DNA of 62,897 nucleotides, counting the filler. It is 6 parts of 6 records of this genome, joined end to end, with 100 filler letters (N's around TTAATTAATTAA, not from the genome) between each part and the next. Parts side by side here need not be neighbours in the genome. Positions count along the whole stretch, not along the records: positions 26,953 to 41,837 come from SRR2962707_2186; 5 more parts are not named here. One strand, written 5' to 3'. Shown piece by piece: positions 1 to 62,897 of the stretch (position 1 is the stretch's first letter; each line of letters begins with the position of its first letter). The notes beneath the pieces are model-generated. The model was not told where the DNA came from. It made no database searches and saw nothing but the letters and a program-made list of their open reading frames with translations. A program made the position numbers and the translations under genes.

Positions 1-94
1 CTTGCGTCTTACGGGGCGTCCACAGATGGAAAGCTGATGGTCCGCATTTCCACCTGTTCGTCGGTAGCAAACTTAAGCGCCCCGGCGTTTGAAT

Positions 95-745
95 TCAGCT
101 GCCCACTGTTATCCGGCAGATCAGCGTATTGTCCTGATGCAGATCCTCGCCCCAGATCAGCTCGGCTGAACTGTCCCAAGCGATCTCGTCATAGCCGTCC
201 TTGGGACTGACCTCCTGGGCGCTGTGCACCACGGCAGCGGGCCAGGCGCTGTCGTCAAAGCCGGGCGCGGTCCAGTCGGCCGGAATATCGGTTTCGGTGA
301 AGCCGCAGGCGCCCTCACCGGCAACCGGATTGCTCTCCTTGGCGCAGGAGACATCCAGCGGCGCATGGTGGACAACCAGGCAACGCGTATCGCCATTGGT
401 GACCGCAACCAGGGCGCCTGCGGCATCGTGGAACTGTGCAATCAGCCCACCATCGCCCATCTGCTGGCGATTGGTGCCGATATATTCGAGCCCGGAAAGG
501 TTCTCCTTGAAATCCTTGGCCATGATGGCAATGGTCATGGGCATGTCGGCTTCAAAGCTGGCCGTCTCGGTGTTGAAAGAGCGTTCGGTCGTGATCGGCA
601 CGCTGTCTTCCAGGACCTTTTCGCCGTTCACATACATCTCGAACCAGTTGTCCGCCCATACATCTGCGGTGATTGTCTGGCTCTGGGCCATCACCGAGCC
701 GGTGCCCAGGCTCAGCACGATTGCGGTCGCTAGTAAGGTGTGCAT
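95..745 (-). CDS. Secreted protein of unknown function (beta-rich), last visible gene of the EF-hand/YHYH/PEBP operon
   Basis: Start moved to ATG 745 (GAAGGAAA RBS upstream). N-terminal signal peptide MHTLLATAIVLSLGTGSVMA, motif WADNWFEMYVNG, four Cys. Confidence 0.75.
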   Translation of the reverse strand: MHTLLATAIVLSLGTGSVMAQSQTITADVWADNWFEMYVNGEKVLEDSVPITTERSFNTETASFEADMPMTIAIMAKDFKENLSGLEYIGTNRQQMGDGGLIAQFHDAAGALVAVTNGDTRCLVVHHAPLDVSCAKESNPVAGEGACGFTETDIPADWTAPGFDDSAWPAAVVHSAQEVSPKDGYDEIAWDSSAELIWGEDLHQDNTLICRITVGS

Positions 746-798
746 CTGGTTTTCCTTCATATGGTTCAGGAACAGGCGTCCTGCGGCGGGGGATCGGT

Positions 799-1356
799 TC
801 AATTCAGGAAGGCAATACTGGATGACGCGATGATCTTGCCTTCCATGGCCTGGGTCATGCTGGACCAGTCCACTTGCAGGTCATCATGGGCTGGCAAATC
901 GTCCAGTGCGCTGCTTAGTGCGTAGAGCGTGATGACATATTCATGCTGGGCCCCGGGTGGCGAGCATGGCGGCGTGTAGCCGGTGCGCCGTTCATCCTTG
1001 TCGCCCCCCTCATCGCCGATGGAGGCGGGATTGCCTCGTGGCAGCTCAACAGTGTCGACAGGAATATTCCACAACAGCCAATATTGGCTGGGCGCATCCA
1101 CCCCCTCGACGGTCCCTTTGGGATAGTGGTGCATGATCAGCGCCAGGCCTTGCGTGTCGACAGGCGTCGCGGACCAGGCGAGAGGCGGCGTCAGCCCGTC
1201 GCCGCCGTCGCGGGTGCATTTGAGATCGGCGGGCAAAGTACCGCCATTGACCATGACCGGGCTCGACAGCATGAACGTGTCCTGCGCTGCCGCCGACCCG
1301 GCCAATCCTGCCAGCATCAGCGCAGTGATCCAGCGCCGTGGCGCGACCGGCATCAT
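799..1356 (-). CDS. YbhB/YbcL family (PEBP, Raf kinase inhibitor-like) periplasmic protein
   Basis: Motifs TPPLAWS, LALIMHH, YWLLWNIP, GYTPPCSPPG, HEYVITLYAL; signal peptide. The ATG at 1356 overlaps the upstream stop (ATGA). Confidence 0.88.
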   Translation of the reverse strand: MMPVAPRRWITALMLAGLAGSAAAQDTFMLSSPVMVNGGTLPADLKCTRDGGDGLTPPLAWSATPVDTQGLALIMHHYPKGTVEGVDAPSQYWLLWNIPVDTVELPRGNPASIGDEGGDKDERRTGYTPPCSPPGAQHEYVITLYALSSALDDLPAHDDLQVDWSSMTQAMEGKIIASSSIAFLN

Positions 1357-2357
1357 CGGCAATACTCGCCGGTTTTGATCTCGCCCTTATTGGTCACCGT
1401 GCGCGTTTCGAAATCGTAGCAATCCGGCGTGTCGGAGGGTGTGTAACGCATGTAGTACTCTTCGCCCTGATAGGTGTAATCCATGCTGCGCTGACCCGAG
1501 GCATCCTGGGTGAACACCAGGCCCTCAACCCCACCGCGTGGCGGCTGACCGGGCTCCAGACCAACGCCGCCACCAGCAGGTGACAACGGGGCAGTCCGTG
1601 GCAAATCTTTCAGATCGGCGACCGTGCCCATCAGGCACTGGATAATATAGGGGGCCTCCAGCGAGGTGTGATAGCGATAGCCAAAGGTGTCGTCGGCCTG
1701 CCCGTTGCAGACATCGAGCACGTCTATGGCGATGGGCGTGCCGTCGGGATTGTTGTCACCGAAGATGGGGAAGCCGTCAAAGGCCCAGCCGATGATGGCG
1801 TCGTCACCGGCATTGTCCATCTGTTCGATCATGCAGGTCGGTTTGACGTGGTAGTGATAATCATCGCCACGTCCGGCATGGCCACCACAGACATCGAGCT
1901 GCTGGGTCAGCAGGGTGTCGTGCTGGGTTTGGTGGTGGTACAGATCGGCCTCGGTCATCTCGCCGCCGCCGGTATAGTCAAAGATCGGCACACCGTTCAC
2001 GGCCACACCCAGCGCCGCGTCGCGCGTCTGTGGTGTGTCGCCCAGGCTCGGCTGCAGCGGGATAGGGGCGGCATAGTCCTTGGCCGGAACCGGCACCTGC
2101 TCGTTGGTGCCGACAATGCCGGTCATCAGAGTGTGGTCGGGATAGGTGTCCGATGTCATCACCGCCTGCCCATTCTCACAGGTGACGGTGACACTATCGG
2201 CAAATCCGGCATCGGCCACAGATGCCATGACGGCGGCGCAATGCTCGTCTTCCGACTCGTGGGAATGTGCGGTAGCGGGCGTAAAAACCGCTGTTCCGAT
2301 GAGCATCGTCAGCGTTGTCACACCGAACTGAAAATGGAGAGGCTTCGTTATCGGCAT
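1353..2357 (-). CDS. YHYH domain protein, secreted, His-rich
   Basis: Motifs LGVAVNGVPIF, LDVCGGHAGRGDDYHYH, IIGWAFDGFPIFG, LDVCNG, YRYH; signal peptide followed by HSHESEDEH. Confidence 0.88.
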   Translation of the reverse strand: MPITKPLHFQFGVTTLTMLIGTAVFTPATAHSHESEDEHCAAVMASVADAGFADSVTVTCENGQAVMTSDTYPDHTLMTGIVGTNEQVPVPAKDYAAPIPLQPSLGDTPQTRDAALGVAVNGVPIFDYTGGGEMTEADLYHHQTQHDTLLTQQLDVCGGHAGRGDDYHYHVKPTCMIEQMDNAGDDAIIGWAFDGFPIFGDNNPDGTPIAIDVLDVCNGQADDTFGYRYHTSLEAPYIIQCLMGTVADLKDLPRTAPLSPAGGGVGLEPGQPPRGGVEGLVFTQDASGQRSMDYTYQGEEYYMRYTPSDTPDCYDFETRTVTNKGEIKTGEYCR

Positions 2358-2445
2358 GGTGACTCCAGTGATTGCCTGTTGGGCTCTGAGACTGAAAAAC
2401 GGCTCGGCAATGGCAGCGACCTTTCAGATCACCGCCAGGCGATGA

Positions 2446-2940
2446 CTAGCCGCGCGGCAACTGACCCGAGACGTGGGCGGCTTCAATCTCTTCGGCGGAA
2501 ACCGTGTCATCTCCGTCGAGGTCGATCAGATCAAAAAATTCACCAAGGCCCATCTGACGGTAGAGCCGTTCGTTGGCATAGTCGGTAACTTCCGCAAGCG
2601 TCAGGCGACCGTCCGCATTGGCGTCTGAGCCATCGAAGGCGAACTCGGGCTGAACGCTGGCGACTTCGCTCTCGTCAAGAACCTGATCCTGGTTGAGGTC
2701 GAACTGGTCAAAATAGGCAACCATGCCGACGCTGCGTTCCGGGCCCATCGCGATAAACTGGTCGATTTCGGCCCGCGTAACCTGACCGTCGTAATCAAAA
2801 TCAGAGGCGCTGAAAGGACCGTGAGGTCCGGGGCTCCGGGGACCATTCGTCAGACTGTTTCCCGCAGTCTGCGCAAAGGCAGAGCTGGCCAACAGGGCTA
2901 AAGTCGCTGCCGCCAGAATGAGCTTCGTGGTCGTTTTCAT
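2446..2940 (-). CDS. Secreted EF-hand calcium-binding protein
   Basis: Four EF-hand-like loops (DFDYDGQVTRAE, DLNQDQVLDESE, DANADGRLTLAE, DLDGDDTVSAEE); signal peptide from ATG 2940. Confidence 0.85.
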   Translation of the reverse strand: MKTTTKLILAAATLALLASSAFAQTAGNSLTNGPRSPGPHGPFSASDFDYDGQVTRAEIDQFIAMGPERSVGMVAYFDQFDLNQDQVLDESEVASVQPEFAFDGSDANADGRLTLAEVTDYANERLYRQMGLGEFFDLIDLDGDDTVSAEEIEAAHVSGQLPRG

Positions 2941-3504
2941 TGTGCCCTGCAACTCCCAAAGATAATATCACGCCATCTGCGGGCCGCTATGGCACCCGCG
3001 ATTGTTACGCATAGTCATACGGTCGCGGGCTGCCCGATGGCACGTTACAAGCCGGTCGCAAACATGAACGTTTGGAAACGGATCGTCATTGCTGAGGTCG
3101 TGCAGGATAAGACTGCTCCTCGACGACACGGACCCGTAACGCTGGCCGCTGCGATGGGTGAGCGCGTGTGGCCGCTCTCATCCGGTGAGTAGCGACGAGA
3201 TCGCTATTCCTATCCTTGGGAGAGAACTGAAGGACGCAGTTGCGGCTGAACGATTTTGGCCAGGGTCGACCTGGCCGGGTCGACGCATCGCATGTCGCAT
3301 CGGCGTCTTCGCTGACGCAACCGGCTTTTGCCATCAGTCGCGAGCAGCTATCGCCATGTGGAGAGGCGTCTGCTTTCATACATCGGAACATACGGCGTGA
3401 GTGGCTGAAATGGCGTCATCAGCAGATGGCAATTTGGGTTTTCTCCTGACCGACCGGTTTGCGGCCGGTCAGGAGAAGGAATCTATTCTTAGACGAGGTG
3501 ACGG

Positions 3505-5112
3505 CTATCGCGAGACTGGATCGTCTTGCTGGTCAGGGGAGGCGCCGTTCTGGGCATCGCCTTTGGCGATCGATGCCGTGGCGGGAACGCCATGGTAGCC
3601 GGAAATCGATTTGGCGCTGGCCATGCCTGGAGATTGAGACTTGCCGCCGAGCATATCGCGGGTGGCCTTTTCGATCCGGTCGCCAATGTCTTTATCCACC
3701 TTGCGCCAATAGGCGAACGCCCGCTCCAGGATCGGCTCACTGACGCCGTTGGCCAGATGTCCAGAAGCGTTTTTGACAAATCGTTCGCGTTGCTCATCGT
3801 CCATGACGTCGCGCACGAGTGCACCGGCTTGGCTCCAATCGTCATCTGCGGCGCGTAGGGTGTAAGCAGCGCGGACCATGTCGCCGTCGGCAATCCAGGT
3901 CGCTTCTCCCCCTGTTTCCGGCTGCGCTCCGGCACCACCATATGAGTTGGGCGCATAGACCGGATCGAGCGCATTGACAGTGCGGCCGCGCCCGGCACGC
4001 GAATAGGAATGCACCTCCGCTGCCTTGGCCTGATTGACCGGAATCTGCTTGTAGTTGACCCCCAGCCGAGCGCGGTGTGCGTCAGAATAGGAGAACCCGC
4101 GCGCGAGAAGCATCTTGTCAGGGCTGAGGCCGATGCCCGGCACCATATTATTTGGCTCGAAGGCCAATTGCTCAATCTGCGTATCCCAATCCACGGGGTT
4201 TGTATCGAGCGTTAGCTTGCCGACCTCCATCAACGGATAATCGGCATGCGGCCATATCTTGGTGAGGTCAAACGGGTTGATACGATAGGTCTTGGCGTCG
4301 TCGAAAGGCATCACCTGGAACTTCAACGTCCAGCTTGGGAATTCACCTCTGGCGATGTGCTCAAACAGGTCGCGACGGTGATAGTCGCCGTCCTGGCCGG
4401 CCATCTTGTCAGCCGCGTCCTGTGTCAGGTGCGCATTGCCGTCGCCCAGATCGGTATGGAAGTGCCACTTGACCCAGAATTTTTCACCCGCTTCGTTGGT
4501 GAGCATGTAGGTGTGGCTGCCGTAACCGTTCATTTCGCGCCAGTTCCTGGGCACGCCGCGATCGCCCATAAGATAGGTCACCTGGTGTGCACTTTCGGGG
4601 CTGAGCGTCCAGAAATCCCACTGCATGTCATGATCGCGCAGTCCGTTATCGGCCCTGCGCTTCTGGCTACGGATGAAGTGCTGGAACTTCATCGGGTCGC
4701 GAATGAAAAAGATCGGCGTGTTGTTGCCGACCATATCGAAATTGCCGTCATCGGTGTAAAACTTCACCGAGAACCCGCGCGGATCGCGCCACGTGTCGGG
4801 ACTGCCGCGTTCACCCGCCACGGTGGAGAAGCGGACCGCGGTTTCCACTTTGGCACCAAGCTGCAGGAATTTTGCCTTGGTGAATTTGCTGACGTCGCTG
4901 GTCACCTCGAAATGGCCAAATGCCCCACTTCCCTTGGCATGGGGCTGCCGTTCAGGAATGCGCTCGCGATTAAAATTCGCCATCTGCTCAATCAAATAGT
5001 GATCATTGAGCACGATCGGGCCGTCTCGACCTATCGTGAGCGAATGCTCGTCGCTCTGGACCGGAATGCCTGCATCGGTCGTGGTGCGGGGGGCGGAGCT
5101 TTTATCGGCCAT
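3505..5112 (-). CDS. katA: Monofunctional heme catalase (small-subunit type)
   Basis: [15 protein letters not shown] active-site motif, [23 protein letters not shown], proximal-Tyr motif [10 protein letters not shown]. Start at ATG 5112 with GAGG RBS. Confidence 0.93.
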
Positions 5113-5323
5113 GGTCGTGTCCTCGGGGTGCGTTGCTATAGCACTACAACCGATGGCGGGAGCGGCAGGTTCCGTCGTGAGCGGTCCTGATCGGGCATGC
5201 GTTGCACGACTTAGTGATGAGGGGCGACACGGCCGCACTTTGTCGGCTCGAAGCACCGGGCAAAACTGCGCAGACTGAATTGTCTGCGGCACGCCGGCTG
5301 CAGCTGAACGGGCCCGTTTGTCG

Positions 5324-5830
5324 CTAGACCACCTTGAGCCAGGGCTGGAAACTGCCGCCGGCGATCATGGCCCAGTAGAGTTTGCCGTTTGACGTCCGCG
5401 CGACGGCCAGACCGAATTCGGTGAATTTGGCATTGAGCAGGGTCGAGCGGTGGCCAGAGGATTGCATCCAGCCCTCGATGGCACCTTGCAGGCTGGTATA
5501 GCCCTTGGCGAGGTTTTCGCCGACGGCGCCCTGATAGCCTGCGGCGGTGACGCGCTCGCGCAGGGTAATCCCCAGATCGTGGCTGAGCGTGTTCTTGCTG
5601 GCCATCAGGCGGGCCTGTGAACGGGCGGCGTCTTCAAGGCGGGGATTGTAGCTCCAGGGGCCCGCGCCATTGGCCTTGCGCACCGCGTTGATGGCGGTGA
5701 GAATTTCCGCATCGCTCATGGTCTCGGGCGTGCTGGCGCCCTTGGGCAAGACCGGAATGGTGCTTGCGCAGGCGGACAGCGCCAAGGCGGCACCGAGAAC
5801 GAGAAAGCTGCGGCGGGGCAAAGTCGACAT
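5324..5830 (-). CDS. CAP (SCP-like) domain lipoprotein
   Basis: RR plus lipobox LSAC; CAP motifs [28 protein letters not shown]. Start at ATG 5830. Confidence 0.88.
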
Positions 5831-6016
5831 CAAGCAAATTCCACTTGTAGCGGCGCTATGGCACCATGAATCCGAAGGTCTGGCATACAGCGTTCTGGCG
5901 TCGCGCATGGCGCCCGGTTGATCTGATATCACGCAAGGAAGATTGCCAGTCCATGAAGATCATAGTGGAAAGCTGGCAGTTTTGGGCCGCCGGTGGCCGG
6001 CACCAAAGCCAGGGCG

Positions 6017-6877
6017 CTAGGCCTGATCATAGGCGCTGAGCAAGAGCGGCAGCATGGTGAGCTGCCAGATGATCGGCTCGCCCGCCTCCAGGGTCCAGCA
6101 GGCCGAAAGCGCCGCATGGGCCGAGGCCCAGCCCAGAACACGCTTGCGACTGTAACCCAGCCGTTCGGCCACCATATCGGCCATGGCGGCGATGCGGCGG
6201 GGATCCTTGACCGTATCTTCGGCGCCCAGCGGATTGATGAAGGCATTGGCCAACTCGTAACAGGGGTCACCCAGCAGCCCCTTGGGATCAATGGCCAGCC
6301 AGCCGCGATCGGAGGACATGATGTTGTCATGGTGCAAATCGCCATGCAGCGGGATCTGCGCGGTGGGGCGATCGAACAGTTTGAGCGCTATGCCGGCGGC
6401 CCGGGCATACATGTCGCGGGCGGTGTGGGGCCAGGCGCGCACATCGGTATCAAACAGCGGCTGGAAACGCTCGCGCAGCGGCAGCATGTCTTCAAGCGGC
6501 TCGGCGCGAGGACGGTGCAGGCCGCCCACCACAGAGCACAGCGCGGTGGTGGACTGATCATCATGACCGGCGCGCACGGCATCGCCCAGCGTGCCGCCAT
6601 CGAGCCATTCCATGAAAATGGTATCGCCGTGGATATCAAAGACCGTTGCAGCCCCCTCCCCGCCATACCAGTTCATCAGGCGCCCGCCACGCCGCTCTTC
6701 CTGCGCCGCTGCAGGCTTGAGCAGTTTGAGCACGGCGAAATTGCGCCCGTTCTGCTCGACCTTGAAGATCGTGCTGGACGGGCTGTCGGCAAGCTGGGTC
6801 GACTTGGTCAGCGACCAGCGGATCATGGCGCGGCTGAGCGCGGTTTGAAGAGGCGACTGATTCATCATGACCGCCAT
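6017..6877 (-). CDS. Aminoglycoside/hydroxyurea kinase, APH(6)/StrB-like family
   Basis: Brenner motif LHGDLHHDNI, WLAIDPKGLLGD, AVLKL. Exact start (6877 or 6868) uncertain. Confidence 0.85.
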   Translation of the reverse strand: MAVMMNQSPLQTALSRAMIRWSLTKSTQLADSPSSTIFKVEQNGRNFAVLKLLKPAAAQEERRGGRLMNWYGGEGAATVFDIHGDTIFMEWLDGGTLGDAVRAGHDDQSTTALCSVVGGLHRPRAEPLEDMLPLRERFQPLFDTDVRAWPHTARDMYARAAGIALKLFDRPTAQIPLHGDLHHDNIMSSDRGWLAIDPKGLLGDPCYELANAFINPLGAEDTVKDPRRIAAMADMVAERLGYSRKRVLGWASAHAALSACWTLEAGEPIIWQLTMLPLLLSAYDQA

Positions 6878-7079
6878 TAGAGCAGAAGCAGGTGCCGGAT
6901 TCGACTGGCAGCCAAACATGGCCGGAAAAGTTGATCAAGATGGGGCAGAAGCCGGCAGCGGTCGCCCTTGACACAAAAGCAAGCATAACGCGCAAAAACG
7001 CTGGGACGGCAAGGCTTCTTAACCGGATGGGGGCGCATGATCAGCGCATGCAAACGGCGGGCCCTGGGGAGGACCATCG

Positions 7080-7256
7080 ATGACGCATTACAAGAGTGAC
7101 GACGCCTACGCCCATCCTGAACTGACCGACATTATCAGCCCTGACGAAGCGCGGCCGGGTCTGCTGCGGCAGTTTGCCAATGGCCTTGGCGGGCTGGTGG
7201 TGCTGATGCTGACCGGACTGGTGCTGATTGTCATGGTGTTCTGGAAATCGCCCTGA
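7080..7256 (+). CDS. Small (58 aa) single-pass membrane protein, absent from the ORF track
   Basis: Hand translation MTHYKSDDAYAHPELTDIISPDEARPGLLRQFANGLGGLVVLMLTGLVLIVMVFWKSP*; GGGAGGA RBS; C-terminal hydrophobic helix. Confidence 0.7.
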   Translation: MTHYKSDDAYAHPELTDIISPDEARPGLLRQFANGLGGLVVLMLTGLVLIVMVFWKSP

Positions 7257-7326
7257 CCGAACAGGCTATGGAAAACACCCCGACCATTGGCCGGGGTGCA
7301 ATCAATCATGGGTCGGGCGGATCAGC

Positions 7327-8733
7327 CTATTTGATGCGGTAGGCATCCTTGGCGGCCTGATAGCTCAGATGCTTGGCAACATCGCGCGCCGTGCTGCGCG
7401 AAATGCGGTTCTCACCCACCCAACGTCCCAGAAAGCCACAGACTTCGCGGCGCCAGACATCATGACGCGCCGGGATCGAGAGCAGCGCGCGGGTGTCGTC
7501 GTTGAAGCCGGCCAGATTATAGAAGCCAGCGCTTTCAACCACCTGATCGAGATAGCGACGAATGCCCTGTGGGCTATCATGGAACCACCATGGCGGCCCC
7601 ACCAGCAGGCTGGGCCAGTAACCGGCCATGGGGGCCAGTTCGCGGGCATAGGTGGTTTCGTCGAGCACGAACATGATCAGGCGCAGATTGGGCTCATTAC
7701 CGCAGCGTGAGAGCAGCGCGCGCAGGCCGTTGACGTAATCGGTGGTGCCCGGAATGTCGGCACCCAGATCGGGGCCACGCTCGGTGAACAGCAGCGGATC
7801 GGTGTTGCGGCGCGAGCCGGCATGGATCTGCATGACCATGCCATCCTCGACAGCCAGCAGGGCCATTTCGGTCAGCATCTGGGCGCGGAACAGTTCGGCA
7901 TCGTCGGCTGTATGCGTGCCAGCCAGAACGCGGTCGAGCAGTGCCTGCTTGTCGACCAGAGGCAGATCAGCCGTGTTGGCCGTCGGCACGCCGTGGTCGG
8001 TAGCCACCGCGCCATGCTGGCGGAAGAATTCGCGGCGAATGCGGTGTGCGTTGATCAACCCGTCCCACCTGGTGATGTCCTCGCCGGTCAGTTCGCCGAA
8101 CTTTTGCAGGTTGGCGGCAATGGCAGGGCGGCTTGGGTCGGTGACGTCATCGGGTCGATAGGTGGTGCGGACGCGACCGATATAGCCATCGGCCTTCATC
8201 TTTTGATGATGCGGCAGGGTATCGAGGGCAAATTCGGTGGTGGCGATGACCTCGACATTTGCATTGTCGAGCACGGCGCGCGGCAACAGGTCGGGCGTGG
8301 CGAGCGCGGCATCAATGCGATCATAGATGGCGTCGGCGGTCTCGCCCGAGAGTTCTTCTTCAATGCCGAAGGACGCCTTGAGCGAATGATCGATCCAGGT
8401 CTTGGAGGGGGTGCCGGCAAACAGATAATAATTGGCCGCAAACAGTCGCCAGGCATCGCGGCCGCCGGCGACCGGCTTGCCATCCTTGCGGGGCACGCCC
8501 AGATCGTCATAACTCAGGCCACGGCTGCGTAGCATGCGCAAGACGTAGTGATCGGGCGTCAGAAACAGGCTGGCCGGATCAGAAAAGCGCTGGTTGTTTG
8601 CAAACCAGGCCGGGTCGGTGTGACCGTGCGGGCTGATCAGCGGCAGGTCGGAGACCTCGGAATAGAGCTGGCGCGCAATGGTCTGGGCGGGCTCTGAAGC
8701 GGGAAACAGGCGGTCGGGATGCAGGTGTGTCAT
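7327..8733 (-). CDS. uxaC: Glucuronate (uronate) isomerase
   Basis: Motifs PLISPHGHTDP, PDHYVLRML, TYRPD, TDHG, MQIHAG, GPPWWFHDS, GFNDDTRA, ARHDVWRR. Confidence 0.95.
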   Translation of the reverse strand: MTHLHPDRLFPASEPAQTIARQLYSEVSDLPLISPHGHTDPAWFANNQRFSDPASLFLTPDHYVLRMLRSRGLSYDDLGVPRKDGKPVAGGRDAWRLFAANYYLFAGTPSKTWIDHSLKASFGIEEELSGETADAIYDRIDAALATPDLLPRAVLDNANVEVIATTEFALDTLPHHQKMKADGYIGRVRTTYRPDDVTDPSRPAIAANLQKFGELTGEDITRWDGLINAHRIRREFFRQHGAVATDHGVPTANTADLPLVDKQALLDRVLAGTHTADDAELFRAQMLTEMALLAVEDGMVMQIHAGSRRNTDPLLFTERGPDLGADIPGTTDYVNGLRALLSRCGNEPNLRLIMFVLDETTYARELAPMAGYWPSLLVGPPWWFHDSPQGIRRYLDQVVESAGFYNLAGFNDDTRALLSIPARHDVWRREVCGFLGRWVGENRISRSTARDVAKHLSYQAAKDAYRIK

Positions 8734-8951
8734 GGACCATTTTTGCCATGAACCGCGTCCGGAATCAATCATCTTCCATACAAGATAAGCGATGGGGTCC
8801 GATTGATAAAATTAACGGCGTTTGCAGGATCGTCTTCGGCTTTTCGCGCCGCGGGATTAGCCTTCATGTGCCGGGTGAGAACAGCGTAAAGCGGCGACCC
8901 AGTTGTGAGCCCGATCCGGCACGGATCGGCATGCTGAGGGGACGACCGAGA

Positions 8952-9119
8952 ATGGCGCATCTCAATTTCGACCACGCACAGAGCAAGTTAAGCGGCACCC
9001 GCGCACAGGCGCGCGCCGCCAACCATGTCCATCACGCCCAGATCATGCTGGTTGCGGCAGGGATGACCGCGATGGGCATTGTAGCCGTGGCCGCCACGAT
9101 GATGACCACCCTGCTCTAG
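8952..9119 (+). CDS. Small (55 aa) membrane-anchored hypothetical protein
   Basis: ATG 8952 with GAGGGG RBS, inside track ORF 8727..9119; hydrophobic C-terminus IMLVAAGMTAMGIVAVAATMMTTLL. Confidence 0.55.
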   Translation: MAHLNFDHAQSKLSGTRAQARAANHVHHAQIMLVAAGMTAMGIVAVAATMMTTLL

Positions 9120-9313
9120 CAGCAGAAGTCGCTATATCGGCTCTGCGCGCCCCATGGCTGGGCGCGGCCTGTCCGCACATGCCCTGAGCGGGCAATACCC
9201 TCACCGCATGGCTGGATTGACCGATTGGGCCTACCGCAAAGCAGGCGGCGCGCCCATTTGTCTAGTCATGAAAGCGACCCGGCAATTCGGTTGGGTCTTA
9301 TGAGGAACTGGCT

Positions 9314-9484
9314 ATGAGCAATCCGCGCAAAACTTTGTTTGCGACCCTTGGCACCGTGTTCGACGTGTTCGGCAGCGCTGCTGCCGCCGCGGCGGCTGTT
9401 GAAGGTGGGCGTGCGCCCAAAGCCAAGCACCTCAAGACCCTCGGGATTGATTCCGACGCTTTCCGTTCGATCGGCAAGCGCTAA
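9314..9484 (+). CDS. Small (56 aa) hypothetical protein, absent from the ORF track
   Basis: Hand translation MSNPRKTLFATLGTVFDVFGSAAAAAAAVEGGRAPKAKHLKTLGIDSDAFRSIGKR*; GAGGAA RBS; terminator downstream. Confidence 0.72.
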   Translation: MSNPRKTLFATLGTVFDVFGSAAAAAAAVEGGRAPKAKHLKTLGIDSDAFRSIGKR

Positions 9485-9551
9485 AATCTCCTGGCAGCAG
9501 GGCGCGTCCCCTCCCTGAGCGACCTGCGCCGCGCACCCGACCTGACGTAAG

Positions 9552-9588
9552 AAAGCCCGGCCACCCTTGATTGGGTGGCCGGGCTTTT
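9552..9588. terminator. Bidirectional intrinsic terminator
   Basis: Perfect 15-bp stem AAAGCCCGGCCACCC / GGGTGGCCGGGCTTT with a 6-nt loop, between convergent genes. Confidence 0.85.
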
Positions 9589-9609
9589 GCTTGCGTATTT
9601 ACGCGCAGA

Positions 9610-11451
9610 TCAGGCCGAGAGCTTGCTGGCCTGACGCAGTGGCACGCGCTTCTGGGCGAAGGTGGTGAGCAGACTGGTGGTGTCTTCCGCTGAACAGGGG
9701 CGGGAGAACAGGAAGCCCTGCCCCAACTTGCAGCCCAGTTCGGCCAGCGCCTGAACCTGATCGGCGGCCTCGATTCCTTCAGCGACAATCTTCATGTCGA
9801 GCTTGCGGGCCACCTCGATGATGCACCCCACAATCGTGCTGCTGGCAGCGTCGGAGCCGATACGGTCAACGAATGACTTGTCGATCTTGATGACATCAAC
9901 CGGGAAGCTGAGCAAATGGGTCAGCGAGGCAAAGCCGGTGCCGAAATCATCAAGCGCTACCAGAACGCCACGCTCACGCAGGGCGCTGACGGTCTTGGGG
10001 ACCTGATCGATACCGCCCATGAAGACGGCTTCGTTGACCTCAAGGGCGATGTGGTGAAGTGGCACGCGGGCGGCACCAAAGGTGTCAACGATGCGCTGTT
10101 CGAGGTCACCGCGCAGGAAATCGCCCGAGGTGACATTGATGCCAACATGCTGGAAATCAATGCCGTCATCGAGCCATTGGCGGACATCGCGTGCGACCTG
10201 GTTCATGATCTGGCCAGTCAATTGCCAGGCAATGCGCGGATCGGCGAAGGCGGCGTGGAATTCGCCGGCGCTGGCAATGCGCCCATCAGTCATGCGCATG
10301 CGAGCCAGCGCTTCTACGCCGACGATCTCGGCAGTGTCGAGGCGGACAACTGGCTGGTAGTGCGCCAAAATGCGGTTTTCGCTCAGCGCCAGATCGACAT
10401 CGCGCACCATGCGGGCGCGTTCGAGCATGGAAGTACGCAGATCGGGGGTGAACCGGACAAAGCCGCCGCGACGAATTTCCTTGGCGTGATAGAGCGCGAA
10501 ATCGGCGTTCTGACGCAGTGAGCCACTGTCTTCGCCGTCAGCGCCGAACAGGGCACCGCCAAGAGTGATATGGGGATCGATGGCCTGGCCATCGGCGTGG
10601 ATCAGACCTGCGGCGGCCTCGATAATGGTGGTAGCCGCATCGTGCAGGCAGGTTTCGGTGCCGCAGGCGGGCACCAGCACGGCGAACTCGTCGCCGCCCA
10701 AGCGACAGGCCACCAAGCTGGAATGAGCACCGGCAATGCGCTCGGCCAGGGTGCGGATCATCAGATCACCAACCACGTGACCGACGGTGTCGTTGACGAC
10801 CTTGAGATGATCAATATCGATCAGCAGCAGACCGAACGGGGCCTTATGCGAGACGGCATCTGCCAGCAATTCATCGAAGTGCCCGCGATTGGGTAGCCCG
10901 GTGAGCACATCGAAATAGGCAAGACGTTCGCTGCGCGCGCGCACCTTGTCGTGATCGATAGCAAGGGCGCACAGATGCAGGCAGGTCTGGACGATATCGC
11001 GTTCCACCACATTGGGGCCGCGACAGGTGCGATAATAGAAGGCGAAGGTGGCCACTGTCTGGCCGTTCTTGTCGCAGATTGGGCTGGACCAGCATGCCCG
11101 CAAACCCAAGGGCTGCGCCAATGCGCGATAATCGGCCCAGAGGGGGTCATTGTCGATATCGGTGACCATTACCGGCTGTTTGGTGTAGGCAGCGGTGCCG
11201 CACGAGCCGGTTTGTGGCCCAATGGGAAGATCAACAAGCGCTGCAGAGAACTCTGGTGGCAGGCTGGGAGCCGCAAGCGGCTGAACCCGTCCCGCGCCAT
11301 CAATGGCGAGAATGGAGCAGATGGCGCCGGGGGCCATGGCTTCGGCCCGGCGGCACAGCAACTCGGCGATCGACGCAATCGTCTCGCCGCGAGCGACTGC
11401 TTCAAGCACCTCGGTCTGCAAATGCAGCAATAATGCACTGTCGGTGACCAT
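9610..11451 (-). CDS. GAF-GGDEF-EAL diguanylate cyclase/phosphodiesterase
   Basis: GAF (GSCGTAAY, ACWSSPI), DVLTGLPNR and RLGGDEF, EALARM, ALDDFGTG, KIDKSF, VAEGIE, GQGFLFSRP. Confidence 0.93.
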   Translation of the reverse strand: MVTDSALLLHLQTEVLEAVARGETIASIAELLCRRAEAMAPGAICSILAIDGAGRVQPLAAPSLPPEFSAALVDLPIGPQTGSCGTAAYTKQPVMVTDIDNDPLWADYRALAQPLGLRACWSSPICDKNGQTVATFAFYYRTCRGPNVVERDIVQTCLHLCALAIDHDKVRARSERLAYFDVLTGLPNRGHFDELLADAVSHKAPFGLLLIDIDHLKVVNDTVGHVVGDLMIRTLAERIAGAHSSLVACRLGGDEFAVLVPACGTETCLHDAATTIIEAAAGLIHADGQAIDPHITLGGALFGADGEDSGSLRQNADFALYHAKEIRRGGFVRFTPDLRTSMLERARMVRDVDLALSENRILAHYQPVVRLDTAEIVGVEALARMRMTDGRIASAGEFHAAFADPRIAWQLTGQIMNQVARDVRQWLDDGIDFQHVGINVTSGDFLRGDLEQRIVDTFGAARVPLHHIALEVNEAVFMGGIDQVPKTVSALRERGVLVALDDFGTGFASLTHLLSFPVDVIKIDKSFVDRIGSDAASSTIVGCIIEVARKLDMKIVAEGIEAADQVQALAELGCKLGQGFLFSRPCSAEDTTSLLTTFAQKRVPLRQASKLSA

Positions 11452-11603
11452 GAAAACCTCTCACCGGTCGCTTCAGAACAAAAACGCTGTACCACCACGT
11501 TTTATCACGAGGCTTCACTATGACGCACAAGCTTGAGACAGGCGTTAAACGCCATGGTTAGGCAGGTCTTACAGATGTTGTGACAAAGCCGAACGCATCT
11601 TGA

Positions 11604-11960
11604 TCAATACGTCGCCCGACCGCCCGAGAGATCGAAGACGCTGGCCGTGGTGAAGCTGTTGTCGCGACTGACCAGCCAGGCCACCATGGCGGCGGCCTCC
11701 TCGACTTCCAGGAAGCGCCCGCGCGGGATGCGCACCAGCATGTAGTCGATGAATTCAGGGGTCAGTGTGTCGAGAATGGCGGTCTTGGCCGTCGCGGGAG
11801 TGATGGCATTGACCCCGATATCGAATTTGGCCAGTTCCTTGCCCAGCGACTTGGTCAGCCCGATAACGCCTGCCTTGGCGGCTGAATAGGCCGATAGGTT
11901 GGGATTACCCTCCTTGCCGGCAACCGAGGAAATATTGACGATGCGCCCGTAATTGCGGGC
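11604..11960 (-). CDS. SDR family oxidoreductase, 5'-truncated by the contig end
   Basis: Hand translation ...YGRIVNISSVAGKEGNPNLSAYSAAKAGVIGLTKSLGKELA...FDLSGGRATY*; YxxxK motif. Confidence 0.88.
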   Translation of the reverse strand, partial: ARNYGRIVNISSVAGKEGNPNLSAYSAAKAGVIGLTKSLGKELAKFDIGVNAITPATAKTAILDTLTPEFIDYMLVRIPRGRFLEVEEAAAMVAWLVSRDNSFTTASVFDLSGGRATY

Positions 11961-11961
11961 C

Positions 11962-12061
11962 NNNNNNNNNNNNNNNNNNNNNNNNNNNNNNNNNNNNNNN
12001 NNNNNTTAATTAATTAANNNNNNNNNNNNNNNNNNNNNNNNNNNNNNNNNNNNNNNNNNNN
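11962..12061. other. Artificial contig spacer
   Basis: N-run containing TTAATTAATTAA (stops in all six frames). Confidence 0.99.
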
Positions 12062-12117
12062 CACTCTCGCGTCTCGCGGGGCGTCGGAAGATGTCCCAAC
12101 GCCCCGCGAGAGACGGG

Positions 12118-12147
12118 GTTATAGGCCCTCAGCCTCTTCACTGTCAA
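12118..12147 (-). promoter_or_regulatory. Near-consensus sigma70 promoter firing toward the contig end (possible rRNA/stable RNA promoter)
   Basis: Minus strand reads TTGACA-N18-TATAAC; AT-rich upstream region; GC-rich hairpin immediately downstream. Confidence 0.6.
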
Positions 12148-12529
12148 ATCTTTTTCATATCCGCGTGACATCCTATTAACCTATTGAAATTATTATATTT
12201 ATTCACGAGCTACTCGTTAATGCGCTTAAAATTTCCGGTTTTTTTCACAAAAAAAGTTAATAACCGGCATTTTCAGCTCATATTCCCATGCCCGGCAAAA
12301 GCGAAACCGTTTGTTAATCACCAGCCGATATATTTGATTCCATTGACAGAATCGCCGCGGTGTTCCCTGAAACCACTTGACAGGCGACACCCCGGCACGT
12401 CAATTTGGATGCAAATTTAATGAAGGCGGCCCTGGGCAAATACACACATACAAGATACGTCAGGCCGTGTGGCAGGACTGGTCACCTCGGTGAGGTGGTT
12501 ACGGGGATTCTTGAGGGTAATAAAGAAGC

Positions 12530-13894
12530 ATGACCAATAAAGGCATTTTCATCCTGGCCGCAGCCTCTAGCGTCGCCCTGCTGTCAGCACTGAATTTCCT
12601 TCAGTTGGATATCGGTGAAGACCTGCCTGAAACCAACACGATGGCCATGGCGCCGATCTCGATCGGCAACCCGGCCGCCGCAGCGACCCTGCAGACCCGT
12701 CGCCCGGTGCCGCCGCAGATGGCGGCCCCCGCCCCGGCACAGCCCGCAATCTACAATCAGCGTATCGAGGTCGGGAATGGCGATACCCTCGCCAAACTCC
12801 TGGTTAACGCCGGCGTCGAACGTACTGACGCCCATTATGCGATCAAGGCCCTTTCCGAATATTACAATCCACGCCGGATTCGCCGCGGCCAGGACCTGAC
12901 CCTGACATTTGAAACCGCCCCGCTTTCGGTTGACGCCCGGACACAGAAAAAGTCGGACAACTTCATCGGCTTCGCCATCGAGCCCGACTACAAGACCGAA
13001 GTCCGCGTCGCCCGCACCGCCGACGGCGATTTCCGCGCCGAACAGCACGCCAAGAAGCTCGATCGCGTTCCGGTCCGTGCCGAAGGCCAGATCGAGAACA
13101 GCCTTTATGTCGCCGGGCGTGATGCCGGCGTCCCTGCGGTGGTCATCGCACGTATGATCCGGCTGATGTCCTGGGACGTGGACTTTCAGCGCGACATCCG
13201 GACCGGTGACAGCTTTGAAGTCATGTATGAACGGGTCTTCGATAAGGATGGCAAGCCCGTCTATAACGGCGCCGTGACATATGCTGCCATCACCCTCAGC
13301 GGCAAGCGGATCAATATCTATCGCCATGAGCTTGAAGACGGGTCCGTCGATTACTTTGATGAAAACGGCAAGGCATCGCGAAAAGCCCTGATGCGCACAC
13401 CGATCGACGGTGCGCGTCTGTCTTCGACCTTCGGCAAGCGCAAGCACCCGATTCTCGGTTACACCCGCATGCACAAGGGTGTTGATTTTGCCGCCCCGTC
13501 CGGAACCCCGATCTATGCTGCCGGCAACGGCACCATCGCCTATGCAGGGCGTAAGGGCGGCTACGGCAATTACATCCGCATTCGCCACAACGGCACCTTC
13601 GAAACCGCCTATGCCCACATGAAGGGCTTTGCGCGGGGCATTCGCACCGGCAAGCGCATCGAACAGGGCCAGATCATCGGTTACGTCGGCACGACGGGCC
13701 GTTCGACCGGCCCGCACCTGCACTACGAGGTCTTAACCGGCGGCAAGCAGGTCAATCCGCTCCGCGTCAAAATGCCATCGGGACAGACCCTTGAGGGCAA
13801 GGAACTCGCCCGCTTCCTTGAACATCGCCAGAAGCAGGACCAAATGCTGGCCTCGCTCAAGGGAACCGAAGTCGCCGCCACCGGCACCGAGTAA
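12530..13894 (+). CDS. M23 family peptidoglycan DD-endopeptidase (MepM-like)
   Basis: N-terminal membrane anchor, LysM-like GDTLAKLL, HKGVDFAAP, YAHM, GRSTGPHLHYE. Confidence 0.93.
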   Translation: MTNKGIFILAAASSVALLSALNFLQLDIGEDLPETNTMAMAPISIGNPAAAATLQTRRPVPPQMAAPAPAQPAIYNQRIEVGNGDTLAKLLVNAGVERTDAHYAIKALSEYYNPRRIRRGQDLTLTFETAPLSVDARTQKKSDNFIGFAIEPDYKTEVRVARTADGDFRAEQHAKKLDRVPVRAEGQIENSLYVAGRDAGVPAVVIARMIRLMSWDVDFQRDIRTGDSFEVMYERVFDKDGKPVYNGAVTYAAITLSGKRINIYRHELEDGSVDYFDENGKASRKALMRTPIDGARLSSTFGKRKHPILGYTRMHKGVDFAAPSGTPIYAAGNGTIAYAGRKGGYGNYIRIRHNGTFETAYAHMKGFARGIRTGKRIEQGQIIGYVGTTGRSTGPHLHYEVLTGGKQVNPLRVKMPSGQTLEGKELARFLEHRQKQDQMLASLKGTEVAATGTE

Positions 13895-13909
13895 ACGGGC
13901 CCCTGTTCG

Positions 13910-14689
13910 ATGACGGCTCTCCCCCTTTCCATAAACGAGCTTGGTGAGGGCACACCGGTCATTATCCTGCACGGCCTGTTCGGCCGCCGTCGAAACTGGC
14001 AGGCGATCCAGAAACGACTGGCAACGGACGCCCGTATTATAACCGCCGACATGCGCAATCACGGCGACAGTCCGTGGGATGATGAAATGTCCTACCCGGC
14101 CATGGCAACGGATCTGGCCCGGCTGATCAATCAACTGGATGGCGGACCATGCATCGTCGTCGGACATTCTATGGGCGGCAAGGCTGCAATGGTGCTGGCC
14201 CTGACGGAACCGGAACTGGTGAAGGGCCTGATGGTCATCGATATCGCACCTGTTCCCTACAAGCACACCTATCAGCCTTATATCGACGCCATGCGAAAAG
14301 TGCCGCTTGAAACACTCGAACGGCGATCACAGGCCGAAGACTATCTGAAAGACGCCATCACGGACCCGGGCATACGGGCGTTTTTGCTGCAAAACCTGGG
14401 GCAGGATGACGAAGGCCTCAAATGGCAGGTCAACTTGGACGCTATCGAAAACGGCCTTGCGAACCTGCTTGGCTTCCCGAACGACATCGGCGATCCCTTC
14501 GAAGGGCCGTCGCTATTCCTGCGCGGTGGGGCGTCCGATTTCGTCGAAGATAACCATCTGCCGATCATCGACAGCCTTTTCCCCATGGCATCCCATGCCG
14601 ACATCGAGGGCGCGGGACACTGGGTACATGCAGAAAAGCCTGAAGAGGTGATTCGTCAGATCGGCGATTTCACCAAGGCCAACGCCTAG
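13910..14689 (+). CDS. Alpha/beta-fold hydrolase (YbfF-like esterase)
   Basis: LHGLFG, DMRNHG, nucleophile elbow GHSMGG, GHWVHAE. Confidence 0.92.
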   Translation: MTALPLSINELGEGTPVIILHGLFGRRRNWQAIQKRLATDARIITADMRNHGDSPWDDEMSYPAMATDLARLINQLDGGPCIVVGHSMGGKAAMVLALTEPELVKGLMVIDIAPVPYKHTYQPYIDAMRKVPLETLERRSQAEDYLKDAITDPGIRAFLLQNLGQDDEGLKWQVNLDAIENGLANLLGFPNDIGDPFEGPSLFLRGGASDFVEDNHLPIIDSLFPMASHADIEGAGHWVHAEKPEEVIRQIGDFTKANA

Positions 14690-16092
14690 CCGTCGTTCAT
14701 CACCGTTGTATCGCAGAACTGACGGCGCTGCTTCAGCTTCTGGCACAATGATTTGGCATCCGACACGGACGGCAGCGGCCCTGCCTTGAGACGGTAATAC
14801 GTCCCCTTGCTGCCGAGCGTCACCCGGCTGACCTCGTGATCAAGACTCCCGAGCACATTGCCATGCGCACGCTTGATTTGCAGCCAGCCACTCTCGGCCT
14901 GCTTGGCTGAGCGGTATGACGCCAGATGTACGGCAGGTTGCGGACCGGCAGGTTTCGGTGGTTCCTTAGCGGCCATCTGCTGTGCTTCCGGCGCAGGCGC
15001 CGCCTGGGCCGTCGAGGTCGACTCGGCCGGCTGAGCCGGACCTGCCGCGGACTGAACGGAAAGCTCGATCGCCTGCCGCTCACGGGCATATTCATCCGCC
15101 GTTATGTAGCCGGCATCACGCAGTTTTTCGAGACGACGAATGGCATCCGCGCCTTCCATCAGCCCTCTGGGCGGCGGCGTGGCTTCAGCGACCATCACCG
15201 GCGCCGAAGGCATCATCGCATCAAGGATCATGTTCCGTTCAGCCGCATGCTGGGACACCGAAATCGCCCGCATTTCAAGCGCCCGGCCAATGGCCTGCAG
15301 GCGGGCGGAAATCTGTTCCGTGCTCGGCACCGGACGCTCCAGCCCCGCCGCAGGCGGCGGTGACGTCAGCGGCAACAGCGCGCCGATGCTTGAACGGCGG
15401 CGTTGATTGTATTCATCCTGTGTAATCAGGCCCTGGTCACGCAACGCCTTGAGGGTCGCGAAACGTGACATGACGTTCGCATCCCCGCCCTGGAAACTGC
15501 CGATCATCTGCGGCGATTCCATCTGCATACCACCCTGAGGCAGCGGCGAGTTTGACATCATCGGCGTCGAGGCAACCTCCGTGGTTGACCGGCCAAGCAT
15601 GACATCGCCCTGCGGTGCCGCACCGATGGGCACGCCCGCCGGGCTCATTGCTGCCGCCTTTGCAGTCCCGCCGGTTTCAAGCAGGGAAAGATTGACGCTC
15701 GCGACCTGCGACGCCGGACGCGTCGTCAATTCATTCCAGACCACGAACTGTTCACTGTCATCCGGGCGGATCGCCAGCACGGCTTCGTACATTTCCCGCG
15801 CCTTCACCAACTGGCCGGTGTTCTGATACAGAATGCCGGAAGCGAGCAGCGCCTGGACATCGCGGGAATTCGCCTTGAGGGCGCGCTGAAAATATCCTTC
15901 AGCCGTTACATAATTTCCCTTCGCCATTTCGGCGATACCAAGTTCTGCCTGATCGTTCTGTTTGAACGGGCTGGAAGCCCAGAAGGATTCTTCAAAAAGG
16001 TTGCCGTCCACGAAAGCGCAACCGCTCAGGAGCCCGGCGGCTACACAGACCGGTGCGAATGTCCTGATAAAGCGTCCTGGTCCCTTGGTCAT
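14686..16092 (-). CDS. Lipoprotein with TPR, two SHOCT-like motifs and a C-terminal SPOR domain
   Basis: Lipobox LSGC; TPR-like helices; LKALRDQGLITQDEY and LEKLRDAGYITADEY; SPOR motifs VHLASY, YYRLKAGP, AKSLCQKLK...C. Confidence 0.85.
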   Translation of the reverse strand: MTKGPGRFIRTFAPVCVAAGLLSGCAFVDGNLFEESFWASSPFKQNDQAELGIAEMAKGNYVTAEGYFQRALKANSRDVQALLASGILYQNTGQLVKAREMYEAVLAIRPDDSEQFVVWNELTTRPASQVASVNLSLLETGGTAKAAAMSPAGVPIGAAPQGDVMLGRSTTEVASTPMMSNSPLPQGGMQMESPQMIGSFQGGDANVMSRFATLKALRDQGLITQDEYNQRRRSSIGALLPLTSPPPAAGLERPVPSTEQISARLQAIGRALEMRAISVSQHAAERNMILDAMMPSAPVMVAEATPPPRGLMEGADAIRRLEKLRDAGYITADEYARERQAIELSVQSAAGPAQPAESTSTAQAAPAPEAQQMAAKEPPKPAGPQPAVHLASYRSAKQAESGWLQIKRAHGNVLGSLDHEVSRVTLGSKGTYYRLKAGPLPSVSDAKSLCQKLKQRRQFCDTTVMNDG

Positions 16093-16282
16093 GCCGCCCC
16101 CTTTAAGTATTACTGCTGAATACTGCGGACCGCCGCCTTGCCTTATGTGCAATACGTCAAGTGTCCACAATACCTAGCGGCCTCCCCCAAATATGGGGTC
16201 GAAGCCATTCAGGAATACTAATCTTTGGTTAAAAAATCACAAGAAAAATGTCGCAAGCGGCTTAATTCAGGGACTTTTATAG

Positions 16283-16870
16283 TTAATGGGCTTTTTTGGG
16301 TTCTTCGGCAGGCGCACTGTTTTCAAGCTCGGCACAGCCCAGCACACTGGCGAACGGCAGCTTTGAAATCGCGCCCCCGCCCATCTGACGCGTTCCCTTG
16401 ATAATCAGGATCTCGGTTACGAGCTCTTCGCCAAGCGCCTTGTTGATCGCCGCAATGAGGCGTGCATCCTCGGCTTGCTGCTCGGTCGTCTTGGAAATCC
16501 GGTAAACCTTTTCCTTGGTTTTGTCCGGATCGAAGATGTAGCTGAGCGTCATTGGTTCCGCATACCACGACCGCAGTAGGGCATCCTTGATCCGCGGGCC
16601 AAGTGTACAGACGTATCCGACCTTGCTCTTTTCAGCGACCGTCAGAACAGGAGTAACGGGGATTGAAGCCGTAGACCGGCTTTTCGCACTGCGCCGGACC
16701 GGCGCCAGCATCGACGCAATCTGTACGTGAGATTCGCCATCCCCACGGAGGCCGAATGTGCGCTTGAGCTTGAGTTGCTCACTCGCCATTGCCGCGGGCA
16801 ACGAAGTGATCATGGTTGCACCCACAAACACGGCGCCACACGCCACACATAAAAGTCGACCAGATATCAT
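16283..16870 (-). CDS. Secreted hypothetical protein
   Basis: ATG 16870 with TGAGGA RBS; signal-peptide-like N-terminus. Confidence 0.65.
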   Translation of the reverse strand: MISGRLLCVACGAVFVGATMITSLPAAMASEQLKLKRTFGLRGDGESHVQIASMLAPVRRSAKSRSTASIPVTPVLTVAEKSKVGYVCTLGPRIKDALLRSWYAEPMTLSYIFDPDKTKEKVYRISKTTEQQAEDARLIAAINKALGEELVTEILIIKGTRQMGGGAISKLPFASVLGCAELENSAPAEEPKKAH

Positions 16871-16934
16871 GTTCACATCCTCAAGGCACATTACGGCATT
16901 TTGATGGTGCCGTTTATAGGTAGTTGTACTGAGC

Positions 16935-17417
16935 CTAGAGCAGTTTTTCCATGTAAACCACGCCCGGTAGCGGATTATGATAATAAGGCGCTGTTTCTCC
17001 AAACCCCATCCGGGCATACATGCCTATTGCCGCCTCAAGATGCGGCAAGGTATCCAGCACCATGCACCGGTATCCGGCTTTACCGGCGAATTCCACGGCC
17101 AGCTTGGCAAGCTGCTTGCCAAGCCCCCGCCCCCGCCATGCCTGGCGGACATAAAGCCGCTTCATCTCACACATCTTTTGTTCGGGCTTGCCAACGGGGC
17201 GGACGGCAATGATACCGGCAACCGCCCCTTCATCACGGGCGATAAAGATTTCTCCCGCCGGCGGCTGATATTTGCCGGGCAGACCGGCGAGTTCATTTTC
17301 AAAATCCTGAAAGCACAGATCGACGTTCAGCCACTGTTGATATTCGCTGAACATTTCACGCGCGATCTCGAAATCCTCACTTGAACGCGCCGGGGCAATA
17401 TCGAAGGCCCCCGTCAT
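16935..17417 (-). CDS. GNAT family N-acetyltransferase
   Basis: EMKRLYV, RGRGLG acetyl-CoA motif, LDTL, YARMGF. Start overlaps the PhzF stop (ATGA). Confidence 0.92.
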   Translation of the reverse strand: MTGAFDIAPARSSEDFEIAREMFSEYQQWLNVDLCFQDFENELAGLPGKYQPPAGEIFIARDEGAVAGIIAVRPVGKPEQKMCEMKRLYVRQAWRGRGLGKQLAKLAVEFAGKAGYRCMVLDTLPHLEAAIGMYARMGFGETAPYYHNPLPGVVYMEKLL

Positions 17418-18196
17418 AGATGGAATGTCCCTTCCATAACCAGACGTGCTTTCCCCCCCAGCACGACACGATCCCCCTGCAGACGGCAGTACAGATCGCC
17501 GCACCGTTCCGAAACCTGGCGCGCATGGATATCATCCTTGCCCAGTCTATCGGCCCAATAGGGAACGATCGTGCAGTGGGCGGACCCCGTTACCGGGTCT
17601 TCGTCGATCCCTGCATGCGGTGCGAAAAAGCGGGATGCACAGTCGGACTCTGAGCCCGGCGCCGTGATAATCAAACCCATGCCGTCCATATTCGCGATAA
17701 AATCAAAATCTGGATTGATCGACAGGACTTCGGCCTCGGTTTCGAAGACGGCCATGTTCTTGACCGCTTTCAGGAATTGAAACGGTTTACGGCCCAGCGC
17801 GGCTTCAAGACCGTCCGGCATCGGGACTTCCTTCGCCGGCATTGACGGGAAATCCATCACCAGCAAATCGCCTTCCCGTTTAACGCCGAGCCTGCCGCTG
17901 AGGGTTTCAAACACAACCTCATCTCGGCCCGGCTCCAACACATCAAGGATCAATGACCCTGTCGCCAGCGTCGCGTGGCCGCACAACGGCACCTCGATCT
18001 TCGGCGTGAACCATCGCAATCGGTATCCGTCACCCTCCGGCACATAAAACGCGGTTTCCGAAAGATTGTTTTCCAGCGCGATGGACTGCATGACATCGTC
18101 AGGCAGCCATTCGTCCAGCGGGCATACGGCCGCCGGATTGCCGCCGAACGGACGGTCCGTAAATGCATCCAACTGATAGATCGGAATACCGGTCAT
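17414..18196 (-). CDS. PhzF family isomerase
   Basis: DAFTDRPFGGNPAAV, NLSETAF, LRWFTP, LCGHATLA, EDPVTGSAH. Confidence 0.95.
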   Translation of the reverse strand: MTGIPIYQLDAFTDRPFGGNPAAVCPLDEWLPDDVMQSIALENNLSETAFYVPEGDGYRLRWFTPKIEVPLCGHATLATGSLILDVLEPGRDEVVFETLSGRLGVKREGDLLVMDFPSMPAKEVPMPDGLEAALGRKPFQFLKAVKNMAVFETEAEVLSINPDFDFIANMDGMGLIITAPGSESDCASRFFAPHAGIDEDPVTGSAHCTIVPYWADRLGKDDIHARQVSERCGDLYCRLQGDRVVLGGKARLVMEGTFHL

Positions 18197-18199
18197 TTA

Positions 18200-18542
18200 T
18201 TACTTCCCCAATTCTTCCTCGATCGCACGGCACATGTCTTCTGTCGTCGCGTTCCCGCCCATGTCCGGGGTCTTCGGTCCATCCCCTTTGAGAAGGTTCT
18301 CGATGGCGGTAATCATGTCGGCAGCGGCCTCGGGATGGCCGAGATGATCCAGCATCATCGACGCACACCAGATGGTGCCGATCGGGTTGGCGATCCCCTT
18401 GCCGGCAATATCCGGGGCGGACCCATGAACCGGTTCGAACATCGACGGATAATCCCGCTCGGGATTGATGTTCCCGCTGGGCGCAATGGCAATCGTGCCC
18501 GTGATGCCGGGCCCAAGATCAGACAGGATATCGCCAAACAGG
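18200..18542 (-). CDS. Tartrate/D-malate dehydrogenase (beta-decarboxylating family), 5'-truncated
   Basis: LFGDILSDLGPGITGTIAIAPSGNINPE and SMFEPVHGSAPDIAGKGIANP. Confidence 0.85.
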
Positions 18543-18642
18543 NNNNNNNNNNNNNNNNNNNNNNNNNNNNNNNNNNNNNNNNNNNNTTAATTAATTAANN
18601 NNNNNNNNNNNNNNNNNNNNNNNNNNNNNNNNNNNNNNNNNN
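18543..18642. other. Artificial contig spacer
   Basis: N-run with TTAATTAATTAA. Confidence 0.99.
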
Positions 18643-19546
18643 CCTCGACAAGCTCACCTTCCGCCTGATCCCTGATCAGGCAACGGCACTGGCCGCCATG
18701 GAAGCAGGAGATGTCGATGGCATCGAAGCTGTCCCTGCCCCAGAAATTCCCCGCCTCTCGGTTGAATCCGACGCCTTCCTCATCGTGCCTGCGCTCGGCA
18801 CAACCTACGCGTTCTTCAACCCGGGCCAAGAGCCGTTGGACAACGTCCATGTCCGCAAGGCACTCTCGATGGCGATCGATCGCTCCGAGATCGTCGAATT
18901 CGTGCTGCAGTCCGCCGACACCCCGGCGCTCGGCCTTGTGCCTCCCGGCATGAGCCTGGGCGGTGAGGATTTCACCGATGGCCGCGACACGTTTGGACTC
19001 TCGGAAACCGCCGATGTCGAGGGCGCAAGGGCCGAACTCGCCGAAGCCGGTTACGAGAACGGCGAAGGCTTCCCCGAGACGCTTTTCGTCACCTACTCCT
19101 CTCCGCCAATCGAGAAGCTGCTTGAAGCCATCCAGCAGATGTGGAGGGAAAACCTCAACATCGACGTGCAGATCCAGTCCACCGAATGGCAGGTGTATTA
19201 TCCGGAAGTGCAGAAGGTCGAATACCAGATCGCACAGATGGGCTGGGGCGCTGACTATCCTCACCCGATGACCTTCCTCGACAACTTCGTCTCCGGTAGC
19301 GCCAACAACCTCAATGGCTGGTCCAATCCGGACTACGACGCTGCCATCACCGCTGCCAAGGCGGCGACCGATGAAGCGGAGTCGCGCGACTATATGCGGG
19401 AGGCTGAAGCGATCTTGATGAACGATCACGTCATCCTGCCGCAGTACCATCGGTATAACTACATGATGATGAGCCCCGAGGTCACCGGCTTCTGGCGCTC
19501 GCCGCTGAACGTTCCTTATTTCCGCGACGCTGAAATAAGCGAGTAG
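18643..19546 (+). CDS. Peptide ABC transporter substrate-binding protein (OppA-like), 5'-truncated
   Basis: VRKALSMAIDR, QQMWRENL, GWGADYPHPMTFL, WSNPDYD; the frame is open from the contig start. Confidence 0.9.
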
Positions 19547-19557
19547 ATACGCCAATT

Positions 19558-19579
19558 GCTCCCGCCTCAGGGCGGGAGC
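19558..19579 (+). terminator. GC-rich hairpin after the OppA-like gene (terminator or mRNA stabiliser)
   Basis: GCTCCCGCC-TCAG-GGCGGGAGC; no clear U-tract. Confidence 0.5.
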
Positions 19580-19604
19580 TCCCTCCTCATACTGAAGGCC
19601 GCAC

Positions 19605-20126
19605 GTGACCGTTCCTGTCCTCATCGAAACCGAACTTGGCGCTTTTACCCTCGACATCGACGATCAGCGCGCACCGATCACCGGCAGAAATTTTCTGGCT
19701 TATGTCGATGACGGACATCTTGATGGCGCGACGGCCTATCGGATCGTGACGCTCGCCAACCAGCCCGTGGAAACCGCGCACAAGATCGAGGTCGTGCAGT
19801 GGGGCATACAGGCCTCGGACGAAAAGCCCGCTCCGTTTCCGCCCATCGCACATGAGACCACTGAACTGACCGGCCTGCGTCATAAGCACATGACCATTTC
19901 CATGGCGCGCCTCGATCCCGGCACCGCAGGGTCCGAGTTTTTCATCTGCATCGGCGATCAACCCGAACTGGACTTTGGTGGCCAGCGCAATCCCGACGGT
20001 CAGGGCTTCGCCGCGTTTGGCACAGTCGTGGATGGTCAGGAAACAGTGCTATCGATGTTCTCCAAAGCCGAGTACCCGACCGCGCCGATCAGGTTCTCCC
20101 GATGCCGGCGAGCGCAATCTGACTGA
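19605..20126 (+). CDS. Cyclophilin-type peptidyl-prolyl isomerase
   Basis: APITGRNFLAYVD, YRIV, TISMAR, SEFFIC, FAAFGTVVDG. Confidence 0.9.
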   Translation: MTVPVLIETELGAFTLDIDDQRAPITGRNFLAYVDDGHLDGATAYRIVTLANQPVETAHKIEVVQWGIQASDEKPAPFPPIAHETTELTGLRHKHMTISMARLDPGTAGSEFFICIGDQPELDFGGQRNPDGQGFAAFGTVVDGQETVLSMFSKAEYPTAPIRFSRCRRAQSD

Positions 20127-20161
20127 TCCACCCGTGGCTCCCCAATGGGAATGCTTAGCCG

Positions 20162-20986
20162 TTACCCCTTCACAGCACCGGCAGTTAGTGAGCGGCTGAT
20201 CTGGCGGTACATCACGAGCCCCAGCACAGCTGGCGGCAACGCCGCGACGATCATTACCGCCGACGCCGTGCCCCATTGGATGCCGCCTCCACCGGAGGAA
20301 AAGAAGAACGATGCCCCCACGGTCATCGGCACCGCATGACGCGTCGTCAGCATCAGGCCGAACAGAAATTCGTTCCAGGCAGTGATGAAGCCGAAGATGA
20401 ACGTCGTGACGATCGCCGGGCGGCATACGGGCGCGATGATCGAGGTGATTATCTTGAACCGCCCTGCCCCATCCATGTGGGCCGCCTCGTCGAGCTCGAC
20501 GGGAATGTCGGAAATGGCGTTGACGAGAATAACCAGCGCCAGTGGCAGGTTGACGATGACCAGGATCAGCCCGAGCCCCAATTGGGTATCGAGCAAGCCG
20601 ACCCATTGAAACATCATGTAGATCGGGATCGCGAAGATGATGAGCGGCAGCGCGCGCAGGTTGACGATGAGCGGCAACAGCGTCTGCCTGCCATACCCGG
20701 CCCGCGCCACGGCATATGCCGCGGGAAAAGCGAGGACGATCGCCAGCGTCGTGCCGATCAGTGCCGCCACCGTCGAGTTCCAGAGATAGGCGAAGATATT
20801 GAGCCTGTCGGTCACCTGAAGCACAGCGATGTAGTTTTCGAGCGTCGGCGCCTCGATCCATAGCCCGGGGTTGGTGGCGATTTCGCGACTGCTCTTGAAC
20901 GAAGTGACGAGCGTCGCAATGACGGGGAAATTAAGGGCGAATGCAGCGATGGCAAAGACCACCCAGCGCAATGCGGACAAGATCAT
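20162..20986 (-). CDS. Carbohydrate ABC transporter permease (MalG-like)
   Basis: Multiple TM segments; EAA motif ELDEAAHMDGA; AWNEFLF. Confidence 0.93.
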   Translation of the reverse strand: MILSALRWVVFAIAAFALNFPVIATLVTSFKSSREIATNPGLWIEAPTLENYIAVLQVTDRLNIFAYLWNSTVAALIGTTLAIVLAFPAAYAVARAGYGRQTLLPLIVNLRALPLIIFAIPIYMMFQWVGLLDTQLGLGLILVIVNLPLALVILVNAISDIPVELDEAAHMDGAGRFKIITSIIAPVCRPAIVTTFIFGFITAWNEFLFGLMLTTRHAVPMTVGASFFFSSGGGGIQWGTASAVMIVAALPPAVLGLVMYRQISRSLTAGAVKG

Positions 20987-21861
20987 TTCGCTCTCCTCGC
21001 AAGACCCTGGTTGATCGTGAACAGCACCGCGAATGACGCGATGAACAACAGGACCGACGCGGCTACGGCCGGGCCGATTTCGCCCTGGCGGAAAAACGCC
21101 TCATAGACATAAATCGAAAGCGACCGAGTGGAGCCGCCGGGACCGCTGCCGGTGAGCACATAGACGTTGTCGAACACCCGGAAACCGTCGATGAAGCGGA
21201 TAAACAGCGCTATGGCGATGGTGGGCGCCATTAGTGGAATTTCGATACGCCACAGCATGTCCCAACCCGTCGAGCCATCCATCTGCGCGGCCTCGCGCAC
21301 CTCGAGGGGAATGGCACGGTGCGCCATGTAAAACAGCAGAAAAGCAAACGGCGTCCATTGCAGCGTTTCGACCACCACAAGCGTCCAGAAGGCGTTCGCG
21401 ACGTTGAGGAACGCCGGGGCGGAACCAAACCAGGACCACAGGTAATGGGGAACCGGGCCCACGAACTCGTGCAGCACGAGGCGGTACATCAGGCCCACGA
21501 GCGCAGGCGCCACCATGAGCGGCAGCATGATGATGGCCAGCAGCCAGGAACGCTTTTCAAACAACGGCGCAAGAAAAATGGCGAGGAAGAAGCCGATAAG
21601 GCACTCGGCGAGCGCGGTGATGGTGCCAAAGCGAAGAGAGAACCAGATGGCGCGCCAGAAATCGCCATCGGTGAGCACGGCGGCATAATTGGCAAAGCCG
21701 CTCAATTCCGGCGCGCGCAGCGTCTGAAAGCTGACGTTGGACAGCGAATAGACGATGTTGACGAGCGCCGGAAAGCCAAGAAACAGCAGCAGGAAAATGA
21801 CCATGGGCGCGCTGAGCACGCCCCATTCGAGATGCCGCCTGGTATCCATCCGCTTATCCAT
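20983..21861 (-). CDS. Carbohydrate ABC transporter permease (MalF-like)
   Basis: GFANY, WTPF, EAAQMDGS, FDNVYVLTGSGPG. Confidence 0.93.
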   Translation of the reverse strand: MDKRMDTRRHLEWGVLSAPMVIFLLLFLGFPALVNIVYSLSNVSFQTLRAPELSGFANYAAVLTDGDFWRAIWFSLRFGTITALAECLIGFFLAIFLAPLFEKRSWLLAIIMLPLMVAPALVGLMYRLVLHEFVGPVPHYLWSWFGSAPAFLNVANAFWTLVVVETLQWTPFAFLLFYMAHRAIPLEVREAAQMDGSTGWDMLWRIEIPLMAPTIAIALFIRFIDGFRVFDNVYVLTGSGPGGSTRSLSIYVYEAFFRQGEIGPAVAASVLLFIASFAVLFTINQGLARRAK

Positions 21862-21886
21862 CAGCCAGTATCAGAAAATGAGAAAT

Positions 21887-21908
21887 CGGGCGGCGCGCGG
21901 GCCGCCCG
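21887..21908 (-). terminator. Hairpin between the binding-protein and permease genes (differential mRNA stability or attenuation)
   Basis: CGGGCGGC-N6-GCCGCCCG followed on the minus strand by ATTTCTCATTTTCT. Confidence 0.55.
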
Positions 21909-21924
21909 GTCCTTTGCACGGTGA

Positions 21925-23280
21925 CTATTCGGTCAGCAAGCTTTCCATGCCGCTGGCGACGGCCGCAAGCGCCTCGTCGAGCGTCTCCTGACCCGTCCAG
22001 TAGCCTGTGAAATGCTGAGCCTGAAGTTCATAGACGCTGAGCGCATTGGCGCCGGTTGCCCCGTTCATCACATAACCGTACTGGCTCGCGAATTCGCCAA
22101 GCTGGACAAGGTCAGGGCGTTCGTCGGCAATGGCCGCCACGACTTCGGGCGTCAGCGCCGGAGCGCCGCTGTTTGCGGCATAGGCAAGCGCTGCCTCTTC
22201 GGTCGAGAGGTACTGCAGGAAGGCCAATGCGCCATCCTTGTTGGGCGCATTCTGGTTGAGGCCGAGCCCCAGCCCATGGATATGTGTGGCACGCCCCTCG
22301 TCCCCGGCGGGCGGAGCAACGATTGCCACGGTATCGGCGACCGCGGGAGCGGTTTCAGGGTTGGTCAGCTCGCCGGCGGCGCCGTTCCATTGCAGCATGG
22401 TGGCTACCTGGCCAGAGACGAACGCTGCATTGGCCTCGGGGAATTCGTACGACGTCGAGTCCGCAGGCGTAGCGCCGGCATCGTAGAGCATCTTGTAGAG
22501 TTCGAGGCCGCGGCGGTAGGCTTCTGAATCGACAGTGACGTTGCCCTCGTCATCCATCCAGTTGCCGCCATACGAGCGGGCCGTGGACTGCCAGACCATC
22601 ATGTTGAACAGCAGGTTCTGCATCTGCAACACAGTGCCATAGCGCGTTGGGCTGTCGGGGTTGACGGCCTGAGTGAAATAGAGCGCCGTCGCGGCGTAAT
22701 CGTCCCATGTCCACTCATCGGGCGCCTTTGGTTCGAGGCGCTGGCCAAGATACTCTTCGGAGATGTCGCCATACGTCTGGGCGGCATCCGCGTCGCCCAG
22801 AAGCGCGTCAATCAAGTCCTCGCGGTAATACATGAAATGCAGAGAAAGATCGGTGGGCACGCCATACTGCTGTCCCTCGAACTGCATGGTCGAGAGAACA
22901 GACTCGCCATAAACGCTTTCGGCCTCGTCGGACAGGGCTACCGGCTCCATGAAAGGCGCATACCGGCCGATGGAGTAAGTGGCGATAAGGTTGAGATCGA
23001 AAGCCTGCGTGCCGGCAGCAAGATCGGCCTGCAGCTTGTCCCAGAACCCGTCGCGGGCAAAGAACAGCACTTCCACGCGATCGTCGTCGGCCAGCCCTTC
23101 CTGGCTGTTGTAGATTTCCGCGACGGCACGCAGCGCTGTTTCTTCCGGCCCACCCGGCCAGCCGAGCACCGTGACGGCAGCTTGCGCACTGGCGAGGGGT
23201 GCCACGGCGACCATAAGCCCGAGCGTCAGACTTTTGAGTGTTGTGTTACGCATGATCATGTTCCCTTTGGTTGATTTCAT
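21925..23280 (-). CDS. Sugar ABC transporter substrate-binding protein
   Basis: Signal peptide, YGVP, YYREDL, WTWDDY, FVSGQVAT. True start may be 23259 or 23253. Confidence 0.9.
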   Translation of the reverse strand: MKSTKGNMIMRNTTLKSLTLGLMVAVAPLASAQAAVTVLGWPGGPEETALRAVAEIYNSQEGLADDDRVEVLFFARDGFWDKLQADLAAGTQAFDLNLIATYSIGRYAPFMEPVALSDEAESVYGESVLSTMQFEGQQYGVPTDLSLHFMYYREDLIDALLGDADAAQTYGDISEEYLGQRLEPKAPDEWTWDDYAATALYFTQAVNPDSPTRYGTVLQMQNLLFNMMVWQSTARSYGGNWMDDEGNVTVDSEAYRRGLELYKMLYDAGATPADSTSYEFPEANAAFVSGQVATMLQWNGAAGELTNPETAPAVADTVAIVAPPAGDEGRATHIHGLGLGLNQNAPNKDGALAFLQYLSTEEAALAYAANSGAPALTPEVVAAIADERPDLVQLGEFASQYGYVMNGATGANALSVYELQAQHFTGYWTGQETLDEALAAVASGMESLLTE

Positions 23281-23286
23281 TACGTT

Positions 23287-24138
23287 TCAGGCCAGCTGGG
23301 CGATCCCCACGATCCCCGCCTGCCCTCCCAATTGTGCCGCGACGAGGGTTGGCCGCTGACGCGGCAGCAAATTTGCAAATGATGAGGCGATGCGAGCAAT
23401 AAAGCCGGGCGCGAGACCGATCGAACCGCCGATGATGATTTTCTCCGGGGCAAGTCCGAGCTGAATGTTTCCGCAAAGCGTGGCTATGCGGCGCGCCGAA
23501 AGGGCGATGATTTCGTCGGCCCAGCCGTCTCCGTTTCGCGCCGCTGCAAAGACGCCGCGCGCGTCGGTGGCATGGCCCTTGGCCTGCGCCATCTCGGCCA
23601 TCCAGCGGCCAGCGACATGGCTTTCGATGGGCGCGCTGTCGGCGATATCGCTGCGCAGTTGCCCGAAATGTCCGGCAAGACCGGTCAGCAATCGCTCCCC
23701 AATCACCACCCCGCCGCCGATGCCGGTGGAGATGGTGAGAAAGACGCAGCTTTTCGTCCCCTGCCCCGCCCCCAGACGAAATTCGCCCCACGCCGCGGCC
23801 TGCGCATCGTTGAGTGCCACGGCAGGTACACCGGCCAGTTCAGCCAGTGTGTCGGCCAGCGGAAAGTCTCCTGGGATTGAAAGGGTCTTTGGATTGAGCG
23901 CAGACCAGTGCCCGCTTTCCACGACACCCGTCACCGCAGCACCAACCCGGCTGTACCGACCGCGCCAAGCGGGCGCACGGTCGAACAGATCGGCGACCCA
24001 TGCGCGTGGGTCACCAGCGGCCGGCGTGGGAATTTCCACAGCATCCGCGATGGTTTTCCCAGCCACCAGCGCACCAAGAATCTTGGTGCCGCCGATATCG
24101 ATGGCCAAAACTATATCGTTGGACGCGGGCTGGGTCAT
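23287..24138 (-). CDS. nanK: ROK family kinase, N-acetylmannosamine kinase-like
   Basis: LAIDIGGTK, NDAQAAAWGE, TISTGIGGG, LAGHFGQ; adjacent to nanE. Confidence 0.8.
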   Translation of the reverse strand: MTQPASNDIVLAIDIGGTKILGALVAGKTIADAVEIPTPAAGDPRAWVADLFDRAPAWRGRYSRVGAAVTGVVESGHWSALNPKTLSIPGDFPLADTLAELAGVPAVALNDAQAAAWGEFRLGAGQGTKSCVFLTISTGIGGGVVIGERLLTGLAGHFGQLRSDIADSAPIESHVAGRWMAEMAQAKGHATDARGVFAAARNGDGWADEIIALSARRIATLCGNIQLGLAPEKIIIGGSIGLAPGFIARIASSFANLLPRQRPTLVAAQLGGQAGIVGIAQLA

Positions 24139-24142
24139 CGGC

Positions 24143-24853
24143 TCAGCCCCTCGCCCTGTCGCGGGCATCACGCCCTGAGGCATCTATGGCGTCCTTGTAC
24201 CAGGATACGATGTGTTCGGTGCGGGTAATGGCCGAGCCGACCACAACGGCATTTGCACCCATCGCCAGGGCGTGCGCAGCCTGTTCAGGGCTGCGGATGC
24301 GACCTTCGGCGATAACGAAGCCGCCAAGTGCTGCCATCTCTGCGATGAGATCGAAATCTGGAAGTGTGGGTTCGGGACCCGCGCCCAGATACCCCGACAA
24401 AGTCGACCCGATACAATCGGCTCCGGCAGCAAGAGCGGCTCGGGCGTCCCCGATCTCAGCGCAATCGGCCATGGCCAGGGCGCCCCCATCGTGGATCGCA
24501 ACGAGTATGGATTGGATGCTGTCCGGTCGCGGACGGGCCGTAGCATCGAACGCTACGATACTGGCGCCCGCGTCACACAGGTCGCGCGCCATTTCGGCCG
24601 TTGGCGTGATCCGAACATCGAAATCATCAAGATCGTGCTTGATGATGCCGATGATCGGGGCATCGGTAGCCAAACGGACGGCGCGAACGTAAGCCAGCGA
24701 CTCGATGCGCAACCCGACGGCGCCGGACGCGAGAGCCGCGAGCGCGAAGCCGACCACACAGGCCGCATTGTCCATCGGCCCGCCCGGCACGGGCTGGCAG
24801 GAAACAATCAATCCGGCATCGAGTTTTTCGAGCAGCGCGTGCAAAACATCCAT
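24143..24853 (-). CDS. nanE: N-acetylmannosamine-6-phosphate 2-epimerase
   Basis: GLIVSCQP, LRIE, PIIGIIK, RITP, AFDAT, GSTLSGY, IAEGRI, VVGSAITR. Start at ATG 24853. Confidence 0.92.
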   Translation of the reverse strand: MDVLHALLEKLDAGLIVSCQPVPGGPMDNAACVVGFALAALASGAVGLRIESLAYVRAVRLATDAPIIGIIKHDLDDFDVRITPTAEMARDLCDAGASIVAFDATARPRPDSIQSILVAIHDGGALAMADCAEIGDARAALAAGADCIGSTLSGYLGAGPEPTLPDFDLIAEMAALGGFVIAEGRIRSPEQAAHALAMGANAVVVGSAITRTEHIVSWYKDAIDASGRDARDRARG

Positions 24854-24896
24854 CCTTGGTTGGACGGAAACGATAGCACTGCCGATTGCGATGGCA

Positions 24897-24919
24897 ACTG
24901 GTTTCTTACTGGTATTATC
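24897..24919. promoter_or_regulatory. Putative GntR (NagQ-like) operator upstream of nanE
   Basis: Tandem ACTGGTTTCTT-ACTGGTATTATC; the 12-mer ACTGGTATTATC recurs exactly at 25706-25717. Confidence 0.6.
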
Positions 24920-25658
24920 GATGCAATTCGAGGACGAAATCGTACACGTCGCCCCTATAGCGGGTCTGGGTGTACTCGACGACACGGTCGCCGTGAAAGC
25001 AGCGGCGCTCGACGATCAGCAGGCTCGCATGGTCCTCAAGCATCAGATGCGCCTTGTCGAGTGCGTCCGCTGGCCCCGCCTGCATACGTTGCACCGCCCT
25101 CTGGGGCAGAACCCCAACGGCATCGAGCGCTTGATAGAGGGAGTCCGTAACCAGTTCCGGGTCACCGAGAAGGGCGGCCGGCACGACGGCGATTTCCATG
25201 GCGATCGGCACGTCATCGGCCGTTCGCACGCGCCTTAGGCGCAATATCGACGCGTTTGGGCCCAGGCCCAGGGCCATCGCTTCACTCGGCGTCGGAAATG
25301 CTATTTCCTTTGAAATCCATATACATCCGGGGGAAAATCCCCGGGATTCCATGTCTTCAGAAAAGCTTGATAACCGGGCCAGAGATTTCTCGACACGGGC
25401 GGTGACCTCAGTGCGGCTCCCCTGCCGCCGTCTGATGACCCCTTCTGCAATGAGGACGTCGAGAGCCTTGCGCACAGTGACACGGGAAACGCCCAATCGG
25501 CCCTCCAGTTCGCGTTCGCTTGGCAGCAAGGCGCCGCGCTTGAGTTTGCCCGTAGCGATCAGCCCATCAATGGCAGATACGATTTTGCGGTACAGGGGCT
25601 GCCCCGTTCCTTCGGCCAATTGGGCTGCCACGGCTTCGATGATCGTCTCATCGGTCAT
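24915..25658 (-). CDS. GntR family regulator, HutC/UTRA subfamily
   Basis: LPSERELEGRLGVSRVTVRKAL HTH, SFSEDM, SLYQAL, VEYTQTRYRGD. Confidence 0.93.
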   Translation of the reverse strand: MTDETIIEAVAAQLAEGTGQPLYRKIVSAIDGLIATGKLKRGALLPSERELEGRLGVSRVTVRKALDVLIAEGVIRRRQGSRTEVTARVEKSLARLSSFSEDMESRGFSPGCIWISKEIAFPTPSEAMALGLGPNASILRLRRVRTADDVPIAMEIAVVPAALLGDPELVTDSLYQALDAVGVLPQRAVQRMQAGPADALDKAHLMLEDHASLLIVERRCFHGDRVVEYTQTRYRGDVYDFVLELHR

Positions 25659-25705
25659 TGCGCGAACCTTTCGAAAAAAAGAGCAGGACGGCTTGCTGGA
25701 TGCAA

Positions 25706-25717
25706 ACTGGTATTATC
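25706..25717. promoter_or_regulatory. Putative GntR autoregulatory operator
   Basis: ACTGGTATTATC about 50 nt upstream of the gntR start, identical to the site before nanE. Confidence 0.6.
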
Positions 25718-25805
25718 CTATTTCTGCGTCAAACTCTTTTTTTCCAGCGCTGGCGGTGTAGGATGCGGCCACGCGCTCGGGTATGCCCGACCGGGGATCG
25801 TATGT

Positions 25806-26435
25806 TCACGCGGCCCCCGACCCGTCTTCGGGCCACGGCACGACCTCGACCTCCGGCCACACCCGCATGGCTCTTTCGCCCTTCTCGATATGGGCATGGC
25901 GGCTCTTGCCCAGTCTGTTGGGCGTCACGCGGAATGCAAACAGATCGTCGAGCCCGAATGGCGCCTCGATCTTGAGGCTCCCTTCACCATCCAACGCTAC
26001 AGCGACAGCATGCGTCCGCGACGCGTAGCGCGTCAGCGCCTCGGCCGATGACTTCAGCGGCGGCACATCGAACCCGAATTTCTCGCCGAACCACAGATGC
26101 ACGCGAGCCTGATTGCGGACCTCGACTGGCACCGGCGCATCCGACAGCCACCTACCGAGCCGCACGATCACGGCATCCTCGGCCTCGTAGCTCAAATCGG
26201 TATCGTCGAAATAGATGGCGTCAATATCCTTGACGCCATGCCAGGTTGGCCGCCCCGTCAATTCATTCCAGACGGTCTGATAAACCGCCCCGCCGCCCAC
26301 CAGTGCCTGTGGCAGTGCTTGCGCGCGCAACATCTCCAGAACGTTCATCAGCGCGCTATTGTCACGCACAATGGATTCCAGGGCAGCCGATTGTTCGCTC
26401 GGCGCGGCATTCGCAAATCGCAGATGATCCGACAT
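25806..26435 (-). CDS. Nucleotidyltransferase family protein (DUF925-like)
   Basis: GAVYQTVWN, KDIDAIYFD, EVRNQARVHLW, APFGLDDL. Confidence 0.85.
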   Translation of the reverse strand: MSDHLRFANAAPSEQSAALESIVRDNSALMNVLEMLRAQALPQALVGGGAVYQTVWNELTGRPTWHGVKDIDAIYFDDTDLSYEAEDAVIVRLGRWLSDAPVPVEVRNQARVHLWFGEKFGFDVPPLKSSAEALTRYASRTHAVAVALDGEGSLKIEAPFGLDDLFAFRVTPNRLGKSRHAHIEKGERAMRVWPEVEVVPWPEDGSGAA

Positions 26436-26467
26436 GCGGGCAGTCTATGGGAGTCGATGCCCGCGCC

Positions 26468-26852
26468 CTACTCCACGGTCACCGATTTCGCCAGATTTCT
26501 TGGCTGATCGACATCGGTCCCCATGAAAACCGCAGTGTGATAGGCCAGAAGCTGGACCGGCACCGCCGCAAGAATCGGCGCGACGAACGGGTGAACGCGC
26601 GGCATCTCGATAATATCATTGATTCCGCCACCAGCCACGGCTTTGCCCTCTGCGTCGGTAATCAGGATGATCTTGCCGCCCCGCGCCGCCACTTCGTGCA
26701 TGTTCGAAAGCGTTTTTTCCATCAGCTCGTCAGATGGCGCCACAACGATCACCGGCATTTCCTCGTTCACCAGCGCAATCGGCCCGTGCTTGAGCTCGCC
26801 CGCCGCATAGCCCTCGGCGTGAATGTAGGAAATTTCCTTGAGCTTGAGCGCG
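26468..26852 (-). CDS. glmS: Glutamine-fructose-6-phosphate aminotransferase, C-terminal part
   Basis: [27 protein letters not shown] and the C-terminus [15 protein letters not shown]. Confidence 0.97.
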
Positions 26853-26952
26853 NNNNNNNNNNNNNNNNNNNNNNNNNNNNNNNNNNNNNNNNNNNNTTAA
26901 TTAATTAANNNNNNNNNNNNNNNNNNNNNNNNNNNNNNNNNNNNNNNNNNNN
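26853..26952. other. Artificial contig spacer
   Basis: N-run with TTAATTAATTAA. Confidence 0.99.
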
Positions 26953-27351
26953 ACACAGCTACCCCGCCCATTTCGAGGCTGTCGGATCAAGCCAATAGAA
27001 TTCCGCTTGGCGGTACCGCGGCACCGTTATCCGACTTGGACAGATTGGCCACCAAAGGGCCTGCCCTGAGATTTCCGTCAAGCCTGATGCTATCTGGCTC
27101 TTGGCGGTTTGCCGTTGGCTTAGGGTCACGGCAACCGTCAGTAATTCGTGGGGCGGGAGTTCAAAGGAACACGTATTGCTGCGCGAGGTTTCGTCCGACG
27201 CCAGGAACGAGAGCCTGCGCTACGCCCTCTATCTCTCGGGCCTAACTGATGCTGCCGCAGGTGTGCTCACACATTTCAGTTTCAAAGCAACCTATTCATG
27301 AAATCCAAAGACTTAGTCCCTTAGTTAAATTTATTACTTGAGGGCCTCATC

Positions 27352-27921
27352 ATGCAGCATCAGAACTACATCCATGTCGATCACACCCATTTTTTTATCG
27401 GGGACACTCATCTGGGGCATACTGGAATCCTCGATATGGCGATGCGCCCTTACAACGACATCGCTCAGCACGACCGGGACCTCATCGCAAATTGGAATAG
27501 CGTTGTTAAGCCCACGGATACGGTTTGGCATCTTGGGGACTTTGCATGGGATAAGCTGCCGACAATCGACGCCGGTGCAATTTTTAAGAAGCTAAACGGC
27601 ATTAAGCGGCTCGTCATCGGCAACCATGACACCGAGGACGTTCAGAAATTCGGTTGGGCCAGCACGCATGATATGGTGATCCTCAAGGCCAACGGTGCTG
27701 ACTTGGTACTCTTCCACTATCCGCTTCGGGAATGGCCCGGTTTCTATAGTGGAGCCCTGCACTTCCATGGACACACGCACGACAATCTCCCGTCCGGGCG
27801 CCGTGTTTGGGATTGTGGTGTCGATCATCAAGGCATTGTTCCCCTGACATATGACCAGATATGTCAGCGCATGGTGATGTTGCCAGAACTCGACTTTAGC
27901 GGCGTGCCACTTGCTGAGTGA
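27352..27921 (+). CDS. Calcineurin-like metallophosphoesterase (short type common in phages and islands)
   Basis: Motifs GDTHLGH, NWNSVV, HLGDF, GNHD, FHYP, HGHTH, DCGVD. Confidence 0.9.
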   Translation: MQHQNYIHVDHTHFFIGDTHLGHTGILDMAMRPYNDIAQHDRDLIANWNSVVKPTDTVWHLGDFAWDKLPTIDAGAIFKKLNGIKRLVIGNHDTEDVQKFGWASTHDMVILKANGADLVLFHYPLREWPGFYSGALHFHGHTHDNLPSGRRVWDCGVDHQGIVPLTYDQICQRMVMLPELDFSGVPLAE

Positions 27922-27939
27922 CCGTTTAGGAGCACGAAG

Positions 27940-28713
27940 ATGCGAGCGTGGGTGATGTCTGACCTGCATGTCGACAGTACGATGTTCCTTCTCCCTCCCA
28001 CGCCGCCGGATATCGATGCCATCATTATCGCTGGTGACGTCGCAGACGGTCACGATGGTTCCACGGCCTGGCTTTCAGAGCACGCTGTCCCACGTGGTCT
28101 GCCAGTCCTCTACATCGCAGGAAACCACGATGTTTTCGGCCACGATCGGCTCGGTGGGTTCGAGACGCTGTACGAGGCCGCCGGGGTTACGCTTTTGCAT
28201 CCCGGGCGCCCGACAACGATCATTGCCGGATGCCGCTTGGTTGGGACAACCTTGTGGACCGATTATCACATCACTGGCGACGCGCAATCTGCGCGGGCTT
28301 GGGCCCGCCGGAGCATGCCTGATATGGTTTCCATCGACGTGGGCATGCGGCGCGTGACTACGCGAGATTTGCTGGAGGAACATGCAAGGCAACGTGCTTT
28401 GCTGGAGGAGGAGTTATCCTATCCATACGACGGATCGACCGTTGTGATAACGCATCACGCCCCGCACCCGGGTTCGTTGCGATCACCGGAAAAGCGCGAT
28501 CCTTCCGATGGAAGTTTCGCGTCTGACTTGAGCGATCTAATGGATGCGTTCCAGCCTGCTGCGTGGGTGCATGGCCATACCCATATCAGCCGGGATTACT
28601 ATCACAACGCCACGCGAGTGGTATGCAACCCGCGTGGGCCGGTCCTGACTACAAAAGCGGGCATTCGTATCGAAAACCCCGAATTTGACGAAGAACTCGT
28701 CATCGAGATCTGA
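27940..28713 (+). CDS. Calcineurin-like metallophosphoesterase (second, different subtype)
   Basis: Motifs SDLH, AGD, GNHD, GTTLWTD, THHAP, WVHGHTH, CNPRG. Confidence 0.9.
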   Translation: MRAWVMSDLHVDSTMFLLPPTPPDIDAIIIAGDVADGHDGSTAWLSEHAVPRGLPVLYIAGNHDVFGHDRLGGFETLYEAAGVTLLHPGRPTTIIAGCRLVGTTLWTDYHITGDAQSARAWARRSMPDMVSIDVGMRRVTTRDLLEEHARQRALLEEELSYPYDGSTVVITHHAPHPGSLRSPEKRDPSDGSFASDLSDLMDAFQPAAWVHGHTHISRDYYHNATRVVCNPRGPVLTTKAGIRIENPEFDEELVIEI

Positions 28714-28826
28714 CAAATTTCCAACTGGGAACGAGGCGACACGTTCTGAGCGTCTTGCCGGGCGTCCGAGCGGTTACTCCTAATCGACCGAAACTTCAGG
28801 GTCGATCATTTCGCCTGCGCCGAGGC

Positions 28827-29066
28827 TCATTCCTGGTCTCTGGGGTGGTTGAGCAATACGCCGACACCTGAAGCCGTGTCCAAGAATGTAACGCCTGCTG
28901 CCTCCAATGCCTCCCTCAACCGGTCGGCGGTTCGTTCGAACGGGCGTGTCTTATTGTCCTCAAGCGATCGGATGGTTCGCTCGGTCACACCCGACGCAGT
29001 GGCAAGCTGTTCCTGGGTCCAATCCAGCAACGCCCGTGCCGCTCGAAGTTGGCTGCCGGTAATCAT
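28827..29066 (-). CDS. XRE/Cro-type HTH transcriptional regulator (79 aa)
   Basis: MITGSQLRAARALLDWTQEQLATASGVTERTIRSLE...LEAAGVTF; ATG at 29066. Confidence 0.9.
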   Translation of the reverse strand: MITGSQLRAARALLDWTQEQLATASGVTERTIRSLEDNKTRPFERTADRLREALEAAGVTFLDTASGVGVLLNHPRDQE

Positions 29067-29353
29067 AGAGAATCCTTTGCCGTAAGTGTCCGGCGCACGT
29101 GATCCCCGGTCAAGGATTACTTCGGTCCCGATATTAACCATGATCGCAGAAACTCTTCCGTTTTCCGGCAATTTGATTGATATTGTGCGAATTCCGTGTC
29201 ATGTCTTCTAGTCAGGGTCGCGGCACTCTAGCGCTTCCCTCCTCGGGACATGCGCCCGATTAGAATGTCGACGGATGGGCCAACCCGCCGGCAAAAATCC
29301 TTGCAAAATTTCCCGTCCGCAGACCGCGACACTCATGTCGCCGGAGTAAACCT

Positions 29354-29986
29354 ATGTCTCTTGCGTTACATCGCGGGCTAGACCCGCAATCCTATCCCGA
29401 CACACCCACCGGCATCGTTGATCGCAGCTTCGTCAGCCGACGACTCCTCCGAAACGCCGTCACGCTGGTAAACGCCCATCCGCGTGCGGATTACCTCGGT
29501 CCCGACAAGCTAGTCGACAGCCTTGCCCATGCCAAAGGATTCACCGGCGATGACCTGGCAATCCTGCGAGTATCGATTGGCAGGGGTCGCCATACCCTGA
29601 TCTGTGCACCTGAGATGCTTTGGTACTCCAGAAAATTCGACCTGCTCGAATTGAAGCAGATGGCCGGCTTCGCCGGACGGTCATGCTGTCTCATACCCGA
29701 AAGTGCCGTGCAGCGCCAGCCGCGCCTGAGTACCGCCCGGGCAATCGAAGATGCATGCGGCGTTTCGGTCTCCGTCGATCAAAGAATGGCAATCTTAGTT
29801 CATATGATTGAGAACGGCGGTAAATCCACATTTATGGATTGCGCGTGCGCCATTGATCACCCGCAGCCATTTTCAGCGGTGATGCATATGGTGGCCCTCG
29901 GCGTCCTACGCATTGACGCCACAACCGAGCTCAGGCCTCACAGCACCGTCAGCCTCAATGATAGATCGCCCGAGGAAGCCGCCTGA
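29354..29986 (+). CDS. Hypothetical protein resembling a catalytically degenerate TnsA paralogue
   Basis: GGAG RBS. The C-terminal half aligns by eye with the C-terminal half of the TnsA at 34311; no PD-(D/E)xK acidic residues are recognisable. Confidence 0.55.
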   Translation: MSLALHRGLDPQSYPDTPTGIVDRSFVSRRLLRNAVTLVNAHPRADYLGPDKLVDSLAHAKGFTGDDLAILRVSIGRGRHTLICAPEMLWYSRKFDLLELKQMAGFAGRSCCLIPESAVQRQPRLSTARAIEDACGVSVSVDQRMAILVHMIENGGKSTFMDCACAIDHPQPFSAVMHMVALGVLRIDATTELRPHSTVSLNDRSPEEAA

Positions 29987-30198
29987 CTTCCGCTTCCGGC
30001 CGGCGGTGCCGCGCTGCACATGCATGCTCGCTGCCCTTGGTCTCCGCCCAGTGATGGGGACCAACAGGCATCTGGCACGCGCGGCACCTGCCGGTCCGTG
30101 TTGCTTCTCACCGGCGGCACCCGGCCACATATCATGCTTTACGCCTCATACCAGTTTATCTCCAAAGCTGTAATCTGCCGCATGACAAGGATTTCACC

Positions 30199-30471
30199 AT
30201 GGACCTTGCTTTCAAGATAGAACGCCTCGCCGCCGACTTGCGCGCCATCGCCGATGGCAGCGGCCCCACCCATGACGAGCTCGCCGAGGCACCTCTGCTA
30301 TTGAACTGGCGCCTGGTTCCGATCCCCGCGGTCGCATTGGGGGGATTGGTGCTGGATCACCCCCGATTGGGCACGACACGGGTGACCACCTCCATGGTCT
30401 ATGCGATCAGTCCTGACAAACTCTGGGCACGCACGCTGTCACGCTACTATCGCTTTCAACCACCGGCCTGA
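30199..30471 (+). CDS. Small conserved protein with HPxLG...TS...WARTxSRxYR motif (recalled as DUF6634-like)
   Basis: AAGGA RBS; ELAEAPLLLNW, DHPRLG, VTTS, WARTLSRYYR. The family name is from memory and unverified. Confidence 0.75.
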   Translation: MDLAFKIERLAADLRAIADGSGPTHDELAEAPLLLNWRLVPIPAVALGGLVLDHPRLGTTRVTTSMVYAISPDKLWARTLSRYYRFQPPA

Positions 30472-30688
30472 TGCTCTGGCGCCCCTCGACTGCGGGCACC
30501 CCTGTTCCCGCAGCGCACATACACTTTGGGCCCACGGTCCCGCCTTTAACGCATACCTGGCGGCAATCGGGCATCACGATCGTGAAGTCGACAGATCGCT
30601 GACCCCTGCAGCATCCGATGTCGCTTTACTCCATTTCTTAGACAGCCCATCCCGGCGTTCGCGGAGGGCTCCACTCCGACATTCACAG

Positions 30689-32644
30689 ATGGCCAAGACC
30701 AAGCGCCTGGCATCCCCGGTGACGAGCGCTGATGCATTGGAGAGAAGTATGCACGTTGATATCGAGGACGACGACGAGCCCGAAAAGGCCGCAACGCCAG
30801 CAGGCACATGCCTCGTCAGTTCACGAGTTGCGGTTGCCTCAGTCGCCTTGGATCGTACGCTGGGCGCTTCCGGTCGTCGCTTGTTTAAAGGCACAAGCCG
30901 CATAGCCGCGGTTATTAAGGTTCCGACCGATCACTGGATTGTTCCCGTCAAGGCTGCCGTGCTAGCAATCAATCCCAAAATCACGTTCGCCGCCGAACAC
31001 GAAAAGCCGAAAACCAAAACCACCGAGGGACGAGAAGTCTCGGCAACGATTGCGCGAGGAGAGTCGGTCGTCGGCGTTTCCGCAAAGCCCGATCGCCTCC
31101 TGCCAGACGTCCTGTTGTTGGCCGCCACTCATCGATACGAGATCTCGCCGGCGACGCCCGAACTCGTCAGGCTCGCCATGAAATTGTGCCTTACCGGACG
31201 AACACCGGCTTCGCTCAAGAGTCTCGATCTATCTACTCTGGATTTCGATCTTCTGTGCGCGTGCATGCCGATGGGCATTACCAAAACGGCAGCCATCGAG
31301 CGACTATCCCGCGCCACGGCCAAACCCACCCGATCAGCCGGGTCGACCGGCCTTATTTACCCCAGTCTGGACGACGCCGTGGAATATGGTGATGCTCGCG
31401 CATGGGGACTGGACCTCAGAGCGGATATTGCTGATCTGCGCGCGAAGAAAGTGTCGTGGGCGGACATCGACCGCGGTGCAGTTCTCGAGGGCCCGCCGGG
31501 CTCTGGAAAAACGACGTTCGCCCGCATCTTAGGGGACGCCTGTGACCTGCCGGTCATCATGAGCTCGATATCGGAACTGTTTGCCAGCTCCGAAGGTAAC
31601 CTCGACTCCGTGATCAAGGCCCAGCGCAAGCTATTCGACGAAGCAACCGCTGCTGCTCCATGCCTCTTGTTCATCGATGAATTGAACGCCCTGCCAGATC
31701 CCGCCAGGATTTCACAACGGGGCAAGGACTGGTGGATGCCGGTGATCTACGACTTCTTTCTACTTCTTGATTCTGCCCTGTCGTCACGCGAGGGCATCAT
31801 CGTCGTAGGCGCCACCAATCTCATTCAGGATATTTCCCCGGCACTCCTCCGCCCGGGGCGACTGGAGCGTTCGATCCACATTGGAATTCCCGACGTCGAT
31901 GGGCTCGCCCGCATTTTGCGCACGCACCTGAGCGGAGATCTGGCGGGCCAGGATTTGCTCCCTTTAGCAAGAGCCGGTCTTGGCGCCACCGCAGCGGTCG
32001 CCATGGATTGGGTACGTGCGGCTCGGCGGACCAGCCGCCGGGCCGGTCGACCCTTGCTCGTCGGGGACCTCCTCGCGCAAATCACACCGGCTGACACCCG
32101 TTCGAGGGCAGATCGCTACCGGGCTGCGGTCCACGAAGCCGGGCACGGTGTGATTGGCTTGGCATTGGGCGAAAAACTCAAGGAAATATCGATAGTCCGA
32201 CGCGGCGAGTCCGGTGGTCGTGCGACCTTCGGCGAGCTGACTGAAACTCTCTTCGACCGCGAGCGCATGGAGCGTCAGGTAACCATGGTCCTCGGTGCGT
32301 CTGCTGCCGAGACAGAGGTATTCGGTTCGCTTTCCAGCGGCGCGGGCGGCAGTCCTGAATCCGATCTTGCTAGGGCGACCGACATTATGGCGACGCTACG
32401 GTCCAGCTATGGCATGGCCAACTCGTTGCTATGGGTGGCGCCAGCCGACGTGCCGACATTGTTAACACGTGACCCAGCGTTTCGGCAGGCTGTGGAAGCA
32501 GATCTTCAACGACTCTATGCCGATGCGAAGCGTCTGGCGCGCCAATACAGGGAGCAAATTCTGGCGGTTGCCGATCGGCTGCTCACGGAGGGCCAGATCT
32601 CGGGAGACATGGTGGCGCAATTGAGTTTCTTGGAGGCCGCCTGA
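30689..32644 (+). CDS. Soluble FtsH-like AAA+ ATPase / M41 zinc metalloprotease
   Basis: Walker A GPPGSGKT, Walker B LLFIDE, GATN, SRH PALLRPGRLE, HEAGH, SDLARAT; no N-terminal TM helices. Start at ATG 30689 is a best guess. Confidence 0.9.
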   Translation: MAKTKRLASPVTSADALERSMHVDIEDDDEPEKAATPAGTCLVSSRVAVASVALDRTLGASGRRLFKGTSRIAAVIKVPTDHWIVPVKAAVLAINPKITFAAEHEKPKTKTTEGREVSATIARGESVVGVSAKPDRLLPDVLLLAATHRYEISPATPELVRLAMKLCLTGRTPASLKSLDLSTLDFDLLCACMPMGITKTAAIERLSRATAKPTRSAGSTGLIYPSLDDAVEYGDARAWGLDLRADIADLRAKKVSWADIDRGAVLEGPPGSGKTTFARILGDACDLPVIMSSISELFASSEGNLDSVIKAQRKLFDEATAAAPCLLFIDELNALPDPARISQRGKDWWMPVIYDFFLLLDSALSSREGIIVVGATNLIQDISPALLRPGRLERSIHIGIPDVDGLARILRTHLSGDLAGQDLLPLARAGLGATAAVAMDWVRAARRTSRRAGRPLLVGDLLAQITPADTRSRADRYRAAVHEAGHGVIGLALGEKLKEISIVRRGESGGRATFGELTETLFDRERMERQVTMVLGASAAETEVFGSLSSGAGGSPESDLARATDIMATLRSSYGMANSLLWVAPADVPTLLTRDPAFRQAVEADLQRLYADAKRLARQYREQILAVADRLLTEGQISGDMVAQLSFLEAA

Positions 32645-32755
32645 CCACACCTTCGATCCAGGACCACTATACGGACCTGGCATCACGAGCGAAGGGATCG
32701 GTAACCCGTTGGGGTTCGCGCCGGAACTTTCCCGGCAACGACATCACACCTGACG

Positions 32756-33292
32756 TCATTCGGCCGGCAAATCTACCGGCTCCTCGGTTGGGTCCAAAGG
32801 TTCTTCCGGTCCCAACCCGCCTCCGATGAGGGGTTCGAGAACCGCGTATCCCTGTTTCAACCAATGAACCAGGTCATCGAATTCGCCTTCGCGACCGACG
32901 AAGTCTTGGCGGTTGCGGAATATCCAATCCACCGCCACGACCATTCTCGAATAGTCGCCCACAAGTTCGCCCAAACTCAAAAGCTTGCCAGATGATCGGC
33001 CGCTTGGACCGCGTCCAACAATGCCGGCGCCGTAGCGATCTTCGAGGTAGTCGAAAACGTCGGTCAGCGTCGACGAGCCCTTCCCCATTTTCTTGGCCGT
33101 TTTCGCCGCTGTCCATTTCGGATCGTGGGCGCTACCGGTGCGATGATGCGCGAGTGCGCGGATAGCGGTCTCGAACTTCACATCGTTGTTCGCAACATTC
33201 GGCTGGTTGTTCGAGATTTGAACTGCGCGGCGCGGATCAAGACGGGCCATCACAGGCTTGGACTTTTCGCGGGATTTGTCAATTTTGGTCAT
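32756..33292 (-). CDS. Stand-alone LysR/ModE-like winged-helix protein
   Basis: AAKTAKKMGKGSSTLTDVFDYLEDRYGAGIVGRGPSGRSSGKLLSLGE matches the LysR/ModE HTH pattern; AAGGGG RBS; no effector domain. Confidence 0.6.
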   Translation of the reverse strand: MTKIDKSREKSKPVMARLDPRRAVQISNNQPNVANNDVKFETAIRALAHHRTGSAHDPKWTAAKTAKKMGKGSSTLTDVFDYLEDRYGAGIVGRGPSGRSSGKLLSLGELVGDYSRMVVAVDWIFRNRQDFVGREGEFDDLVHWLKQGYAVLEPLIGGGLGPEEPLDPTEEPVDLPAE

Positions 33293-33342
33293 GGCGTCCC
33301 CTTAGAAATGGAAAACTTAAGGGGACGCTGGTTGAAAAAGGA

Positions 33343-33729
33343 TTAGGGGCCAAATCCTTTCAAGGATTTGAACTCATCGGGAACCGATCCGCCGATGCCG
33401 GCGAAGATGGGCCCGATCTCCCGAAGAACCTCCTCTTGAAGGGTCTCGCATACGTTATGCTTGAAGACACCACGAACGTGGGCACGGACCGTGTCACCAT
33501 CGCCTTGACGATAATCCAGCAGCTCCGGTCGGGCCGAGAGCAGCATGACTACGGTAGCGTCATCGAATTCGGCAGGTAGGTAATCGTTGCTGGCCTTTAC
33601 CAGCCCCTGCGCGACCCAGTCGCCCACCACGGCCCAATCCTCATTCCTGTCTTCTTCGGTGATCGTTAGGCGCAGCCACTCGATCGCGCGCACCGTCACC
33701 TTGGCCTTGTAGTCGTCGACGTCGAACAT
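33343..33729 (-). CDS. Hypothetical acidic protein (128 aa)
   Basis: GGAGAG RBS; plausible composition; co-oriented with the wHTH gene. Confidence 0.65.
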   Translation of the reverse strand: MFDVDDYKAKVTVRAIEWLRLTITEEDRNEDWAVVGDWVAQGLVKASNDYLPAEFDDATVVMLLSARPELLDYRQGDGDTVRAHVRGVFKHNVCETLQEEVLREIGPIFAGIGGSVPDEFKSLKGFGP

Positions 33730-34037
33730 TTCCGCTCTCCAATTGGTTGCAAGCGGACATTGCCCCGGATGCTGGCAAGAAACAAAAAGTCAAACAAACA
33801 TTTTTCTCAGAGTTTCCGATCAGTAAATTTTCCCGAAACCCGGGCCCCGGTGCACTTCGATACTCGGCAGTTCGGGTGCGCCGAGTTTGTCGCGCAGAAA
33901 CTTCGGCATCACCGAACTTCGGCCCGCGGAAGCTCCGATGTTCCTGCAGCAGCGGCCAAAATATTCCTGCGGCGGCAACAATATAAACGTGCGACTTGAG
34001 GGGAAGGAAACAACGCCAACCTGAAAGGACGCCCACG

Positions 34038-34172
34038 ATGGCCACACAAACCGCAATAAACACCAAAAATCTCAGATATCGTCATCCAATGGTGCTTGTG
34101 GACGATTTCGACGAATACTCAAACGCCGAACTTTCAGACGTACTTCGCCTAATTCGTACTGCCCGATACTAA
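34038..34172 (+). CDS. 44-aa leader ORF upstream of tnsA, absent from the ORF track
   Basis: MATQTAINTKNLRYRHPMVLVDDFDEYSNAELSDVLRLIRTARY*; preceded by TGAAAGGACG, the same 10-mer as before tnsB. Confidence 0.5.
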   Translation: MATQTAINTKNLRYRHPMVLVDDFDEYSNAELSDVLRLIRTARY

Positions 34173-34310
34173 CGATTTTCTCCCGGTATTATATTGAGTT
34201 CAGGAGTTAATGATTTGCTGGTCGATGTTCCCCCTCCCCTCTCTCTTCTGGTGACGCCGTTCCACCCGAAGCACCACGAAGGTGCGGCCAACTCGACGCA
34301 TCTCTACAAG

Positions 34311-35063
34311 ATGCTCCAGGAGTGCGTTTCCGCCCAGGCCTTTCGAGCCGCTTTTCCAGTATTTGAGAGCGCCCCTGTGCATTCTTCACCCGACCGGTCA
34401 GACGTTGAGTGGTCGATGCCGCTCGACAGCCGTGCGAGCCGCGTGCCGTCGGTGCGCAGCACGTCGTCTCATCGTGTCGCGGGCATGAACGCTCTAACCG
34501 GCCGCGCCCAGTACATGGAGAGCTTGATCGAAACCGATCTGATCTCGATTCATACCGTGGATCACGACGTGGTGGACATCGAAGAGCAGATCGAGCCGGT
34601 CCAGTACCTCGATCAGACCGGCAAAGTGCGCGAACACACTTTCGACGTCAGGATCACCCGAGCATCTGGGAAAGTATCCGTCTACGCCTGCAAGGCAGCG
34701 GCATTCAGGATTTCGAGCGGCATCGACGAGATCGTTGCTCGAATTCGCGAGCAGGTTCCCGGTTTCGCAGATGAACTCTTGGTCGTCACCCGTGCCGACG
34801 TAAGCAAGGTCGCTGCCGCCAACGCCAGGCAGATTCTTCAGGCTCGCCGTCTCCGGGATGAGCTCGACGAGGTCACATTGCGAAAGGTCATGTCCTCGGT
34901 CCATGGCTGGGTCACCATCGAGGCCCTCACGGACGATCCCGAGGAGGCAGGTCGCCTCTACGTCGCGGCGGTCAACCTCATCGATCGCGGTTCGATGCAA
35001 TGGACCAAAGCCGATCGCATCTGCCCCTCCATGTCTATCCGTTTCACCCCCTCATTTCTTTGA
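34311..35063 (+). CDS. tnsA: TnsA-like PD-(D/E)xK endonuclease
   Basis: ESLIETD, DVVDIEEQ, HTFDVRIT, YACK, C-terminal winged helix. Start uncertain (frame open from 34194). Confidence 0.8.
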   Translation: MLQECVSAQAFRAAFPVFESAPVHSSPDRSDVEWSMPLDSRASRVPSVRSTSSHRVAGMNALTGRAQYMESLIETDLISIHTVDHDVVDIEEQIEPVQYLDQTGKVREHTFDVRITRASGKVSVYACKAAAFRISSGIDEIVARIREQVPGFADELLVVTRADVSKVAAANARQILQARRLRDELDEVTLRKVMSSVHGWVTIEALTDDPEEAGRLYVAAVNLIDRGSMQWTKADRICPSMSIRFTPSFL

Positions 35064-35074
35064 AAGGACGTCCA

Positions 35075-37240
35075 ATGAACGTTCCCGCTCTCCGCTCCAG
35101 CCTCGTCCCCGCAATCGCCTCCGAAGGCAGCGCCCCGGCATACCGTTATGACCGGTCGCACCTCTATATTCTCAACGGCGTAAAACACATCTACGCCGAA
35201 AGCCAGGGATCGACCAACCGGTTTACCCTGCTGGATCAGCCCGATCTGTCCGTAGAGTTTTCGGACGAAGACCTCGAGGTCCTGCGTGACCGGGGACTCT
35301 TCCGCACGATCCGCTTCCACTTTCTCAAGTCTACACCAGCAAGGGTAGGTAAGTGGGCGAACCTAAGCGATCTTCCCGCAGAGGATCTGCGCGAGGTCCT
35401 ATTCCGCCAAACCATCTGCGACGGGATCATTTCCGCCCTGGGAAACCAGCGTCGTAGCTCGGAGAAGGACAAGCTGACGCTCTCCGACGCCAAACTCACT
35501 CCCCTGATTGCCAAGGTGTATGCCGGGTGGTTCGAGTGTGACGTCCAAGCGATGACCAAGGATGGTCGTAGTGGCTCGAAGTATCTGGGTAAAGTGCTTA
35601 TCAAGCCTGCCCCCTCAACGGCTCGTAGGTGGCTGCGTCAGTATCGTGCCTGCAATTTCGACCCAATGGCACTTTGCAAAAACTATGGGCGGAGCGGCAA
35701 CAGAGATAGCCGTCTGGGGAATCTTGAGCAGAAGATCGTGGCGCGCTTCTCGAAACGATATCTGAGCCGCCTGCAGCCGTCGAAGGCTGAGCTCTATCGA
35801 GAGATGGATCGATTCATTTTCAAGCTCAATAAGCGCCTGATCAGATCCGGCCGGAAGCGAGCCGTATGCCCGTCGCGACGTTCATTCGAGCGTGCCATTG
35901 ATCGGCTTGATCCGTTCGCTGTGATTGCCGGTCGTCAAGGTGTAGAGTACGCCAAACGCGAGCTCCAGATTATCCGTGGTGAGGTAGACGCAGTTCGGCC
36001 GCTCGAGCGTGTAGAAATGGACGAATGGCGCGTCCCACTCCAAACACTGCTCGAAAAAGCTGACCTGTGGTCGATGCTGCCGGCCGAGGAGAAGGCGAAG
36101 GTACAGCGCAAACGACTCTGGCTTTCTACGGCGATTGATACGGTCACTAGAACTGTTGTCGCTGCCAAAGTCATATTCGTCCCAAGTGGCTCGGCTGCCG
36201 TGCAGACAATTGCGATGGGCCTTTACGACAAGACCGAGATCGCCAGGGATGCTGGTTGCGAAATGCCCTGGGATATTTATGGCCTATGGGAAACCCTGCC
36301 CACGGACTCCGGATCCGCCTACGTCAGTCATGAGTTTCGGGCGGCCTGCATCGATGTCGGTATCCACGCCTATGTGACACCCGCCAAGCTACCGTCCATG
36401 CGGGGTCGGCAGGAGCGTCTCTATCGGACGCTGCACGACATGCTGATCGCGCAGTTTCCGGGCCGCTCCTTCCAAAACGTAGTCAAGAAGGGGGACTACG
36501 ACTCCGAGGCCAATGCGGTAATCGACTATGAAGAGCTGGCTCGAGCGCTGGTTCGCTTCATCGTAGACGTTTACCACGTTCGTCCGCATGCCGGGCTCGG
36601 TGGTGCCACTCCGTACGATACTTGGCAGCGTCTGCGGGCAAAGTATCGTGTCCTGCCGCCCCCTGAGAAGGACGTCGCCCGTCATGTATTCGGCATCACG
36701 CTGGAGCGTCGCATTGGTGCCTACGGCATCCGGGCCCTCGGCCTGAACTTTCAGTCCGAAGAACTTCAGCGCATGCGTTCGGCCTCTAGGAACAAGCCGG
36801 TGCTCGTCCGTCTCGATCCAAACGACCTAGGTTATGTATCGGTCAAGACGGACGATGGCTGGATGAATGTCCGATGCCAACGTGCGGGTTTCGAGGGTGT
36901 CTCGATGATGCACTGGCTGGCGGCTTCGCTGAAGCTTCGTCAGGAAAACGCCAGGCTTGCCGCCCTTCGCGAAGACGTGGTGCACGCCGCTCTCGATGCG
37001 ATCGCGGGCATGGCGCGGGGTGCCATCCGTCGCGCCGGAATTGCCTCTCCGGTCATTTCGCAGGAGGACGTCGAGAAGTTTGAGCGCGATCTCTATCGGA
37101 CATTCTCGTTCGACGAGGAGGGGATCGATTTCGGGGACATGACGGAACAATCGCTTGTCGGCACGTCGGCAACGCCTATCGAGGTCCCGGCGAAACCCGC
37201 CCTGCCCGCCCCCGATGGCAAGTATGAGATCGAAGACTGA
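35075..37240 (+). CDS. tnsB: TnsB/TniA-like DDE transposase with Mu-type C-terminus
   Basis: DDE triad VEMDEW / LPTDSGSAY / RGRQERLYRT; AIDTVTR; YHVRPHAGLGGATP; VRLDPNDLG; GAAAGGA RBS. Confidence 0.9.
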   Translation: MNVPALRSSLVPAIASEGSAPAYRYDRSHLYILNGVKHIYAESQGSTNRFTLLDQPDLSVEFSDEDLEVLRDRGLFRTIRFHFLKSTPARVGKWANLSDLPAEDLREVLFRQTICDGIISALGNQRRSSEKDKLTLSDAKLTPLIAKVYAGWFECDVQAMTKDGRSGSKYLGKVLIKPAPSTARRWLRQYRACNFDPMALCKNYGRSGNRDSRLGNLEQKIVARFSKRYLSRLQPSKAELYREMDRFIFKLNKRLIRSGRKRAVCPSRRSFERAIDRLDPFAVIAGRQGVEYAKRELQIIRGEVDAVRPLERVEMDEWRVPLQTLLEKADLWSMLPAEEKAKVQRKRLWLSTAIDTVTRTVVAAKVIFVPSGSAAVQTIAMGLYDKTEIARDAGCEMPWDIYGLWETLPTDSGSAYVSHEFRAACIDVGIHAYVTPAKLPSMRGRQERLYRTLHDMLIAQFPGRSFQNVVKKGDYDSEANAVIDYEELARALVRFIVDVYHVRPHAGLGGATPYDTWQRLRAKYRVLPPPEKDVARHVFGITLERRIGAYGIRALGLNFQSEELQRMRSASRNKPVLVRLDPNDLGYVSVKTDDGWMNVRCQRAGFEGVSMMHWLAASLKLRQENARLAALREDVVHAALDAIAGMARGAIRRAGIASPVISQEDVEKFERDLYRTFSFDEEGIDFGDMTEQSLVGTSATPIEVPAKPALPAPDGKYEIED

Positions 37241-38379
37241 TGCTTACAAATACCTCCGTAACCGGTGCTGCAGGCGTTCTCGATCGCCTGCAGCAGTCGC
37301 AATCACCCGAGCGACGCGCTCGCAATGAACTGATCCGTCAGATCGAACAGGCATACGTGCCGAACGAACGTGACGACAAGTTCCAAGTCGCGCTCGATGA
37401 AGTCGTCGACGCGCATGTCAGACATTTCGAGGCACGTCTAGATGGCGCCCACCGCAACGTCGGCTCTCTCGCTGAAGGACGACTCCTCGCTGTCGTCGGG
37501 CACTCCGGTGCCGGCAAGACACGCCTGCTTGAGCGTCATTTTCATCATCGGCCGGAATTCCGTGGATACGGCACGTCAAACTGTCTCCTGATCTCGGTCA
37601 AGGCTCAAGGTCCCTTTGCCCTAAGTGGCCTGGCAAGGAGCATTGCCGTCGCGGCGGGAGTGAAAGTTAGGAAAGCCTTCCATAACCGGGACGCTGCGTT
37701 TCAATTCGCCCGCGATCAGGTGGAAGATAGGATCATCATCATCCATATCGACGAGGCGCAGCTTCTGCTGTCGTCGCCGAAAGAAGAAGAAATTCAGTCT
37801 GCTCGAAATCTTCTTCGAACCTTTTGTCAGGAGTCTAAGTGGCCTGTGTCGGTCATTCTGTCGGGGACACCGGAAACGTCCAAGCTATTCGGTGACTACC
37901 AGATCGCTCGTCGACAGACGATCATTACCCTCGATGAGATCGATTTCCAGTCCGGCGTACCGATCCTGCAGTCCGCCATGAACGATTTTCTGAAGAAGGC
38001 GTCGCTGGCCGAAGCACTTGATCGGGGACTTCTATTCGAGCAACTGATGTATGCGTCACTGTACCAACTTGGCGATAGCATCGCCATCATGCGGGCCGCC
38101 TTCTCGCATGCCATCCGGGAGAACTCCGGTACCCTAAAGGTCGAGCATTTTGCCGCTGCCTTTCATGACAGAACGTCATGCCCCGCGGATTTAAATGTCT
38201 TCGGCGATGAGGTTGATTATCGCACCATCGACGTAGCGAAGCTCTATGAGCAGGCACGCGGCAAGCGTGCCAGGAAAACATCGGACACGGTGATGGAAGC
38301 GATGCCGGCGTCAACCGCGGCTGTGCAACCCACCGACCCGGTTGGGGTCAGGAAACTGCGGGTAAAGAGAAAAAAATGA
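37240..38379 (+). CDS. tnsC: TnsC/TniB-like AAA+ ATPase
   Basis: Walker A GHSGAGKT, Walker B IIHIDEAQ, ILSGTP, QIARR; start overlaps the tnsB stop. Confidence 0.9.
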   Translation: MLTNTSVTGAAGVLDRLQQSQSPERRARNELIRQIEQAYVPNERDDKFQVALDEVVDAHVRHFEARLDGAHRNVGSLAEGRLLAVVGHSGAGKTRLLERHFHHRPEFRGYGTSNCLLISVKAQGPFALSGLARSIAVAAGVKVRKAFHNRDAAFQFARDQVEDRIIIIHIDEAQLLLSSPKEEEIQSARNLLRTFCQESKWPVSVILSGTPETSKLFGDYQIARRQTIITLDEIDFQSGVPILQSAMNDFLKKASLAEALDRGLLFEQLMYASLYQLGDSIAIMRAAFSHAIRENSGTLKVEHFAAAFHDRTSCPADLNVFGDEVDYRTIDVAKLYEQARGKRARKTSDTVMEAMPASTAAVQPTDPVGVRKLRVKRKK

Positions 38380-40265
38380 TCAAGATCGCCCAACATCGTC
38401 TCCTCGGCCTAGGCGCAGGCGAGAGCCAGGCGAGCGTGCTTTCCCGTATCGCCATGGAGGTCGGGCTGACCCCGTTCGAGTTCTGCACCGAACTCCGCAC
38501 GAATGTGCCCGCCGTTCTCGATGGTGCTCCCGACGCCCTAAACCGGCTCGCGGAAGCCTGCCAAATAGATCCAGTCGCCCTGGCCGAGAACTCACTCATC
38601 CGAACGGGAAAGCGGCTGTATCGGCACCGGGGTATCGAAGTTCGTCAGCCGAACTTCGAACGAACGGTTATGCGGGTTTGCCCAACTTGCATTCGCGAAG
38701 ACATCGCTACCGGCTCTGGCCGCATCGTCACCAGGCCATACATGCGCACCTTGTGGCATGCTTCTGCCATTGGCACCTGCTCGATACACAACGTTGAGCT
38801 GGCGCTGGGCGGCCACGAGAAGCGTTGGACGAAGGTCAATGATACGGCGACAAGAATGCGCGGCGTCCTCGAGAGGCTGGATTCTCTGCCTGTAAGGGAC
38901 CTCGCCCCGACGCCAGCGGAAAGGTATCTTCTCGGCCGCTTCGAAGGTGCGGCGGACCGCTCGTGGCTCGGTGGGCAGTCCTACCATGCCACAACCAAGC
39001 TCTTTGAATATGTTGGAACCATGGAACGTCATGGTCTTCAAGGGAGCTGGCTTAATCTTACGGCAGACCAGAGGCGTGATGCCCTCCAGGCTGGGTATGA
39101 GGTTCTTCGGAGAGGGTCGGAGCATTTCGACGAATGGCTGGGGACGTACACCTCTTCCTTCTTCAGCGGCCGGGCGGCCTGGAGCGGCCAGCTTCTCTAC
39201 GGTCGCCTTTATATTTGGCTTAGGAGCAACCTTGCAGATGCCGAACTTGATGGTGCGCGCGAGGTCGTGCGGAACCACATGCTCGATCGGCTTCCGCTTG
39301 GGCCAGAAGATAGCATCTTTGACCAGCCGGTGGAGCGTCGGAAATTCCATACTCCGAACTCACTTTCGCTGTGTAGGAACATCCCCCTCACTTCCATCAG
39401 GCGCGTTGGGGCTTTTGAGAACGTCCTGGTCGATAATCCGGACCTTTCCGACGATCGGGTCCTCATGGACGCCGACGCCGGAGAAGCGCTGGCTGACCGT
39501 ATCGTCGCCATGTACGAAACAGCGGCGGCCATGGCGCCGGTTGCGAATGACTCGCCGGGGAAAAAGCGAAAGGCGAAAACTGGCCTCTCACTCCAGGACG
39601 TGCGGCGCAGAATGCACCTGATGCGCGGCCAGGAACGGTATATCCTGAACTCGGGTTATCTCACGCCACGCCCATCACCCGTGGAGGGCCAATATTCTTT
39701 CGAGGTGACCGAGGTCGATGCCCTAATAGACAAGATAATGTCACGCGTAGTTGTCCCGACGCCTGCCGGTCTGGTCCCCATTGCCACCGCCTATCGCCGG
39801 GCTGGGTGCAGCATAGTTCAAATATTCCCCCTCTTGATGGAGGGAAAAATGACGCGCGTCGGGATGGCAGAGGGAAAGGCCGGCATCGCGGGGCTGATGG
39901 TGTGCTCAGACGAGGTGAAGCGACTGCTGCCTCGACCACCGGCGAATGGCCTTAACAAGCAACAAGTGGAAAAAGCGCTGCGTACCACGTCGAGGGTGGT
40001 CAATCGACTACTCGATCGCGGCCACCTGCCCTATTTCATTGAACGGCACGGGACACGCTCTCAAAGGATGGTGTCCCAGGCCGATCTGGAAGCATTTATG
40101 AGTAAGTACATTTCCGCTCATAACTTGTCCCGCGAATGGCACCTCGGCACATACGGGGTGAAAAAACGGCTCGCCGATACCGGTGTGCGACCGGCCCTCG
40201 CCAGAGGTGAAATCAAGGCCTCTTTCTACCTTCGCTCGGATGTTCCAGACCGACTTCCAACCTAA
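38376..40265 (+). CDS. tniQ: TniQ/TnsD-family target selector with a long C-terminal multi-HTH extension
   Basis: GESQASVLSRIA; zinc motif RVCPTCIRED...W...CSIH; 629 aa; ATGA overlap with tnsC. Confidence 0.88.
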   Translation: MIKIAQHRLLGLGAGESQASVLSRIAMEVGLTPFEFCTELRTNVPAVLDGAPDALNRLAEACQIDPVALAENSLIRTGKRLYRHRGIEVRQPNFERTVMRVCPTCIREDIATGSGRIVTRPYMRTLWHASAIGTCSIHNVELALGGHEKRWTKVNDTATRMRGVLERLDSLPVRDLAPTPAERYLLGRFEGAADRSWLGGQSYHATTKLFEYVGTMERHGLQGSWLNLTADQRRDALQAGYEVLRRGSEHFDEWLGTYTSSFFSGRAAWSGQLLYGRLYIWLRSNLADAELDGAREVVRNHMLDRLPLGPEDSIFDQPVERRKFHTPNSLSLCRNIPLTSIRRVGAFENVLVDNPDLSDDRVLMDADAGEALADRIVAMYETAAAMAPVANDSPGKKRKAKTGLSLQDVRRRMHLMRGQERYILNSGYLTPRPSPVEGQYSFEVTEVDALIDKIMSRVVVPTPAGLVPIATAYRRAGCSIVQIFPLLMEGKMTRVGMAEGKAGIAGLMVCSDEVKRLLPRPPANGLNKQQVEKALRTTSRVVNRLLDRGHLPYFIERHGTRSQRMVSQADLEAFMSKYISAHNLSREWHLGTYGVKKRLADTGVRPALARGEIKASFYLRSDVPDRLPT

Positions 40266-40286
40266 CCACCGAACTCATTGCTACTT

Positions 40287-40316
40287 GCCCCGCTGCCCCT
40301 GGCCGCGGGGCTTTTT
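40287..40316 (+). terminator. Intrinsic terminator after tniQ
   Basis: GCCCCGC...GCGGGGC stem followed by TTTTT. Confidence 0.8.
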
Positions 40317-40493
40317 CATGCGTGAAGACACCGAATCCATTGGGCTAATCTGAGCGAAACTGACGCGTCCTTTTGGCCGAAGGCAGAGCCAAACTATTTC
40401 GCTAACCCATTGAATTCCAATAACTAATATCTACTCATTGAGCCATCCATTGGTACCCTTAAGACAAACCGACAACCCGTTGGAAGGCAGACA

Positions 40494-41021
40494 GTGAGCG
40501 ATCACGTTCTTGAGGAACTGCGAGAAACCTTCGAGGCGCGCAAGCGGCTCGAAGGCGCTGTTGGTTGGGAAAGATCAGGCGACGGCCGTAGCCTGCAATT
40601 TGTAGTTCCACTTATGATAGACGGGTTAATCGCAGAAGGAGTGCGCCTGCGGGGTTTAACCAGCACGCGAAGGCCCGATAGGGATGTCTCTTTCCAACAT
40701 GAACAAATACTCGGGGGCACCACATATCACGTATCCCGATTAGATTGGCGTCCTCGCGCACCACATACCAACCGAGGGGCTGGACCAGAAGAACTTAGAT
40801 TCTCTCCAATTTCAGGGAGCCATTGGCATCCCTTCCAACTGAATGCGGAACTTGGCGTCGAGGCAGTCCTTTCTATGGGCAACTTGCCCGTAGCTCTACC
40901 AATCGATCCAGATCCACTGGATTTTAACGCACTTAAGAATACACTGCGTGAGTTGTTTCGAATCGGCAACGCGCAGGAAATAGGATTGCCGCCGTGGTCA
41001 CCGGAACTGGACTTCGAATAG
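40494..41021 (+). CDS. Hypothetical protein with an RLDW...HxN...HWH motif, partner of the DUF1828-like gene
   Basis: GTG start with GGAAGG RBS; SRLDWRPRAPHTN, GSHWHPF; overlaps the next gene. Confidence 0.75.
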   Translation: MSDHVLEELRETFEARKRLEGAVGWERSGDGRSLQFVVPLMIDGLIAEGVRLRGLTSTRRPDRDVSFQHEQILGGTTYHVSRLDWRPRAPHTNRGAGPEELRFSPISGSHWHPFQLNAELGVEAVLSMGNLPVALPIDPDPLDFNALKNTLRELFRIGNAQEIGLPPWSPELDFE

Positions 41022-41758
41022 GTGAGGATAATCTCCGCGAGGTCGCGAGCAGCGTCTCACGTGAGCTCACGACGACCATTTTTGATCGTGGCGAGGCCTA
41101 CATCCAAACACCAATGCTCTATCCAGACGGCACAAACGTGCTCGTTCGATTGAATATGACCAACGGCAATGACTACTTCGTGACCGACTGCGGCTTAGGT
41201 GCGCGAACCGCTCACTTGTCTGGCGCTGACTACTGGTTCCGCAAGTATGGTGAAATTCATGCTAGAATGGCCGGCATCCATTTCGACGCTCAAGACTTTT
41301 TCACAGTCAATGTAGCGCGTGAAAAACTTGCAATGGCCGTTGCTACGCTCGCCAATGCCTCAAAGACAACAGTGGACATTGCCCTGTTAAAAATGTCTGA
41401 GCACCGCCAGGCTGAAAACAAGAAGCTGCTTGAGAGCAAGCTTGTCTCCATATTCGGCAGCAAGCATGTCACACTTGAAGCCGAAGTCACTGGCGCGTCC
41501 AATCATCGCTGGATGATCGACGTTTTGGTGGATCACAACAATCGCAGAACAGCCTTTGATCTAGTTAAACCCGTCCCGCAATCAGTTTATCCCGCGGTGG
41601 CCAAGTTTGTTGATATTAGCGATGCCGACATTAAACTTGGTCGTGTTGCTGTTCTTGAGAGCAGGCCACCAGAAATGGACCTGGTGACGCTTCTAAGCAG
41701 ATCGGCCAAGGTAATTTTCAGATCTGACCCAGACGAAATATATCAAGCAGCGGCATAA
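40994..41758 (+). CDS. DUF1828-like N-terminal domain plus a restriction-endonuclease-like C-terminal domain
   Basis: IQTPMLYPDG...VTDCG N-terminal motif; C-terminal VTGASNHRWMIDVLV and KFVDI. Confidence 0.7.
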   Translation: MVTGTGLRIGEDNLREVASSVSRELTTTIFDRGEAYIQTPMLYPDGTNVLVRLNMTNGNDYFVTDCGLGARTAHLSGADYWFRKYGEIHARMAGIHFDAQDFFTVNVAREKLAMAVATLANASKTTVDIALLKMSEHRQAENKKLLESKLVSIFGSKHVTLEAEVTGASNHRWMIDVLVDHNNRRTAFDLVKPVPQSVYPAVAKFVDISDADIKLGRVAVLESRPPEMDLVTLLSRSAKVIFRSDPDEIYQAAA

Positions 41759-41837
41759 ACAGCTGAGCGATTTCAGGCAACGAAAACTTATCCCCGCCCC
41801 CGGCCCCTCATGCCATTCTCCCCTCACGACCGCACCA

Positions 41838-41937
41838 NNNNNNNNNNNNNNNNNNNNNNNNNNNNNNNNNNNNNNNNNNNNTTAATTAATTAANNNNNNN
41901 NNNNNNNNNNNNNNNNNNNNNNNNNNNNNNNNNNNNN
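41838..41937. other. Artificial contig spacer
   Basis: N-run with TTAATTAATTAA. Confidence 0.99.
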
Positions 41938-42354
<417 letters not shown>

Positions 42355-42366
42355 CTAGTCGTCAGT

Positions 42367-42795
42367 CTAGTCGTCTTGCCCGTCCCGCTCCGCTCCCAGG
42401 CGGCGATCCAGGCGCATCACCTGAATCCATCCGACAATCTGCGTCAGCAGAAACCCCAGAAGCAGGACCGTTACATTCCTGAACTCGCGCGAAAGCCGCA
42501 CTTCGGCGAAGGTCAGCCCGAAGAGCGCGAGCATTATCAAAACTTTTCCGGCTTCGCCCCGAATGGCGGCACCCGCCATACGATCGGGCTTGATGTTGCC
42601 CGGGTGAAGCCATACCTGGTAGCCACCCCAGGCGTATGCGATCAGGCTGATGGCCGAGCCCCAGGCTGCAAACAAGCCCGCGGTGGCATCCGCCAGCACC
42701 GTGCTCAGTATGGCGACAATCACCAAAGTGATGATTTGGGCGCGCATCAAGCCCCAGAACAGTGTTCTGCGGGCTCGTAAGTCGAAGCTGGTCAC
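42367..42795 (-). CDS. atpI: ATP synthase protein I
   Basis: Four TM segments, GEAGK motif, directly upstream of atpB. Confidence 0.85.
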   Translation of the reverse strand: MTSFDLRARRTLFWGLMRAQIITLVIVAILSTVLADATAGLFAAWGSAISLIAYAWGGYQVWLHPGNIKPDRMAGAAIRGEAGKVLIMLALFGLTFAEVRLSREFRNVTVLLLGFLLTQIVGWIQVMRLDRRLGAERDGQDD

Positions 42796-43045
42796 CGTGC
42801 TCCCGTGTTTGGCTACTGGTGAAAAATGCGATTCACCAGGCGAAGGTCGCGGGTACCCCCTGATCTTGGCGCGGGAAGTATATGGGGAAGGTTATCCGGT
42901 ATCAACCGGCTGAGCGCGATAGTTTGGCCCAATTTGATAAAAAAGAGCCCCAAAAACAGACGGTTGCTCTTTCGTATACAAATAGGCTTTATTCGTATCC
43001 ACCCAGGACCGTTAGAGCGTCCTCCTTTTTCCGAAAAACGTCAAG

Positions 43046-43969
43046 TTACTTGATGTGGGACAGAATGCCGTCGAGTTCGTCCAGATTGTTGTAGCTGATC
43101 ACCAGCTTGCCTTTTCCTCCCGAGCCCTGCTGGATTTGCACCGGCGCACCGAGACGGTCGGACAGATCGGTGATCAGAGAGCGGACATTGGGATCTTCCC
43201 TTTTCGGCGCCGGTTTGGCCGGCTTCTGTTTCTCGAATTCCCTTACCAGCACTTCGGTTTGGCGCACCGAAAGCCCTTTGGCCACCACCACGCGGGCCGC
43301 TTCCACCTGCTTGTCCCCTCCGAGCGCCAGCAGCGCCCGGGCGTGCCCCATTTCCAGGTCACCGTGCTCAAGCAGCTTCTTCACATCCGCTTCCAGCGTC
43401 ATCAGACGCAGCAGATTGGTAACCATGGCACGGGATTTCCCCACGGCATCCGCCACTTGCTGGTGGGTCAGGCCAAACTCATCCTTGAGCCGTGACAACG
43501 CCAGCGCCTCTTCCATCGGATTGAGGTTTTCACGCTGGATGTTCTCGATCAGCGACATGGCGATGGCGGCTTCATCCGGCACCTCACGGATCACCGCGGG
43601 AATGGAGTCCAGTTCCGCCATTTGCGCGGCACGCCAGCGGCGCTCACCGGCAATGATTTCGTAACGATTCTCGCTTAGTGGACGCACCACGATAGGCTGC
43701 ATCACGCCCTGAGCCCGGATCGACTCCGCCAATTCCTCGAGAGCGTCGGCGGACATGTCCTTGCGCGGCTGGTAACGGCCTCGCTGCATGAACTCCACCG
43801 GCAGATGGCGCAGCTCCCCATCCCGGGGCGGACGTTGTTCCTGAGCAGGCTCAGCCGGGCTGGCCGCGGCGCCGACGGCGACTTCTTCCTGATGTTGCTG
43901 ATAGCTCGCACTGGTGCTGAGCAGGGCATCGAGTCCTTTGCTGAGACCGCGTTTACGCTTTGCCGCCAT
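43046..43969 (-). CDS. parB: Chromosome partitioning protein ParB
   Basis: RGLSKGLDALL, YQPRK, IIAGERRWRAA, LIENIQRENL. Confidence 0.96.
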   Translation of the reverse strand: MAAKRKRGLSKGLDALLSTSASYQQHQEEVAVGAAASPAEPAQEQRPPRDGELRHLPVEFMQRGRYQPRKDMSADALEELAESIRAQGVMQPIVVRPLSENRYEIIAGERRWRAAQMAELDSIPAVIREVPDEAAIAMSLIENIQRENLNPMEEALALSRLKDEFGLTHQQVADAVGKSRAMVTNLLRLMTLEADVKKLLEHGDLEMGHARALLALGGDKQVEAARVVVAKGLSVRQTEVLVREFEKQKPAKPAPKREDPNVRSLITDLSDRLGAPVQIQQGSGGKGKLVISYNNLDELDGILSHIK

Positions 43970-44040
43970 GATTCAAACTCGCTCATGTTCGGTTGCGGTG
44001 GCGCTGCGCCACCGGAGATTATCGCCCGACGTCACTGCCT

Positions 44041-44853
44041 TCACGGCGTCTCGGGGGGCTGCTGGGAGGGTGCCGTCGATGCCACCGTCTGCTCGCGCCG
44101 CAGGATTTCACCGGCCAGCGCCAGATAGCTTACCGCACCCCGGGATTTGGGGTCATAGGTGATCACCGGCGCGCCGTGGCTGGGCGCCTCCGCCAAACGC
44201 ACATTGCGTGGAATGATGGTGCGATAGACCTTGTCACCAAAGTGACTGATCAGCTGATTGGAAACGTCGTTGGAAAGGCTGTTGCGCGGGTCATACATGG
44301 TCCGCAACAGGCCGCCTATATGCAGCTTCGGATTCAGTACCGAGCGGATCTTCTCGATGGTGTTCATCAACGAGGTCAGCCCCTCCAGCGCATAGTACTC
44401 ACACTGGATCGGCACGATAACGGAGTCCGCCGCCGCCAGGGAATTCACGGTCAGCATGTTCAGCGACGGCGGGCAGTCGATAATGATGTAGTCATAGCGG
44501 TCACGGATTCCGACCAGCGCGTCGCGCAGCCGGTACTCCTTGCTGTCCAGTTCCAGCAACTGCACTTCCGCGGCGGTCAGATCACCGTTGGCGGCCACCA
44601 GATCGAAGCCGGACTCTTCCGGCGTGATCACGATGGCCTCGGCCATATCAGCTTCGCCGAGCAGCACGTCCAATATGGTGTATTCCGGTTCGTGCTTGTC
44701 GACGCCGGCGCCACTGGTGGCGTTCCCCTGCGGGTCGATATCCACCAGCAGCACCTTCTTGCGGGTAGCCGCCAACGACGCCGCCAGATTGACGCTACTG
44801 GTGGTCTTGCCGACCCCGCCCTTTTGGTTGGCAATGGCAAAAACGGTGGTCAC
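44041..44853 (-). CDS. parA: Chromosome partitioning ATPase ParA/Soj
   Basis: NQKGGVGKTT, DIDPQGNAT, IDCPPSL, QCEYYALEG, RLAEAPS; GTG start at 44853. Confidence 0.96.
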   Translation of the reverse strand: MTTVFAIANQKGGVGKTTSSVNLAASLAATRKKVLLVDIDPQGNATSGAGVDKHEPEYTILDVLLGEADMAEAIVITPEESGFDLVAANGDLTAAEVQLLELDSKEYRLRDALVGIRDRYDYIIIDCPPSLNMLTVNSLAAADSVIVPIQCEYYALEGLTSLMNTIEKIRSVLNPKLHIGGLLRTMYDPRNSLSNDVSNQLISHFGDKVYRTIIPRNVRLAEAPSHGAPVITYDPKSRGAVSYLALAGEILRREQTVASTAPSQQPPETP

Positions 44854-44880
44854 GACGCTCCCTCTCATTGGCGACGCGCG

Positions 44881-45498
44881 TCATTGGCGACGCACGATCA
44901 ACAACACCCTTGATTCCGCCAAACCGGGCACGCTCAGGGTTTCGCGTTGCACCCGCCAGCAGGCTGGCAGGGCTGCCATCTCCTGATCGGCGGCGGCGGC
45001 TTTCATCGCCAATAACCGGACATCGCCCTGCATCAGGGGTCCGAGTAACTCCAACATGTCCGGCAAGGCGGCGAAAGCGCGGCTGATAATCTGTGATGGA
45101 GCCTTACGGTACTGTTCCACGCGGGCGTGCACAACCTCCACGTTATGCAAACCCAGCTCCCGTCGCGCCTGACGGATGAAACGGAGTTTCTTGCCATTGC
45201 TGTCCAGCAGCACGAAGGACTGGTCCGGACGGGCCAGGGCCAGAGGGATACCGGGCAGCCCGGCACCGGTGCCCACATCCAGGGTGTCCACCGGTTCCAC
45301 ATGGGGCAACACTGCCAGGGAATCGAGCAGGTGGCGAGTGACCATCTCCGCTGGATCGCGCACGGCGGTAAGATTGTAGGCACGATTCCAGCGCACCAGC
45401 AGATCCCGATAGAGCAACAGGCGCTCCTGTTGCTCCCGGTCCAGGTCGATATTCAGTTCGGCCAGCCCCCGCGCCAGCCGCTGTTGATCTTCGGTCAT
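44881..45498 (-). CDS. rsmG: 16S rRNA m7G527 methyltransferase
   Basis: [30 protein letters not shown]. Confidence 0.96.
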
Positions 45499-47381
45499 GC
45501 CTGGCGGGCCGCCCGGTGCTGGTGCTTTTTCAGGTAGATCAACAACAGGGAAATGGCCGCCGGCGTCACGCCGGGAATACGGCCGGCCTGGCCGATGGTT
45601 TCCGGGCGGACCTCGGCGAGCTTCTGCTTGACCTCATTGGACAGCCCCTGCACCTGGCCGAAGTCGAAGTCCGCCGGCAAACGCTGATGCTCGGCGGCGC
45701 GCAGCCGGGCTATCTCCGCTTCCTGACGGTCGATGTAACCCGCGTATTTGGCGAGGATTTCCATCTGCTCCACCACCGGCGGGGCCTCCGGTTCCAGCCC
45801 CATCGCCCCGATCAGGGCGTGGTAGTCGATTTCCGGGCGCTTGAGCAGATCCAGCAGGTTGTACTCGTGGGGCAGCGGCTTATCCACCAGGGCATTGATG
45901 CTGTCCGCCGCCGCCGTTCCGGGGCGCACCCAGGTAGCGCTCAGGCGCGCTTGTTCGCGCGCCATCCCCTCACGCTTGTCGTTGTAGGCGGCCCAGCGCT
46001 CATCGTCCACCAGCCCCAGCTCGCGGCCTTTCCCGGTCAAACGCAGGTCGGCGTTATCCTCACGCAGTAACAGGCGGTATTCGGCGCGGCTGGTGAACAT
46101 ACGGTACGGCTCGCGGGTGCCCATGGTGATCAGATCGTCCACCAGTACGCCCAGGTAGGCTTCGTCCCGGCGCGGCGTCCACGGCGCTTTCTCCTGGCTC
46201 ATCAGGGCCGCGTTCAGCCCCGCCAGCAAGCCCTGGGCGCCGGCTTCTTCATACCCGGTGGTGCCGTTGATCTGGCCGGCGAAGAACAACCCCGGCATGT
46301 GCTTGGTCTCCAGGCTGTGCTTAAGATCCTGGGGATTGAAGAAATCGTACTCAATGGCGTAGCCCGGCCGGGTGATGTGGGCGTTCTCGAACCCGCGGAT
46401 GGAACGTACCGCCGCCAGCTGGATATCGAACGGCAAACTGGTGGAAATGCCGTTGGGGTACAGCTCATGGGTGTTCAGCCCTTCCGGCTCCACGAACACC
46501 TGGTGGCTGGTCTTGTCCGGATAGCGATTGACCTTGTCTTCCACGGACGGGCAATAGCGCGGCCCCACGCCTTCGATAACGCCGGCGAACATCGGGCTGC
46601 GATCAAAGCCGGAGCGAATGATCTCGTGGGTGCGCTCGTTGGTATGGGTGACATGACAACACACCTGGCGCGGATGGTCCTCCACCCTGCCCAGGTAGCT
46701 CATTACCGGCGTCGGGCTGTCACCCCACTGTTCCTCCATCACGGAGAAGTCCACGCTTCTGCCGTCAATACGCGGCGGCGTGCCGGTTTTCAGCCGGTCG
46801 ACACGGAACGGCAGCTCACGCAGCCGGCGGGCCAGAGCATTGGAGGGCTGATCTCCGGCCCGGCCGCCCTGATGGTTTTCCATCCCCACATGGATGACCC
46901 CGCCGAGAAAAGTCCCCGCGGTCAGCACCACGGCATCGGCGTGGAAACGCAATCCCATGTTGGTCACCACGCCCACACAGCGGCCTTGCTCGACGATCAG
47001 ATCATCGGCGGCCTGCTGGAACAGTGTGAGATGCGGCTGATTCTCCAGAGCATGGCGGATAGCGGCTTTATAAAGGATGCGATCGGCCTGGGCCCGAGTG
47101 GCGCGCACCGCCGGCCCCTTGCGGGCATTAAGCACCCGGAACTGGATGCCGGCCTGATCGGTGGCGCGGGCCATGGCCCCGCCCAGGGCATCGATTTCCC
47201 GCACCAGATGGCTCTTGCCGATGCCGCCAATGGCCGGATTGCAACTCATCTGACCCAGAGTCTCGATATTATGGGTGAGCAAAAGGGTTTCCACGCCCAT
47301 GCGCGCCGCCGCCAGGGCTGCTTCGGTGCCGGCGTGGCCACCGCCAATCACGATCACGCCAAATCGCTGGGGAAAATCCAT
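45495..47381 (-). CDS. mnmG: tRNA uridine-5-carboxymethylaminomethyl modification enzyme
   Basis: [53 protein letters not shown] at 47381. Confidence 0.97.
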
Positions 47382-47533
47382 GGAAATATCTCGCTCAGAG
47401 TGCTGTACCCGATCAGGGCTGTGCAAAATATGATCAGTCCGGGCGCGCTAGTATAGTGCCGTGGGAATTAAATGAAAGGCCCACCGGTCTGTTATGATGA
47501 ACCAGACCTACCATTCTCCTTTATATTCCAGGA

Positions 47534-49240
47534 GTGCATTTGGATTCGTTGAATCTGTATCTGCTGATCGGCACCGGGCTGATGTTCATCGGGCTGCTTT
47601 TGGGCTCTCTGAGCACCCGCATCGGCGTGCCGTCCCTGTTGATGTTCCTGCTGGTGGGGATGGCCGCCGGTGAGGACGGCATCGGCGGTATCCAATTCGA
47701 CGACCTCTCCACCGCTTACGTCATCAGTAACATCGCCCTGGCGGTCATCCTCATGGACGGCGGCCTGCGCACCCGCATGGACACCTTTCGCCTGGCTCTG
47801 AAGCCGGCGCTGTCCCTGGCCAGCCTCGGTGTGGCCATCTCCGCCGCCCTGGTCGGCGCCTTCACCACCTGGCTGATGGGCGTGGACTGGCGCCTGGGGC
47901 TGCTGCTGGGCGGCATTATCGGCTCAACCGACGCGGCGGCGGTATTCAGTGTGATCAAAGGCGCCGGGGTCAACATCAATGAGCGGGTGGCCAGCACCCT
48001 GGAGATCGAATCCGGTCTCAACGACCCGATGGCCATCTTCATCACCCTGATGCTGGTGGGTGTGCTGGTGGAGCCGGACGCCACCTTTGGTTTCAACATG
48101 ATCCTGACCCTGATCCAGCAGTTTGGCCTGGGCGCGATCATCGGACTGGGGCTGGGCGCGGTACTCAGCGAAATCCTGCTGCGGGTGCGCAGTAACGAGG
48201 GTCTGCACGCCTTGCTGCTGTGCAGCGGCGGCGCCATGGTGTTCGCACTCACCAACCTTGCCGGCGGCAGCGGCTTCCTGGCGATTTATCTCACCGGCCT
48301 GGTCACCGGTAACCGGCGTGGCGGTACCGGGGACAACGTGTTGCGCTCCATGGACAGCATGGCCTGGCTGGCCCAATCCGGCATGTTTCTGATGCTGGGT
48401 CTGCTGATCACGCCATCGGAGCTGGGCCAGCACCTGCTGCCGGCCCTGATGGTGGCCTTGTTCCTGATGCTGGTGGCACGGCCAGTGTCGGTGTGGGTGA
48501 GCCTGATCCCCTTTATCTTCACCTGGCGTGAGAAACTGTTCATCGCCTGGACCGGCCTGCGCGGGGCGGTACCTATCGTTCTGGCGGTGTTCCCGCTGTT
48601 GGCCGGTGTGGGCGAGACCCGCCTGCTGTTTGATATCACCCTGGTGGTGGTTTTGATCTCGCTGCTGGCCCAGGGGGCCAGCCTGCGCTACATGGCACGA
48701 TTGTTGAAAGTCTCGGTACCAGCGACAGCGGCGCCGAAGCAGATGGTGCCCATGGCGCATTCCGCCAACCGCTATCTGATGCAATTCGAGGTGGAAGAAG
48801 GCGCCAAAGCCCAGGGCCAGCGGCTTGGCACCATCACCACCCAGCGTATCACCCCGGTGCTGATCATTCGGGACAAGGCTTTCCTCAATCTGTCCGAGGA
48901 TCCGCAAATCGAGGCCGGAGACATGGTCAGTTGGCTGGCGCCGTTGAGCGAGCAGGACTATCTGTCGGACATGTGCCACAAGATCACCGTGGCGGAGAGG
49001 CGCTATTTCGGTGACTTCATCGTGCGCGGCAGCGTACCGGTGGATCAGTTGGTGGCGGCATACGGTATCCATGAGCTGGAGGAGCGCCTGAAAGGCATGA
49101 CCGTGGAAGCGGCCTTCGAGGATCGTTTCGGCCAACATGCGGTGGTGGGCGACACCCTTAAACTGGGCGGCTTGAGACTGCGTGCCCGCACCGTGGAAAA
49201 AGGGCGGGTGATCATGGCGGGCATCAAACTGCCGCAATAA
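47534..49240 (+). CDS. cvrA: K+/H+ antiporter NhaP2/CvrA
   Basis: STDAAAVFS, LEIESGLNDPMA, GLRGAVPI; C-terminal TrkA-C and transporter-associated domains. Confidence 0.92.
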   Translation: MHLDSLNLYLLIGTGLMFIGLLLGSLSTRIGVPSLLMFLLVGMAAGEDGIGGIQFDDLSTAYVISNIALAVILMDGGLRTRMDTFRLALKPALSLASLGVAISAALVGAFTTWLMGVDWRLGLLLGGIIGSTDAAAVFSVIKGAGVNINERVASTLEIESGLNDPMAIFITLMLVGVLVEPDATFGFNMILTLIQQFGLGAIIGLGLGAVLSEILLRVRSNEGLHALLLCSGGAMVFALTNLAGGSGFLAIYLTGLVTGNRRGGTGDNVLRSMDSMAWLAQSGMFLMLGLLITPSELGQHLLPALMVALFLMLVARPVSVWVSLIPFIFTWREKLFIAWTGLRGAVPIVLAVFPLLAGVGETRLLFDITLVVVLISLLAQGASLRYMARLLKVSVPATAAPKQMVPMAHSANRYLMQFEVEEGAKAQGQRLGTITTQRITPVLIIRDKAFLNLSEDPQIEAGDMVSWLAPLSEQDYLSDMCHKITVAERRYFGDFIVRGSVPVDQLVAAYGIHELEERLKGMTVEAAFEDRFGQHAVVGDTLKLGGLRLRARTVEKGRVIMAGIKLPQ

Positions 49241-49310
49241 TTCACTGTAAAAATCAGGGATCGCAGGCCCTGTTTTGCGTTCAAGCGAGCAAAAGCCCAG
49301 GAGGGATTCG

Positions 49311-50120
49311 ATGCGATTTTCTGGACACCGGGTTTTGATCACCGGCTCCGGGGCCGGCATTGGCCGGCTGATGGCGGAACGGATGGCCGGCCGTGGGGCG
49401 GAGGTGATCGTCACCGCCCGCCGCATCGACGCCGCCCGCGAGGTGGTGAAACATATCGCCAACGCTGGCGGCACCGCCCACGCCTATACCCTGGATGTGG
49501 GGAAGATCAGCTCGATCACCACGTTGCGCGACAAGATCCATGAGGAAGTCGGGCCGCTGACCATGCTGATCAACAATGCTGGCGTGGTGTTCGGCGGCGA
49601 ATTCGAGAAAGTTTCCCTGGATCAGCATTTGCAGACCTTCAAGGTCAACAGCGAAGGCCTGATGGCTTGCACCCATGCCTTTCTTGACGATCTGATACAG
49701 GCACGGCACGGCCATCTGGTGAATATCGCCAGCGCCTCCGCCTTCATCGGCCTGCCCTACGGCAGCAGCTATGCCGCCAGCAAATGGGCGGTGGTGGGTT
49801 TCTCCGAATCGTTACGCCTGGAACTGGCCGAACGCGGCCTGCGTAATGTGAAAGTCACCACGGTCTGCCCCAGTTACATCGCCACGGGTATGTTCAAAGG
49901 GGTAAAAACCCCATTGTTCTCCCCCATGCTGACACCGGACAAGGTGGTCTCCAGCATTCTCAAGGGCATCGCCGCCGGTGAGCCCTTCGTGATCGAGCCG
50001 CCCATGGCCCGTTCCGTGGAGCTGCTCAAAGGCGTGCTGCCGCGCCGCCTCTGGGATCAGGTAGCCAAATACACCGGCGTTTCCACGTCCATGTACAGCT
50101 GGAAGGGAAAGCACGACTGA
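49311..50120 (+). CDS. SDR family oxidoreductase (retinol/17-beta-HSD-like)
   Basis: TGSGAGIG, NNAG, YAASK; ATG 49311 with GGAGGG RBS. Confidence 0.92.
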   Translation: MRFSGHRVLITGSGAGIGRLMAERMAGRGAEVIVTARRIDAAREVVKHIANAGGTAHAYTLDVGKISSITTLRDKIHEEVGPLTMLINNAGVVFGGEFEKVSLDQHLQTFKVNSEGLMACTHAFLDDLIQARHGHLVNIASASAFIGLPYGSSYAASKWAVVGFSESLRLELAERGLRNVKVTTVCPSYIATGMFKGVKTPLFSPMLTPDKVVSSILKGIAAGEPFVIEPPMARSVELLKGVLPRRLWDQVAKYTGVSTSMYSWKGKHD

Positions 50121-50163
50121 TCCGCTCCGGCCAGCTTCCCTCAGGGGGGTCTACGAAGGCTCT

Positions 50164-50187
50164 GTAGGAGCTTGCCCTGCAAGCGAA
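50164..50187 (+). repeat. GTAG-family REP element
   Basis: GTAGGAGCTTGCCCTGCAAGCGAA (GTAG head, GCTTGC/GCAAGC palindrome, GCGAA tail) at the contig break. Confidence 0.75.
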
Positions 50188-50191
50188 TCGG

Positions 50192-50291
50192 NNNNNNNNN
50201 NNNNNNNNNNNNNNNNNNNNNNNNNNNNNNNNNNNTTAATTAATTAANNNNNNNNNNNNNNNNNNNNNNNNNNNNNNNNNNNNNNNNNNNN
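50192..50291. other. Artificial contig spacer
   Basis: N-run with TTAATTAATTAA. Confidence 0.99.
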
Positions 50292-50333
50292 AGAGAGAGA
50301 GAGAGCGAGAGAGACAGAGAGCGAGAGACAGAG
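50292..50333. repeat. Imperfect (AG)n microsatellite
   Basis: agagagagagagagcgagagagacagagagcgagagacagag. Confidence 0.9.
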
Positions 50334-50367
50334 TGTCCTCGCCCTGGCTGTGTGTCTTGTTGGAGCG

Positions 50368-53300
50368 ATGTCTCTTTCAGCTATCTCCTCTCTCGCCAGT
50401 ACCAGTGAACGCCGCCAACAGCAAGCGGCCGCACTTGCGACGCAGACGCGGGCGGTCGGGCATCATGAAGAGCGTCTACGGCGGCAGTTCCTGACTGCCT
50501 GCAACAAGGACGACACGCGCACAGTCCTGGACATCATCAACGAAGTGAGCGGGAGTTCGCAGCTTCTGAGCAAGATTTTGGCGCAGCCGGACCCTGCGGT
50601 GGGCACTCCTCTGCACGTTGCGGCCCGCAGAGGGCACTTGGACACGGTGAAGCTTCTCGTGCAATACAACGTGGATGTGGGGCTGTTGCACAGAGACACC
50701 GAGGGAAACAGCGTGAGCGCGTTGCTCTGCGCGCTGCAACGCGGACACATGCCTGTTGTGAAGTTGCTTGTCGAGCTCGGGGCCCACACGCGAGGGGCAA
50801 AGTCCGGAGGCGTGGAGGAGTGGCTGGCGGCCCACCCGTACGAGCGGCGGTTGGTGGGCAGCATGGGGGCAGATTCTGTTAAAGTGCACGCTGTGAAAGA
50901 GTTTAGGAAGAAATTAGAGGCCAACCGAGACATTCGGCAGTTAAAGGAGAGTATTGCAGAGGCCGAACAAGCAGCAGCAGCTGCATCGGAGCAAGCGCGT
51001 GCCGCAGTGGCAACTGCCGAACGTGAGGCGAAGCGGGCAGCTAGCGCCGACGCCAGAAAAGTGGCGCTGAAGCAAGAGCTCTTGAAAAAACAAGCCGCCT
51101 ACGAACAAGGACGAATTGATGCGGAGCACGCGGAAGCCGCACTGCAAGCGTGGAACCGGGTGATGCATGAAACGAGGGTGCATTCGGACGGAGTTGGAAC
51201 ATCTGACCAGCCAGGTAGGAGTACTGCAGAAGCTGCCGACGGGGAAATTGTTGCAGTTGCTGCCCCAGAAGCAGTGCCTCGTTCTGTGACTCGGCCAATT
51301 TGCACACCGCTGGAGATATCAGCAACGTGCTATGCTAGCGAAGGGATGGAACTGCTTTGGTACAAAGATGGCTTGCCGTTTGTCATTCCTGTGCACAGCG
51401 CGGCAGACACAAATGATTTTCCACAGAATGGGCCCGAGAGTGAAGACAATTCCCTACCTGCTGGCGAAGCGGTCCACAGGCGGGCAGGTGTGCGTCGAAG
51501 TGTGACAAATGCTGCGGGAGAACACCATGTCCCCCACGTCGCTGTGTTCACTCTGTCCAACGAGCATTTTGTGGAAGGCAAGTTGCAAGCGATCAATGAC
51601 GCTGGGCGAAAGGAGGCCCACGAACAACGCATGCGCGAGAGGGAGGAGCTTCTAGCTAGCAACAGCGACGATGGTGCCAATTCGGACCTTGAGGAAGAAC
51701 ACGAGGAACAGGGGGTGGCCGAGTCTGCGGATGCAGCTCTTCGAGCGGAAGACTCCGTGATGGGTTTTGGGGATAGTGTTTACGACAGCAGCCCTCGCAA
51801 CGGTCGGTATTTTGACAGTCCACGCAACAGCCAGTTGCACGCACACAGTGTACTCAGCGGTGAAGATCCGTTTGGGGGCATCAATATGAACTCCCATGGT
51901 CGAGAGGCCATGCACTGCGATGAGAAGTTCTGTGACACTCCTTACCCAACGTTGGCACCACCGTCGATATATAACACAGTGGTCCAGCTCACCAGCTCTG
52001 CCAATGAAAATGGCAACAGAAGAGTTGAATCCAATGCAGAAGCCAAGCAGCGGCCGCTGGACGAACTTGTTGAAGACGAGGAGGCTTTTGTACTGGCCTC
52101 CAACCACCTTCGGGATTGGTTGGGAACACGTGCTTTTTTTGACATTGCCCGAGGAGATTTTATGCTGCCTGACTCACGCGCTGGAGCTGAGAGAAGCGGT
52201 CGTCATACTGCAACTACCTTTGCGGACGATGGTTTTCCGCGTCATTATGACGTTGATGACAATGCACCAACTCATGCAGCCCGCCACGCGAGCAATGGAA
52301 ACCTGGACACGGGGCGACCAGCAACACAGCAGTCGCTGCTATGCCGCGTCGTCGCGCAGGCTTTTCTGAAGCAGGCGTTACGATTCTTGCCGCTGGACTT
52401 GATTGAGCTTCCTGGTGCAGATGATCAAACTGAAGACAACGGGGCCCAGGGCGAGATTGAGGCGATACGCTCTGGAGACGACGGCGCCAGCGGCGATAGC
52501 AATGCTGAGTACGAGGACTTTCCTGCGCCGGTGGGGGATGCATCAAACTTTGAGAATCGTCGGTTCAAATGGAAAATTACGCTGCCCGCTGTCGGCGAGG
52601 ACAGAACGAGTGCTAAAATCAATGACAATCGTGGGGCATTCAGCTATGACGAAAGCACACCCGTCACCGCCAAACATGCTGTTGACAGTATGAGCACAGA
52701 AGGTCGTTTAACAGACTCCAGCCTTCGTGTACTCGTATCACGTTCTCCAGCAAAATTTCATTTTGCCGACGATCGGATGAATACGAGCGACGGTGCCTGG
52801 GAGTCAGCTGCTCCCGCTGGCTCTGGACGCCTGGTAATGACAACTCCGCCGCGCATTCGGTCAACTCTGTACTTTCCTTCGATTCGCTTTAATGATAAAG
52901 GCACATACGTGTGTCATCTTGCGAAAAGAGTGGAAAACACGGCTGAAAGTTCCTGCGTCAACGGAGTCAATGAATGGCAGATTGTGCACAGGCGGATTTG
53001 TGAGGTGCGCAGGAATGCGGCAAGAAGTTCTCGCATCATAACGTGTGGCCGACATCTGGTTGTGACCTCATTGATTTCTCGCCATTGCAGGTTGACATTT
53101 CCGTTCTGGACTGGGACGACTCGCTGGACCAACTCGAGCAGCGCCTGTCGCAATGTGTCCAGCGATGTCAGTTTATCGAGACTGCCGCGTTCGAGGCCCA
53201 CGAAGCCTATCGTGAGCAACAACGAGTCTTCGAAAGCTGCGAAGACCAACTGCGCGAGGTGGAACAAGCGGTGTGTGTGTGTGTGAGGGCAATGCCAACT

Positions 53301-56300
53301 ACATTGTTTTTGTGCCTTGACTGTCAATATGGTTCGCAGGCGCTGTATATTTGTTGATGTTGCAACTTCTCGTTTTGTTTTTGGCATGGTAGTTGTGGGC
53401 GGCTGAGGATACTGTCATGCGTCGCACGAATGACTTGCGTGCTGCGCTGAGCGTGGCTTGCCGTGAGGGTGTGGATATTTTGGCCTCCATTTCCGGCCGC
53501 GAAGGGGCGACGATTTCACGTGTCGCAAGCGCTATTCTTCAGCGCATTTCGGATGATGGGCGGGTGCAGGACGAAGTTGGAAGCGACACCAGCGAAGCCC
53601 GCGATGGCGAAGATTCAGGGCCCGTCACCACAACGGGCGATGTTGGTGCTTGCGAAAGTGCCTTGCCGAGGTCATCGAAAAACGCCGACCTTTGCGTTGA
53701 TCCGCATCGCACTCACTCTGCCGTGCACCGGGTATGAGAGAGGGGTGTGGAGATGGGGCAGTGGGGTAATTTGGGACTCAATGCCTCGCCACGCGGCGTC
53801 GATTCTTGCGTGATATGTTGCCTCATCACTTTGATGCCGTGCAGGTGGCTTTGCTGTGGGAGGACATTTCTCAGCGTGTTGGGACGTGGACGCAGCCCTC
53901 AACCGACTTTTTCCAAGCACTGTACGCGTTGAAAGCCGCAAAGACGGTTCGCTTGGTGCGGAAAAAGGATCTTGCTTTTGCCCTATCGCGGCTGGCTGCC
54001 ACGCGCCGTGAACTTGGGGAAATTCTTTCGGCACGGCTGCAGAGCTGGAGCGACAAATGTGTGGTGGAGGCAAATCGCAACATGGTGGTCAAGCTGGAGG
54101 CAACTGGACGTGAAGACTTTGCTGGAATTTTTGCAGAATTGAATGCTGCCCTGAAGGTTGCCCGCCAGTACGTTGTTCTTTTCCTAGGCGACCCCAACAG
54201 GATGGGATGCCATTGGGCCAGTGGTGAGCGAGCTTGCACACGCTGTCATTTGTTGATGATTGAATTTCGGGCTTGTTTAGGTACGAAGAAAGCGACTTTG
54301 ACTTTGACGAGTTTGACGGCCTTGGCGTGAGCCGCTCCGCAGAGGACATTGCCGACGAAGGGTTTGCACGAAATGCTCAGTATGTTGCATCCGTTACTCG
54401 TGCAGTGGTGAAGGTGGTGCGCAAGCTGGCCGAACCGCCTTTCTGCGACAGCGACATAATTCAACAACGAGGACTTACCATCTTGTGCCAAGTTCTTGCT
54501 CAGTGGAACCCACCTTACAGACCCCGAAGTCTTCAAAATGGTTCAGAGTCGAGTGGAGTTGTCCCCTCCGCGAAAGCTGCGACAGAAGCCCACGACACGC
54601 TGCATGCAATGTTGCGCGCAGTAACCGATGCAATGTCGGCCAGCGTGCGCCGAAGTCGCTTTGCCAGCCACCGCAGCGGCTCGTCGCTTCGGTCATTCAT
54701 CAAGGAGTTTCCAAGCAGCAACGCCGAAACTGCGCCTGACTTGCACCACAGCGTTCAGCAGCACGACGCTCAAGTGATTATTGATTTGGCACTTGCTGCA
54801 ATCAACCGTTTCGGTGATTGCGCTAGACATGTCACGGTTCCAGCCTTTGCTCTCTTGTATATGCTTGGTGTACACCACCCAGTCCTGTCGTGCCTGCTTG
54901 GCGAGATCGGTAGTCTCGTCGAAAACAAACCCAACTCGCAGACTGTGGTTGAGTTTTCTTCAGGGCAGATAGCTGTGGCTCCGTTACCATATGCCGCTCG
55001 CGTATGGAACAGCACGAGCGAGTTTCTAGGCGTTCGAGGGGACCTTGTGCGACTGGTCGGTATGCTGCGAACGTACAAGCTGCAAATGGTTGGTGCATCT
55101 GCGATTGCAACCATTTGGAAACTCGTCCGTACACAGTGGTTCGCAGCAACACTTTTGTGGGAAGATGCACAGAGCGTTCGCTGCATCAAGTCGTCGCTGC
55201 GAAAATTTAAGCAGGCGCAGGGAAGCGCTGCAGGCGATGGCGAACGCCTGCCGCAAAGAGTTGAAGCTGCGCGAGCGAACGCCTCAACGAGAGTGCGGCA
55301 GCAGTCGCCTGCGTTCGTCTGCGCACAAGTCGCTGCGATATGCCAAGCTATAGTAGCTATTAAACAAGCCGCAGCACGCATGGACATTCCTTCCATCGTT
55401 GATGTGCTTGGGCGACATGGGACTGTGCCTTCAGTTGTAATTTTGGCTTGCCGATTGCTGTTGCAACGCACTTTCCGAGTTCAAGTTCAGGAACTGTTTC
55501 TTGCAGACGCAGAGCCGCTGGTGACGCGTGTACTCGCAACATTGCATTGTGCCATGGAACATGCCCAGAGGTACTTTGCTGGCGACACAAGCGCCCAGAG
55601 TCCGCCGGCGAAGGAAAACAATCTTCGCATCTTGCAAGAGTGCCGGCGCGCACACCAAGTGTGGTCGCTTGCAGCTCTATTAGTTTACCTCCAACTTGAC
55701 CAGGCCATGCCAGTTCGCGGCGCAGCCATGTGTGAGGGGCGAAACCCGGAAACTTGGCTCAAACTGTGGGATCGACTGCACACTCGCGGGGTATCGTCGC
55801 CGGTACGACCCTGCCATCGTCTTTTTGCTTCAACCATCGATGCTTTCGTGTCGTAGGCGCATGGCGGCTGATGGTTTGGCTGCCAATTCTGATGTTTGTA
55901 GGAAATTTTATCGAGACTGCGTGTTAGTGAAGTAATGTTTTGGGGGATGCCACGCACGGATGCCGCCGTATTGTTGCACTATTCTCGGATTTTTCGTATC
56001 GGCAGCAACGGGTTGCCAGCAATGGACGACGACCGCCAGCATCACTATCAACGTGAACTGGAATCACTTCGCTCAGCCCGAAGCCGAGAGCGGAGTGTAG
56101 CAGCACAAAGGGACGGGCATCAGGACCACTACCAAGCTTCAAGTGTCACAATTGATAGTGTGCTGAGAACTCAGGGTAACGAACTGTTGAAGCGCACCAC
56201 GTATGAAGTTGCTCAAGCTACAATACTTGCTGAGTCATCAGACGGTCATGCACTTATCGGCTCAGTTGAGGACGGCAATGCAACTCCTCCACAGTACTCC

Positions 56301-58130
56301 AGTAGCGATGAGTCAGCGGTGCACAACGGAAGTGCGAACGAAGGGAGCGAGCCGCGTGTTCCTGCCATTGTCAGTGTCGCGGGTTCGGCTGTTGCGGGTT
56401 CGGCAATTTCAAGCGTGGGTGAGAATGGGGACGTTGGGGCTCATGAAGCTATAAACAATGAACATGAGTCGGGGCAGATCGATGTTCAAGAGTCAGATGA
56501 GCCGCATCAATTAGGCCCCGAGTCAGACCATGACAGTCGACGGTGCAACGAGGCGATGTTGGAAGTCGGCGATCGTGTCGAAGTATTGTTCGGCGGAGGA
56601 GACGTTTACTATCCCGGAACAATCTCTGCGGTTCACGAAGCTGGTTATACTCCTCCCGAATCGAACACGGGAGAGTCTGACGCGGCCAGCGACGAAAAAG
56701 GGTCCGTGAATGGTAAAAACAAGGAGACGTATGGCATCGTTTATGATGATGGAGATGTCGAAGAGAACGTTGATCCCGCCTTGATGCGGCCCGCAGAAGT
56801 CTCCGATGTCCATCCTCTTAAAGTGGGAGACCGGGTTTTTGCTCTTTTTCAAGCTACCTCCGGCAACACCATGTGGTATGCTGCGACTGTAACCTCGGTG
56901 ACACGACTGAGTGATAGTGCCGATCCGTCCGTTGTTACGGGAGTATCCAGGGGAATGGAAGCGTCGTCACTGGCAGATGACTTTACTCGTGCGCAGGACA
57001 CGGTGTCGCTTTCTGAAGACCCTGTGTTCGAAAAATACTTCAAGTTACTCAGCGTGCGTGTTCTTAACGGTGCTTTCACAAACAATTTCACGAGCCCCAG
57101 GAAAGTGGTAGCACAGGCTGCCTTTTGTTGCTCACCGACTGTGAACGATTTGTTGTTGTGATAGATGGGTATGCCGAAGGAACAGGTTGCGCTGAAGATG
57201 ACTGCCGAGGGTGTGGATGCAAGAGTTTTGGACACACCAGACGAGCCATCGACGAGCCAAGAATGTTTGCCAGCGCCATTGCTTGCGTCGCAGACCAAAG
57301 CAAGACCGTCCAACGACGAGGGCTTGGATGCCGAGGGGGAGCTTTGTGGAGAACATTCCCCGGAACCCGGGGAACGAACTGCACTTTCCGATGTGCGGTA
57401 CTCGGTTCGGTACGATGACGGGGATGAAGAAAATGGGCTCGACCCTGAGCTTGTGCGCCAACAGGTGCGCGCCGGGTCCCAGTTGTGGCATCTATTTTCG
57501 TTCCGTCTTGATCGGCAGGTGGTTGCTGTGTCGGTGTCATTGTTGTTGAGATGCGTCGCATGATGAACGTGCTGCAAGGTCGTATACCAACCCGGCGACG
57601 CGATCGAAGCACAATTTGGTGGCGGAGTGGAATGGTTTCCCGGAAAAGTTAGTTCAGTAATATCAGCCGCACAACATGTTCAGTCAGCAGAGGCTGCAGC
57701 AGGCACTGCATCTGTGGCCGAGGATGAAGCAATCTCGACCATGCTTGAGAAGGACACTGTCCACCCTGCCATTGTGACCGCTGAACGGACCTTCGACGTT
57801 GCGTACGACGATGGGGACGTTGAGTTGTTTGTGAGCCCCGCACTCATTCGCCGAGTTCTCCTCGCTGATGTTGGGACGTCGGCAACTTTGAAGGATACTG
57901 TGGCTGCACCGGAGGCAACAGAAGTCTTACGCGACACGATGTCTGACGTGTTGCTAGACAGTGTGCAGCACGTGAATGTTTCGAGCGCACTCCCGCCTCC
58001 AAGTGGTGACGCAAGCAAAGATGTTCCTCCTGCCGAGACCACTGATGCTGGGGCCAGGGGAGGTGAATGCCATGATTATTGTTGGCAAGCGGACAACGCC
58101 CGTATGGAGCACAGCACCCAAGTACGTTAG
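50368..58130 (+). CDS. Eukaryotic multi-exon gene: ankyrin repeats, coiled coil, interrupted Ig-like domain, helical region, three Tudor-like repeats and a CCDC53/WASHC3-like motif
   Basis: Ankyrin TPLHVAARRGH and ALQRGHMPVVKLLVELGA. Frame-preserving GT-AG introns at 53005-53090, 53271-53392, 53732-53844, 54168-54280, 57054-57164 and 57465-57578. Splicing around 55760-56005 and the 3' end are uncertain, so this could be two genes. Confidence 0.7.
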
Positions 58131-58700
58131 GCGTGACCTGGTTACGATTTTTGTGGTTTCACGCGCGCGTATCGTTGCAGTCGCTTGCCAACATGTGCGT
58201 ATTTATGAACAACGTAGACTTTCCAGAACATTGAAGCGTATGAGGTCATGTCAAAAAGTCTCATCGAACTGGGAACACACACTGCAATATGCAAGCAGCT
58301 CCGTGTCCTTTCCCAGGCAGATGTGCGCTGCGTTTACGATTTACTGCACCGTTCGCTGCAGTGCGTGGAGCAGTTTCCAGCAGATGAAGTCACAGATGGA
58401 GTGCTGGTGAGTTGATGTCACGGTTCATGCTTCACCCACAGATGCCTGTGGCTGGCTTGCATTAAAACGGTTCCCTCATCGCTCGATTATTGTCGATACG
58501 TTGTTTAGGTCGAGGAACACGAACACGCTCAAGACCTCAGGTGGGCTGTCAGTTCTTCCAGATAATGCCCATAAACAATGACTTGAGGATGCTTGTGCAA
58601 TCACTGTAGTCAATAATATTAAAATTACACGCGCAATGCAGAATCGCGCCCAGTTTAGAGCCAGCAGCAGGCACTTTGGGCAAAGAGCTCGGGATATTAG

Positions 58701-61700
58701 TTAGCACCTGCTGAACCCCTGCGCATTATCCCATTCTACTTCCCACACATTGGGAGGGAATTCATTTGCGAGGTACATCTTGGAGTTTGCAGGATCGTAG
58801 CCTAATCCAATCCAGTGAGGGTTCGACTCGCCCAAAACATTGTGCGATGCGCTGACAATGTACTCGCCTGTGTCAGCACCCTCGACGACATGCACTTTAG
58901 CTGGGATTGTGCCTTTTGCGGCAGTCATCACGAAAAGTGACTTCGCACTTGTCGCCATGTCGACAACGTCAAGAACTGTGGTTCCAAAAATGTACGGCGG
59001 TAGAACGTGCTCTAGAGAGACAGTTCCACTTTCAATCCTTCCCACGGCAATGCCTTGCGCAGTTGCAGCGAAAAGTGTTGGTTTGGCCCCTGGTGTTGCT
59101 GGGTCAAGTGTGGTGATTGCCGTTACGGGGTTTGCTACGTTTACAAAGCCGCCTGAAGGAACCATCATTGGCACTGGAACTGAAACCGAGATCCCAAACG
59201 GAAGCGAGAAGAGCCACGCATTGTCTGCGTTGGCGGTGCCATTGACGAGGGCTATGTATGTCGTGTTCGCATCTTTCCCAAAGATGGCTGCACCAATGAT
59301 GTTCGCTCCCACAGTCGCCGATGCGTGCACTGCTTCAGGAGCCGCGAATGAAAAAGGCTTGGTGGCACTTGCGGTTGACTTGCACAGGGAAGCAAAGGCC
59401 GTCGTAATCAGTTGGTTCTCGTTGGCGTCCATTTGGTTGAACACTATACCGTTCACGGACGACATGCCGCTACAATGACGCGTTTGGACTAGCCGACACT
59501 TGCCAGTCTCCACCAGACCTTGGTCCGGGGAAGTAAGGTACGCAATTGCGCTCGCAGGGTCAAACGTGTAGATGGCACTCATGACGCCCGCTACGAGAAG
59601 AGCAACAACGATTGCGGTCGGCCCGAATCTGTCGTCGTAAGGTCCATCTGATTTTGCCCGAATTTTTTCAGCACGACAGTGAAACATTACCAGGGCGTAG
59701 ATAAGGAACAGCATTCCGATCATTAAAAACGCGTACGCAACGGCCACCCTACCAGCAACACAAACCGAAAACGGTGCGCGAGTGCGGGTCAATGATTTGT
59801 GACAGCAACGAGACCGAAAGCAAGAGCCATGGTGCGCCATACTCACGCCGCAGTGTCGTCAAAGGCAATCATAGCAGAGGACAGTGTCAGCAATAGGATA
59901 GCTGCGCCGAGCCATTGAATGAAAGTTCGCTCGTTTGCAAAGAATGTCTTCGGTTCCACTCGGACTGGAACATAACGATTGGGAGCAGGCGTGAGCTTTG
60001 CAGTCCCTTGTTTCTCTTTGTCTTTCGAAGTCATTCTCACTGGCACGACAATGCTGCGATGAGGTCGTTCGGTTTTCTCGTTCACTCGCGACGGCTCACC
60101 GGTCTTTGTGTCAAGCCAGTCGTCACAGTCCACAATGACGGATTTGAGGTCCAGAGAGGCGGCGGCGTGCTCTGGCAGAATGTTGGCGATGGAGCCGTCT
60201 GGTTCAAACCAATGCGGAAGGTTCCTACATGGCACACAGAGCGATCGATTGCGTAAAAATATCAGAAGCTGCTTGCATGCATGGATTCTAACATGAGCAC
60301 CACAGTGGACGAACTTGATGCGATCCGGGTATAGCATCGCGCACCCCGTTAGGAATTTGCTAAACTTTCCAACCTGTGAACCAACACAACAGATGCGGCA
60401 TACCATCAGAATTGGAATAAGTAAATAAAATGCACACGTGGTTGGCAACAAGTGCAATGACACACTACCTTAGTCAAATAGGGCATGGCCTCGATTGCCT
60501 GGATCCACTCGGGAGCGTCGCCTTGAAGCTTGACTTCCAGTATCGCATATGGGAAACGGGCTTTTTTGTAAGAGTTCATGCCGCCAGTCTTCTTGCCGCG
60601 GTCGCCTTGCAGAAGCAAGTGAAGTGATTGATCTTGATCAGTCTCGATCATGGGGATGTCCACAGCGTCACGACTCTCGTTGTTGGCTTTTAAGTACCAG
60701 CGCCCCGGCTCGTCAAATGCGGATTCTTCATTCGCCAGCACGAGGTCAGTGTCAATTGAAATACGAACATCATTTGACGTCGGTAACTGGAAGGCGGTTC
60801 GCTTGTACGTTGTGCGAACCAACGACTTCGCCCCGATTTTTTGCACCAGAGCCTGAGTTTCAGCCGCAAGTGTCCACTGTGCACGCGCCTTCTCGAGCGT
60901 CATCGACTCGTTGTGCACGAGGTTTTCGAAATGTGCATGGGGATCGAACTTTCCATCGAAAAATGACCGTACGTGTTTGTTTGCAATGTCAAACCGTTCC
61001 TTCATGGAATCTTCCCGCACCCAAGATTCGTGGTGCGTTTTTCGCTCCATGAACACCTTCCCATCGGCTTTTGGTGGCTTAGCGCCATACCACCGCACAC
61101 GCACCAACTTTGCACCTTCGTCGCGCTTGATGCGGCCCTCATAAAACTTCAAGTCCGGAGAATCCAAGTAAAGCGACGTAATTGGCGCATTGTCTTGGAA
61201 GGAGGTCGTGAGAGAATTGACCTCAGCGATGGCGGCTGCGTCACCGGTCGCCACTCGTTTAATTTTAGCCTTGGATAACGCATAGGACAGTCGTGACGAT
61301 TCAGAAAATGTATGCATCGCTGCAGCCACTTGCGCCGCTGCACATACCTCTGGTGACTCGCCAAACAATAGAACAGGGAGCTGTTGGATAATTTTGACTT
61401 TGAGTTCCATTAAATCCTCCATGCGCACCCAGTACCTGTGTTGTCAATGCAGTGCAATAATGAGCGAACGTGACAAGGAAGCGTACGCGATCTGCCCACG
61501 CGCGCGCGCACCGCAGGCGCGTTCTGGCTTAATTCAAAGTCTTACTTGGTGGTTTTGCGCTGGAAAGACTCTGGCGGCTGCCACAGTTTGTCCGCATCGC
61601 CTCCTTTGGCACCAGCACGAAGGCGGCGCAGAATGGAGTAGCACGTGCTGAGCGGAACGAGCAGCTGAGACGTTTCCAGTTTCATGAACTTTTGCATGCG

Positions 61701-62292
61701 CAAGCGTGTGAGCACCCAGCGTTGCATTTGGGACCCATCTGCGACAACTTTGTCGTACTTTTTGGCAATCTTGCGGAGCCCCTCCTGATTGATTCGGAGG
61801 AATCGGTCGAGGTTGACAAGCGTGCGTCCCAGGGTTTCCACCCGTCCTTCGAGATCGGTCAGCGGGGAAGCCTGTAACAGCCAAAGGGGTACGTGCAACA
61901 CCAATAGTCAAAAGAAAACACAGCATGCTGGCAACTTCGTTGACACGTTTGCTGAACCTTCAAAGCAAAAGTTTGCTGAACCTTCAACGTACCTTGGCGG
62001 CAATTTTTTGCTTTGACCCGTGCTTGGGTGTTTCTGATCGTCGGACCAGTTCCCGAAGCAGCAAGCTTCCAGAGTTTCGCAACTCAGTGAACTTGGCGAC
62101 AGCGAAGTCACCGATTTTGCCGATCTCCGCCTCCAGGTACTCCATGAACTCAACCCCGCAGTCATCCTTCGCAAGGCCGCCGCTGGCTGCAGCGGCCTTC
62201 TTAATGATCGGCTTCAGCTCTTGGTACGCGAGGTACTGCCCAGCCCAGTCTTTCACACGGACTGCCTCCAGTCTGGCCCCAAACTGCACCAT
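58701..62292 (-). CDS. VTC4: Vacuolar transporter chaperone Vtc4-like polyphosphate polymerase (SPX + VTC + DUF202 TM + extra C-terminal domain), six exons
   Basis: SPX MVQFG...YLAYQELKPIIKK; RKTTKYWV, ITSLYLD, RVRWYG, ERKTHH, KERF, RTAFQ, LEVKL, KFSKF; EPKTFFANERTFIQWL. Frame-preserving GT-AG introns at 61872-61992, 61436-61545, 60374-60468, 60225-60314 and 59749-59846. Confidence 0.9.
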
Positions 62293-62874
62293 CGTGCCCA
62301 CAGTGCTTGAAGCTTTGCAGCAGGACCGCCACTGAACGTGCACGTGAACTTGAACGTGATTGTATTGAAGTCCTTCTGCTCGCGATGTTTTTCTGAAGGT
62401 TCGTTTGTGTCGTTGTCGTTGTTTTGAGAAATAAATATGTTTGTTTTTTATCGGTGGAACACAAGTACCCTCCTTTCGCGTGGCATTATTCATTTCAGCT
62501 CACCCAACGATCTCCGCTGTCACCCACGTGCCTGGTGCTCGCTGCAAACCAAGCTGCAATGCCACCGACTCCGCTCGTAGGTGATGCGTCCATGTCTCTA
62601 GCCAGGTGGACTTCCTTTGAGAGCTGGAATAACTTCTGCACACCCACCCGCACAGTACCGTCACTTGCCAGGCCGATACCGCAGACGAACTGTGGTCTTC
62701 ACTCACTCTGCTCAATTTTCAACAACGGCTGGGTTGGCGCGCGCAGCCCGTCGTCTGTATCGAACAGCAGCAGCCATCCGTGCGCATCCTCAGCTTGCAA
62801 GGCCGTGCAACAGAGTGCCTCCTCGCAAACCGTGTTTCTGCCTTCGGGATTGAGCAAGCTTCCCCACCGATCGA

Positions 62875-62897
62875 CCCCCCCCCCCCCCCCCCCCCCC
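62875..62897. repeat. Terminal poly(C) run, probably a sequencing or assembly artefact
   Basis: 23 consecutive C at the contig end. Confidence 0.7.

Follow-up and report, generated by a model that had tools for sequence, protein, structure and literature searches.

An undescribed portable cassette built around a soluble FtsH-like protease and carried beside Tn7-like and other mobility genes

A Tn7-like transposition core in this DNA is adjoined by genes for two metallophosphoesterases (MPE1 and MPE2), an XRE-type regulator, a TnsA-like protein, a small conserved protein and an FtsH-like protease. A preliminary description had proposed these six genes as a candidate new system. Do they form a unit, and what might such a unit do? 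The window, meaning the whole stretch of 62,897 nucleotides that was analyzed, is a chain of unrelated contigs joined by N...TTAATTAATTAA...N linkers, two of which (26853–26952 and 41838–41937) enclose the contig considered here (Table 1). The neighbors to the left (NanE/GntR) and to the right (atpB/parB) belong to other contigs, behind these linkers, and are therefore uninformative as flanks. All six genes were recovered at their coordinates by ORF and Pfam analysis. As described, the XRE gene diverges from orf210, across a gap of 182 bp, and tnsA (34194) shares the contig with MPE1, at a distance of 6.8 kb.

Table 1. Features of the contig, in coordinates of the window
Feature	Position	Strand	Description
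Single contig with all cassette genes	26953-41837		14.9 kb; bounded by N/TTAATTAATTAA contig linkers
MPE1	27352-27921	+	189 aa, calcineurin-like; Metallophos_2 PF12850, E 4.2e-06
MPE2	27940-28713	+	257 aa; Metallophos PF00149, E 4e-13
XRE-type HTH regulator	28827-29171	-	HTH_3, E 2.8e-08; divergent from cassette operon
Pseudo-TnsA (orf210)	29354-29986	+	Full-length TnsA homologue without catalytic E, D, K
DUF6634 small protein	30199-30471	+	90 aa; PF20339, E 1e-13
Soluble FtsH-like protease	30749-32644	+	631 aa database product; frame open from 30401
Protease N-domain	~30782-31340	+	Degenerate AAA-like
Protease active AAA domain	Walker A 31490, Walker B 31676	+
Protease M41 peptidase	HEAGH at 32132	+
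orf178 + orf128	32756-33729	-	No known family; between protease and tnsA
Tn7-like core	34194-40265	+	tnsA, tnsB, tnsC, tniQ
tnsA	34194-35063	+	TnsA_N; E/D/K present
tnsB	35000-37240	+	rve/Mu-transpos_C; PADLOC TnsB 1.9e-16
tnsC	37240-38379	+	AAA_22/TniB
tniQ	38376-40265	+	TniQ 1.1e-15
Divergence point	40464-40466	.	Near-identical contigs from three other public runs (X4, X7 and X11) part from the window sequence here
orf175 + orf254	40494-41758	+	3' of tniQ, beyond the 40464 divergence point

Gene content of the locus

Sequence features identify the protease as a non-membrane zinc protease, whose AAA+ unfoldase, predicted to be active, stands between a degenerate AAA-like domain and an M41 HEAGH peptidase. 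It matches PF00004 (4.3e-21) and PF01434 (3.6e-18), and its residues 238–624 align with the solved FtsH chains 4ww0 and 2ce7 (E 1e-34 to 1e-36). The Walker A (GPPGSGKT, residue 248), Walker B (DELN, 310) and HEAGH (462) motifs are invariant in 28 homologues. Since the maximal hydropathy over 19 residues is only 1.42, no membrane helix is indicated, and the label "soluble FtsH-like" given earlier is correct. The first 238 residues are predicted to form an alpha/beta domain that resembles AAA+ domains. This N-domain of about 235 aa lacks a P-loop, and it is conserved and specific to the protease family; its profile gave strong matches in two of 401 sampled Alphaproteobacteria genomes, one of which is the query genome. 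Among the Pfam matches of the protease at E values up to 0.01, none belongs to an ImmA/IrrE-type family, and a Peptidase_M50B match is sub-threshold (E 0.0071; 16.5 bits against a cut-off of 26).

The identity of orf210, which has no Pfam match, was assessed by aligning the profile of its family with that of the TnsA family using hhalign. The two profiles matched with 99.2% probability (E 2.7e-19, 181 columns), and the catalytic E, D and K of TnsA are not conserved at the aligned columns of the orf210 family, while the window TnsA keeps YMESLIE, HTFD and YACK. The alignment thus bears out the name pseudo-TnsA and identifies orf210 as a TnsA paralogue that is, as judged from these residues, catalytically dead. 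The DUF6634 protein carries the motif G.V.GHP...TS...GWARTLSR.YRLG, and its predicted model (pLDDT 94.4) comprises two helices and five strands. Neither protein has a PADLOC match.

The metal motifs ascribed to the two calcineurin-like phosphoesterases are visible in both translations: GDTHLGH, GDF, GNHD and GHTH in MPE1, and SDLHVD, GDVADG, GNHD and HGHTH in MPE2. MPE1 matches phrog_547 (6.5e-41) and PDB 1xm7 (1.5e-12). MPE2 matches phrog_1649 (3.4e-35) and, weakly and over its first 104 residues only, the PADLOC candidate PDC-S10 (1.8e-07). The XRE regulator matches the PADLOC capH model (7e-08) and also the N-terminus of RmrA.

The Tn7-like gene set of the window is complete, with an E/D/K tnsA, a DDE tnsB, an AAA+ tnsC and tniQ/tnsD. 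The genes on either side of this core, orf178, orf128, orf175 and orf254, have no counterparts outside the window among the loci compared; for orf178 and orf128, the sole match in a comparison with 43 other loci was the window itself. orf254 matches PDC-M24B (8.3e-06) and phrog_1960 (8.7e-09), and orf175 and orf254 represent either variable cargo or flank. The loose end at 40464 is common to X4, X7 and X11, and positions 40464–40466 (TGTC...CCAATGGAT read inward) are a weak candidate for the tniQ-side element end, falling in the top 1.65% of controls and showing no 5-bp target duplication. The candidate pair 26980/40466 is likewise weak and lacks a duplication; a search around the cassette for inverted ends that carry repeated TnsB sites and are bordered by such a duplication located no convincing ones. 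As the transposon ends were not located, it is the flanks that place the cassette on the tnsA side of the Tn7-like transposon, probably inside the element.

Recurrence and mobile settings of the cassette

The proposal of a single system had been made to depend on co-occurrence of the genes in other islands. We surveyed 43 related protease loci from other genomes, scoring TnsB within 10 kb. Pseudo-TnsA, DUF6634, MPE2 and XRE all recur beside the protease: pseudo-TnsA and DUF6634 are each found in 16 loci and MPE2 in 10, with at least one of these three in 29 of the 43. XRE is present in only seven, each time upstream on the opposite strand and divergent from the operon; a few other HTH genes were seen as well. 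MPE1 occurs in two loci, immediately 5' of MPE2 in both, and is an occasional rider, not a constant member. For MPE1 and XRE the association is thus weaker than had been proposed. The small partners differ between loci and are sometimes fused to the protease: P0193 is one protein that joins pseudo-TnsA, DUF6634 and the protease in the gene order of the window, and P0203 joins MPE2 to the protease. Given this recurrence around the protease across genomes, chance does not account for the grouping, and XRE, pseudo-TnsA, DUF6634, MPE2 and the FtsH-like protease form one portable cassette. No PADLOC system matched it, in agreement with the earlier description, which did not recognize the combination as a named system, and no paper describing it was found in the literature. 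We therefore consider the cassette, built around the protease, to be undescribed.

The link to a Tn7-like core that had been suggested is real. TnsB lies within 10 kb of the protease in 15 of the 43 loci (13 directly downstream on the same strand, two divergent); protease and tnsA are co-directional, with a gap of 200–900 bp, and each of the five genomes checked contained at most one TnsB match besides the protease-adjacent one. However, 25 of the 43 loci have no Tn7 gene within 10 kb. In L102 and L103 the gene immediately downstream of the cassette, on its strand, encodes a large serine recombinase; in L009 and L010 such recombinases lie 5' of it. The protease is followed in L020 by a trio with tyrosine-recombinase matches and in L026 by an integrase. 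Since some copies adjoin a serine or tyrosine recombinase in the absence of Tn7 genes, the cassette is not Tn7-specific; these arrangements show that it is carried on mobile elements, immediately next to the genes for their mobility.

The cassette is also exchanged between elements. Over 120 pairs, protease identity shows no correlation with TnsB identity (Spearman -0.08), as illustrated by L001 and L002, whose proteases are 90% and TnsB proteins 29% identical. As the two identities do not track, the cassette is shuffled between elements. DNA homology ends at the 3' end of the protease gene both between L001 and L002 and between the window and L090, while the identity break between L018 and G031 falls before DUF6634, not after the protease.

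Readings of function

We tentatively favor a reading, drawn from gene content and arrangement, in which the cassette would be a signal-responsive proteolytic switch for element mobility; we rank this as the most likely of the possibilities considered, although a role in defense is nearly as likely. In such a switch, XRE would repress the divergent operon, and the partners would act as recognition or sensing modules of the protease, through which a signal could be read (by a phosphoesterase, or by a dead nuclease that has retained its binding to DNA or protein). Once released by the signal, the protease would unfold and degrade a DNA-bound element protein, either the XRE repressor or a transposition protein, and thereby change how the neighboring transposase or recombinase genes are expressed or act. 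The proximity of the cassette to three unrelated recombinase classes fits control through expression. Several observations speak against a switch. A repressor should always accompany the protease, yet XRE is confined to a minority of loci. Protease and tnsA cannot be co-transcribed in the window because two minus-strand genes, orf178 and orf128, intervene, and many loci lack a nearby Tn7 gene altogether. Furthermore, defense genes are frequent neighbors, and elements that consist of a recombinase and the cassette and nothing else (L009/L010, L090) show a pattern commoner for host-beneficial cargo, such as defense.

These last two points lead to the possibility that the cassette is an anti-phage or anti-mobile-element system carried as cargo. 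Its partners would sense an invader, the AAA+ protease would be the effector that degrades an invader or host protein, and XRE would tune expression. The patchy distribution of the N-domain, the fast exchange of modules between elements, the interchangeable and sometimes fused partners, and the role of the cassette as sole cargo of some small elements are consistent with defense, as are the phage relatives of MPE1 and MPE2 and the neighbors seen elsewhere: CBASS in L021, a SAVED protein in L020, DUF499/DUF1156 in L025, AbiEi in L030 and defense genes beside L012. The weak matches of MPE2 to PDC-S10 and of the AAA domain to PADLOC IetA (8.5e-12) and NCBIfam IteA (5.1e-13) point the same way, but the latter cover only the generic AAA domain (48.9 bits against a cut-off of 510). 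No PADLOC system model fits, and searches of the cassette proteins against PADLOC-DB 2.0 gave generic or partial matches only (the IetA AAA domain, the capH HTH and PDC-S10 over the first 104 residues of MPE2). Cargo of Tn7-like elements normally lies beyond tniQ, whereas 15 Tn7-like loci have the cassette on the tnsA side and one (L020) possibly has it on the tniQ side. One of its components, moreover, derives from the transposon's own TnsA.

Two improbable alternatives link the cassette to transposition chemistry. In one, pseudo-TnsA would dock on TnsB/TnsC like TnsA itself and bring the unfoldase-protease, in a role like that of ClpX for Mu, to dismantle the strand-transfer complex, with MPE2 trimming DNA ends. 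Pseudo-TnsA is homologous to TnsA over both domains and fused to the protease in P0193, and the position beside tnsA is constant. L090 is a compact island in which DnaE2 is followed by XRE, pseudo-TnsA, protease, TnsB, TnsC and TniQ, and then by RibD_C; it has no canonical TnsA, only pseudo-TnsA 5' of the protease. However, L102 combines pseudo-TnsA, DUF6634 and the protease with a serine recombinase and has no Tn7 gene in the vicinity, the two partners are also present in L004, L007, L011 and L013, and many Tn7-linked copies (L003, L006, L016, L017 and L029) lack pseudo-TnsA. In the other, to which we give equally little weight, the cassette would be a transposon-encoded machine for altering how the element transposes. 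Its dead TnsA would replace TnsA in the TnsB/TnsC complex and leave the 5' strands uncut, yielding a Mu-like intermediate (replicative, or nick-join-process), and would recruit its own AAA+ unfoldase-protease, equivalent to host ClpX but built in, to strip the strand-transfer complex while a metallophosphoesterase trims DNA flaps. If true, Tn7-like elements would themselves encode the means to switch from cut-and-paste to copy-and-paste and back.

It is similarly doubtful that the cassette lies outside the transposon, with the 3' end of the protease gene serving as an attachment site or landing pad for Tn7-like and other elements. Tn7 lands at glmS, giving the layout glmS and then Tn7R-tnsA, which the co-directional order and short spacing of protease and tnsA mimic; the uncorrelated identities and the ends of DNA homology at the protease 3' end would also be expected. 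Related elements stacking at one site and then recombining would explain such mosaics equally well. Although it lacks mobility genes itself, the cassette is found with Tns genes at unrelated chromosomal sites: L090, the shared Bosea site after an AraC gene in L018 and G031, and the interval between tRNA-Met and tnsA in L019 and L027. The inverted orientation relative to tnsA in the last two loci, the L018/G031 break before DUF6634 and the upstream recombinases of L009 and L010 also argue against a landing pad.

Least likely is a chance assembly of a proteostasis or stress protease and stray phosphoesterases sharing an island, which would suit the rarity of MPE1 and the four window-only genes but is already disfavored by the recurrence of partners around the protease in many genera, the two gene fusions and the conserved, family-specific N-domain.

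Comparison with known systems

The proposed switch would follow the same logic as ImmR/ImmA of ICEBs1 and CapH/CapP of CBASS, in which an XRE repressor is paired with a zinc-protease anti-repressor. In these systems, as in the cassette, an XRE gene lies by a zinc metalloprotease gene beside mobile-element recombinase genes. The cassette protease is, however, an ATP-dependent M41 enzyme instead of an ImmA/IrrE-type peptidase, and its XRE gene, where present, is divergent and not co-transcribed.

FtsH shares with the cassette protease a single AAA module with Walker A and B motifs followed by an M41 HEXXH peptidase. The N-terminal anchor of FtsH consists of two transmembrane helices around a periplasmic domain, whereas the cassette protease has its AAA-like domain in this place. 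It scores 142.8 bits against the FtsH equivalog TIGR01241, below the cut-off of 600, and it is rare and borne on mobile elements, while FtsH is a housekeeping enzyme.

TnsA is the endonuclease subunit of the heteromeric Tn7 transposase. orf210 is homologous to it over the nuclease-like and C-terminal domains but lacks the conserved catalytic residues, is encoded 5' of the protease as a supplement to a genuine TnsA, or as its replacement in L090, and has relatives away from Tn7 genes. Like the anti-phage system IetAS/IteA, the cassette combines an AAA+ ATPase and a proteolytic activity on mobile DNA; in the cassette, however, the M41 protease domain is fused to the ATPase, and no IetS-like gene was seen. 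Finally, ClpX, which remodels the Mu transpososome, offers a precedent for the involvement of an AAA+ unfoldase in the cycle of a TnsB-related DDE transposon. ClpX is encoded by the host, whereas the unfoldase-protease described here is encoded by the element, and its interaction with the transposition machinery is putative.

Gene layout and the protease

The contig that bears the cassette and the Tn7-like core spans 14,885 bp (window 26953–41837) and is bounded by N...TTAATTAATTAA...N linkers at 26853–26952 and 41838–41937. Because these linkers join separate contigs, genes that flank a linker are not genomic neighbors. The sugar-utilization genes to the left and atpI, atpB, parB, parA, gidB and gidA to the right lie on other contigs and are therefore uninformative on the flanks. 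A truncated atpB (41890–42342) was considered as an insertion site and ruled out, as it is simply a contig end beside the linker. A promoter and terminator scan gave no excess over shuffled sequences.

Features of the contig carrying the cassette and the Tn7-like core (window coordinates)
Feature	Position	Strand	Remark
MPE1, metallophosphoesterase	27352–27921	+	
MPE2, metallophosphoesterase	27940–28713	+	
XRE regulator	28827–29171	-	
orf210, pseudo-TnsA	29354–29986	+	
DUF6634	30199–30471	+	
FtsH-like protease	30749–32644	+	Frame open from 30401; product 631 aa
orf178, orf128	32756–33729	-	
tnsA, tnsB, tnsC, tniQ	34194–40265	+	
orf175, orf254	40494–41758	+	

On different contigs of the window, 6017–6919 (minus strand) encodes a kinase of the aminoglycoside/hydroxyurea resistance family (APH_6_hur, 1.2e-59), and 50350–53286 (plus strand) encodes a 978-aa protein with N-terminal ankyrin repeats and no further recognized domain. 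Downstream of the latter lie several genes without a known family, in DNA of lower G+C, about 0.54.

The engine of the cassette is a predicted AAA+/M41 protease with intact motifs. Its AAA and M41 region matches solved FtsH chains, all 28 homologues compared keep Walker A, Walker B, HEAGH and further motifs without variation, and no membrane segment is indicated. Residues 1–238 were modeled as an alpha/beta domain (pLDDT 86.6) whose structural matches are nearly all AAA+ domains, led by Bcs1 (Z 8.3, 164 aligned residues) and including Pex1/6, an i-AAA protease and DnaA at Z 7.5. The consensus of this N-domain family has no P-loop. With Z values of this moderate size, the domain is likely, but not proven, to be a degenerate first AAA module. 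Two database proteins, P0152 (963 aa) and P0153 (882 aa), carry two AAA-like N-domain copies ahead of the active AAA and M41 domains. The family is rare: of 401 Alphaproteobacteria genomes sampled, only two, including that of the query, gave strong matches to the N-domain profile.

The preliminary description had read both phosphoesterases as having intact metal motifs and orf210 as a pseudo-TnsA, and both readings were borne out. The metal motifs are retained in the translations of MPE1 and MPE2, whose phage-family relatives are phrog_547 (6.5e-41) and phrog_1649 (3.4e-35), respectively; MPE2 had no match in the PDB. For orf210, which has no match in Pfam, an alignment of 16 family members was compared with 13 TnsA proteins from the same loci, giving a probability of 99.2% and an E-value of 2.7e-19 over 181 columns that span both TnsA domains. 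The TnsA columns E (ES.LE), D (TFD) and K (VK) are not conserved in orf210 and are kept in the window's real TnsA. The pseudo-TnsA sequence profile had no match in the PDB. DUF6634 was modeled as two helices and a five-stranded sheet (pLDDT 94.4), with no convincing structural relatives (best Foldseek E-value 0.28, best VIA Z 3.9); longer DUF6634 proteins were also sought, and only five turned up. A predicted complex of DUF6634 with the protease N-domain scored 0.00 in a run without controls, which is evidence neither for nor against binding.

Recurrence and fusion of the cassette genes

A search with the protease profile, using one genome per species, yielded 80 loci, 43 of which (L001–L043) hold true family members; the remainder match only the generic AAA domain. 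The 43 loci are nearly all from Alphaproteobacteria, including Bradyrhizobium, Bosea, Methylobacterium and Devosia. Partner profiles iterated from the window proteins were run over the six frames of these loci. As 13 of the 43 are cut by contig ends, with less than 10 kb on one or both sides, all partner counts are lower bounds. Pseudo-TnsA and DUF6634 each occur near the protease in at least 16 of the 43 loci and MPE2 in at least 10, and at least one of these three is present in at least 29. The expectation that the genes recur together in other islands thus held for these partners. It held more weakly for XRE, found in at least 7 of the 43 loci (always upstream on the opposite strand), and MPE1, found in at least 2 (always immediately before MPE2), is a rare rider. 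No relatives of orf178, orf128, orf175 or orf254 were found in the 43 loci.

The partners are variable and at times fused to the protease. An extra small HTH family is present in L001, L002 and L036, and in L009 and L010 the partner slot is held by an unrelated 317-aa protein. Protein c28 of L009/L010 was considered as a relative of pseudo-TnsA or DUF6634, and comparison showed it to be unrelated. Among the best 150 N-domain matches, two proteins, each a single representative, join partner and protease. P0193 (960 aa) combines, in a single frame and in the order of the window's genes, pseudo-TnsA (residues 69–194, 2e-22), DUF6634 (222–304, 8e-18) and the protease (333–943), while P0203 (925 aa) combines MPE2 (1–254, 6e-64) with the protease (299–913). 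These natural fusions argue that the partners act physically with the protease, and they name its likely binding partners.

Neighboring mobile elements and mosaic structure

The cassette is conserved, shuffled and carried by mobile elements, and it directly adjoins genes for transposases or recombinases from three unrelated classes. In 15 of the 43 loci a TnsB gene is present no more than 10 kb from the protease, downstream on the same strand in 13 and upstream and divergent in two. In the 13 same-strand loci, tnsA starts 256–2676 bp past the protease; remnants of TnsA and TniQ are present in L005. In all five genomes checked, the TnsB next to the protease is either the sole TnsB match or one of two, so that the linkage is far from chance. 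A reading of the cassette genes as chance neighbors is very improbable.

Protease and TnsB do not evolve together. Their identities are uncorrelated (Spearman -0.08, 120 pairs); L001 and L002 share 90% identity in the protease and 29% in TnsB, and L001 and L003 share 71% and 88%, respectively. At the DNA level, L001 and L002 are 92% alike over 5.2 kb, from MPE2 through the protease, with the homology ending at the protease 3' end, and homology between the window and a further locus, L090, is confined to the protease. Two Bosea species (L018 and G031) carry the island at one shared site behind an AraC gene. Their identity is about 90% in the flank, promoter region and pseudo-TnsA and falls sharply to about 65% from the DUF6634 start through the protease; the tns genes are not alignable. 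From these breaks in identity we conclude that the region is mosaic. Related elements stacked at one site, followed by cassette recombination, would yield such mosaics.

Other recombinases were found beside the protease as well. A large serine recombinase lies 3' of it on the same strand in L103 and in L102, a second copy within the L018 genome that also has DUF6634 and pseudo-TnsA, and precedes it in L009 and L010. The latter two share a 6.5-kb unit (L009 6322–12800, L010 6322–12816) comprising the large serine recombinase, XRE, the 317-aa protein, the protease and two small genes. Its 93.6% identity between a Bosea MAG and a Beijerinckiaceae MAG suggests recent transfer. In L020, three genes follow the protease, two of them with tyrosine-recombinase matches; in L026 an integrase and, beyond it, a serine recombinase come after the protease; L036 has a serine recombinase 3 kb downstream; and L004, L012 and L013 encode a roughly 550-aa protein whose integrase matches are weak. 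Plasmid partition genes lie near L013, L023, L026 and L035. The Pfam scan of neighbors covered the 43 loci apart from L014, L034 and L038–L043.

Defence genes are near L012, L020 (SAVED protein), L025 (DUF499/DUF1156/DUF3780), L030 (AbiEi) and L021. In L021, from Microvirga lenta, a CBASS set (SAVED-2TM effector, ThiF-like protein and CD-NTase) and a C5 DNA methylase occupy 1857–7936, directly upstream of the cassette and the Tn7-like core.

The cassette probably lies inside the element. Transposon ends were found in none of the loci. Neither repeat searches, nor a search of 13 loci for inverted repeats shared by the DNA before tnsA and the DNA after tniQ, nor a check of L090 settled them, and the gaps in L019 and L027 did not differ significantly from shuffles. 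A clustered-repeat scan of 17 loci returned only three perfect direct copies of GGAACAAAACTTTGGGTC in L018 (18360–18444), about 480 bp past tniQ, where none is expected by chance; no inverted partner occurs within 21 kb. Flank matches in 61 genomes of the genus gave no clean empty site for L018. Repeat pairs of about 225 bp downstream of tniQ in L001 (19598–19824 and 20222–20448) and L003 (19482–19703 and 20628–20849) were rejected as ends, being coding-like and probably the product of a small-gene duplication.

Three other public runs have contigs (at least 90%, mostly at least 95% alike) that track the window sequence from 26953 and all depart at 40464 with an identical continuation; orf175 and orf254, the latter with weak matches to PADLOC candidate PDC-M24B (8.3e-06) and phrog_1960 (8.7e-09), lie past this point. 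TGTC...CCAATGGAT, reading inward from 40466, resembles TGTC...CCAATAGAA at 26980, with weak statistics: the terminal alignment of these candidate ends falls in the top 1.65% of controls, the 9-mers they share show no enrichment, and a 5-bp target duplication is absent. In X7 and X11, public runs near-identical to the window, coverage over about 36.2–38.8 kb is low or missing and no contig spans it; this was not used as evidence. Loose ends of X7 at 36177 (29 letters) and 38837 (27 letters), bordering the tnsB 3' part, tnsC and the tniQ 5' part, are near reverse complements; as a hint only, they could be the two ends of an element inserted in that organism.

Possible roles and relation to known systems

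We tentatively prefer to read the cassette as a proteolytic switch of the ImmR/ImmA kind. The partners would be recognition or sensing modules, XRE would silence the divergent operon and, once a signal arrives, the protease would remove a DNA-bound protein of the element, either XRE or a different one. Because unrelated recombinases adjoin the cassette, control of expression fits better than a transposase-specific mechanism, and the switch is preferred for this fit. However, XRE is frequently not found, and in the window two opposite-strand genes part the protease from tnsA. Small elements loaded with the cassette alone, moreover, resemble carriers of host-useful cargo. A defence system is almost as likely, if likewise a tentative proposal.

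It is doubtful that the cassette remodels the transposition complex, brought in via pseudo-TnsA, as pseudo-TnsA is also found beside serine recombinases. An attachment-site reading, with the cassette next to the transposon and not inside it, had to be weighed because the order of protease then tnsA mimics the Tn7 layout, in which glmS is followed by Tn7R-tnsA. We hold it to be equally doubtful: the cassette itself includes no mobility genes, yet it accompanies tns genes at unrelated places. Besides the AraC site of the Bosea pair, these include L090, where DnaE2 and a RibD_C gene bound a compact island, and L019 and L027, where an inverted cassette sits between the tRNA-Met 3' end and tnsA. 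L090 comprises XRE, pseudo-TnsA, three small ORFs, the protease, TnsB, TnsC and TniQ, lacks a canonical TnsA and leaves no space for cargo past tniQ.

The combination had not been recognized as a named system, and PADLOC returned no system matching the cassette. No mention of DUF6634 was found in the full texts searched. In the extracts returned by literature searches, Tn7-like with FtsH gave a full-text match on CRISPR clustering only, and Tn7-like with metalloprotease gave nothing on such a cassette; Tn7, TnsA, Alphaproteobacteria and AAA+ jointly gave no full text, although supplements of Tn7-cargo surveys could list the genes. The architecture of a dead TnsA, DUF6634, a phosphoesterase and a soluble two-module FtsH-like protease is undescribed.

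CRISPR-guided DNA insertion tools are built on Tn7-like transposons, whose accessory factors and host requirements are under active study. A conserved AAA+ protease that the element carries at its tnsA end, together with a partner derived from TnsA, would add a new layer of control or processing to the Tn7-like family; a defence system would have an architecture new to current catalogues. Either way, the cassette offers a testable context for DUF6634, for the two-module protease (degenerate AAA plus AAA) and for its N-domain family, which comprises 519 representative clusters at E ≤1e-30 (1461 at 1e-10) in a profile search of 1.84 billion representative proteins.

Among known kinds, the cassette belongs with the accessory protease cassettes of mobile elements. 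Its protease is not of the ImmA type, nor is it an FtsH orthologue: the membrane anchor of FtsH is absent, and the score is 142.8 bits against a cut-off of 600.

Follow-up and report, generated by a model that had tools for sequence, protein, structure and literature searches.

Tn7-like elements are models of controlled, targeted transposition and serve as the chassis of CRISPR-guided integration tools. Whether transposition proceeds by cut-and-paste or yields cointegrates is decided by the nuclease subunit TnsA, and inactivation of TnsA in Tn7 leads to cointegrates. Among other mobile elements, the MuA transpososome is remodelled by ClpX, and ImmA/ImmR are protease–repressor pairs of integrative elements. 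In a solved type I-F transposase both TnsA subdomains are described as touching TnsB, and the same source gives E34, D71 and K87 as the catalytic triad of PseTnsA (PMC13598128). TnsF of Tn6022-like elements is described as an inactivated enzyme co-opted by a Tn7-like transposon (PMC10293859), and Cas12k of type V-K elements is described as a pseudonuclease. Defence genes are reported as common cargo of Tn7-like elements (PMC8649781).

No description of a TnsA paralogue or an FtsH-like partner in Tn7-like elements was found in the literature searched, although supplements could list such genes. Where the relevant papers mention "two TnsA", copies within a complex are meant, as far as their listing shows. 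A search for DUF6634 found no papers. Here we describe a gene, located on the same contig as a tnsA-tnsB-tnsC-tniQ cluster, that a sequence-only reading had taken for a nuclease-dead second TnsA. The observation is real and goes beyond chance, the reading as a "dead TnsA" is supported, and the genomic context points to a protease-linked control module.

The TnsA-like gene and its contig

The window, that is, the whole stretch of DNA analysed (62,897 nucleotides), comprises six contigs with five N44-TTAATTAATTAA-N44 linkers between them, and the TnsA-like gene is located on a contig of 14,885 bp. The open reading frame was recovered with the same start, stop, strand and length as in the sequence-only reading (Table 1), and it is preceded by GGAG 9 nt before the ATG. 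The regular tnsA was found on the same contig, 4.2 kb downstream, with five genes in between. The earlier placement of both genes in one island needs a caveat: the glmS fragment (26468–26770) and the atp gene (beyond 41938) lie on other contigs; since the window consists of six joined contigs, neither is demonstrated as a flank of the element. The glmS fragment was also considered as an attTn7-like site and was rejected because it sits on a different contig.

The genes of the contig follow in the order of two metallophosphoesterase genes, an XRE regulator gene on the minus strand, the TnsA-like gene, the genes for a DUF6634 protein and an AAA+/M41 protease, two genes for hypothetical proteins on the minus strand, the tnsA-tnsB-tnsC-tniQ cluster and two hypothetical ORFs. 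A promoter scan of positions 28700–30750 found no sigma-70-like sites. Some of the starts in Table 1 should be read with care. Homologues of the XRE regulator align from residue 36 only, so its true start is probably near 29066. The protease frame is open from 30401, and the start at 30689 (MAKTKRL) is our choice. The start of the regular TnsA is uncertain, its database versions being 282 aa long.

Table 1. Features of the contig carrying the TnsA-like gene (positions are those of the window)
Feature	Position	Strand	Remarks
Contig linker N44-TTAATTAATTAA-N44	26853..26952		left edge of the contig with the TnsA-like ORF
XRE-type helix-turn-helix regulator	28827..29171	-	PF01381 E=2.8e-8; divergent from the TnsA-like ORF, 182-bp spacer
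TnsA-like ORF, 210 aa	29354..29986	+	ATG at 29354, stop at 29986; tail 1-21 disordered; PD-(D/E)XK-like domain ~22-121; winged helix ~126-205; triad positions S28, D67, A85
DUF6634 protein	30199..30471	+	PF20339 E=1e-13; between the TnsA-like ORF and the protease
Soluble FtsH-like AAA+/M41 protease	30689..32644	+	PF00004 E=4e-21, PF01434 E=4e-18
Hypothetical protein, 178 aa	32756..33292	-	no Pfam, NCBIfam or PADLOC match; own HMM: window and L001 only, among 23 loci
Hypothetical protein, 128 aa	33343..33729	-	no family match; own HMM: window and L001 only, among 23 loci
Regular TnsA	34194..35063	+	E109, D151, K167 present; PF08722 E=0.0021 (below cut-off), NF033179 E=0.0024
TnsB (DDE transposase)	35000..37240	+	rve E=1.1e-5, Mu-transpos_C E=1.4e-5
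TnsC/TniB AAA+ regulator	37240..38379	+	AAA_22 E=1.1e-13, TniB E=2.9e-7
TniQ/TnsD-type target selector	38376..40265	+	TniQ E=1.1e-15, HTH_17 E=1.8e-4
Contig linker	41838..41937		right edge of the contig with the TnsA-like ORF

A word-indexed search revealed 28 homologues of the TnsA-like ORF with a length of 182–211 aa and an identity of 54–100%. A close-family alignment of 24 sequences (A1), which excludes the entry for the window itself, three near-duplicates and a 182-aa fragment, contained 47 invariant columns. When its profile was searched with HMMER against 1.84 billion cluster representatives, 164 of them were matched at E<=0.001, of which 112 reached E<=1e-10 and 21 reached E<=1e-30, mostly with a length of 195–215 aa; these 164 representatives define an unannotated protein family. 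For a broad alignment of 105 sequences (A2), fragments of less than 185 aa and sequences of more than 260 aa were set aside; in 15 representatives the match was confined to the C-terminal half. The TnsA-like ORF was matched by no model in Pfam, NCBIfam or PADLOC. No longer or fused forms were found among 8000 scored candidates, which is weak evidence with this tool. The dN/dS values determined by the Nei-Gojobori method for the four pairs with unsaturated dS were 0.063, 0.117, 0.128 and 0.094; for pairs at greater distance, saturation makes the values less reliable. The TnsA-like ORF is therefore a real gene under purifying selection (dN/dS 0.06–0.13 among homologues), and with its frame whole it deserves the earlier description as intact.

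Homology to TnsA and the putative active site

The relationship between the TnsA-like protein and TnsA lies below the reach of simple searches. Pairwise BLASTP against the TnsA of the window gave nothing (E=22), the close-family profile had no matches among PDB sequences at E<=10, and the HMMER comparison of the window TnsA with two family profiles gave non-significant values (E=0.04 and 0.026 at Z=1) that were out of register. The curated TnsA models PF08722 and NF033179 did not match the TnsA-like ORF above their cut-offs, and PF08722 matched none of the 105 family members at E<=0.1. A protein atlas, which we treat as a lead only, showed PF08722 on 12% of the members in one set of nearby clusters.

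Profile methods did recover the relationship. An alignment of seven TnsA sequences with the window TnsA as its first row (A3) was compared with A1 using hhalign, and residues 30–204 of the TnsA-like ORF were placed on residues 110–286 of TnsA over 167 columns, with a probability of 90.5% and E=1.4e-6. RRLLRNAV... falls on SLIETDLI..., CCLIPESAVQRQPRLSTARAI on LLVVTRADVSKVAAA-NARQI and PFSAVMHMVALGVLRIDATTELRPHSTVSL on LYVAAVNLIDRGSMQWTKADRICPSMSIRF, which is the register that had been proposed by eye from the sequence alone. In addition, the HMM built from A3 matched the TnsA-like ORF with E=4.3e-5, the sole non-self match among the window ORFs of at least 60 aa. In the opposite direction, the A1 HMM matched the Pfam-positive TnsA of locus L023 (E=8.8e-8 at Z=1, six targets) and the A2 HMM matched three Pfam-positive TnsA proteins from other elements (2e-18, 2e-10 and 8e-7). 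Five weaker A2 matches in the genome searches were the regular TnsA proteins of other Tn7-like elements (L037–L040 and L043). The top PDB sequence match of the broad profile was PseTnsA, in the homologous region, with a non-significant E=0.2.

Modeling of the TnsA-like ORF using AlphaFold2 led to a model with a pLDDT of 82.8 and a pTM of 0.77 in which residues 1–21 were disordered. The top three Foldseek matches in the PDB were chains of Tn7 TnsA, namely 1t0f_B (E=1.1e-3, probability 0.97), 1t0f_A and 1f1z_A, with alignments spanning both domains over 197–214 columns. The TM value was low (0.28), which is expected if the two domains are placed differently. VIA-align, which is independent of Foldseek, related residues 22–121 to PD-(D/E)XK folds, first of all Vsr (Z 7.9), VRR_NUC (7.7) and splicing endonuclease (7.5), followed by XisH (Z 6.8–6.9, rmsd 2.3, 82 residues) and by TnsA, which was not the top match (Z 6.5–6.8; for 1t0f Z 6.7–6.8, rmsd 2.7–2.8, 85–86 residues). 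Residues 126–205 were related to winged helices with Z of 5.5–6.7. Since Z values of 6.5–7.9 are in the range that this tool calls common, TnsA is not singled out by structure alone. A structural check of the TnsA domains, as the sequence-only reading had proposed, thus came out in favour of a nuclease-like fold, with a middling Z for TnsA, followed by a winged helix, and with TnsA in the top three places of Foldseek. Taken with the profile comparisons, homology of the TnsA-like ORF to TnsA across both domains is supported. The N-terminal tail is disordered (pLDDT ~41), yet M1, S2, L3, A4 and G8 are each at least 90% conserved in the close family, and such a tail would suit a recognition tag.

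The residues invariant in the TnsA alignment are E109, S110, E113, Q132, D151, K167, N210 and A211. In the hhalign columns, D151 of TnsA falls on D67 of the TnsA-like ORF and C166-K167 falls on C84-A85; E109 corresponds to S28, which is one residue ahead of the aligned block. Instead of the Glu/Asp/Lys triad of TnsA, the TnsA-like ORF therefore has S28, D67 and A85. At position 85 (K167 in TnsA), the close family contains A13, V8, S2 and T1 among its 24 sequences and the broad family V60, A22, I10, L4, P3 and G2; lysine was found in none of the 105 members. Position 28 (E109) is V9, S8, A6 and I1 in the close family, and its six commonest residues in the broad family are H28, A17, R8, V7, Y7 and N6, with no Glu among these. 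At position 67 (D151), D22 and E2 were found in the close family, and D68, G17 and E5 are the commonest in the broad one. Thus, the earlier statement that the acidic catalytic residues are missing is correct for the glutamate, which is replaced by the variable S28, and wrong for the aspartate, the retention of which had been overlooked. The claim of a dead nuclease holds to the extent that two of the three triad positions are replaced; the loss of the lysine, which had gone unmentioned, is the more telling of the two, and the retained aspartate counts against the claim. As judged from these residues, the TnsA-like ORF is supported as a likely dead paralogue of TnsA.

The active sites of PD-(D/E)XK enzymes are known to be plastic, and Vsr is not known to carry the classical motif. 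The retained aspartate and the invariant polar residues of the close family (D23, R29, R30, N34, D51, R93 and K94) therefore leave room for residual or altered catalysis. The protein could still be a nuclease with a rearranged site made of D67, D51 and K94 or R93, as in lysine-shifted PD-(D/E)XK variants; among the 24 close relatives, D67, D51, R93 and K94 show little or no variation, and the best VIA-align match is Vsr. We consider this very unlikely, since the broad family does not maintain these residues: G stands at position 67 in 17 of the 105 sequences, position 94 is divided between R50, M23 and K19, and position 93 holds a wide mix of residues. A nearly invariant residue was found only at position 90 (W in 98 of 105), and neither the acidic pair and lysine of active PD-(D/E)XK enzymes nor a relocated equivalent is conserved across the 105-sequence alignment. 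An altered active site is thus not supported by family-wide conservation. Having lost important catalytic residues, and being accompanied by a repressor and an ATP-driven protease beside a working set of Tn7-like genes for transposition, the TnsA-like protein probably controls rather than cuts.

Linked genes and comparison of loci

The protease encoded downstream of the TnsA-like gene contains a degenerate AAA-like N-domain, an AAA+ domain (GPPGSGKT, DE) and an M41 peptidase domain (HEAGH). In an alignment of 13 protease sequences (A5) the Walker A, Walker B and HEAGH motifs were invariant, so that, judging by its motifs, the enzyme looks active. The model of its residues 45–211 was a degenerate AAA-like domain matched by Foldseek to Rpt/FtsH ATPases (E=6.5e-4). 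Prediction of a complex between the TnsA-like ORF and the protease N-domain (30–262), for which alignments were not used, gave a score of 0.00 and a mark of 0.34, values that speak neither for nor against an interaction.

A set of 23 loci from genomes and metagenomes was annotated with our own HMMs and Pfam; 18 of them carry a family member, and the five metagenome loci represent the close family only. The AAA/M41 protease was found in the fetched stretch of 12 of the 18 (the window, L001, L002, L023, L024, L026, L028, L035, L042, L044, L045 and L046), TnsB and TnsC together in 9 (the window, L001, L002, L023, L024, L027, L028, L035 and L041) and an adjacent XRE gene in 8 (the window, L001, L002, L023, L032, L033, L035 and L044). 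Two of the 18, L032 and L033, lie on contigs too short to reach the neighbouring genes. The XRE gene is conserved and divergent from the TnsA-like gene in seven loci and lies upstream on the same strand in the eighth, L044; this divergently transcribed regulator fits the earlier suggestion that the gene is separately regulated. The DUF6634 gene is part of the module in the window, L001, L002, L033, L035, L024, L026, L036 and L046. The steadiest partners of the TnsA-like gene are thus the divergent XRE repressor, the DUF6634 protein and the soluble FtsH-like AAA+/M41 protease, and together with it they sit upstream of tnsA in divergent Tn7-like elements. The sequence-only reading had overlooked this protease module.

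Individual loci vary. All L023 genes from the family member to a 970-aa selector share one strand and are bordered by gyrB and housekeeping-type genes. The TnsA-like gene and the protease gene of L028 overlap by 4 bp. The AAA ATPase of L036 lacks M41, and a TniQ gene lies at a distance of 3 kb; the family member of L041 is probably that element's own TnsA.

The identity to the proteins of the window depends strongly on distance. For L001, it is 82% for the TnsA-like protein, 60% for XRE, 66% for DUF6634, 74% for the protease, 88% for TnsA, 90% for TnsB and 87% for TnsC. The corresponding values are 65, 47, 39, 31, 29, 28 and 23% for L002, and 55, 56, 46, 44, 26, 28 and 27% for L035. At long range the TnsA-like protein is the best-conserved protein of the locus, which indicates a strongly constrained role and speaks against simple co-evolution with TnsB and TnsC.

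These data bear on the role that the sequence-only reading had suggested, namely a stand-alone, dominant-negative or mode-switching TnsA. Such a protein would take the seat of TnsA on TnsB/TnsC and block cleavage of the 5' ends, so that transposition would be inhibited or become replicative, with the protease uninvolved. It would agree with the retention of the TnsA body without the catalytic lysine and glutamate, and also with the cointegrates that form when TnsA of Tn7 is inactive. In L027, the TnsA-like gene is located directly 5' of tnsA-tnsB-tnsC-tniQ with no protease nearby, and in the type I-F transposase structure TnsA contacts TnsB via both subdomains (PMC13598128). However, the identity of 65% between the window and L002, against 29% for TnsA, 28% for TnsB and 23% for TnsC, is unexpected for a subunit that co-evolves with them. 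The protease (12 of 18) is also a tighter link for the TnsA-like gene than tnsB and tnsC (9 of 18), and members of the family occur where no tns genes are seen. This points away from a simple competitor of TnsA, and we regard that role as rather unlikely.

Module-bearing loci with no tns genes in the fetched 20 kb are L026, L036, L042, L044, L045 and L046. They often contain only the N-terminal half of the TnsA-like protein (L044, L045) or its C-terminal domain within a larger protein (L042, L046); L044 carries a large serine recombinase, and L036 lies beside Prok-E2/ThiF and SNase genes. Because the module is found without tns genes, its role need not concern transposition. The XRE, TnsA-like, DUF6634 and AAA/M41 genes could instead form cargo, that is, a self-contained system of the defence or abortive-infection type carried by Tn7-like and other mobile elements, in which the dead nuclease domain would sense DNA and the protease would be the effector. 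Tn7-like elements often carry such cargo (PMC8649781), and in PADLOC-DB 2.0 the protease matched IetA models (E=8.5e-12). That match is through the AAA domain only, and no PADLOC model matched the TnsA-like ORF or the DUF6634 protein. Furthermore, unlike cargo that varies between close relatives, the module keeps to the tnsA side and is retained with Tns cores whose TnsB proteins share only 21–28% identity. That the TnsA-like protein is a paralogue of the element's own nuclease also suggests that it arose within the transposition machinery. The probability of the cargo explanation is, in our estimate, rather low.

The module might also lie outside the transposon, as an attachment region beside which Tn7-like elements insert with their usual tnsA-proximal end towards it, so that the linkage would reflect the choice of target. 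The module is always on the tnsA side, module-only loci exist, and the non-coding stretch of 464 bp between 33729 and 34194 could hold a transposon end. Searches for ends further out did not find any. Repeats within the contig (26953–41837) contained no candidates, and the sequences beyond XRE, compared across seven loci, were equally negative. In L023 no inverted repeats were found as ends; a 13-nt motif repeated downstream of gyrB was without an inverted partner within 60 kb. Self-comparison of 60.5 kb around L001 revealed no ends; its sole results were a 68-bp inverted pair enclosing a 2.5-kb insert and, within coding sequence, a single 17-nt chance match. Between the window and L001, the spacer separating hypB from tnsA shows ~80% identity without interruption. 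Against an attachment region, all four close-family loci with enough flank (the window, L001, L002 and L035) carry tns genes, whereas an attachment gene would be expected to be mostly empty; the gene upstream of tnsA in L023 overlaps the tnsA ORF and leaves no room for an end; and the homology to TnsA would be a coincidence. In addition, each locus has different DNA to the left of XRE, with an ars operon in L035, RES/AIPR/GIY-YIG genes in L001 and an FtsK-like giant gene in L002 and L025. These variable, cargo-like flanks favour a position of the module inside the mobile element, and a position outside it appears extremely improbable.

A proposed role and comparison with known systems

The homology to TnsA, the replacement of two triad residues, purifying selection and the conserved linkage are directly supported. 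Our best guess is that the TnsA-like protein serves, without catalysis, as a scaffold within a control module that works through a protease. According to this proposal, the ORF encodes a paralogue of the 5'-end nuclease of Tn7 that has kept its two-domain body and lost the catalytic glutamate and lysine. It belongs to a conserved module of four genes, found in a group of Tn7-like elements on the tnsA side of tnsA-tnsB-tnsC-tniQ, namely the divergent XRE repressor, the TnsA-like protein, the DUF6634 protein and the soluble FtsH-like AAA+/M41 protease. The TnsA-like protein would not cut DNA and may provide the protease module with a docking subunit. In this function it could be an adaptor, delivering DNA or one of the proteins that bind TnsA (TnsB or TnsC) to the protease, or a decoy whose abundance the protease controls. 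The XRE repressor would control the module, and the module would tune or switch off transposition. To this complete reading, a TnsA-derived pseudonuclease acting as a non-catalytic docking subunit in an XRE/DUF6634/AAA+-M41 module that tunes or stops transposition, we give somewhat less than an even chance.

A bolder version of the proposal would provide a group of Tn7-like elements with their own proteolysis switch. The dead TnsA, as a mimic of the nuclease subunit, could hand a transpososome bound through TnsB/TnsC to the element-encoded FtsH-like machine, which would take it apart or destroy it, or it could be a protease-controlled inhibitor whose removal licenses transposition, as a built-in counterpart of ClpX acting on MuA placed under an XRE repressor. 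We consider this version distinctly unlikely. More generally, the combination of a conserved, selected and catalytically crippled TnsA copy with a repressor and an AAA+ protease would suggest a level of transposase control that the literature searched does not describe. A TnsA-like protein that binds TnsB or TnsC would be a naturally occurring inhibitor or mode switch, and one that feeds the protease would allow the transposon to dismantle its own machinery.

The closest known proteins are TnsA of Tn7 (1f1z, 1t0f) and PseTnsA, a short TnsA from type I-F CRISPR-associated transposons. Like the TnsA-like protein, they consist of two domains, restriction-endonuclease-like at the N-terminus and helical or winged-helix at the C-terminus, with profile homology over both, and PseTnsA is of similar size (~200 aa). 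The "NA" motif after the linker, N210-A211 in TnsA, is found at family positions 127/128 (N57 and A70 of 105), and the gene is encoded beside tnsB, tnsC and tniQ like tnsA itself. The TnsA-like protein differs from TnsA in the replaced catalytic lysine and glutamate and in the absence of a PF08722 or NF033179 match. Its gene is not directly 5' of tnsB, a place occupied by the regular tnsA, and it has motifs of its own (T81...P86.R88.W90), its own regulator and a link to an AAA+/M41 protease.

In the retention of a catalytic fold as a binding scaffold within a Tn7-like element, the TnsA-like protein resembles TnsF, as described in PMC10293859, and Cas12k. However, TnsF and Cas12k are target selectors derived from a recombinase and a CRISPR nuclease, whereas the TnsA-like protein derives from the transposase's own nuclease subunit, with no targeting role indicated. 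XisH, the excision-controlling factor of the fdxN element (2inb, 2okf), is likewise a small protein with an endonuclease fold that is tied to the control of mobile-element excision. This likeness is at the level of the fold only and in the common score range, with no evidence from sequence, and XisH does not contain a winged helix. By analogy, ClpX with MuA and ImmA/ImmR illustrate how a mobile element can be switched by an unfoldase or protease whose target is a transposase complex or an XRE-type repressor. The components differ, however: ClpX is an unfoldase of the host and ImmA/ImmR involves a small metalloprotease, whereas the putative control module described here contains an element-linked, soluble FtsH-like AAA+/M41 fusion.

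Contig joins and repeats around the element

The window is divided into six contigs by five N44-TTAATTAATTAA-N44 linkers, located at positions 11,962–12,061, 18,543–18,642, 26,853–26,952, 41,838–41,937 and 50,192–50,291. No interpretation that depends on how genes follow one another from one contig to the next is safe, as in the case of glmS beside the Tn7-like element. It is tempting to consider the GlmS-like fragment as an attTn7-like site, but it was rejected as such, because the data do not link it to the element.

An (A)ACTTCGG-like word recurs several times at positions 33,860–33,940, in the non-coding spacer between the upstream hypothetical gene and tnsA. This spacer is ~80% identical to that of the comparison locus L001. 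These words could be operator or transposase sites.

In another comparison locus, L023, ATAATGAGTSTAC occurs twice in exact form and once in degenerate form at positions 4091–4148, directly past the gyrB stop codon and ~30–85 bp from the stop codon of the gene for the 970-aa selector. A search for an inverted partner of these copies within 60 kb revealed none. In addition, a pair of 68-bp inverted repeats (98.5% identity) surrounds ~2.5 kb in the genome holding L001 and L047 (L047, ~18,428–18,495, and L001, ~891–958; genome coordinates G001:C1:975527–975594 and 978051–978118). The enclosed stretch resembles a small insertion sequence, and the pair is located ~9 kb upstream of the homologue of the TnsA-derived protein in this genome.

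Neighboring genes and possible cargo

Features of the window and of two comparison loci, with their positions
Feature	Locus	Position	Strand	Placement
GlmS-like SIS-domain protein, C-terminal end	Window	26468–26770	-	Edge of the contig neighboring that of the element
Calcineurin-like metallophosphoesterase	Window	27352–27921	+	Beside the module
Calcineurin-like metallophosphoesterase	Window	27940–28713	+	Beside the module
Calcineurin-like metallophosphoesterase	L042	10467–11303		Beside the module
Calcineurin-like metallophosphoesterase	L045	7762–9042		Beside the module
Hypothetical ORF	Window	40494–41021	+	Downstream of tniQ
Hypothetical ORF	Window	40994–41758	+	Downstream of tniQ

Calcineurin-like metallophosphoesterases adjoin the module repeatedly, namely in three unrelated loci (the window, L042 and L045); in L045 the enzyme is accompanied by an SbcC-like AAA_27 protein. 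The 257-aa metallophosphoesterase of the window weakly matched PDC-S10 in PADLOC (E = 1.8e-7). The second hypothetical ORF downstream of tniQ showed a weak match to the PADLOC candidate PDC-M24B (E = 8.3e-6) and may therefore encode defense cargo.

An arsenic-resistance set (ArsR-like, LMW phosphatase-type ArsC, ACR3-type SBF and ArsH-like FMN reductase) occupies positions 1–9480 of L035, a cargo-like placement immediately left of the XRE gene. In two other loci (L002, 2562–9183; L025, 1931–8426), a giant protein of ~1800 aa, containing an FtsK/SpoIIIE domain in L002, and a ~355-aa protein are encoded upstream of the family member. One of these two loci contains tns genes and the other does not.

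The TnsA-derived protein and the AAA/M41 protease

Residues 1–21 of the 210-aa TnsA-derived protein (29,354–29,416) were predicted to be disordered. Despite this, M1, S2, L3, A4 and G8 are kept at a level of at least 90% in the close family, and such a tail would suit a terminal recognition tag. The family profile also matched P0061, a 3077-aa cluster representative, in 17 separate stretches, the best of which corresponds to profile positions 39–71; these matches may come from a repeat, or may be an artefact of composition.

A second, degenerate AAA-like domain was confidently predicted as the fold of residues 45–211, in the N-terminal part (30,689–31,474, + strand) of the AAA/M41 protein. Based on this model, the protease looks like a tandem-AAA machine in which membrane anchors are absent. 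The best Foldseek match of the N-terminal domain was proteasomal Rpt (E = 6.5e-4), with FtsH and Cdc48 also among the matches.
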